Part shown: positions 1 to 24,770 of the stretch, in pieces | Layout of the letters: each line of letters starts with the position of its first letter | Numbering within the stretch: the stretch's first letter is position 1 | Virus record (IMG/VR): IMGVR_UViG_2671180298_000004 | DNA from: a virus | Taxonomy: Duplodnaviria > Heunggongvirae > Uroviricota > Caudoviricetes | DNA length: 24,770 bases | Direction: 5' to 3' (one strand) | The notes under the pieces: generated by a model | What the model saw: only the letters and a program-made list of their open reading frames with translations | What the model was told of the DNA's origin: nothing | The model's database searches: none | Position numbers and translations under genes: made by a program

Positions 1-1284
1 TTACAGACTTCTGGAAGGTTGCGCAGCTCTTACAACACGCGGTTGATCTTCCGCAGCGTCTTCCAGCGCACTTAAATCACGGTCTTTCACCTCTGGCATT
101 TTCAGCGCAGAGATTAAACCAATCACTGAATATGCCATGATCATAATGGCGATCGGATACCAGGATTCCGTCATGGTGCAGAAAATACCCGCCAGGATAG
201 GACCAAAACCGGAAGCGATAAGACCACCAATTTCTTTAGAAATAGCCATCCGGGTAAAGCGGTTTTTACAGCCGAACATTTCTGCCATGGTAATGTTTTC
301 CAGAGCAAATAATCCCAGCACCGCACAGTTATGAATCACAATCAGTGCAACCATAATGGTGCTCGGGGCATAGCTTTTATCTACAATGATAGAAAGCATT
401 GGCCATGCCAGCACAATCGCGGAGGTATTCATAATAATATACGGGATCCGGCGACCAATTTTATCGGATAACCAACCAAGGAACGGAATGGTCATAAAGC
501 CGAGAATCGAACTGATCATCAATGCATCTGTTGGAATTGCTTTGTTAAACAATAACGTCTGCACTAAATAGCCTGCAAGGAAAGTCTGAATTAACCCGGA
601 GTTACCCGCCTGACCAAAACGCAGCCCTGTTGCCAGCCAGAAGGATTTGCTCTGGAACATGCTACCAGCAGGTGCAGGTTTTGCTGTCGGTTGGTTACTG
701 TCGTTAACCTTCTCAAAGACCGGGCTTTCTTTCAGATTCATACGCAACCAGATAGCAAAGACCATCACGACAACACTCGCCAGGAACGGTATACGCCATC
801 CCCACGCCAGCAGTTCCTCTTTACTGAGAATGAAGAACATAAAGGCCCAGATTGCCGTTGCGCTCAAGGTTCCGCAGTTAGTTCCCATAGCCACAAATGA
901 GGAGATAATTCCGCGCTTACCTTTTGGCGCATATTCCGCCAGCATCGTACCGGCACCGGAAATTTCCGCACCTGCACCCAACCCCTGAATAATACGCAAC
1001 GTCACCAGCAAGATGGGTGCAAAAACACCAATCTGTGCATAGGTCGGTAACACACCAATTAAGGTGGTACAGATCCCCATCATGGTGATGGTAATAAAGA
1101 GCTCTTTTTTACGCCCTATTCTGTCGCCCATTTTGCCGAAAATAAATGCTCCGACAATACGCGCCACATAACCTGCACCGTAGGTTCCCATTGCCAGAAT
1201 TAACGCCATTGCCGTTGATGATTCAGGAAAAAATATTTCATGAAACACTAACGCTGCGCCGAGCGAATATAACTGGAAATCCAT
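1..1284 (-). CDS. ydfJ: MFS transporter YdfJ (427-aa ORF; stop codon at window positions 1-3). The conserved G-x-x-D-R-x-G-R-K loop lies only ~55 aa from the start, so the N-terminus is probably truncated by the prophage junction.
   Basis: ORF track; multi-TM hydrophobic profile with MFS loop motif GKMGDRIGRKK; sequence recognised from memory as K-12 YdfJ. Confidence 0.85.
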   Translation of the reverse strand: MDFQLYSLGAALVFHEIFFPESSTAMALILAMGTYGAGYVARIVGAFIFGKMGDRIGRKKELFITITMMGICTTLIGVLPTYAQIGVFAPILLVTLRIIQGLGAGAEISGAGTMLAEYAPKGKRGIISSFVAMGTNCGTLSATAIWAFMFFILSKEELLAWGWRIPFLASVVVMVFAIWLRMNLKESPVFEKVNDSNQPTAKPAPAGSMFQSKSFWLATGLRFGQAGNSGLIQTFLAGYLVQTLLFNKAIPTDALMISSILGFMTIPFLGWLSDKIGRRIPYIIMNTSAIVLAWPMLSIIVDKSYAPSTIMVALIVIHNCAVLGLFALENITMAEMFGCKNRFTRMAISKEIGGLIASGFGPILAGIFCTMTESWYPIAIMIMAYSVIGLISALKMPEVKDRDLSALEDAAEDQPRVVRAAQPSRSL

Positions 1285-1888
1285 AATTCACAGGTGTTTT
1301 TTCCCATCCTGTGGTTTCCTTGGCGTTTTCTAGGTTTTTTCAGATAGTTGCATTTTTTTAAAAAGCATCCTAAGTTCGATCTCAGTGTCTATCTGGGGCC
1401 TATTTCTGTCCCATATATGCCCCAAAAAAACTCCCCAACAGATAAGTAGTTTTTTCATGGATTTATGCGTAAAATCAAGAACGGCTGGAAATCATTCAAT
1501 ACTCACACTATCGAAAAATTTACCAGCCAATCGCAGCACGTTCTTGCATAAGGCGTGTCTGCGGTTTTTCAACTATTCAGATACATCACTCCCATCACAT
1601 TCATTCCTCCGCATCAAAGGCATATAGGCTATATCACCTTGATATTTTTCTTTTTCAGATAAAAACTGTTATCTATGTATACTTTTAAACCCAATCCGTG
1701 TAGAGTCTCTGCATAAGATAGTTTGCAGTTGCCGCTTCAGCTTGCGCCATAAACCGCCTGATTTTTGCTGCCACCTGTTAGCATTCCTGTATACCTGAAA
1801 CGACAATGTTTATCTACGAACTTTAAGAACACCCAAGATAAAAATTGTCAACTATATCATATATAACACATTACTAATTCGAGGCTAT

Positions 1889-2002
1889 ATGAACAGCATA
1901 CTGATAATCACATCTCTCCTTATCATATTCAGCATTTTTAGTCATGCCCTAATAAAATTAGGGATTGGCATATCCAATAACCCAGACAAAACCGATGTAT
2001 AA
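1889..2002 (+). CDS. Candidate 37-aa hydrophobic peptide ([37 protein letters not shown]).
   Basis: ATG at 1889 preceded by GAGG 4 nt upstream; predicted single TM segment; below the 60-aa cutoff of the ORF track. Confidence 0.3.
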
Positions 2003-2070
2003 GTCAACATATCCTGAATCAGACATACAATATCGCAATGAAAATCAATAATATTTTAAGGAATATCTTC

Positions 2071-2304
2071 ATGAAATCAAAAGACACCCTAAAGTGGTTC
2101 CCTGCGCAGCTTCCTGAAGTAAGAATTATCCTAGGGGATGCTGTAGTGGAAGTAGCAAAACAGGGAAGACCTATCAATACCAGAACATTGCTTGATTACA
2201 TTGAAGGAAACATAAAGAAAAAATCATGGCTGGATAACAAAGAATTATTACAAACAGCGATATCAGTTCTTAAAGACAACCAAAATTTAAATGGTAAAAT
2301 GTAA
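2071..2304 (+). CDS. ydfK: YdfK (77 aa), cold-shock-inducible prophage protein; start at the internal ATG of ORF 2038-2304.
   Basis: AAGGA Shine-Dalgarno 8 nt upstream of ATG 2071; protein MKSKDTLKWFPAQLPEV... matches my memory of K-12 YdfK. Confidence 0.8.
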   Translation: MKSKDTLKWFPAQLPEVRIILGDAVVEVAKQGRPINTRTLLDYIEGNIKKKSWLDNKELLQTAISVLKDNQNLNGKM

Positions 2305-2620
2305 TATAATAAACTTACTTTTTTATCATTTTTCCACTTTAACAACATTTTGCTCCACTTTTCCACGACCAAACAACTTGAAATCTGGTTAAAATAACAC
2401 GCAACACTATTCTTCTTCCTTGAGTCCGCCCGGAACTCGAAAAACAAACCGAGTTAAAGCCATTTTTCACAAAATCGATTTTGGGTCTCACCAAAATTAC
2501 GGGGTTGCATACGCATTCGTTTATTTTCGAACGTGTACATACAAATATGCACAAAAATAATCATAATTATTTTCTGAGATGCATTATGATATGAACACCA
2601 ATTTCGTATAGAGTCTCACT

Positions 2621-3211
2621 ATGTCTCAAATTTTTGCTTACTGTCGGATATCAACGCTGGATCAGACCACCGAAAATCAACGCCGGGAAATCGAAAGTGC
2701 AGGTTTTAAAATCAAACCTCAGCAAATAATCGAAGAACACATTAGCGGCTCAGCAGCAACCAGTGAGCGTCCTGGTTTTAACCGGTTGCTTGCTCGCCTG
2801 AAATGTGGTGATCAATTGATTGTGACAAAACTGGATCGCCTTGGTTGTAATGCAATGGATATCAGGAAAACAGTGGAACAACTGACCGAAACAGGTATCA
2901 GAGTGCATTGCTTAGCATTGGGGGGCATTGACCTGACCAGTCCAACAGGAAAAATGATGATGCAAGTAATTTCAGCAGTCGCTGAATTTGAACGAGACCT
3001 TTTACTTGAACGCACTCATTCCGGGATAGTAAGAGCCCGCGGCGCAGGGAAACGTTTTGGTCGACCACCTGTGTTAAATGAAGAACAGAAACAGGCGGTA
3101 TTCGAACGAATTAAGTCAGGTGTAAGTATAAGTGCCATTGCCCGGGAATTCAAAACCTCGCGGCAAACCATTTTAAGAGCCAAAGCAAAACTTCAGACAC
3201 CTGACATATAA
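2621..3211 (+). CDS. pinQ: Serine recombinase / DNA invertase PinQ (196 aa).
   Basis: N-terminal catalytic motif YCRISTLDQ and C-terminal HTH typical of small serine recombinases; lies beside tail-fibre genes. Confidence 0.9.
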
Positions 3212-3308
3212 AAAATAATCTCGGTGTGAGATGCTTTACGTCTTCCAAGCCCCCTTCCTTGCCGTAAATGGAAAGATACATCTAATTATAGAATTTATAT
3301 GTTTTACC

Positions 3309-3884
3309 CTACGGCAGTGCTGGCCATTCAATATCCTGTGCAGTTGACGTATCAACACGGTTCAGCAATACCCGATACTTTTTCCATGCTTCCAGCAACG
3401 AGATTTCTTCCTCCGTTGCAATTTCCAGATCTGCAGCATCCTGAAGCGGCGCAATATGCTCACTGGCTACCTGCATCAGGTTGTTTTTTGTTTCTTCCGC
3501 CTCCCGGATCCGGAACAGTTTTTCTGCTTCCGTATCCTTCACCCAGGCTGTGCCGTTCCACTTCTGAAACTCCCCTTCCGGCGATAACCAGGTAACATTT
3601 TCCGGTAACGGACCGAGTTCAGAAATAAATAACGCGTCGCCGGAAGCCACGTCATAAACCGTTTTACCCCGATGATCTTCAACGAGATGCCACGATGACT
3701 CATCACTGTTGAAAACAGCCACGAAGCCAGCCGGAATATCTGGCGGTGCAATATCGGTACTGTTTGCTGGCAGACCTGTATGAGGCGGAATATATGCATC
3801 ACCTTCACCAATAAATTCATTAGTTCCGGCCAGCAGATTATAAATTTTTATGGTCCGTGGTTGTTCACTCATTCTGAATGCCAT
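3309..3884 (-). CDS. tfaQ: Tail fibre assembly protein TfaQ (191 aa).
   Basis: Protein [24 protein letters not shown]... is the conserved Tfa family N-terminus; start overlaps the stf stop (ATGA). Confidence 0.9.
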
Positions 3885-4687
3885 TATGCAAGCCTCACAA
3901 TATAGTTAAATGCGATGTTTTTGACGGTGTTTTCCGCGTTACCAGCAGCGTTAACGGTGATGGTGTGTCCATGTGAACCAATCGCAACGGAGTGCGTATG
4001 AGCACCAATACCGACAGTATGTGCATGTGCGCCTGCGCTTGCAGCAGTGCCGGACAGCGAGTGGGTATGAGCACCATCTGATGATGTCTTCCCTGCATTA
4101 CGAGTCTGGCCACTACCGCTTGTTGTGCTCATAATCCCCGCGCTTAGATTTGAAATCGCGGTATAACCATTAGGGAAAATGCTCGTGTTCGTGCCACCAA
4201 ATGCACCGGAACTCTTGTGTTGGTGCGCACCGGCACTATTTGCGGTCCCGCTAATACTATGGGTATGCGCCCCGGTGTTATTCGTGGATTTGGTTCCGTA
4301 ATCAAACGACGATGTGGTTTTCGTCCCCAAATCCGTACTGGATGCGCTGGCGCTGTGGGTGTGCGATTTAATGCCGTCCTGTTCCTGAGATAATACGGCC
4401 CGACCACTGGCGGGCTTGCCCTTAATCGTCCAGCCACGCATATCAGGGATCACGCCTGACGGATAAGCAACTGCAAGTTTCGGGTATGCAGATTTGTCAA
4501 AAGTCTGCCCCTGCATCAGGGCATAACCAGACGGAACGGTATCTGATGGCCACGGGATTGGTGCACCGACTGGATAAAACTCTGCAGGAGGATGAGCCGA
4601 GGTGTAAAGCTGCGCCCACGGCGACCAGTTTGCGTCGGTCGTATCCAGACTTAAATCAACGACCAGATCGCCTACCGGTTCAGCCAT
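3884..4687 (-). CDS. stfQ: Side tail fibre protein, C-terminal receptor-binding portion (StfQ-like, 267 aa from the listed start; true start uncertain).
   Basis: Gly/Ser/Thr-rich sequence with repeated AHTHS / GAHxH motifs typical of phage distal tail-fibre tips; followed by tfa. Confidence 0.75.
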
Positions 4688-5114
4688 ACCGGACTCCTCC
4701 TGCGATCCCTTCTGATACTGTCATCAGCATTACGTCATCCTCCGTCATGTCCGCCACATCCGGGGAAGCGGGGATAACTTCATTCCCTTCCGGGCCAAAG
4801 CGGACGCCTCCGGCAAGCCCTGCCGCTTTCTGCATCAGCACATCATCTTCAGGCTCTTCGTCAGCCTCACGCCGGTTCAGCAGACTGAAATCCAGCGGAT
4901 GCATATCCGGATCGCTGAAAAACAGGCTGAGCACGGTGTACGTCAGCCCGGAAAAGTGCATATCCAGCAGAACATCATGAAAATAATGGGTACTGTAAAA
5001 GCGGTGCCAGTCGGCATACTCCGTGGATGACATCCCGGCAAGCATGGCACGCCAGTCGGGTCGCCCCATCTCTCGCGCCAGTTTCAGGGCAAAACTCAGC
5101 TCACCATCGAACAC
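4680..5114 (-). CDS. 144-aa acidic ORF of unknown function between the terminase fragment and stf; possibly a remnant.
   Basis: ORF track only; overlaps the stf start by 8 nt; I could not match it to a known lambda structural protein. Confidence 0.3.
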
Positions 5115-5286
5115 TTTCCCGCAGAAACAGGCTCTGCAGGCCCGGCGTCCTCTGTCTGTTCAGGAGCATCATTCACCACAAACTCATACATACCGGACAG
5201 CCGGTACACCACGTTTTCAGCATGAGAAATTGCCTCCGTGGGCCAGGTGGTAAGCACTTCCTGCTCAATCTGTTTAACGGCTTCAT

Positions 5287-5925
5287 TCATGGAAGGCAGC
5301 TTTGTCTTCTTCGGATGGTTATGCCACAGGGACATCGCCACCAGAAACGCGCCGGTTCCTGTTCAATATCCTCATCAAAGGCAGCAAGTTCATCATAACC
5401 CGCCACATCCACCGACTTTTCACGGTAGTTTTTTGCCGCTTTACCGCCCAGGCACCAGAAGCCACGACCATTGGAAAAACGCTTCATAGTGAGCGTGTTA
5501 TCCCGGTGCTTTTTGCCATACCACGGAGCCAGCGCCAGCAGCGACGGAATATCGCGGATGGTCGGCTCAACGTGGGTTTTCATAAAGTTCTCGGCATCAC
5601 CATCCGTCGGCAACCAGATAAGGGTGTTGCGCTGCTTATGCTCTATAAAGTAGGCATAAACACCCAGCAGCATTTTGGAATAACCGACACGGGCAGACTT
5701 CACCACATTCACCTCACGGATGTAGTCGCTGCCCATCGCATTCATGATGGCCCGCTGAAAGGGCAGTGTTTCCCAGCGCCCTTCCTGGTATGCGGATTCT
5801 TTCGGGAGATAGTAATTAGCATCCGCCCATTCAACGGCGGTCTGTGGCTCCGGCCTGAACAGTGAGCGAAGCCCGGCGCGGACAAAATGCCGCAGCCTGT
5901 TAACCTGACTGTTCGATATATTCAC
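5287..5925 (-). pseudogene. Terminase large subunit (lambda gpA homolog), N-terminal fragment ending in a frameshift.
   Basis: First ~195 aa (MNISNSQVNRLRHFVRAGLRSLFRPEPQTAVEWADANYYLPKESAYQEGRWETLPF...) match lambda A from memory, then diverge into a short out-of-frame tail; the rest of A is missing. Confidence 0.85.
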
Positions 5926-6445
5926 TCAGCAACCCCGGTATCAGTTCATCCAGCGCGGCTGCTTTGTTCATGGCTTTGATGATATCCCGTTTCAGGAAAT
6001 CAACATGTCGGTTTTCCAGTTCCGGAAAACGCCGCTGCACCGACAGGGGGATCCCGTCGAGAATACTGGCAATTTCACCTGCGATCCGCGACAGCACGAA
6101 AGTACAGAATGCGGTTTCCACCACTTCAGCGGAGTCTCTGGCATTTTTCAGCTCCTGTGCGTCGGCCTGCGCACGCGTAAGTCGATGGCGTTCGTACTCA
6201 ATAGTCCCTGGCTGGAGATCTGTCTCGCTGGCCTGCCGCAGTTCTTCAACTTCCCGGCGCAGCTTTTCGTTCTCAATTTCAGCATCCCTTTCGGCATACC
6301 ATCTTATAACGGCGGCAGAGTCATAAAGCACCTCATTACCCTTGCCACCGCCTCGCAGAACGGGCATTCCCTGTTCCTGCCAGTTCTGAATGGTACGGAT
6401 ACTCGCACCGAAAATGTCAGCCAGCTGCTTTTTGTTGACTTCCAT
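5900..6445 (-). CDS. nohA: Terminase small subunit, Nu1 homolog (181 aa).
   Basis: Protein MEVNKKQLADIFGASIRTIQNWQEQGMPVLRGGGKGNEVLYDSAAV... is nearly identical to lambda Nu1 as I recall it; its 3' end overlaps the A start as in lambda. Confidence 0.9.
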   Translation of the reverse strand: MEVNKKQLADIFGASIRTIQNWQEQGMPVLRGGGKGNEVLYDSAAVIRWYAERDAEIENEKLRREVEELRQASETDLQPGTIEYERHRLTRAQADAQELKNARDSAEVVETAFCTFVLSRIAGEIASILDGIPLSVQRRFPELENRHVDFLKRDIIKAMNKAAALDELIPGLLSEYIEQSG

Positions 6446-6599
6446 TGTTCATTCCACGGCCAAAAACAGAGAAAGGAAACGACAGAGGCCCAAAAGCTCG
6501 TTTTCAGCACCTGTCGTTTCCTTTCTTTTCAGGGGGTATTTTAAATAAAAACATTAAGTTACGACGAAGAAGAACGGAAATGCCTTAAACCGGAAAATT

Positions 6600-6645
6600 T
6601 TCATAAATAGCGAAAACCCGCGAGGTCGCCGCCCCGTAACCTGTC
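6600..6645 (-). other. cos site: cosN with the 12-nt cohesive-end sequence GGGCGGCGACCT (minus strand, plus coordinates 6623-6634); cosB-like sequence runs toward Nu1.
   Basis: Reverse complement of 6611-6645 reads GACAGGTTACGGGGCGGCGACCTCGCGGGTTTTCG, matching the lambda right-end/left-end junction. Confidence 0.8.
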
Positions 6646-7017
6646 GGATCGCCGGAAAGGACCCGCAAAATGATAATAATTATCATCTGCATGTCACAAC
6701 GTGCATCTACGCCATCAAACCACGTCAAATAATCAATTATGACGCAGGTATCATATTAATTGATCTGCATCAACTTAACGTAAAAACAACTTCAGACAAT
6801 ACAAATCAGCGACACTGAATACGGGGCAACCTCATGTCAACGAAGAACAGAACCCGCAGAACAACAACCCGCAACATCCGCTTCTCTCACTCCTGAGCCG
6901 GACTGCATTGGTTTAATAAAAACCATCAACAATTGTGATTTAGATATTCGGAACCATTCAAATATAACAAAACCCCGTAAAAACGAGGTTTATGGATAAA
7001 TTTTATTATTGAATACA

Positions 7018-7191
7018 TCAGATTAAATTAATCTTGACATCATAGCTTTCAAGACCCGTCATTTTTTCCCGTGCGGTAAACTGAATACTGGTAACTTCTT
7101 TCCCGGTCTTTTTCTTAAGTTCAATAATTTTTTTTGTTATATATTCAGAAATATCTGCTTCTGCTTTTGTTTTTAAGTTTTCAATATTCAT
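7018..7191 (-). CDS. gnsB: GnsB (57 aa; GnsA/GnsB family).
   Basis: Manual translation MNIENLKTKAEADISEYITKKIIELKKKTGKEVTSIQFTAREKMTGLESYDVKINLI; below the ORF-track cutoff. Confidence 0.75.
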   Translation of the reverse strand: MNIENLKTKAEADISEYITKKIIELKKKTGKEVTSIQFTAREKMTGLESYDVKINLI

Positions 7192-7362
7192 CATTTCCTC
7201 TTTTAGTCTGTTATGACTTTCCAGTTACACAGTAAGTCGATTATATGGTGCAAACGTGTAAAAGATAAGATGAAACATCGCAATAATCAACATACGATAG
7301 TCTAAATTTTACACAAACAGACAAAGAGAATTTTCCTGAATTATCAATGCAATAGCATCAAA

Positions 7363-7593
7363 TCAACTCAAGAGCCTTATTGCTGCTTCCAGAATTTCTT
7401 CTGAAGTAACATGTCGATCCGCGGCTACATAAATGACTTTATGATCTCCGGTCAGAGATGGAAACCCTGCGGCCATTACAGTAAGGTGTGTTTTTTCGCC
7501 ATTTGGATATTCACGCATGATGGTGTTAACTCCAGTCATCGCTGGCACTACCACTGCTGGTTCAGAGTTAAAAAAAACTATGATTTTTTTCAT
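7363..7593 (-). CDS. ynfN: YnfN-like small protein (76 aa from ATG 7593; the 51-aa K-12 form would start at the internal MREYPNG).
   Basis: ORF track (the listed start at 7635 is a TTG); C-terminal 51 aa match my memory of YnfN; start is uncertain. Confidence 0.55.
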   Translation of the reverse strand: MKKIIVFFNSEPAVVVPAMTGVNTIMREYPNGEKTHLTVMAAGFPSLTGDHKVIYVAADRHVTSEEILEAAIRLLS

Positions 7594-7643
7594 GATGTTA
7601 CCGTAGTATGTGAGTATCCATCGAATAGACACCAAGCAAAAAA

Positions 7644-7657
7644 GCTCCCGAAGGAGC
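7644..7657 (-). terminator. Putative intrinsic terminator hairpin (GCTCC-CGAA-GGAGC) downstream of cspI, with a T-run on the minus strand.
   Basis: 5-bp GC stem followed by TTTTTTGCTT on the minus strand. Confidence 0.45.
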
Positions 7658-7864
7658 CTTCATTTTCACTTTTTTAAATCCAACGACAGACGGCTGGCAT
7701 TTAAGTATTGTGAAATATTATCAAATGTAATCATCATTGATTTACAAAAGATACATTTTGCCCCGAAAGGATTCATGTCAGAAACATCAAAAGATGATGT
7801 TCTATACTGGGAACCATGACAACACGGGCATCTAAAGTGAATATGGTTTGTAATATTGTCTACC

Positions 7865-8077
7865 TCAAAGCGCCACTACATGAACAGCGGCAGGACCTTT
7901 AGGTCCGTTCTCAATACCAAATTCAACTTCCTGATTCTCAGTTAATGTTTTGAAATCGTTGCTCTGAATTGCTGAGAAATGGACAAACACATCTTTGCTG
8001 CCATCTTTCGGCGTGATGAAACCAAAACCTTTTTCAGGGTTAAACCATTTCACTAAACCAGTCATTTTGTTAGACAT
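7865..8077 (-). CDS. cspI: Cold shock protein CspI (70 aa).
   Basis: CspA-family sequence [70 protein letters not shown]. Confidence 0.9.
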
Positions 8078-8439
8078 AATTATTACCTTTTGAAGAAATT
8101 AGCCCTTGGGCAGAATGGTCCGAAAAAAAATATCAGAGAGAAAAACCAACAAGGAAATCTCAAGAGGTACAAATAATAAAATTATAACAATGACTGCTTC
8201 AGATAAATTTGTAACAAACCAGAACACCATTAACGCATGATTAACCACCCATAGCAAGGATTACTTTTGTAAAGAAAAACACAGCAATGAAAGAATAGCT
8301 TTATTTATTAATAAAACGTGTCATTCTGATTAAGACCTTTTATCTTACCCTTAAGATTTCAGGAATTTTGGCTCATGGAAGAGTCCTTTTTATTTAAATT
8401 TTACATTCCGCGATGTAAATGTTCCGATTTAATATTACC

Positions 8440-9463
<1,024 letters not shown>

Positions 9464-9467
<4 letters not shown>

Positions 9468-9775
9468 AGATATTTATGATGAGGACGCTCGTGCTTATTG
9501 GCAGGATTTTCAATCTTAAAGGAGTACTGATGCTGCAGATAAGACTCAACTTTTTCTGACAATTTTTCTGCTACTTCCAGGAAGACTTGCCGGACGCTCC
9601 TTCTGGCTGCTGCCTCATAAAACTCCAGCGCAGCTCCTTCAACACGGTCCATGGCGACATCCAGGTCAAAAATTTCACCGTCAAAGCGTTCTTTGTCCTG
9701 TAAGGCTACAGTTACCGTAACTTTATTCTCAAAATTACGGACTCCTTTCACAACCAGTTCATAGTCTTGAGTCAT
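9464..9775 (-). CDS. ydfR: YdfR-like protein of unknown function (103 aa) within the lysis cassette.
   Basis: ORF track; position between holin and lysozyme; overlaps the lysozyme start by 4 nt. Confidence 0.7.
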
Positions 9776-9779
9776 TGGA

Positions 9780-9995
9780 TTACTCTCCTCTCGCAGCCTT
9801 ACGCCTGTCTTCTTTAATCTTGAAATAAAGATTTGTCAGATACGTCAGCAGGCCAAAAACCAGGCTACCCAGCACACCGATTGCAGCCCACTGTGACGGA
9901 GTTACTTTATCGAGTAACTGCAATGCCCAGAAACCAGCATTACCCGCCGATGTGCCATAGGCAACACCTGTTGTTAACTTATCCATTGATTTCAT
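9780..9995 (-). CDS. essQ: Class II holin / pinholin of the phage 21 S type (71 aa from MKSMDKL; a longer in-frame ORF extends to 10070).
   Basis: Two TM segments and charged C-terminus ...[22 protein letters not shown]; dual-start-like MKSM motif. Confidence 0.8.
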
Positions 9996-10214
9996 ATCCT
10001 CACCCCGATGTACACGGATGGTGCAATATGTTTGAAAAGATCGGAGTCTACGGGGTAGTTTTGACAGCACACGTTGTTCTCAACGGCGCTAAAAAAACAT
10101 ACACATTAAAAATGTGGGTAATTATTTTGAAAGAAAGTCATATATAAAATAATAATACGAGAAATGTTTTCATATTTAGTGTACTGTATACGGCCATTTA
10201 TACAGGAAAAGCCT

Positions 10215-10385
10215 ATGTCAGAACGTAAAAACTCAAAATCACGCCGTAATTATCTCGTTAAATGTTCCTGCCCAAACTGCACCCAAGAGTCAGAACACAG
10301 TTTTTCAAGAGTACAAAAAGGTGCCCTTTTGATCTGCCCTCATTGCAACAAAGTATTCCAGACAAATCTTAAAGCTGTAGCCTGA
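10215..10385 (+). CDS. 56-aa zinc-ribbon protein with two CxxC pairs (CPNC ... CPHC); possibly the Qin small protein YnfU.
   Basis: ATG 10215 with AGGAAA Shine-Dalgarno 5 nt upstream; four Cys in zinc-ribbon spacing; assignment to YnfU is from memory and uncertain. Confidence 0.55.
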   Translation: MSERKNSKSRRNYLVKCSCPNCTQESEHSFSRVQKGALLICPHCNKVFQTNLKAVA

Positions 10386-10440
10386 TTGATTTTATTAGTA
10401 ACAAGTATTTTTTATATTTTAATAATATATTTAAAGCAGA

Positions 10441-10466
10441 TAATAAAAAACCCGCCTGAGCGGGTT
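10441..10466 (-). terminator. Intrinsic terminator downstream of cspB (hairpin AACCCGC-CTGA-GCGGGTT followed by a T-run on the minus strand).
   Basis: Perfect 7-bp GC-rich stem and a TTTTTTATTA tract 3' on the minus strand. Confidence 0.7.
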
Positions 10467-10748
10467 TGAGATTGTGGTGCTTTTTGTGGGAGTCATCCAC
10501 TTACGCACTTTGTTTTGCCATGCCAGCAGTTAGCTTCTGCTGTAAAACTATTCATGCAGCAAACCTGCACTTCACCACAATGGTTAGCATACTTTTCCTG
10601 ATTAAGATTTTGCCAAATATGCTAGCCATTGTTTCATGTATTGGACCTCCTTACTTTTTATTAAAGAGATCCAATATTCACTACTCTGTCCGTATCTCTA
10701 CTCAGGCATCAGCCTTCTTCGTTATCGTATACAGACGAGCGATGAATT

Positions 10749-10964
10749 TTAATCAGTAATGATGACATTTGCTGCTGCAGGACCTTTAGCACCACTCTCT
10801 ATAGAGAAGGTAACCTTTTGACCTTCAAATAAGGTTCGATAATTATCATTCTGAATCGCAGAAAAATGCACAAACACATCTTTACTACCATCAACAGGAG
10901 AAATAAAGCCGAAACCTTTATCAGCGTTAAACCATTTTACTAAACCAGTCATTTTATTTGACAT
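10749..10964 (-). CDS. cspB: Cold shock protein CspB (71 aa).
   Basis: CspA-family sequence [71 protein letters not shown]. Confidence 0.9.
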
Positions 10965-11264
10965 TCTACATTCCTTAACTTGAGCCTTTCGGCATAAATG
11001 GTTTGCATAACAGAAACGACTTCGTACTTAATTGGAGAGACTCAAAGAAGGAATAAGTGAATAACACCTGAAATGAGAACTGCTTTAGTAAACTACTTCG
11101 TATATCGTCTGTTCTTCAAACCGACGCAATCATTAACGCATAGTTGAACATATGAAGCAATGTTTATTTTAGACATCCAGCCATCTTCAACCCCATCAAA
11201 AAACTATAGCTTTCTTCAGGAACGTGTGTATAGTGCGCCAAGTTATCAGTATTAAGGAATTTTT

Positions 11265-11477
11265 TTGTCCCGTAAAATGACAGGAATTGTCAAAACCTTT
11301 GACGGCAAAAGCGGCAAGGGTCTTATCACCCCATCCGATGGTCGTATCGATGTCCAGCTTCATGTTTCAGCGCTCAATCTCCGCGATGCAGAAGAAATTA
11401 CCACCGGATTACGCGTGGAATTTTGCCGGATAAATGGTCTGCGTGGCCCTTCAGCTGCCAATGTTTACCTTTCATGA
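11265..11477 (+). CDS. cspF: Cold shock protein paralog CspF (70 aa), divergent from cspB.
   Basis: CspA-family fold with divergent sequence [39 protein letters not shown]... Confidence 0.9.
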
Positions 11478-11531
11478 GCTATATTAAAGCTTTAATTTCA
11501 GGCCCCATCGGATCACACATGGAGAGTTTTT

Positions 11532-11621
11532 ATGAATAACCCCGTCTGTCTTGATGACTGGTTGATTGGCTTTAAAAGCTTATGCTGTACTTTGGCCGTA
11601 ATAGCTCTGCTAATAATATAA
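11532..11621 (+). CDS. Candidate 29-aa peptide with a hydrophobic C-terminus ([29 protein letters not shown]).
   Basis: ATG 11532 with GGAGAG 7 nt upstream; downstream of cspF and upstream of the terminator near 11772. Confidence 0.25.
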
Positions 11622-11771
11622 TAAGCAGACTCATTGTGTTTAGGGACATTGTACTGGAAGAAAACATTTTAAACATCAGGCAAATAACCAAGTCACCAGC
11701 TAAATAATAAGTTAACAGACATGAGTCCCGGGATGAGATTCAACATTACCATTGCCCCATTTAAAGCACAA

Positions 11772-11800
11772 AACCCGCTCATCAGCGGGTTTTCTACTTT
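11772..11800. terminator. Intrinsic terminator (ACCCGCT-CATC-AGCGGGT) with U-rich flanks on both strands; candidate tR' for a short PR' transcript on the minus strand.
   Basis: 7-bp GC-rich stem, TTTTCTACTTTTT on the plus strand and TTGTGCTTT on the minus strand. Confidence 0.6.
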
Positions 11801-11838
11801 TTCTTAACGTCGGGTATACAAAGCCCATCGTTGAAAAA

Positions 11839-11867
11839 ATTTTATCCATATTTTTTGAAAAATGCAA
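11839..11867 (-). promoter_or_regulatory. Candidate late promoter PR' just downstream of Q: -35 TTGCAT, 17-bp spacer, -10 TAAAAT.
   Basis: Sigma-70-like hexamers with 17-bp spacing read on the minus strand, ~30 bp downstream of the quuQ stop and ~45 bp upstream of the hairpin. Confidence 0.4.
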
Positions 11868-11898
11868 ACATCATGTCGCCATCTTCAGCAAAAATCAT

Positions 11899-12651
11899 TT
11901 ATCTCGTCACCTTCCTCAATTGCGCTTCCGCGTATGCTTCTTCCTGCCAGCACTTTGTTACCAGTTTACCAATGACGTCCGCATACCCCTTATACCACTG
12001 ATAATCGGTCAGGTCTGGTACCAGCTTCTGGACATGACGTCGTGCCAGCGTGGTCGGTAAACGACTAAACCGGTTTCCATTACAACGCCCACAAATCTTA
12101 TATACCGGTACGCCATGAAACCGGGTTCTTTTTTCATCCAGAACAATCCCTTTACCCTTACACCCTCTGCACGCTGTGCTGGCTTCGCCCTTACCATGGC
12201 AATGCTGACATAGTTCCTTCACCCATTCTTCCTTGATTACAGATTCCCCGCGTCTGTAGTGTTTCACCACTTCGCGCAATACATTATAAAATCCCGTACC
12301 TGAACAATGCTCACAGCGAGCCTTACTTGCCGCAGACCTGGAGTAATCAGCAAAGGCAAAACTCACGAGGTAAGGAATAATCTGTAACCGGATTTCTTCA
12401 CTCAATTTGTTCAATGTCGGGTTATCCAGTGCCATCGCGTAATTTAGCAGGCCTTCAATCGCAAACTGAGGGTCCTGAACACCAACTTTTGCCAGAAATA
12501 AGGCCAACCCAAGTGGTGCTTTCGACTGCACCATCCCCTGCGCTGCCATTACATCCGTAATTGTTAAACAACCGGTGCCTGTCGCTGGAGCGTCATCGCT
12601 CAATTTTGGAGATTTTGGGGAGTAATATTTTGGTAAGGCTTCAAGGTTCAT
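11899..12651 (-). CDS. quuQ: Late-gene antiterminator Q (250 aa from ATG 12651; the longer listed ORF overlaps ydfU).
   Basis: Cys-rich zinc-binding region (CEHCSGTG ... CQHCHGKG ... CRGCKGKG ... CGRCNG) typical of Q proteins; GGAG Shine-Dalgarno 9 nt upstream of ATG 12651. Confidence 0.85.
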   Translation of the reverse strand: MNLEALPKYYSPKSPKLSDDAPATGTGCLTITDVMAAQGMVQSKAPLGLALFLAKVGVQDPQFAIEGLLNYAMALDNPTLNKLSEEIRLQIIPYLVSFAFADYSRSAASKARCEHCSGTGFYNVLREVVKHYRRGESVIKEEWVKELCQHCHGKGEASTACRGCKGKGIVLDEKRTRFHGVPVYKICGRCNGNRFSRLPTTLARRHVQKLVPDLTDYQWYKGYADVIGKLVTKCWQEEAYAEAQLRKVTR

Positions 12652-12664
12652 GCTCGTTCTCCAC

Positions 12665-13714
12665 TTACGCCAGTACGCCAATTGTCAGCGCGCGATCGAT
12701 AAAACGAAATATCAGCTCCAGTTGGGAGCCATACTTATCTTCAAATGCCACTGTATCCGTATGCAGCTCGTTGTGATGCTTTCTGCACAAAGGCAACACA
12801 AAGAGATCATGTGCTTTTGTTCCCATTCCGCCCTGCCCGTGACCAATCAGATGATGCGGATCGTCGGCTGGCATACCGCAGCAAGCACACGGCTGTGTCT
12901 TAACCCAACGTGTGTATTTCTCCTTAACCCAGCGGCGACGTTTAGGCAGCTTCATGAAAGATTCCGGAGACTCTGGATCAACGGTGATGCTTACCACCGT
13001 CTTTTCCTGTGGTGATTTTTGTTGCTGGTGGGCGTAAGGCAACGGTGCAAGATTTTTTGTGCGTTGTTTCAATATGCTGGTGGCGGTCTGCTCTCCCGGT
13101 ACGATGTCGCTTTCGCGGTACACCGAGCAGATTTTTTCCGCTGGTAATCCCAGCGAACGACGCGATACAGCCTCAGGTAGTGCATCCACCACCTGATTGC
13201 AGACCGCCCACCAGGATAATTCAGCCAAAGATAATTCCCGCTCCTGCGTACCGCTTATTGCGTGACGGATGACGTCAATCACCCATGCTGTCAGATTTTG
13301 TTGAGCAAGCAGCTCCAGTGATTCCGATGTCTGGTCACGCAGTTGGTTGTCGCAGTGCCAGCACAACACCATTGCGCCGGTACCATAACGGTGAATGACT
13401 GTTTCAGTGTGATGGTAATCGCCATTAGGCCACTGGCAGGATGTAACATGACGTAATAGCCAGTCGGACAATGCGCCAACGCCGCCAGCAGCACGAATCA
13501 CCCGTTCGTTACTAAAAAACGGCAGCAATGTTTTGTCTTCCGCCAGCGGCTGGCGAACGGCAGGAACGACTCCGGATGGCAGATTACGCATGCTTTTTGG
13601 TTCCGGTTCCACCAGCACTCGAGGATTATGAAATATCTGTATGGATTCACGGCCCGGCTTAAGGACCACCAGCCCAAGCTCAGGCACCAGAACAGGTCTA
13701 AGTAATACCCGCAC
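12665..13714 (-). CDS. ydfU: YdfU (DUF968-type) protein, 349 aa from a GTG start; C-terminus carries an HNH-like CxxC ... HH ... H motif.
   Basis: ORF track; C-terminal CACCGMPADDPHHLIGHG ... CRKHHNELH; GTG start at 13714 gives the 349-aa length I recall for K-12. Confidence 0.75.
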   Translation of the reverse strand: MRVLLRPVLVPELGLVVLKPGRESIQIFHNPRVLVEPEPKSMRNLPSGVVPAVRQPLAEDKTLLPFFSNERVIRAAGGVGALSDWLLRHVTSCQWPNGDYHHTETVIHRYGTGAMVLCWHCDNQLRDQTSESLELLAQQNLTAWVIDVIRHAISGTQERELSLAELSWWAVCNQVVDALPEAVSRRSLGLPAEKICSVYRESDIVPGEQTATSILKQRTKNLAPLPYAHQQQKSPQEKTVVSITVDPESPESFMKLPKRRRWVKEKYTRWVKTQPCACCGMPADDPHHLIGHGQGGMGTKAHDLFVLPLCRKHHNELHTDTVAFEDKYGSQLELIFRFIDRALTIGVLA

Positions 13715-13715
13715 G

Positions 13716-13994
13716 TTACCTCCAGATCCGTTGCTGGAAAGTGCGGGACGCACGTGGTGGGCGTTCGGAATAAGGCAGCCTGACAGAGATTATCCAGTGC
13801 CGATAGTCGAGACTGAGAGCTTTCTTAACCTCGAACCCGCGCCTGCGGTAAGAATGAATCAGCCATTCGGCCTGTTCTGCAGTGCATGGAGGGTGCTGGA
13901 ACCATTCAGACTTGAATGCGTGAGAATACCGCCCGTGCGTGCAGGCAAGAACGGGCGAATTATCAGAATTGTAATATTTTGCGTTGCGTGCCAT
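13716..13994 (-). CDS. Hypothetical 92-aa protein translationally coupled to ydfU.
   Basis: GGAG Shine-Dalgarno 8 nt upstream of ATG 13994; stop TAA at 13716-13718 lies 1 nt before the ydfU GTG start. I cannot place this gene in my memory of the K-12 map. Confidence 0.55.
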   Translation of the reverse strand: MARNAKYYNSDNSPVLACTHGRYSHAFKSEWFQHPPCTAEQAEWLIHSYRRRGFEVKKALSLDYRHWIISVRLPYSERPPRASRTFQQRIWR

Positions 13995-14060
13995 CGGTTT
14001 TCTCCGGTGGCACGGTGTTACTCAGCGGGAGTTCAGCCCCGCGCAAGATTGTAGATGAGT

Positions 14061-14312
14061 TTATTCTCCTGAAAAAGCAGAAAAGCCAGCTTTTATTCCG
14101 ATCTCTTTCAATGCCTGTAATGAAGTGACAAACTCACCTTCGCGCAAGATAAATCCGTCCGTGACCCGAGCATCCACAAAATTAATTAACGCAGCCCCAT
14201 TCTTTCGCAAACACATAATGCGGTAATGACTAACAAGATTTCCATTTTCAACGCACACAGCATAGAGGCCATCTTCACAAAAAATTTTACGCAGTTCTTC
14301 GATGTTCATCAT
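14061..14312 (-). CDS. rem: Rem-like protein (83 aa) upstream of nothing else before the hokD terminator; own promoter likely.
   Basis: GGAAGGA Shine-Dalgarno 5 nt upstream of ATG 14312; length matches the 83 aa I recall for Rem; name assigned by size and position, not by remembered sequence. Confidence 0.55.
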   Translation of the reverse strand: MMNIEELRKIFCEDGLYAVCVENGNLVSHYRIMCLRKNGAALINFVDARVTDGFILREGEFVTSLQALKEIGIKAGFSAFSGE

Positions 14313-14390
14313 CAGAATCCTTCCGGATAATTAGCTCTCCCCTTTAAGGGACCATCCCTCTTATCCCTGCGCGCTACTTAAGTATTTTTG

Positions 14391-14420
14391 ATTCTATTCC
14401 GGCACCGTCCAGAACTTCAA
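14391..14420 (-). promoter_or_regulatory. Candidate sigma-70 promoter for rem (-35 TTGAAG, 18-bp spacer, -10 TAGAAT).
   Basis: Hexamers read on the minus strand about 75 nt upstream of the rem start, just downstream of the hokD terminator. Confidence 0.3.
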
Positions 14421-14430
14421 ACGCGTTGAA

Positions 14431-14460
14431 AATAAAAACAAAAACCCGCCGAAGCGGGTT
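14431..14460 (-). terminator. Intrinsic terminator of the relB-relE-hokD operon (AACCCGC-TTCG-GCGGGTT followed by a long T-run on the minus strand).
   Basis: 7-bp GC stem with tetraloop and TTTTGTTTTTATTTT 3' on the minus strand, 70 nt after the hokD stop. Confidence 0.75.
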
Positions 14461-14528
14461 AAGTGCGGGTGCGTTGAGGATGCCTGCCACATCAGAGGTG
14501 GCGAGGGATTTCTCCCCCGCCGGGTCTC

Positions 14529-14684
14529 TTACTCCTCAGGTTCGTAAGCTGTGAAGACAGCGACCTCCGTCTGGCCGGTTCGGATTCGTACCTCGCAGAG
14601 GTCTTTCCTCGTTACCAGTGCCGTCACTATGACGGTTAAACAGATGACGATCAGGGCGATTAACATCGCCTTTTGCTGCTTCAT
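14529..14684 (-). CDS. hokD: Hok-family type I toxin HokD (RelF), 51 aa.
   Basis: Manual translation MKQQKAMLIALIVICLTVIVTALVTRKDLCEVRIRTGQTEVAVFTAYEPEE; below the ORF-track cutoff. Confidence 0.9.
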   Translation of the reverse strand: MKQQKAMLIALIVICLTVIVTALVTRKDLCEVRIRTGQTEVAVFTAYEPEE

Positions 14685-14755
14685 AGCCTGCTTCTCCTGT
14701 CAACGCAAAGCAGAAGTGTCACCTTCGGTGCGAAACAGAGATGTCATGCTTTGGT

Positions 14756-15043
14756 TCAGAGAATGCGTTTGACCGCCTCGCTATATACTTCCGAGCGTTC
14801 TCTTTTCCCAACAGAAATCACGAAAACGACAACTTTCTCGTCTATAACCTGGTATACAAGGCGATAGCCTGAAGACCGGAGCTTAATCTTGTAACAATCA
14901 GGCATACCACGGAGCTTGTTTGCTTCAATCCGGGGTGACTCAAGTACTTCAACCAGCTTCTTTTTCAACTGTTCACGTACCGTCGAGCCCAGCTTTCGCC
15001 ATTCCTTTAGTGCCCGCTCGTCAAAATCCAGAAAATACGCCAT
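14756..15043 (-). CDS. relE: RelE mRNA-interferase toxin (95 aa).
   Basis: Sequence MAYFLDFDERALKEWRKLGSTVREQLKKKLVEVLESPRIEANKLRGMPDCYKIKLRSSGYRLVYQVIDEKVVVFVISVGKRERSEVYSEAVKRIL matches RelE from memory. Confidence 0.95.
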   Translation of the reverse strand: MAYFLDFDERALKEWRKLGSTVREQLKKKLVEVLESPRIEANKLRGMPDCYKIKLRSSGYRLVYQVIDEKVVVFVISVGKRERSEVYSEAVKRIL

Positions 15044-15282
15044 CAGAGTTCATCCAGCGTCACACGTACTGGCTTAGGATTACGAAGCCGTTCTTTCACT
15101 ATCTCCACAAGTTCAGCATCTTCATCACTCAGGAGTGTCTGTTTGAACGGCAAGCGTTCATTGTCAGCGATATACTCGAGCATGAGACGAAGCGCTTCAG
15201 AAGGAGTTACACCCATTTTTTCAAGCGCGGCGTAAGAACGCGCTTTAAGTTCATCGTCAATACGCAGGTTAATGCTACCCAT
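15043..15282 (-). CDS. relB: RelB antitoxin (79 aa).
   Basis: Sequence MGSINLRIDDELKARSYAALEKMGVTPSEALRLMLEYIADNERLPFKQTLLSDEDAELVEIVKERLRNPKPVRVTLDEL; stop overlaps the relE start. Confidence 0.95.
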   Translation of the reverse strand: MGSINLRIDDELKARSYAALEKMGVTPSEALRLMLEYIADNERLPFKQTLLSDEDAELVEIVKERLRNPKPVRVTLDEL

Positions 15283-15284
15283 GT

Positions 15285-15360
15285 CTTACACCTCTTGTAA
15301 TTACAAATGTCATTACAAGTATCGCACTACAACATGCTTAGGGCAAGTCACGAAGGAAGT
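15285..15360 (-). promoter_or_regulatory. relBE promoter/operator region (relO) with repeated TTGTAAT / ATTACAA hexads and an AAGAGGTG Shine-Dalgarno.
   Basis: Plus strand 15294-15320 reads CTTGTAATTACAAATGTCATTACAAG, containing inverted TTGTAAT repeats directly upstream of relB. Confidence 0.6.
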
Positions 15361-15612
15361 CAGAAAGTAGTCGTAAGAACGGTGATCACTGTCCGCTTTG
15401 TGCCAGGAGCAGCCATTGCTAAGTCCATCCTGTATTGTGCAGGTCAGCTCGTTTTTAAAGAGTCCGGCCATCATCTTACTGGTACAGACACCATATACTT
15501 TGTGACGGTCAGGCTACATATGCACAACTCAACTTATTCATCTATTTTTTGCTTTAGCATGTCAGTGTTGCTTTCTCGTCGGCGGGTGAGCGGTGACCTG
15601 ACCTGTCGATAA
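15307..15612 (+). CDS. ydfV: YdfV-like ORF (101 aa); doubtful because its 5' end overlaps the relBE operator.
   Basis: ORF track; length matches the K-12 annotation as I recall it; no clear Shine-Dalgarno. Confidence 0.35.
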   Translation: MSLQVSHYNMLRASHEGSQKVVVRTVITVRFVPGAAIAKSILYCAGQLVFKESGHHLTGTDTIYFVTVRLHMHNSTYSSIFCFSMSVLLSRRRVSGDLTCR

Positions 15613-15764
15613 AGGAACGTAACACGTTTTATGCAACACCCGCATGCGGCAGAAAATTATTGCCGAACGTTTACCCCTGTCAACAAGCTTTACTTTCTGA
15701 GGCGCGCCAGCCCGCGAGGAAAACAATCTGAACATCAAACAATTAATGACACAAGAAATACGAT

Positions 15765-15791
15765 TAAAGATTTTTTTGTGCATGCCGATAG
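15765..15791 (+). promoter_or_regulatory. Sigma-28 (FliA) promoter of flxA: TAAAGATT - 11 nt - GCCGATAG.
   Basis: Close match to the sigma-28 consensus TAAAGTTT-N11-GCCGATAA, 24 nt upstream of the flxA start; AAGGAGA Shine-Dalgarno at 15803-15809. Confidence 0.75.
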
Positions 15792-15814
15792 TGCTTTTTT
15801 AAAAGGAGAAATCT

Positions 15815-16147
15815 ATGTCTGTCACAATTCAGGGAAATACCTCAACCGTTATTTCAAACAACTCCGCCCCGGAAGGAACATCAGAAATAGCCAAAATCAC
15901 AAGACAAATTCAGGTGCTGACTGAAAAGCTTGGGAAAATCTCATCGGAAGAGGGGATGACGACACAGCAGAAAAAAGAAATGGCTGCATTGGTACAGAAG
16001 CAAATTGAAAGCCTCTGGGCTCAACTGGAGCAGTTGTTAAGGCAGCAGGCAGAGAAAAAGAATGAAGACGCGACAGTTCAGCCTGATAAAAAAGAAGAGA
16101 AAAAAGACGATACAAATACCGCTGGCACCATTGATATTTACGTCTAA
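15815..16147 (+). CDS. flxA: FlxA (110 aa), FliA-regulated protein.
   Basis: ORF track; Gln/Glu/Lys-rich coiled-coil-like protein; preceded by a sigma-28 promoter. Confidence 0.9.
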   Translation: MSVTIQGNTSTVISNNSAPEGTSEIAKITRQIQVLTEKLGKISSEEGMTTQQKKEMAALVQKQIESLWAQLEQLLRQQAEKKNEDATVQPDKKEEKKDDTNTAGTIDIYV

Positions 16148-16161
16148 GTGACAGCCGTATT

Positions 16162-16184
16162 GTGGCCCTCATCGGGCCACTTTT
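16162..16184 (+). terminator. Intrinsic terminator of flxA (GTGGCCC-TCATC-GGGCCAC followed by TTTT).
   Basis: Perfect 7-bp GC stem and T-run 15 nt after the flxA stop. Confidence 0.8.
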
Positions 16185-16340
16185 CGCCATCAGCCTTTTC
16201 TTTAAAGACATATTATCTTTGTATCATTTCTGATAGTTAACATTACAAGATATAAGTAATGGACGCACTCCCAATTAGTCTATTTAAATCGCCACGAGTT
16301 TAACTGACAACCCATGATCAATTATGAATTGCAACTATTT

Positions 16341-17958
16341 CTGTAGTCACTTTTGTGGGGACAGTCCACAAAACTGCCAACTTCCGCTTCTTGCTCTTAG
16401 CGGACATTAGCATAGGCTATTTACCATAACGCCTCATTACGCGCACCGCCCAGACTGACTCAGCGCGTTTCTGGCATATCCCCGGTAAAACAAGTAACAA
16501 ACCACCCGAAAATGAACACCAGAAACGCGACTTAAGAATCTACCCTATGAATGGATATGCACTCAACCGAATCGATCTTGGTTTCAATCTTTTTTATCGG
16601 GATCAGGCTTCTTTTTAGGTAACTTCGGGGGCTTAACTTGCTGATGACTTTGCGTTCGGCGCGTAAGCCAGGGATGGTCAGCTTTAGGTTTAACATAGTA
16701 TTTTGAGCGTAAATCAATACGGGCATTATCCACTCGTTCATGGACACTCTTTTCATCATCCAGTGGTATAGGCTCCGGGCCATCAACATACTTTTCCCAG
16801 CCCAGCGCTTTCCCGTCATACAGAACGTTAATTTCACCGTCAAAGTTCTCGCATACAGTAACAACCGAATGCCTAAGTCGATATCCCCGGCCCTCACTGC
16901 GTACCTGAAACGCACTGCTTTTGTACTGGAAAGTGAGATTTTTAGACAGAACGCGCTTCGCCTGTAGGCTGAAGATATAACCCAGTTCCTCTTCAGAATG
17001 GTGCACATCAAGATGAGCATTATCAGTAGTACGAGGCGACGTAGCGAACCGGTTGTTATAGGCTTCAATAAAGGTCGGCAACCATGCATTTGCTGTTTCA
17101 ATATCACTGATATTCTGAAGCCGCATTTCTTTGACCAGCCTGTCCTGTAGTGTCTGATTGGCGCGCTCTACCCGCCCTTTTGCCTGCGGGCTGTTGGCAT
17201 GGATTGGCTCGATGCCCAGTGTCTTTATCGCACGAGTGAACTGGGTCAGCTCACCTTCCCGCTCTGGGTTATTTACCCTGAATATACTGTGTCTATCAGA
17301 GTAGAGAGCGAGCGGTACGCCATGATCATTAAGGTAACCCCGGAGGGTTTCCATGTAAGCCCGGGTTGTTTCAGCAGGCACAAAACGCAACGCCATCAAC
17401 GCACTGGTGGCATCATCAATGAAAACGATCAGTGTACATCTGGGGCCTCGATTTTCAAACCAGTCATGAGGTGAGCCATCAATCTGGATCAGTTCACCGT
17501 AAGATGGTCGTCGCATGCGGCGTTGATATATACGGGCAATTTTACGACGGCGTTCACGCCATAACCCCTCTTCTATCATCCACTTTCTGAGAGTTTCAAC
17601 GGATAAAGATAAACCGTGTATCTCGCGCAATTTTTCGCACGCAAACGTAGGTCCAAAATCAGCGTAACGGCCTTTGAGGAGTGAAATTACTGTTGCTCTG
17701 AATTCAGTAGAAAAGGAATTATTAGGACGCTTTCCACGTCGGTGGGAAACCAGACCAGAAGGCCCTTCATTTCTATACCGTTGCACCAGACGTTTAACCT
17801 GCCGAATAGAAATGCCAATGCGTGCCGCAGCTTGTTCCTGAATAATCTGAAGTCGGTGGAGTTCCTTATGACTCATCGTAACAGTCTCTTTGATCATGAA
17901 AAATCCCCCAGAGAATTGTCTGGGGACATTTTAGAATGGTTCAAAGGGGACATTACAG
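16341..17958 (-). mobile_element. Insertion sequence (~1.6 kb) carrying one DDE transposase gene; ends approximate, with imperfect terminal inverted repeats beginning CTGTA(G/A)T.
   Basis: Single 437-aa transposase ORF; candidate imperfect inverted repeats at 16341-16360 and 17939-17958; no clear target-site duplication found by eye. Confidence 0.45.
16584..17897 (-). CDS. DDE transposase (integrase-core / rve type with N-terminal HTH; IS481- or ISNCY-like), 437 aa.
   Basis: N-terminal HTH (IGISIRQVKRLVQRY); DDE core with ...IQIDGSPHDW..., ...IVFIDDATS... and ...QAKGRVERANQTLQD...; it is not the transposase of IS1, IS2, IS3, IS4, IS5, IS30, IS150 or IS186 as I recall them. Confidence 0.85.
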   Translation of the reverse strand: MIKETVTMSHKELHRLQIIQEQAAARIGISIRQVKRLVQRYRNEGPSGLVSHRRGKRPNNSFSTEFRATVISLLKGRYADFGPTFACEKLREIHGLSLSVETLRKWMIEEGLWRERRRKIARIYQRRMRRPSYGELIQIDGSPHDWFENRGPRCTLIVFIDDATSALMALRFVPAETTRAYMETLRGYLNDHGVPLALYSDRHSIFRVNNPEREGELTQFTRAIKTLGIEPIHANSPQAKGRVERANQTLQDRLVKEMRLQNISDIETANAWLPTFIEAYNNRFATSPRTTDNAHLDVHHSEEELGYIFSLQAKRVLSKNLTFQYKSSAFQVRSEGRGYRLRHSVVTVCENFDGEINVLYDGKALGWEKYVDGPEPIPLDDEKSVHERVDNARIDLRSKYYVKPKADHPWLTRRTQSHQQVKPPKLPKKKPDPDKKD

Positions 17959-18231
17959 CTTGGTGTTAACAATAGCCTGCTTCTCCGTGCCTTTCGGCAC
18001 GTAAGAGGCTAACCTACATGTGTCTAGCATGAAATTGGCCTCAGATTAATGTTAAGCGTCTTGCAGGACGCGTAATGTTAACTGGGGCTTTTCTCTATCT
18101 GCCGTTGGTGTCCATGCCCGAGGCAGATAGCCTCAAGCACCCGCAGTCATTCTACTTAACTAAGATTTCCCCGCAAACCGTTTTTGTCCAGCACAGTAAA
18201 TATCCAACTAAACCAATGGAGTTCGCTGTAT

Positions 18232-18411
18232 TTACCGCCAGTATTCAATGCACATGACCGCCATGAACACCCCTAAAAAAAGGGCATTTATATATCCAAA
18301 TATTAATATCAAAACATCAACTTTTTCCATATACCTTGCTGTGAAGATGATGGGCATACATGATGCGAACAACCAGAACGCAACAAACAAAAACTGCAAT
18401 GCGTTTTTCAT
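18232..18411 (-). CDS. Small two-TM membrane protein (59 aa from MKNALQF...).
   Basis: Consensus Shine-Dalgarno AGGAGG 5 nt upstream of ATG 18411; two hydrophobic helices (FLFVAFWLFASCMPIIF and LILIFGYINALFLGVFMAVM). Confidence 0.5.
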   Translation of the reverse strand: MKNALQFLFVAFWLFASCMPIIFTARYMEKVDVLILIFGYINALFLGVFMAVMCIEYWR

Positions 18412-18665
18412 TATTCCTCCTACAATCAATGTGCAATTACATTTAAACACACCTCAATTTGGCCGGACATATAAATATCTAAACCAGAAAAAATCACTTA
18501 CATAGCGTTACAAACTCTTTAGTCTAAAGGTTCATCGTAAAACATTCCCCATACTTATCAGTCCGTTCCGCGCCAGGTAGCTCATTGCCTTATCTGGCAA
18601 CCTGTAATCAGGTTTCCGCTTTTTCAGTTGGCTGGTCGTTTAACCGACATAGTTAATCCATTAAT

Positions 18666-18953
18666 CTAGTTGCCGGATGTTGGTGGATTTTCGCGTTTTA
18701 GTTGTTCATAAAAGTGCACAGCTTTAACCAGTTCTTCTGATGTAACTGGGACTGGTGAGGCAGTGAATAAGGCCTGAATTTGATAGTTCGGCCTGTCGTT
18801 ACAATCCTCTTTTTTCGGTACATATTTCCAGTCACCAGACCACTACTTCCCCTGAAAGTCCGTAACGCCTTTTTTCACGTAGCGATATCGCCATGCCACT
18901 GGTTTTGCTTGCCCCGCCGTTTCATGCCCTTCCTGATAATTAATCTCGCTCAT
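18666..18953 (-). pseudogene. 95-codon reading frame interrupted by a single in-frame amber codon (TAG at 18843-18845, minus strand).
   Basis: Manual translation MSEINYQEGHETAGQAKPVAWRYRYVKKGVTDFQGK-(TAG)-WSGDWKYVPKKEDCNDRPNYQIQALFTASPVPVTSEELVKAVHFYEQLKRENPPTSGN; divergent from ydfA. Confidence 0.45.
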
Positions 18954-19089
18954 TCATCGCCCCACTCATCACAATATGCTTCGACCGGAGTTTTTCCCGC
19001 TTCATAGTCATCACGCTAGGATTCGACATCAGCAGCACTTCCACCGCGTAACTCACCATACCCCAGCGTTAAGGGGAAATGAGGTCAGC

Positions 19090-19245
19090 ATGGATACTAT
19101 CGATCTTGGCAACAACGAATCTCTGGTGTACGGCGTGTTTCCAAACCAGGACGGCACGTTCACCGCAATGACGTATACCAAAAGCAAAACGTTTAAAACC
19201 GAAAATGGTGCCCGTCGCTGGCTGGAAAGAAACTCAGGTGAGTGA
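19090..19245 (+). CDS. ydfA: YdfA (51 aa).
   Basis: GAGG Shine-Dalgarno 6 nt upstream of ATG 19090; sequence MDTIDLGNNESLVYGVFPNQDGTFTAMTYTKSKTFKTENGARRWLERNSGE; ydfA-ydfB-ydfC-dicF-dicB spacing matches my memory of K-12. Confidence 0.8.
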   Translation: MDTIDLGNNESLVYGVFPNQDGTFTAMTYTKSKTFKTENGARRWLERNSGE

Positions 19246-19246
19246 T

Positions 19247-19375
19247 ATGGATTTCGACACAATCATGGAAAAGGCTTACGAAGAATACTTCGAAGGCCTT
19301 GCCGAAGGCGAAGAAGCTCTCAGCTTCAGTGAGTTTAAACAGGCGCTTTCCAGTTCGGCAAAATCTAACGGCTGA
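19247..19375 (+). CDS. ydfB: YdfB (42 aa).
   Basis: Starts 1 nt after the ydfA stop; sequence MDFDTIMEKAYEEYFEGLAEGEEALSFSEFKQALSSSAKSNG. Confidence 0.75.
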   Translation: MDFDTIMEKAYEEYFEGLAEGEEALSFSEFKQALSSSAKSNG

Positions 19376-19404
19376 TAAGCGAAACAGCACCGCGAGGAAT
19401 CAGT

Positions 19405-19623
19405 ATGCAGAAACGAGAACCCGTCATCATCGCGCCAGACTATACCGATGATGAACTTTATGAGTGGATGCGCCAGAAAATTAATGCAGCGCAGGATCTG
19501 AAATGGGCTAATGAAGCCAGGGCTAAGCAGGCTGAAAATCTGTCCGCTCTGGAGCAGGATATCACCAATCTGGAAAAAGCAGCGGCATTAAGCATTGCCA
19601 GAATGATTACATACCCGCGTTAG
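19405..19623 (+). CDS. ydfC: YdfC (72 aa).
   Basis: ORF track; sequence MQKREPVIIAPDYTDDELYEWMRQKINAAQDLKWANEARAKQAENLSALEQDITNLEKAAALSIARMITYPR. Confidence 0.8.
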   Translation: MQKREPVIIAPDYTDDELYEWMRQKINAAQDLKWANEARAKQAENLSALEQDITNLEKAAALSIARMITYPR

Positions 19624-19963
19624 TAGCTAATCAACAAAGCTAAGGTTAGTAATTAAGGAGTTCTCCACGGGTGAGGTGGAGTGCGTGCGCCGGACACGGG
19701 TGCGCATCCGGAACTGACAGTTTACTGAAAGGATATTTCCCTGAAAAGTCAGACCATAACGCGAAAGCGCACGGCGAGGTAGCTGGTTCATAGATAGCCT
19801 GTCGTTAAATTTTCGTCGACCGTGCGCTTCCGGTTGTGGCAACCCGCGAAATGGCGCGGCGGTAAGTATGGCGGGGTTATTCCTTCCCCGTTGAGGACAC
19901 CGGGTTGTCAGGTTGACCATACGCTTAAGTGACAACCCCGCTGCAACGCCCTCTGTTATCAAT

Positions 19964-20016
19964 TTTCTGGTGACGTTTGGCGGTATCAGTTTTACTCCGT
20001 GACTGCTCTGCCGCCC
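19964..20016 (+). ncRNA. dicF: DicF small RNA (53 nt) with 3' terminator hairpin and T-run.
   Basis: Sequence TTTCTGGTGACGTTTGGCGGTATCAGTTTTACTCCGTGACTGCTCTGCCGCCC followed by TTTTT matches DicF from memory; GGCGG...CCGCC stem. Confidence 0.9.
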
Positions 20017-20190
20017 TTTTTAAAGTGAATTTTGTGATGTGGTGAATGCGGCTGAGCGCACGCGGAACAGTTAAAACCAAAAACAGTGTTATGGGTGGAT
20101 TCTCTGTATCCGGCGTTAATTGTTAACTAGTTAACGTCACCTGGAGGCACCAGGCACTGCATCACAAAATTCATTGTTGAGGACGCGATA

Positions 20191-20379
20191 ATGAAAACGT
20201 TATTACCAAACGTTAATACGTCTGAAGGTTGTTTTGAAATTGGTGTCACTATCAGTAACCCAGTATTTACTGAAGATGCCATTAACAAGAGAAAACAAGA
20301 ACGGGAGCTATTAAATAAAATATGCATTGTTTCAATGCTGGCTCGTTTACGTCTGATGCCAAAAGGATGTGCACAATGA
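20191..20379 (+). CDS. dicB: Cell-division inhibitor DicB (62 aa).
   Basis: Sequence MKTLLPNVNTSEGCFEIGVTISNPVFTEDAINKRKQERELLNKICIVSMLARLRLMPKGCAQ. Confidence 0.9.
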   Translation: MKTLLPNVNTSEGCFEIGVTISNPVFTEDAINKRKQERELLNKICIVSMLARLRLMPKGCAQ

Positions 20380-20567
20380 ATTCAGCATTTGTGCTTGTTC
20401 TGACAGTTTTTCTTGTTTCCGGAGAGCCAGTTGATATTGCAGTCAGTGTTCACAGGACAATGCAGGAGTGTATGACTGCAGCAACCGAACAGAAAATTCC
20501 CGGTAACTGTTACCCGGTCGATAAAGTTATTCACCAGGATAATATCGAAATCCCGGCAGGTCTTTAA
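20376..20567 (+). CDS. ydfD: YdfD (63 aa) small hydrophobic N-terminus protein; start overlaps the dicB stop (ATGA).
   Basis: Internal ATG of ORF 20322-20567; sequence MNSAFVLVLTVFLVSGEPVDIAVSV... Confidence 0.8.
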   Translation: MNSAFVLVLTVFLVSGEPVDIAVSVHRTMQECMTAATEQKIPGNCYPVDKVIHQDNIEIPAGL

Positions 20568-20659
20568 AACAGTTCCGTAATAAATATCCGGTTTCATTCT
20601 TATATGCCAGCAATGGCAGGGATTTGTTCATCCTTAAATCTGTCATGAGGTTAAAACAA

Positions 20660-23131
20660 ATGAGTAAAGTCTTTATTTGCGCCGCTATTCCTGACGAACT
20701 GGCAACAAGGGAAGAAGGCGCTGTGGCTGTAGCCACAGCCATTGAAGCTGGCGACGAACGCCGTGCTCGAGCAAAATTTCACTGGCAATTCCTGGAACAT
20801 TATCCGGCTGCTCAGGACTGCGCTTATAAATTTATTGTCTGCGAGGATAAACCTGGCATACCCCGCCCTGCCCTCGATTCATGGGATGCTGAATATATGC
20901 AGGAAAACCGCTGGGATGAGGAGTCTGCTTCTTTTGTCCCGGTTGAGACTGAATCCGATCCGATGAACGTCACTTTTGACAAGCTGGCCCCTGAAGTACA
21001 GAACGCTGTCATGGTTAAGTTCGACACATGTGAAAACATCACCGTTGATATGGTTATTAGCGCACAGGAATTGTTGCAGGAAGACATGGCAACATTCGAC
21101 GGACATATCGTTGAAGCGTTGATGAAAATGCCAGAAGTTAACGCCATGTATCCGGAGCTTAAGTTGCACGCCATTGGGTGGGTTAAGCATAAATGTATTC
21201 CTGGTGCTAAATGGCCCGAAATTCAGGCAGAGATGCGCATCTGGAAAAAACGTCGCGAAGGTGAACGCAAGGAAACCGGAAAATACACGTCTGTTGTTGA
21301 TCTCGCCCGCGCCAGAGCCAATCAACAGTACACTGAAAATTCAACAGGAAAAATCAGCCCGGTCATTGCTGCCATTCATCGCGAATACAAGCAGACATGG
21401 AAAACACTGGATGACGAACTGGCCTACGCTCTCTGGCCTAGTGATGTGGATGCCGGAAACATTGACGGCAGCATCCATCGCTGGGCAAAAAAAGAAGTTA
21501 TCGACAACGACCGCGAAGACTGGAAGCGTATCTCGGCATCAATGCGCAAACAGCCTGATGCCCTTCGCTACGACCGCCAAACTATTTTTGGCCTTGTCCG
21601 TGAGCGTCCGATCGACATTCACAAAGATCCCGTAGCACTGAACAAATATATCTGCGAATACCTGACGACAAAGGGCGTGTTTGAGAATGAAGAAACAGAC
21701 CTGGGCACTGTTGATGTTCTCCAGTCATCAGAAACACAAACTGATGCAGTGGAAACTGAGGTATCTGATATCCCAAAAAATGAAACCGCGCCGGAAGCTG
21801 AACCATCTGTAGAGCGTGAGGGGCCGTTCTATTTCCTCTTCGCAGATAAGGACGGAGAAAAATACGGTCGCGCAAACAAACTCTCTGGTCTGGATAAGGC
21901 ACTGGCTGCTGGCGCCACTGAAATCACAAAAGAAGAATATTTTGCCCGAAAAAATGGCACATACACGGGCTTACCGCAAAATGTAGATACCGCTGAAGAT
22001 TCAGAACAACCAGAGCCGATAAAAGTTACCGCTGACGAAGTAAACAAAATTATGCAGGCAGCCAATATCAGCCAGCCTGACGCCGATAAGTTGCTTGCTG
22101 CATCACGTGGTGAATTTGTTGAAGGGATTAGTGACCCGAATGATCCGAAATGGGTTAAGGGGCTCCAGACCCGCGATTCTGTGAACCAGAACCAGCATGA
22201 ATCGGAACGGAACTACCAAAAAGCGGAACAAAACAGTCCAAATGCGTTACAAAACGAGCCAGAAACGAAACAGCCTGAACCAGTAGCGCAACAGGAAGTG
22301 GAAAAAGTCTGCACCGCCTGCGGTCAGACCGGCGGCGGCAACTGCCCTGATTGTGGCGCGGTGATGGGCGACGCAACATACCAAGAAACATTCGATGAAG
22401 AGTATCAGGTTGAAGTTCAGGAAGATGATCCGGAGGAAATGGAAGGCGCTGAACATCCACACAAGGAGAACACTGGCGGCAATCAGCATCACAATAGCGA
22501 TAATGAAACTGGCGAGACGGCAGATCACCCAATTAAGGTGAACGGTCATCACGAAATCACATCCACCAGCAGGACGTGTGACCATCTAATGATCGACCTT
22601 GAAACCATGGGAAAAAATCCTGATGCCCCGATCATCTCAATAGGTGCAATATTTTTCGATCCGCAAACCGGAGATATGGGACCGGAATTTAGTAAGACTA
22701 TCGATCTGGAAACTGCTGGCGGAGTCATTGATCGGGACACCATTAAATGGTGGCTTAAGCAATCACGCGAAGCGCAATCTGCCATTATGACCGATGAAAT
22801 CCCGTTAGATGATGCACTGTTACAATTGCGAGAATTTATCGACGAAAACTCCGGTGAATTTTTTGTTCAGGTTTGGGGAAATGGAGCCAACTTCGACAAC
22901 ACGATTTTGCGCCGTTCATACGAACGGCAGGGGATCCCCTGCCCGTGGCGTTACTACAACGATCGCGATGTACGCACAATCGTTGAGCTGGGGAAAGCCA
23001 TAGACTTCGATGCCAGAACGGCTATTCCATTCGAAGGTGAGCGCCATAATGCACTTGATGACGCCCGTTACCAGGCAAAATACGTTTCAGTTATCTGGCA
23101 AAAACTGATCCCGAGTCAGGCTGATTCTTAA
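20660..23131 (+). CDS. RecE-like protein (823 aa from ATG 20660) with a C-terminal DEDDh (DnaQ-like) 3'-5' exonuclease domain; apparently the intact form of the gene truncated in K-12 (ydfE).
   Basis: Central segment (...KLLAASRGEFVEGISDPNDPKWVKG...CTACGQTGGGNCPDCGAVMGDATYQETFDEE...) matches the non-catalytic middle of Rac RecE from memory. C-terminal ~185 aa carry Exo I (MIDLETMG), Exo II (GNGANFDNTIL) and Exo III (HNALDDARYQA) motifs. Confidence 0.85.
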   Translation: MSKVFICAAIPDELATREEGAVAVATAIEAGDERRARAKFHWQFLEHYPAAQDCAYKFIVCEDKPGIPRPALDSWDAEYMQENRWDEESASFVPVETESDPMNVTFDKLAPEVQNAVMVKFDTCENITVDMVISAQELLQEDMATFDGHIVEALMKMPEVNAMYPELKLHAIGWVKHKCIPGAKWPEIQAEMRIWKKRREGERKETGKYTSVVDLARARANQQYTENSTGKISPVIAAIHREYKQTWKTLDDELAYALWPSDVDAGNIDGSIHRWAKKEVIDNDREDWKRISASMRKQPDALRYDRQTIFGLVRERPIDIHKDPVALNKYICEYLTTKGVFENEETDLGTVDVLQSSETQTDAVETEVSDIPKNETAPEAEPSVEREGPFYFLFADKDGEKYGRANKLSGLDKALAAGATEITKEEYFARKNGTYTGLPQNVDTAEDSEQPEPIKVTADEVNKIMQAANISQPDADKLLAASRGEFVEGISDPNDPKWVKGLQTRDSVNQNQHESERNYQKAEQNSPNALQNEPETKQPEPVAQQEVEKVCTACGQTGGGNCPDCGAVMGDATYQETFDEEYQVEVQEDDPEEMEGAEHPHKENTGGNQHHNSDNETGETADHPIKVNGHHEITSTSRTCDHLMIDLETMGKNPDAPIISIGAIFFDPQTGDMGPEFSKTIDLETAGGVIDRDTIKWWLKQSREAQSAIMTDEIPLDDALLQLREFIDENSGEFFVQVWGNGANFDNTILRRSYERQGIPCPWRYYNDRDVRTIVELGKAIDFDARTAIPFEGERHNALDDARYQAKYVSVIWQKLIPSQADS

Positions 23132-23203
23132 TGTTCAACTGTCGCCGGTTGTGACTGGTATTCTGCAACCGGCGCTCGTCTGATGTAAGAGATAAAGAAA
23201 TCG

Positions 23204-23455
23204 ATGAGCGAAGTAATCATGATTGTCTCTCCCGGCAAATGGGTATCCGAAGAGCAGTTAATTGCGCTGAAAGGAATAAAAAAAGGTACGTTAAAAAAGG
23301 CCCGGGAAAAATCGTTTATGGAAGGAAGGGAATATAAGCATGTCGCTCATGACGGTATGCCATGGGATAACAGTCCATGCTTTTACAACCTGGAAGAAAT
23401 TGATCGCTGGATTGAGCGCCAGGCATCAGCGAGACCAAGACGTCATCTTACTTGA
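23204..23455 (+). CDS. Putative excisionase / small DNA-binding protein (83 aa) immediately upstream of int.
   Basis: ORF track; position between the recE-like gene and the integrase; basic, likely DNA-binding. Confidence 0.5.
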   Translation: MSEVIMIVSPGKWVSEEQLIALKGIKKGTLKKAREKSFMEGREYKHVAHDGMPWDNSPCFYNLEEIDRWIERQASARPRRHLT

Positions 23456-23474
23456 CTAAAAGCCACACTAACTA

Positions 23475-24770
23475 ATGAGAGAAGTTGAAATGAAATATCC
23501 GACAGGCGTGGAAAACCATGGAGGGAAATTACGTATCTGGTTTGTTTATAAAGACGTAAGAGTCAGGGAAAATCTGGGGGTTCCTGACACAGCAAAAAAC
23601 AGGCGCGTTGCAGGTGAACTACGCTCCTCTGTTTGTTACGCAATAAAAACTGGTGTTTTCGACTATGCAAAACAGTTTCCCTCCTCACGCAATCTGGAAA
23701 AATTTGGTGAGGCCCGACAAGATTTAACCATAAAAGAACTGGCTGAAAAATTTCTGGCACTGAAAGAAACTGAAGTCGCCAAAACATCACTCAACACATA
23801 CCGTGCCGTCATCAAAAATATCCTGAGCATAATCGGTGAAAAAAATCTTGCCTCATCGATTAATAAAGAAAAATTACTGGAGGTTCGTAAAGAGTTACTG
23901 ACTGGATACCAGATCCCCAAAAGTAACTATATTGTTACACAACCAGGGAGATCGGCTGTAACTGTAAATAATTACATGACAAATCTTAACGCCGTGTTCC
24001 AGTTTGGTGTTGATAACGGTTACCTGGCAGATAATCCGTTTAAGGGGATCTCGCCATTAAAGGAATCAAGAACCATTCCGGATCCTCTTTCGCGGGAAGA
24101 ATTTATCCGTCTTATCGATGCGTGCAGAAATCAGCAAGCAAAAAATTTATGGTGTGTTTCTGTTTATACTGGAGTTCGCCCTGGTGAGCTGTGTGCACTT
24201 GGATGGGAGGACATAGATCTGAAAAATGGAACAATGATGATCAGGAGAAATTTAGCAAAAGACCGTTTCACGGTACCAAAAACACAGGCGGGAACCAATC
24301 GGGTCATTCATCTTATTAAGCCAGCAATCGACGCTCTCCGGAGTCAGATGACATTAACGAGACTGAGCAAAGAGCATATCATTGATGTTCACCTCAGAGA
24401 GTATGGCAGAACAGAAAAACAAAAATGCACCTTTGTTTTTCAACCTGAAGTGTCAGCGAGAGTAAAAAATTATGGTGACCATTTTACCGTTGACTCAATA
24501 AGGCAGATGTGGGACGCAGCGATAAAACGTGCCGGACTCCGCCATCGAAAATCATATCAGTCGAGACATACTTATGCCTGCTGGTCGCTGACAGCTGGTG
24601 CTAACCCGGCATTTATAGCAAACCAGATGGGCCATGCAGATGCGCAAATGGTATTTCAGGTATACGGAAAATGGATGTCTGAAAACAATAATGCACAGGT
24701 AGCTTTGTTAAATACACAGTTAAGCGAGTTTGCCCCAACCATGCCCCATAACGAAGCAATGAAAAATTAA
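23475..24770 (+). CDS. Tyrosine integrase (431 aa; a start at MKYPTG, nt 23490, is also plausible).
   Basis: C-terminal catalytic region with ...HRKSYQSRHTYACWSL... and ...HADAQMVFQVYGKWM... (R-H-R-Y type motifs); stop codon is the last three bases of the window. Confidence 0.9.
   Translation: MREVEMKYPTGVENHGGKLRIWFVYKDVRVRENLGVPDTAKNRRVAGELRSSVCYAIKTGVFDYAKQFPSSRNLEKFGEARQDLTIKELAEKFLALKETEVAKTSLNTYRAVIKNILSIIGEKNLASSINKEKLLEVRKELLTGYQIPKSNYIVTQPGRSAVTVNNYMTNLNAVFQFGVDNGYLADNPFKGISPLKESRTIPDPLSREEFIRLIDACRNQQAKNLWCVSVYTGVRPGELCALGWEDIDLKNGTMMIRRNLAKDRFTVPKTQAGTNRVIHLIKPAIDALRSQMTLTRLSKEHIIDVHLREYGRTEKQKCTFVFQPEVSARVKNYGDHFTVDSIRQMWDAAIKRAGLRHRKSYQSRHTYACWSLTAGANPAFIANQMGHADAQMVFQVYGKWMSENNNAQVALLNTQLSEFAPTMPHNEAMKN

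Follow-up and report, generated by a model that had tools for sequence, protein, structure and literature searches.

NinD, NinE, NinF and NinH of phage lambda are small proteins of the same neighbourhood and size class as the protein considered here, a 92-residue product encoded just upstream of the nuclease gene ydfU in a prophage of Escherichia coli. Lambda NinF lies in the equivalent slot just 5' of a nuclease gene, and in the prophage DLP12 this slot, just 5' of ybcO, is presumably held by NinE. None of these lambda proteins is related in sequence to the 92-residue protein, however (hhalign probabilities of 0.1–0.3%), and scans of Pfam (at E values up to 0.1) and NCBIfam gave no match. With hhalign always below 1%, the protein is not a nin-region protein that already bears a name, a case that the first-pass annotation of this DNA had considered. 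Its true homologues are the members of PHROG 1212, such as Orf QD1 of N15, STM1021.1n of Gifsy-2 and gp51 of mEp237, with which it shares a basic β-α-β-β core, a tail ended by a Trp residue and a location in the early-right recombination region. This family is already catalogued, as PHROG 1212 and as a hypothetical protein of PGAP, yet it has never been studied, and nothing relevant was found in the literature under WP_012304870.1, the K-12 coordinates of the ORF or the PHROG identifier.

Other known arrangements resemble the locus in their anatomy. As in translationally coupled gene pairs, only 1 nt separates the stop codon of the small ORF from a weak GTG start, and the Shine-Dalgarno of the second gene falls within the last codons of the first. 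As in nuclease–immunity pairs, such as colicin DNases and their Im proteins, and in toxin–antitoxin pairs, a small gene abuts a gene for an HNH-type nuclease. DUF968 proteins, the family of YdfU, form together with YbcO one His-Me finger group, DUF968 being placed in group 7 (PMC5714182), and in phages of Gram-positive bacteria they join the HNH motif to a DNA-binding domain that resembles Orf (PMC4118853).

The whole stretch of DNA analysed (the window, 24,770 nt) corresponds to a cryptic lambdoid prophage of the Qin type in E. coli, which over its full length is 100% identical to strain CPE35; the region of the 92-codon ORF is also 100% identical to Qin of K-12 MG1655. On the minus strand, relB-relE-hokD-rem are followed by the ORF, ydfU and ydfT, the gene of the Q antiterminator. 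The pair was initially assigned, from the letters of the window, to the nin-region position upstream of Q, and it does lie directly upstream of ydfT. The ORF could not then be placed in the K-12 map; nothing is annotated in NC_000913.3 from ydfU (b1560) to rem (b1561), and RefSeq PGAP labels the product WP_012304870.1, 'hypothetical protein'. The product, which is small and basic (11 kDa, pI about 10), is exactly the 92-residue sequence quoted in the first-pass annotation, and the GGAG Shine-Dalgarno described for it is present, GGAG or AGAG being retained in the start contexts of all the 241 loci compared below. The span given there, 13712–13994, contains the ORF, but its lower limit has to be corrected, since the ORF ends at 13716 and a limit of 13712 takes in the GTG of ydfU (13714–13712). 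The features of the locus are collected in Table 1.

Table 1. Features of the 92-codon ORF, its product and the adjoining genes (positions are those of the window).
Feature	Position	Strand	Description
ydfU	12665–13714	-	349 aa; homologue of DUF968 His-Me finger (HNH-type) nucleases
Predicted hairpin at the ydfU start	13708–13747	-	-19 kcal/mol; ydfU Shine-Dalgarno and GUG paired with ORF codons 83–88
Coupling junction TAA-C-GTG	13712–13718	-	ORF stop, one base, ydfU start
92-codon ORF	13716–13994	-	ATG 13994–13992, TAA 13718–13716; WP_012304870.1
ydfU Shine-Dalgarno GGAGG	13719–13723	-	Inside TGG AGG (W91 R92), 4 nt 5' of GTG
Predicted hairpin GUGCCA...UGGCAC	13987–14014	-	Shine-Dalgarno in or beside the loop, ORF AUG in the 3' arm
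ORF Shine-Dalgarno GGAG	14002–14005	-	7 nt 5' of ATG
rem	14061–14312	-	Upstream neighbour in the K-12 type, 66-nt gap; variable, outside the cassette
92-aa protein, parts	Residues 1–25; 26–74; 75–92		Disordered Escherichia-specific extension; core; basic tail ending IWR

The downstream product, YdfU, matches PF06147 with an E value of 2.6e-76 (255.9 bits, for a cut-off of 27.8) and phrog_96, 'HNH endonuclease', with an E value of 7e-171. The HNH-like motif noticed earlier at its end is present as CACC...HH...H, alongside the DUF968 match. Three observations support the start of ydfU. YdfU aligns from residue 1 with gp49 of phage mEp460 at 57% identity (MRVLLRPVLVPELG versus MRALLTPEIAPRMG), the variants found in ydfU codons 2–9 across loci are almost all synonymous (AGA/CGA, TTA/TTG, CGG/CGA, CCT/CCG/CCC and GTT/GTG), and an alternative in-frame GTG further upstream (13753) is missing from most relatives. 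Taken together, they indicate that the 1-nt spacing between stop and start is real.

The surrounding 6.5 kb is overlapped by 49 ORFs of 40 aa or more, so that an ORF of such a size is no evidence of a gene by itself and it is conservation that counts. This was assessed in 241 loci from IMG/VR and GTDB genomes that carry the long form of the ORF, comprising 102 distinct coding sequences; they had been collected through similarity of the protein, with full-length matches alone being kept and two degraded copies (L251 and L276) left out. The frame is kept in 241 of 241 loci, with lengths of 279 or 273 nt only, which result from in-frame changes; the ORF is thus neither poorly conserved nor out of frame in related prophages, two cases that the first-pass annotation had considered. 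Of the six frames, moreover, the sense frame alone stays open throughout the 102 distinct sequences. The Nei–Gojobori dN/dS of the ORF is 0.21 overall, and its reading frame is under purifying selection, the value being 0.58 in residues 1–25, 0.12 in residues 26–72 and 0.07 in residues 73–92 (dS of 0.38, 0.70 and 0.31, respectively). A blastn search with the ORF alone located it in 4529 of the 5426 complete E. coli genomes (about 83%), at 8527 places and in up to 8 copies per genome, and every copy among the matches listed bears the label 'hypothetical protein'. On this evidence, the 92-codon ORF is almost certainly a real protein-coding gene.

The relationship with PHROG 1212 was established in both directions. 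A search of PHROGs with the 92-aa protein retrieved phrog_1212 ('function unknown') with an E value of 1.7e-35, residues 27–92 covering profile positions 1–66 of 66, and the reciprocal family profile recovers the protein at 4.2e-33. A word-indexed search found the form of 90–92 aa in Escherichia and Shigella only, and tblastn against phage genomes revealed a shorter form of 66–68 aa, which matches residues 26–92 with an identity of 30–48%. The latter is carried by Gifsy-2 (STM1021.1n), mEp237 (gp51), Cronobacter phage phiES15 (gp17), Edwardsiella phage GF-2 and Yersinia phage PY54 (ORF47), and furthermore by an N15-like Ravinvirus, as 'orf QD1', and by phages of Klebsiella, Hafnia, Erwinia and Pantoea. 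Searched exhaustively with the family profile, 1.84 billion representatives yielded 107 proteins, nearly all of them standalone and of 60–70 aa. Longer database matches (P0193, P0199, P0255 and others) were considered as domain fusions and set aside; they were not used as evidence on architecture because they look like frameshift or deletion chimeras with replication, YbcO or NinG neighbours.

The broad alignments of the family, namely A2, which was used for the profile scan of genome contigs, and the very diverse A3, keep W/F-F, a helix T..EA..L...Y..G, the stretch K.L..D...W.V.V.LP and, in the tail, the motif PR..R.[YWF]Q[QN][RK].W[GR]. The scattered Cys and His residues that were first singled out as a feature of the protein do not belong to this pattern: only C37 is kept in close relatives, it is replaced by L, M, V or I in distant ones, H34 is variable, and the broad alignment has no invariant Cys or His. 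A zinc-binding or Cys/His protein was accordingly rejected, the pattern offering no conserved metal site. AlphaFold2, run on the family alignment, predicts a core with pLDDT >90, roughly at residues 29–74, composed of a strand (29–33), a helix (39–52) and two further strands (55–60 and 67–74), in β-α-β-β order; residues 1–22 have pLDDT <50 and are predicted to be disordered, and the tail is of low confidence. The conserved unit is the 66-residue core, that is, a β-α-β-β mini-domain with a basic tail ended by Trp, the family having a median pI of 9.6. Unlike the short PHROG 1212 members, the Escherichia form present in Qin adds to this unit a disordered and weakly constrained N-terminus of 25 residues. 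In BFVD, Orf QD1 of N15 is the only significant structural match (E 5e-4). RNase LE, obtained in a sequence search of the PDB with an E value of 0.099, was dismissed as a chance-level match, and a reading of the tail as a clamp-binding peptide or ClpX tag was dropped, its spacing being unlike QL[SD]LF.

The TAA-C-GTG junction that the first-pass annotation had pointed out is present, and it is invariant: TAA(C/T)GTG is found in 241 of 241 long-form loci, and so is the longer sequence TGGAGGTAA(C/T)GTG. Most of the short-form loci have TGGGGGTGA-NN-ATG at the equivalent junction, before NinG, YbcO or YbcO-like genes. The usual end of the short form is TGG GGG TGA, followed after 2 nt by the ATG of the next gene, with TGG GGG as the equivalent Shine-Dalgarno. 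Where no gene follows closely, the Trp is kept and the last residue is changed, the protein of PY54 ending in ...MWK and that of an N15-like phage in ...IWV; the final codon thus seems to be shaped by the ribosome-binding site of the downstream gene, and the Trp by the protein.

The ORF and ydfU therefore display the anatomy of a coupled pair, with a stop near the start, a Shine-Dalgarno within the upstream ORF and conservation of both in relatives. As judged from this anatomy and its conservation, most translation of ydfU is probably due to ribosomes that have just terminated at the stop of the small ORF, in which case the nuclease would be made only together with the small protein and in proportion to it. 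Unlike in described coupled pairs, the arrangement is known here from sequence, and the occluding hairpin predicted at the ydfU start is without statistical support: pairing of the initiation region is 0.66, versus 0.63 ± 0.10 in controls with a shuffled upstream sequence, and no compensatory changes were found in this hairpin across loci, only C-to-U wobble changes. It counts as weak evidence and was rejected as proof of coupling, being no better than the shuffled controls.

The start of the ORF itself lies in the second predicted hairpin, which folds better than shuffled sequences (z = -2.7). It has been retained by 46 distinct variants of the upstream sequence, E. albertii being represented among them, and 99.4% of the cells are paired; double changes affect two of its pairs, in one lineage only. 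As modelled, this hairpin may limit initiation on the ORF. The short form usually starts by an ATGA overlap with the stop of the upstream gene, which encodes a DUF1367 protein (PF07105), NinB/YbcN in phiES15 and in some metagenomic contigs, or an RdgC-like protein in PY54. The Qin form, in contrast, has a Shine-Dalgarno of its own and the start hairpin in place of an ATGA overlap with a DUF1367 or NinB gene.

Downstream of the long form, a YdfU homologue follows directly in 237 of the 238 loci with enough sequence. These homologues are 47–99% identical to that of K-12, and rusA or Q is usually the next gene. The upstream gene is rem in about 112 loci, hokD in about 56, a lipoprotein-like gene in about 12, or another gene. 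Whereas the Qin form is fixed to the DUF968 gene, the short form precedes NinG or YbcO: among 32 short-form loci, the next gene encodes NinG in about 18, YbcO (PF07102) in about 9 and a 93-aa YbcO/DUF968-like HNH protein in 3. In the N15-like phage, an Rv2179c-like exonuclease gene comes after 23 nt. Relatives of the small gene can thus be found before NinG, YbcO, a DEDDh-type exonuclease or genes that encode no nuclease. In divergent members, the small gene is followed by a Ren-like, PerC-like or unrecognised gene, and NinG appears one to three genes later; as no recognisable nuclease adjoins it in these members, the adjacency seen elsewhere could be inherited gene order without any functional link.

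The converse association is much looser. Of 186 phage records in which YdfU homologues occur, only about 20 also have the small gene in its long form. When the early-right regions of SfV and mEp460 were searched with a profile, no family member was found, despite the 57%-identical YdfU homologues of these phages; in these two phages, the DUF968 nuclease gene comes after a KilA-N gene. The co-occurrence with DUF968 genes that had been suggested as a check therefore reveals no obligate link, as the nucleases of SfV and mEp460 do without the small gene, which is thus no obligate DUF968 partner. This weakens the reading, hinted at in the first-pass annotation, that the product may modulate the nuclease. 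The association is asymmetric, because the small gene nearly always abuts a recombination nuclease, while the nucleases dispense with the small gene.

Taken as a whole, the locus is best explained, although tentatively, as encoding a translationally coupled accessory protein of the phage recombination module. That the small protein is specifically a nucleic-acid-binding or nuclease-docking accessory of this module is possible, and is held with slightly greater reserve; this reading is based on its position, its charge and its conserved tail. In this module, the small gene follows an Orf/YbcN, DUF1367 or RdgC gene and precedes the gene of a NinG, YbcO or DUF968 nuclease. Docking would fall to the folded core, with the basic, Trp-ended tail as an effector peptide, the small protein being an optional helper, neither an obligate subunit nor an antidote. 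In its most developed version, which is doubtful and unlikely to hold in every part, the proposal is that the PHROG 1212 family constitutes a small, unrecognised adaptor of lambdoid and N15-like recombination modules, co-translated with a structure-specific nuclease (NinG, YbcO or DUF968). On single-stranded or branched DNA, the adaptor would use its basic, Trp-ended tail to target or tune this nuclease, or to connect it with a host factor or with the mediator, be it Orf, DUF1367 or RdgC.

It could also be argued that the small protein performs an independent task, unrelated to the nuclease, for instance by binding and modulating a host protein through its conserved C-terminal peptide or by acting as a small regulator, and that its adjacency merely reflects inherited nin-region gene order and mosaic joints. 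The downstream gene spans four nuclease families and includes some non-nuclease genes, the upstream neighbour varies too (Rem, HokD, lipoprotein-like, DUF1367, NinB, RdgC), YdfU homologues exist without the small gene, and the conserved tail motif resembles a short linear docking peptide. Against this, the junction of 1–2 nt with its embedded Shine-Dalgarno is kept across different downstream nuclease families, and the small gene lies within a recombination or nuclease block in nearly every locus. An independent task is possible, though slightly less likely than the accessory role.

If the protein inhibited the downstream His-Me finger nuclease or served as its antidote, in the manner of an immunity protein or an antitoxin and as the toxicity test suggested in the first-pass annotation implies, its upstream position and the coupling would make the protector first, and its DUF968, YbcO and NinG partners are indeed all of the HNH/His-Me type (PMC5714182). 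One phage record, ON470583, goes as far as labelling the gene 'toxin to Rem', although no paper in support of this label was found. The protein is, however, strongly basic rather than acidic as in immunity and toxin–antitoxin pairs, the PADLOC defence models gave no match to it, related nucleases occur without the small gene in the viable phages SfV and mEp460, and its family pairs with several downstream genes that are not homologous to one another. An antidote role is thus improbable for a basic protein that has no obligate partnership and precedes unrelated genes.

Still less probable is that the ORF acts as a leader, in which only the act of translation matters, by delivering ribosomes to ydfU and shielding the transcript from Rho, the peptide itself having no function. 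Such a leader would fit the invariant junction, the C-rich, Rho-sensitive region, the hairpin over the start codon and the lower dS of the long-form tail in comparison with the core, which suggests an extra RNA-level constraint there. Nevertheless, the amino acid sequence is under clear purifying selection, most plainly in the core, the folded domain and the tail motif are kept across genera whose synonymous sites are saturated, and the Trp persists in PY54 and an N15-like phage with no gene closely following. Finally, the possibility that there is no gene at all, the ORF being due to chance or the true coding strand being that of an antisense 137-aa ORF (13641–14054, plus strand), which does exist in the window and in a region left unannotated in the K-12 reference, has next to no chance and is already refuted by the conservation data, as no more than 22 of the 102 distinct sequences leave the antisense frame open, versus all 102 for the sense frame, dN/dS is low and homologues are found across Enterobacterales.

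The finding is thus a K-12 annotation fix and a testable lead into lambdoid recombination modules, not a new kind of system. The K-12 reference lacks a selected gene that is widespread among complete E. coli genomes, often in multiple copies, and conserved in temperate phages across Enterobacterales, so its addition would correct the annotation in a minor yet concrete way. Should its product be an accessory of NinG, YbcO or DUF968, a missing player would be added to the long-studied lambdoid recombination; should this reading fail, it would be one more small phage protein.

The correction also bears on the expression of the pair in K-12. The zone upstream of ydfU is among the strongest Rho-dependent terminators detected by qRT-PCR and microarray, and a supplementary table of the same study indicates that rem is hardly altered in Rho or NusG mutants (PMC9160355). 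The Rho-sensitive 'leader' of ydfU would largely correspond to the unannotated coding sequence described here, and Rho-dependent termination within this C-rich sequence probably silences both genes in the cryptic prophage of K-12. With most of the 346-nt 'intergenic leader' of ydfU being coding sequence, translation and Rho would compete there, which alters the reading of this terminator. On the mRNA strand, C exceeds G in the ORF, whereas G exceeds C in rem.

The Rho-dependent termination zone reported 'upstream of ydfU' is very strong and leaves rem unaffected (PMC9160355). The supposed untranslated leader of ydfU therefore consists mostly of the coding sequence of the unannotated 92-aa ORF. 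C exceeds G on the mRNA strand of the ORF, and G exceeds C in rem (window 13700-14060, minus strand).

The start of the ORF is predicted to fold into a hairpin (GUGCCA ... UGGCAC), which places the AUG in the stem and the Shine-Dalgarno sequence in or beside the loop. This structure is kept across 46 distinct upstream variants, among them that of E. albertii, whose copy has a different loop sequence, and compensatory double changes are found at two of its pairs, limited to one lineage. The hairpin may act as a throttle on initiation.

Features of the ORF neighbourhood and the transposase region (window coordinates)
Feature	Position	Strand
YdfU motif, residues ~100-125	13300-13420	-
Predicted ORF start hairpin	13987-14014	-
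rem	14061-14312	-
isrK match, 3' end of hokD	14439-14520	-
Terminator-like hairpin	14443-14460	
ISNCY-type transposase ORF, 437 aa	16584-17897	-

At its other end, the small gene is joined by the same TAA-N-GTG junction to the N-terminus of a YdfU of the type found in phage mEp460 (GTG AGA GCA TTA CTG ACA CCT GAA, MRALLTPE) in a few loci carrying the long, 90-92-aa form (L204, L232, L170, L171 and L106), and thus the junction acts as a mosaic recombination joint. Residues 1-160 of YdfU are covered by no Pfam family. This N-terminal half contains, beyond the Pfam DUF968 match, a conserved motif, C..WP..D.H...(LC)WHCDNQLRDQ, which is common to the mEp460 homologue gp49 and may be a second metal-binding element.

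On the upstream side, only about 112 of the 241 related loci (within L003-L245) have rem next to the ORF; in some 56 loci hokD lies directly upstream, with a gap of about 170 nt. The G+C content of rem is 38-47%, versus 50-58% in its neighbours, and rem resembles an inserted moron. At the 3' end of hokD, Rfam matches the Hfq-binding sRNA isrK below threshold (25 bits, where the gathering score is 50; E 0.007), and this match overlaps a terminator-like hairpin.

Elsewhere in the window, which is without the dicA and dicC of K-12 Qin, the ISNCY-type transposase ORF is single and uninterrupted. Its last 49 codons, in frame and with the same stop, are the separate gene ydfW of the K-12 and PGAP annotations, and the remainder is given by PGAP as a truncated transposase pseudogene.

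Among the relatives retrieved as long form, one ORF copy, 91% identical, lies on a contig (L246, JAGZPX010000007.1) assigned to a metagenome-assembled genome of 'Veillonella parvula'; the contig most likely comes from an E. coli prophage and was binned wrongly.

Follow-up and report, generated by a model that had tools for sequence, protein, structure and literature searches.

A Qin-type prophage lacking dicA, dicC and the dicBp promoter region upstream of an intact ydfABC-dicF-dicB-ydfD gene set

Gene content of the Qin-type prophage

The stretch of DNA analysed here (24,770 nucleotides, referred to as the window) is an entire cryptic prophage of the Qin type, 100% identical to E. coli SCU-118 and CPE35. 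Akin to Qin of K-12, it occupies the chromosomal site between ydfJ and rspB and has the same rem, relBE, hokD and flxA neighbours. The features considered are listed in Table 1. A first-pass annotation, made from the letters alone, had recognized ydfA, ydfB, ydfC, dicF, dicB and ydfD with the spacing of K-12. Indeed, window positions 19059-21426 align with K-12 1648477-1650844 without a gap and with two mismatches in 2.37 kb, both of them intergenic (19772 and 20129). YdfA, YdfB, YdfC, DicB, YdfD and the DicF sRNA are all identical to the K-12 versions, and DicF was also recovered as a full-length match to RF00039 (19965-20016, plus strand; 76.7 bits, gathering score 48). Judged from this identity and from the published function of the K-12 products, DicB and DicF of the window would inhibit cell division if expressed. 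The exonuclease, xis and int genes represent the distal end of the same leftward operon, which is intact in the window, whereas it is disrupted by IS2 in K-12.

Table 1. Features of the window, with position, strand and basis of assignment
Feature	Position	Strand	Basis
rem	14061..14312	-	WP_000980994.1, annotation in the identical SCU-118 record
ISNCY-family transposase ORF, unbroken, 437 aa	16584..17897	-	ORF list; Pfam HTH_32, HTH_29, HTH_28, rve_3; RefSeq
Structured RNA, match to Rfam sok (CssrC)	17971..18142	-	RF01794
ORF with two hydrophobic stretches, 72 aa (59 aa from internal ATG)	18232..18450	-	ORF list
phrog_660 pseudogene, phage gene	18532..18953	-	RefSeq "frameshifted; internal stop"; translation; phrog_660 E = 8.8e-29
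Deletion joint, TA microhomology	19059..19060	.	blastn against E. coli C and ATCC 8739
dicBF leader, retained 3' end including ydfA ribosome-binding region	19061..19089	+	Alignment, sequence
ydfA	19090-19245	+	Identical to K-12
ydfB	19247-19375	+	Identical to K-12
ydfC	19405-19623	+	Identical to K-12
dicF sRNA, 53 nt	19964..20016	+	Identical to K-12; Rfam RF00039
dicB	20191-20379	+	Identical to K-12
ydfD	20376-20567	+	Identical to K-12
Exonuclease (20660-23131), xis, int	20660..24770	+	SCU-118 annotation; Pfam Rv2179c-like domain

In K-12, dicC and dicA are located directly upstream of ydfA, as stated in the first-pass annotation and confirmed by comparison with the K-12 annotation. In the window this position is indeed held by an amber-interrupted minus-strand ORF, an ORF with two hydrophobic stretches and an IS transposase ORF. 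The interrupted ORF is the phrog_660 pseudogene, which carries the amber codon TAG at 18843-18845 in addition to a frameshift. The second ORF, initially described as a two-TM membrane protein and here assessed for topology by eye, has no Pfam or PHROG match and is unannotated in RefSeq. The 3' end of the ISNCY transposase ORF corresponds to K-12 ydfW/intK, and homology to K-12 ends at window position 16768. Past the sok-like RNA (104.1 bits, gathering score 59), a terminator scan detected a terminator-like hairpin on the minus strand (17926-17905). No Hok toxin ORF was found beside this RNA; tblastn with six Hok proteins matched only hokD (14532-14684). The transposase, the sok-like RNA, the small hydrophobic ORF and the phrog_660 pseudogene are kept in the window, whereas K-12 has lost them. 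What is left of the dicBF leader, its 3' end, falls inside a leader (GTTCCGCTACCCC...) which prophages with other types of immunity carry before ydfA; DicA-type immunity is itself a minority type (844 of 3,821 ydfA-carrying genomes).

Extent of the missing dicC-dicA segment

The first-pass annotation had proposed that dicA and dicC are gone while dicF, dicB and ydfD stay, and no homologue of either gene was found in the window. A tblastn search of the whole window with DicA, DicC and YdfX/YdaT returned only noise (E >= 0.6), and Pfam and PHROG scans of the ORFs in 17900-19090 revealed no HTH domain, the sole HTH domains being those of the transposase. In the alignment with K-12, the K-12 dicC-dicA segment had no counterpart in the window: ydfX/ydaT', dicC, Oc, dicA and dicBp are present in K-12 Qin, but not here. 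Nor was the deleted DNA found relocated within the window (blastn, word size 7).

The flanks of the missing segment are 99.7-100% identical to the Qin-type prophage of E. coli C, which harbors an ISSen4 insertion at window position 18098-18105. Compared with E. coli C, the window lacks 1,373 bp (L002 8487-9859) and is otherwise colinear by blastn, the left arm reaching L002 8486 and the right arm resuming at L002 9860. The lost segment comprises ydaT' (L002 8594-9019), dicC (9003-9233), the operator Oc (TTGTTAGTCATAACTAACAA, 9247-9266) and dicA (9317-9724), and it also takes 135 bp of the dicA-ydfA spacer, leaving only 29-31 nt between the joint and the ydfA start codon. Oc-like repeats are present at L002 9249, 9760 and 9795, all three in the deleted interval. 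Within 3 mismatches no Oc-like site was found in the window; at up to 5 mismatches there was a single match (8068) against 2.5 expected by chance. Relative to ATCC 8739, 3,627 bp are missing at the same 2-bp TA joint, the extra DNA of ATCC 8739 containing full ydaT, an O-like gene, DUF977, a methyltransferase and DUF7167. The forms found in E. coli C and ATCC 8739 likely represent ancestral states. Outside the window, two of 5,426 complete genomes carry the joint, SCU-118 and CPE35, which were assembled independently and stem from different hosts (one a human in the USA, the other a pig). Since the flanks are nearly identical to those of relatives, the deletion is recent, and retention of intact dicB and dicF therefore says nothing about selection.

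Loss of the switch and predicted silence of the dicBF operon

In K-12, which needs DicA to keep DicB and DicF off, dicA is treated as essential, and a dicA deletion has been constructed only in a dicBF-deleted strain. The first-pass annotation had argued that silencing in the window must rest on something other than DicA, such as loss of the promoter. The deletion of dicA together with dicBp and its operators supports this view. Ragunathan et al. 2023 (PMC10448788) used a 114-bp fragment as the DicA-repressed promoter dicBp, and their dicBp-lacZ fusion was derepressed 22-fold in a dicA deletion. Primers O-PR241 and O-PR242 place this fragment at L002 9725-9838, and it is wholly deleted. It includes the TTGACC-17-TAATCT promoter, spanned by O-PR124, and two Oc-like operator repeats. 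The product of rem is an antirepressor of DicA (PMC10448788); Rem is without its target in the window prophage.

We propose that the entire genetic switch was lost in one event, by illegitimate deletion at a 2-bp TA joint: the Cro-like dicC, the operator Oc, the CI-like repressor gene dicA and, along with its operators, the PL-like dicBp. The intact ydfABC-dicF-dicB-ydfD genes, beginning 29-31 nt past the joint, would be left promoterless, with no transcription or only weak read-through. Tolerance of DicA loss would then be explained because dicBp went with dicA and dicC. We hold with good confidence that the switch was deleted as one block and that a promoterless, silent dicBF operon remains; the silence itself we infer from the sequence of this strain. 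Prophage repressors such as lambda cI, acting on PL/PR, and Rac racR, which represses ydaS/ydaT, are host-essential by silencing toxic early genes, and their loss is known to be tolerated only where the target promoter or the toxin has gone too. In comparison to lambda and Rac, the co-loss in the window was not engineered as a suppressor but occurs as a natural polymorphism, and one event would have removed the two divergent early promoters of the switch together. The TA signature at the joints aside, co-loss of dicA and dicBp is ordinary prophage decay and will not surprise a specialist.

Alternatively, DicF and/or DicB could be produced at a low, tolerated and DicA-independent constitutive level, either from internal promoters or by read-through from the antisense strand of the pseudogene and the IS. 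Read-through is disfavored in that long untranslated antisense RNA is usually terminated by Rho. Sequence candidates for promoters are an extended -10-like TGtTATCAA directly 5' of the DicF 5' end and a weak TTCCCG-17-TAGGAT at 18994-19022, which scores 7.05 bits. Weak DicA-independent expression is conceivable because the RegulonDB entries cited in PMC11430063 include one promoter upstream of dicF and another upstream of dicB; a weak DicC ChIP signal upstream of dicF (PMC11430063) and a promoter that an older study (ref. 21 of PMC10448788) proposed upstream of dicB point in the same direction. However, primer extension, Northern blots and RT-PCR in K-12 detected dicBp as the sole promoter of the operon (PMC10448788). 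In a position-weight scan whose background yields 2.6 sites of at least 8 bits per kb, dicBp scores 11.6 bits and the best plus-strand site in 17900-19095 scores 8.35; all plus-strand candidates are at background. None passes the stricter consensus scan, which misses dicBp itself and found no plus-strand promoter from 15600 to 20700. Since both scans are consensus-based and the stricter one misses dicBp, a weak or non-sigma-70 promoter could escape them. Taken together, we regard constitutive low-level expression as unlikely.

Silencing in trans by a DicA-like repressor from another prophage or a plasmid is far less probable still. Many E. coli genomes do contain several dicBF-like lambdoid prophages (a median of two or more matches per genome), but the operators and the promoter on which such a repressor would act are deleted, which largely refutes this reading. 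Moreover, the query 17800-20700 matched a single place in SCU-118, and blastn in distant mode with a query across the joint revealed no second dicC-dicA-like DNA in this chromosome. Finally, an assembly error in a strain that truly has dicA-dicC can be practically dismissed, as no supporting point was found and the same clean joint with 2-bp microhomology is shared at 100% identity by the window and two complete, independent assemblies.

Other dicA-less alleles and TA at deletion joints

Seven other dicA-less alleles were examined (SW07091, LR-58-1, YZ22PE165, CT02, Z226-5, W5-6/A37 and D53-1). Their end points and gene content differ from those of the window. In all seven, dicA, dicC and the dicBp fragment are absent, and three of them still keep dicB. 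Among the dicA-less alleles examined, the complete set from ydfA to ydfD is kept only by SCU-118/CPE35.

Across this prophage region, 11 of 12 independent deletion joints cross at TA, often sharing TA alone. Three TA end points are re-used, with two or three independent deletions ending at each. The joint of the window, 30 nt upstream of ydfA, is among them, and another lies approximately 90 nt downstream of dicF, at 20107; these two sites bound ydfABC-dicF as a discrete block.

Loss of dicA and dicBp as one block could, as a tentative proposal, be one product of a TA-targeted, site-preferring recombination or transposition process that dismantles Qin-type prophages by module. Candidate causes may include a serine-recombinase-like enzyme with a 2-bp core, a TA-duplicating IS with subsequent recombination and exact excision, or a hot spot of structural origin. 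Several specific candidates were searched for. The crossover site of Din-family invertases (AAACCNNGGTTT) matched once, at chance level and far from pinQ, and was rejected. A search for terminal inverted repeats of the ISNCY element revealed only a 12-nt pair (16235-16246 with 18072-18083), and none was obvious by eye at the ends of the ydfABC-dicF block. A mosaic boundary was likewise rejected as the cause of the re-used end point: the boundary to other immunity types lies at GTTCCGC, 7 nt upstream, which is close but not identical. A literature search on the mechanism of the TA joints found nothing relevant. If the TA signature stems from a specific enzyme, it would have a wider bearing on how defective prophages shrink.

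The co-loss of dicBp in every dicA-less allele examined fits a viability constraint on prophage decay. The window represents a natural, isogenic-like test of whether dicA is essential solely through silencing of dicBp, and also of whether the dicBF operon has no promoter but dicBp. SCU-118 and CPE35 versus E. coli C provide a ready-made strain comparison, and these strains could show whether phage exclusion through DicB or regulation through DicF persists with a promoterless dicBF operon.

Retained operon and deleted immunity segment

All 24,770 bases of the window are matched at 100% identity by two E. coli genomes, SCU-118 (human rectal swab, USA) and CPE35 (pig). The window covers an entire cryptic prophage of the Qin type, running from truncated ydfJ to the int end adjoining rspB, at the chromosomal site occupied by Qin in K-12. 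The K-12 spacing proposed for ydfA-ydfB-ydfC-dicF-dicB-ydfD in the first-pass annotation was borne out: window 19059-21426 aligned to K-12 without gaps and with two mismatches (19772 and 20129, both intergenic), and DicF and the YdfA, YdfB, YdfC, DicB and YdfD proteins are identical to those of K-12. At 20129, 62 nt 5' of dicB, the window has A where K-12, E. coli C and ATCC 8739 have G, converting GTTAACTGGTTAAC to the perfect palindrome GTTAACTAGTTAAC. The dicF-dicB spacer (20014-20223, +) gave a sub-threshold match to STnc100, a Salmonella sRNA family (33.7 bits, gathering score 47).

K-12 carries dicC and dicA directly 5' of ydfA. Their reported absence from the window withstood both a translated search for a DicA-like HTH protein and a test of colinearity with K-12 dicC-dicA. 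DicA, DicC and YdfX/YdaT gave only noise in tblastn against the whole window (E at least 0.6), K-12 dicC-dicA DNA has no counterpart in it, and no ORF in 17900-19090 encodes an HTH domain. The amber-interrupted ORF, the small ORF and the IS noted earlier, the last as a transposase ORF, were all found upstream of ydfA. The small ORF, the sok-like RNA and a good terminator hairpin (17926-17905) are all on the minus strand, a layout (17905-18450) resembling a type I toxin mRNA; a Hok-like ORF was not detectable there. In E. coli C, ISSen4 is inserted in this sok-like unit (window 18098-18105). No sok match accompanies hokD (14532-14684). The ISNCY-family transposase frame is represented in RefSeq as a partial pseudogene and a separate 'ydfW'; in K-12, a deletion with a TA joint at window 16768 has reduced the gene to its 3' end, which is ydfW/intK. 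The element may be bounded by 16235-16246 and 18072-18083, which form a perfect 12-nt inverted repeat; ATCC 8739 has a 25-bp tandem duplication over the left copy (window 16226).

Alignment of the window to the E. coli C locus (L002) gave three colinear blocks separated by two gaps. ISSen4, inserted in strain C, accounts for the first; at the second, the window lacks 1,373 bp (L002 8487-9859). Relative to ATCC 8739, which has the fullest form of the prophage found, 3,627 bp are missing. A separate 2,254-bp deletion of E. coli C lies wholly inside that of the window, so either the E. coli C or the ATCC 8739 form could be the direct ancestor. The joint reads caccaTA|cccc, and the parental sequences caccaTAgtcc and ccgcTAcccc have only TA in common. 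Besides the genes listed as lost, the deletion removed 135 of the 166 bp of the dicA-ydfA spacer; the lost Oc sequence is one shown to bind DicA (PMC3441716). The DicA antirepressor gene rem is intact (14061-14312, -), its target repressor gone. Since the flanks are virtually identical to those of relatives, the deletion is recent, and intact dicB and dicF are therefore not evidence of selection.

Features of the window and of the segment lost from it
Feature	Window	L002	Strand	Remarks
Block 1	11800-18105	1-6306		
Block 2	18098-19060	7524-8486		
Block 3	19059-24770	9860-15571		
ydaT'		8594-9019		lost
dicC		9003-9233		lost
Operator Oc, TTGTTAGTCATAACTAACAA		9247-9266		lost
dicA		9317-9724		lost
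ISNCY-family transposase ORF	16584-17897		-	uninterrupted, 437 aa
RNA matching sok/CssrC	17971-18142		-	Rfam, 104 bits
72-aa ORF	18232-18450		-	unannotated, two hydrophobic stretches
Pseudogene, phrog_660-like	18532-18953		-	amber TAG 18843-18845, frameshift
ydfA	19090-19245			
ydfB	19247-19375			
ydfC	19405-19623			
DicF	19965-20016		+	Rfam, 76.7 bits (gathering score 48)
dicB	20191-20379			
ydfD	20376-20567			
Re-used TA site ccgcTAcccc	19059-19060			SCU-118, CT02, Z226-5
Re-used TA site ctctgTAtccgg	20107-20108			CT02, Z226-5
Re-used TA site ccggaTAgcctcc				inside ydaT; right end in K-12, left end in LR-58-1

Loss of dicBp together with its repressor

As described by Ragunathan et al. (2023, PMC10448788), the dicA-ydfA spacer contains a PL-like promoter, dicBp, with three operators. 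According to the same study, the polycistronic dicBF transcript starts upstream of ydfA, deletion of dicA raises a dicBp-lacZ fusion 22-fold, and primer extension, Northern blots and RT-PCR made no other operon promoter evident. Coordinates of dicBp were fixed from its supplementary primer table. The end of O-PR241, CATCATCAATGAGTTATCTT, corresponds to L002 9725-9744 and that of O-PR242, the complement of TGCATCAACACACCGCACGG, to 9819-9838. This places the functional fragment under DicA repression at L002 9725-9838, wholly inside the deleted 8487-9859; K-12 and strain C share this fragment at 100% identity. O-PR124 spans CACTTGACCGATATGTTAGTCATGGCTAATCTTGTTTGCA, inside which lies TTGACC-17-TAATCT, scoring 11.6 bits in a position-weight scan, a level reached at only four plus-strand positions window-wide. 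Two Oc-like repeats are also deleted, one at L002 9760-9777 and one, overlapping the -10 element, at 9795-9812. The divergent dicC promoter disappeared in the same deletion; thus, both early prophage operons are without known promoters.

Only 29-31 nt remain between the joint and the ydfA ATG. In the position-weight scan, the best plus-strand site reached 8.35 bits in 17900-19095 and 7.75 bits inside the operon; we regard these as background because the window averages 2.6 sites of at least 8 bits per kb. A consensus scan of 15600-20700, strict enough to miss dicBp too, returned no plus-strand promoter. No Oc-like operator is left in the window. A chimeric query (blastn, 'distant' sensitivity) hit one place in the SCU-118 chromosome, with no second dicC-dicA-like sequence.

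In K-12, dicA is treated as an essential gene. The dicA deletion of PMC10448788 was confined to a dicBF-lacking background, and in that study dicBF+ cells turning dicBp on gave no colonies. Loss of dicA alone would thus be expected to be harmful, and one deletion removing repressor, operators and promoter at once would sidestep that harm. Such joint removal is, in our judgement, the probable explanation of how the loss of dicA is tolerated. The first-pass suggestion of silencing by means other than DicA, such as promoter loss, agrees with the deletion of dicBp, the operators and dicA; the silence of the operon itself we infer. The main rival, that internal promoters or read-through sustain weak expression independent of DicA, seems unlikely. 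In its favour are the promoters upstream of dicF and of dicB that PMC11430063 cites from RegulonDB and an older report, cited in PMC10448788, of a promoter upstream of dicB. Repression in trans is moot because the operators are deleted. An assembly error is unlikely, the joint being common to two independent assemblies. Among 5,426 complete E. coli genomes, 2 carry exactly this joint.

Other dicA-less alleles and immunity types

Finding dicB without dicA is common in itself; the window is unusual for having no switch whatever. The DicA-type arrangement is present in only 844 of 3,821 E. coli genomes with ydfA-like sequence, the remainder carrying other HTH, LexA-like or Cro/CI modules. These abut a conserved leader, homology starting either where dicBp transcription begins or at GTTCCGCTACCCC, 38 nt upstream of the ydfA ATG (comparison of L002 9820-9890, loci L015-L017 and window 19052-19089). 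The GTTCCGCTACCCC boundary is 7 nt from the window's joint. Among other dicA-less alleles, SW07091 retains dicF-dicB-ydfD, LR-58-1 dicB-ydfD, and CT02 and Z226-5 ydfABC-dicF without dicB; W5-6/A37 and D53-1 retain none of ydfABC, dicF, dicB and ydfD. In YZ22PE165, an IS1-associated deletion of nearly the whole prophage (window 1110-20178) leaves dicB and ydfD without dicA, dicF or dicBp, the IS1 end lying 12 nt 5' of the dicB start codon (locus L013, 4930-5020). The dicBp fragment is missing in all of these alleles. No genome class with dicBp beside ydfA and no upstream repressor gene was seen in a spread sample, which a rare class could escape.

The window thus has the sequence features of the known Qin dicBF operon, not its defining regulatory features (dicBp, operators, DicA/DicC), and represents a natural 'switchless' deletion variant of that system. 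Literature searches found no published description of natural switchless alleles.

TA at the deletion joints

Within the immunity/dicBF region, 12 independent joints were identified in Qin-type prophages by comparing eleven deletion alleles with that of ATCC 8739 (loci L003-L005, L007, L009-L012 and L014 against L006). In 11 of the 12 the crossover lies exactly at TA: SCU-118, K-12 ydfW|ydfX and LR-58-1 (TA), CT02 (TACC and TA), Z226-5 (TCCG(C)TA and CTGTA), SW07091 (ATAC), W5-6/A37 (TA(C/G)GCTCT), ETEC4079 (TAA) and D53-1 (GTA). The exception, E. coli C, has no microhomology at its joint. Random joints were simulated in the same region; of the ones sharing 2 bp or more of microhomology, 5.6% contained TA, giving P of about 2e-13 for at least 11 of 12 by chance. 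A caveat is that CT02 had been noticed for its end point; Z226-5 had not. Three TA sites were re-used by independent deletions, and those at 19059-19060 and 20107-20108 delimit a discrete block of 1,050 bp, ydfABC-dicF. Flanking sequence at the joints is rich in G+C and tends towards TA-N-C-C. A mechanism was sought and none found. The natural switchless allele is conceptually as predicted by published K-12 genetics, and its interest comes mostly from this side observation on TA joints.

Follow-up and report, generated by a model that had tools for sequence, protein, structure and literature searches.

The locus considered here raises the question whether a reading frame that is split by an amber codon belongs to a gene whose stop codon is read through or to a gene that has been inactivated. 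It is located in a stretch of 24,770 nucleotides from an IMG/VR virus record (hereafter the window), which represents the Qin cryptic prophage of E. coli and is 100% identical to the genome of strain SCU-118 (NZ_CP051716.1) over the tested stretch. The flanks are formed by hokD-relBE-ydfV-flxA-ydfW on one side and by ydfA-ydfB-ydfC-dicF-dicB-ydfD, a RecE-like exonuclease gene, xis, and int on the other. The frame is encoded on the minus strand and starts with an ATG at 18953-18951, which is followed by 36 sense codons, a TAG at 18845-18843, 58 further sense codons, and a second TAG at 18668-18666. An earlier note on this DNA had located the frame correctly, including its strand, the 36 codons ahead of the first TAG and the total of 95 codons (36 + 1 + 58), and had miscounted the codons after the TAG as 57; it had left the choice between a recent nonsense pseudogene and stop-codon readthrough.

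The amber-split frame is very probably a dead gene, namely a decayed copy of a small lambdoid early gene. The pseudogene is already known, as it is annotated in RefSeq: the PGAP entry HHJ32_RS22605 of SCU-118 (NZ_CP051716.1; "hypothetical protein; frameshifted; internal stop") corresponds to window positions 18532-18953, and the same call was made in strains EH41 (GC231_RS12760), KFu021 (WAZ92_RS10815), and S1-KEN-07-A (V6S32_RS09060). The pseudogene sequences of SCU-118 and EH41 are 100% identical to that of the window; SCU-118 differs from the window in nothing, whereas in EH41, KFu021, and S1-KEN-07-A the pseudogene is found in a longer prophage context in which the upstream genes have been kept. 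The pseudogene is entirely missing from the Qin prophage of K-12. In itself, another decayed gene in a cryptic prophage as well known as Qin is of little importance; the case illustrates that an ORF split by one stop codon should be compared with full-length homologs before recoding is invoked.

The ancestral gene and its family

The first TAG is not a sequencing error, since the exact 69-nt segment containing it recurs in 924 complete-genome records and in 111 IMG/VR contigs. Frames of the same type, defined by an ORF of at least 30 codons with an ATG start, one stop codon, and at least 50 more codons, number 18 in the window and 5.7 +/- 2.3 in shuffled sequences. The split-frame pattern by itself is within chance, and it is homology, not the arrangement of stop codons, that makes the frame at 18666-18953 meaningful and because of which it counts as real.

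When translated across the first stop codon, the frame matches the family phrog_660 over residues 2-93 with an E-value of 5.7e-29 (PHROG profile comparison), and full-length orthologs cover the whole profile to its end (E = 1.8e-72). Such orthologs were collected by a scan of IMG/VR, which returned 80 related loci, 79 of them scorable. An ORF of 171 amino acids is open in 70 of the 79, and the translation of the remnant aligns codon for codon with the intact orthologs, so that its homology to an intact protein-coding family is significant. Codon 37, the position of the first TAG in the window copy, is represented in the 79 intact or near-intact orthologs by CCG (49), ATG (16), CAG (11), or CTG (3), and in no case by a stop codon. 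The members of the family, which comprise the 171-aa IMG/VR orthologs and a protein of 187 aa from E. coli EC12 (WP_024226627.1), are homologous to the remnant across the amber and share its genomic position between the DUF977/replication genes and hokD; they are open, whereas the window copy is distinguished by two ambers, the loss of 30 codons, and a frameshift at its 3' end. According to the earlier note, a lack of conservation of the downstream codons in homologs would have spoken against its proposal. The opposite was found, and conservation of these codons is expected of a pseudogene derived from a real gene.

Neither the remnant nor a full-length ortholog gave a match in Pfam or NCBIfam, a helix-turn-helix (HTH) domain was not detected in either, and a PDB sequence search with the full-length ortholog yielded no relative. 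Information on the type of gene comes from its location. In intact lambdoid prophages, it is part of the rightward early operon, where it follows YdaT, replication, and DUF977 genes and a gene for a 58-aa protein, the stop codon of which overlaps its start (ATGA), and where it precedes hok/sok, DUF968, RusA, and the Q antiterminator. Because of this position late in the rightward early operon, the ancestral gene is therefore a "nin-region-like" accessory gene and not a regulator. The ancestor of the window copy would have been a Qin-type lambdoid prophage that carried the 171-aa phrog_660 gene late in the dicC-promoted operon, with the replication genes before it and hok/sok after it, and in which this gene would have been translationally coupled to the 58-aa gene through the ATGA overlap.

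Lesions of the window copy

Relative to its intact relatives, the window copy carries disabling lesions, which are compiled in Table 1 together with those of its immediate neighbourhood.

Table 1 Features of the phrog_660 pseudogene remnant and of the adjoining sequence in the window
Feature	Position	Strand	Basis and remarks
Whole phrog_660 pseudogene remnant, ancestral ATG to ancestral TGA	18532..18953	-	PGAP; alignment to 171-aa orthologs up to the shared end (...VLR-stop)
First amber, codon 37	18843..18845	-	Sense in all intact orthologs; TTG in the nearest open relatives, corresponding to T>A at 18844
Second amber ("terminal" stop of the earlier note)	18666..18668	-	CAG (Gln) in 171-aa orthologs and in 138-140-aa open relatives; C>T at 18668
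Junction of 90-nt (30-codon) in-frame deletion	18681..18698	-	Direct repeats GA(G/A)AATCC(G/A)CCA, encoding ENPP / DNPP
4-nt deletion between 18636 and 18635	18624..18640	-	Frame shifted versus the 171-aa form; ends at TGA 18624-18626
A6 run 5' of the first amber, length polymorphic among sister copies	18870..18875	-	
C-terminal 36 codons of the upstream 58-aa gene, cut by deletion junction	18950..19060	-	Own amber at 19016-19018 (TGG>TAG); stop overlaps pseudogene start (ATGA)
Junction of 3,629-bp deletion, TA microhomology	19059..19060	.	blastn versus K-12 and EH41; remnant fused 31 nt upstream of ydfA

Beyond the 4-nt deletion, the alignment resumes and extends to the ancestral end (VLR-TGA) at 18532, which accounts for the coordinates given by PGAP. 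The nearest open relatives are mosaic ORFs of 138-140 aa, which were found in L201, L202, and 17 other IMG/VR loci and are open in all 19. Their N-terminal module is a different one (MKMTELTKEQL...; MKMTELTKEQLIEEAKL...) and is joined to the C-terminal module of the phrog_660-type remnant. They carry the same 90-nt and 4-nt deletions, have the same end (...ASGNQINGLTMSVKRPAN-stop, i.e., ...VKRPAN-stop), and are identical to window positions 18532-18893 at 347 of 362 nucleotides (96% DNA identity). The C-terminal module and the deletions are thus common to both, whereas the N-terminus and the two amber codons differ, the mosaic ORFs having TTG at 18843-18845 and CAG at 18666-18668. The occurrence of this C-terminal module on a different N-terminus in 19 IMG/VR loci is an example of module shuffling.

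Compared with the mosaic form, the window contains an ORF of 109 codons (ATG 18953 to TGA 18624-18626) that is interrupted by two ambers. Against either reference form, the stop codon at 18666-18668 is a second nonsense mutation, although it had looked like the natural end of the frame. Since the 90-nt and the 4-nt deletion occur in consistently open ORFs, they may define a viable short isoform, in which case only the two ambers would be clearly disabling. The pseudogene alternative of the earlier note is thus borne out by the homology, the lesions, and the RefSeq pseudogene call; its "single amber" has to be replaced by two in-frame ambers and, if the canonical 171-aa family serves as reference, by a 30-codon deletion and a 3' frameshift in addition.

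The 90-nt junction is present in every TAG-allele IMG/VR locus (111), except about five, where detection failed for the junction as well as for the undeleted middle segment. Among the alleles with this junction, codon 37 is TAG in 96, TTG in 19, and CTG in 8 cases. Because the junction also occurs in combination with TTG or CTG, the 90-nt deletion is probably older than the first amber. The loss of 30 codons between the short direct repeats and the loss of the C-terminus via the 4-nt deletion would then have come first, and the two ambers would have been acquired next, by conversion of TTG or CAG to TAG at codon 37 and of CAG to TAG 59 codons later. From then on, the product would have been at most a peptide of 36 residues.

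One further candidate was considered as intact reference, the RefSeq protein WP_001556926.1 of 129 aa. Its use led to an apparent 89-nt frameshifting deletion, and it was dropped in view of the predominance of the 171-aa form among the scored orthologs. WP_001556926.1 (L003, 3198-3587, minus strand; also in L004) is a variant of the 171-aa form with a 1-nt frameshift. Its annotation is that of a normal hypothetical protein, but it probably represents one more pseudogene that has not been flagged.

The decay is not confined to the phrog_660 gene. The remnant of the 58-aa gene in the window reads YGELRGGSAADVES-stop-RDDYEAGKTPVEAYCDEWGDE-stop, and intact 58-aa proteins are encoded in L002, L003, and L195. 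In EH41, the 58-aa gene has the same amber and has also lost its start ATG, and the next gene upstream, a DUF7167-like gene, is interrupted by an AAA>TAA change; the 58-aa gene remnant in EH41 is not annotated by PGAP. All three premature stop codons in the window region are TAG, which is mildly unusual (P ~0.03-0.06 in a simple model). An amber-suppressing background, which could be derived from these three TAGs, was rejected because the DUF7167-like pseudogene of EH41 uses TAA.

Decay and prevalence of the amber allele

The IMG/VR loci with the TAG allele fall into two sub-lineages. The sister sub-lineage (L195 type) is characterized by two additional A residues in the A6 run at 18870-18875 and by a 61-nt deletion downstream of the TAG. 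In 103 well-aligned copies of the TAG lineage, the run consists of 5, 6, 7, or 8 A residues in 6, 42, 14, and 41 loci, respectively, and a frameshift ahead of the TAG is present in 61 of the 103. For TAG versus sense codon and presence versus absence of the 61-nt deletion, all four gametes were seen, which implies recombination or recurrent deletion among the decaying alleles. Polymorphism in the TAG lineage, counted in filtered copies from which misaligned outliers were left out, shows a ratio of nonsynonymous to synonymous changes of 22:7 (3.1), to be compared with a neutral expectation of 3.8 and with 35:23 (1.5) in the intact lineage. The contrast between the two lineages is not significant (Fisher p = 0.23), and its direction fits relaxation. 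The within-lineage polymorphism was used in place of a comparison of the window copy with intact alleles, as the latter gave a dN/dS of ~0.2 and no visible relaxation; this value indicates that most of the divergence predates the inactivation and that the decay of the window copy is modest.

The TAG allele accounts for ~17% of complete-genome E. coli records (924 versus 5,426 genomes' worth). A segment composed of the 90-nt junction and the second TAG is matched at an identity of at least 99% by ~550 genomes, and ~670 more carry a further-deleted form, whereas the undeleted middle segment is found in only 179-338 genomes (~3-6%). The qualification "recent" in the earlier note does not agree with an allele that is present in ~900 complete-genome records and is split into sub-lineages with further lesions. 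Judged from these distributions, the TAG pseudogene is old and widespread, most simply by riding on common cryptic prophages.

A selective cause of this prevalence was considered as well. As the TAG allele is commoner than the undeleted segment and as the gene and its 58-aa neighbour were inactivated recurrently across prophage backgrounds, the inactivated allele might have been favoured, either because the host bears a cost from the phrog_660 protein, so that a knockout of the gene was selected during prophage domestication, or because the 36-aa peptide was exapted. We consider this very unlikely.

More specifically, the TAG allele could be a domesticated one whose functional product is the N-terminal peptide of 36 residues (18846-18953). 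This proposal could draw on the same excess of the TAG allele (924 records) over the undeleted segment (179-338 genomes) and on a dN/dS of ~0.09 versus intact alleles in the first 36 codons, a value based on very few sites. Against it, an A run of 5, 7, or 8 shifts the frame at codons 27-28 in 61 of 103 sister copies. Furthermore, the upstream coupled gene is truncated and has its own amber, the operon promoter has been deleted, and a sigma-70-like promoter was not found on either strand in 18400-19500. With hitch-hiking on widespread cryptic prophages as the simpler account of the prevalence, a functional peptide is very improbable.

Readthrough or amber suppression would give rise to a functional product of about 95 or of 108 aa. 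In its favour, the codons downstream of the first TAG show homology to a real protein and have kept a signature of coding sequence. Moreover, an ancestral Gln codon is replaced by the second amber and possibly by the first one, too, and a supE-type suppressor would read both as glutamine. In programmed readthrough of phages, of which the A1 read-through protein of Q-beta is an example, functional orthologs have the stop codon in common, and selection acts on an extension without lesions. The window shares with these cases only the superficial pattern of a stop codon followed by sense codons with coding character. Its first stop codon is confined to a decaying lineage and is missing from all intact orthologs, every open ortholog having CCG, ATG, CAG, CTG, or TTG at codon 37. 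The extension is not intact either: two ambers would have to be passed instead of one, the second being that at 18666-18668, and the sister copies have frameshifts before the TAG (61 of 103) and many of them the 61-nt deletion after it. Regarding the means of decoding, the window is devoid of any tRNA gene and hence of a suppressor tRNA, and the first stop codon is followed by T (AAG-TAG-T); TAG-T is generally reported to be a strong termination context in E. coli. Near-neutral polymorphism in the TAG lineage and the loss of both the native promoter and the upstream translational-coupling partner also argue against a readthrough product. The readthrough alternative of the earlier note is thus left without support by the two ambers, the frameshifted sister copies, and the sense codon 37 of the intact orthologs, and we regard it as extremely improbable.

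Hardly more credible is the retention of the remnant for a non-coding role, be it as a recombination module or as a transcribed leader of sok and of the 59-aa membrane ORF that follows downstream. This candidate 59-aa ORF, behind which a complete sok RNA is located, is free of lesions in all 165 copies, and the segment recombines as a module (mosaic N-termini; four gametes for TAG versus 61-nt deletion). However, the Rfam matches in 17800-20300 are limited to sok, DicF, and a sub-threshold STnc100, none of which overlaps 18532-18953, the sister copies tolerate 61-nt and other deletions inside the region, promoter-like sites were not found in 18400-19500, and no observation requires such a role.

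Decay of an accessory gene thus remains the preferred reading, and the remnant is presumably neither transcribed nor translated.

The 3,629-bp deletion beside ydfA and the surrounding prophage

The present position of the pseudogene is the result of a rare event. Up to position 19060, the window shares 99.87% identity with EH41; from there, its sequence continues at a point 31 nt upstream of ydfA. Of 5,426 complete E. coli genomes, only 2 contain this junction. In EH41, the order is ydfW - ISNCY remnant - pseudogene - 58-aa pseudogene - DUF7167 pseudogene - methyltransferase - DUF977 - replication - YdaT - dicC, followed by the divergent dicA - ydfA, so that the pseudogene occupies the distal end of the P_R-like dicC operon and is ~3.6 kb away from dicC/dicA. 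The Qin prophage of K-12 has the order ydfW-ydfX-dicC-dicA-ydfA. DicA is a CI-like repressor and DicC a Cro-like protein; the P_L-like promoter dicBp is located just upstream of ydfA, and the P_R-like promoter dicCp drives the opposite operon (bioRxiv 10.1101/2023.04.14.536235).

The earlier note had expected a regulatory gene divergent from ydfA. For K-12 this holds, as dicA and dicC are located there; in the window, these genes have been deleted and the remnant in their place is no regulator. It has no HTH domain, and its native position is not beside the divergent immunity promoters, from which it is separated in EH41 by YdaT, replication, DUF977, and other genes. The remnant adjoins ydfA because the 3,629-bp deletion removed the regulators. 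At a later stage and in very few strains, this deletion, which begins halfway through the 58-aa gene and stops 31 nt short of ydfA, would have eliminated the immunity genes dicC/dicA together with the promoter from which the phrog_660 gene had been transcribed, leaving the remnant back to back with ydfA. It took dicC, dicA, dicCp, and the replication genes, and since only 31 nt upstream of ydfA remain, dicBp was probably lost as well. The loss of the DicA/DicC switch by a rare deletion is the more biologically interesting fact of the region. After this deletion, dicF and the division inhibitor gene dicB are left without repressor and probably also without their native promoter.

On both sides of the locus, the window is 99.9-100% identical to the Qin prophage of K-12 (15500-16768 and 19059-20500), including the same ydfABC-dicF-dicB-ydfD genes; in between, K-12 has ydfX-dicC-dicA, whereas the window has an ISNCY remnant, sok, the 59-aa ORF, and the pseudogene. 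The identity extends to 16768 and covers 12 nt at the 3' end of ydfX. The ISNCY-family transposase remnant covers 16584-17970 (minus strand) and is annotated by PGAP as partial with missing C-terminus; the ORF of 437 codons at 16584-17897 is chimeric, with IS sequence running into unrelated prophage DNA. A complete sok antisense RNA/hok leader is located at 17971-18142 on the minus strand (Rfam RF01794, 104 bits, model positions 1-157). It stops exactly where the hokD ORF is expected to start, and the sequence below 17970 belongs to the ISNCY remnant. As the hokD ORF has been replaced by this remnant, sok is an orphan antitoxin RNA without toxin.

At 18232-18411 (minus strand), there is an unannotated ORF of 59 codons (MKNALQFLFVAFWLF...) with two hydrophobic segments and a perfect AGGAGG Shine-Dalgarno sequence. 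This candidate gene is intact in all of 165 related copies, with a polymorphism of 10 nonsynonymous to 1 synonymous changes after filtering, and had no match in Pfam, NCBIfam, or PHROG.

On the plus strand, the Rfam match to STnc100 at 20014-20223 is below threshold (33.7 bits; gathering score, 47). It directly follows DicF at 19965-20016 (76.7 bits in Rfam) and overlaps with the beginning of dicB. Further downstream, the ORF of the RecE-like exonuclease (20624-23131, plus strand) is intact with 835 codons from a TTG start, the PGAP annotation having a length of 2,472 nt, and the corresponding gene of K-12, ydfE, has been truncated by IS2 and is a pseudogene.
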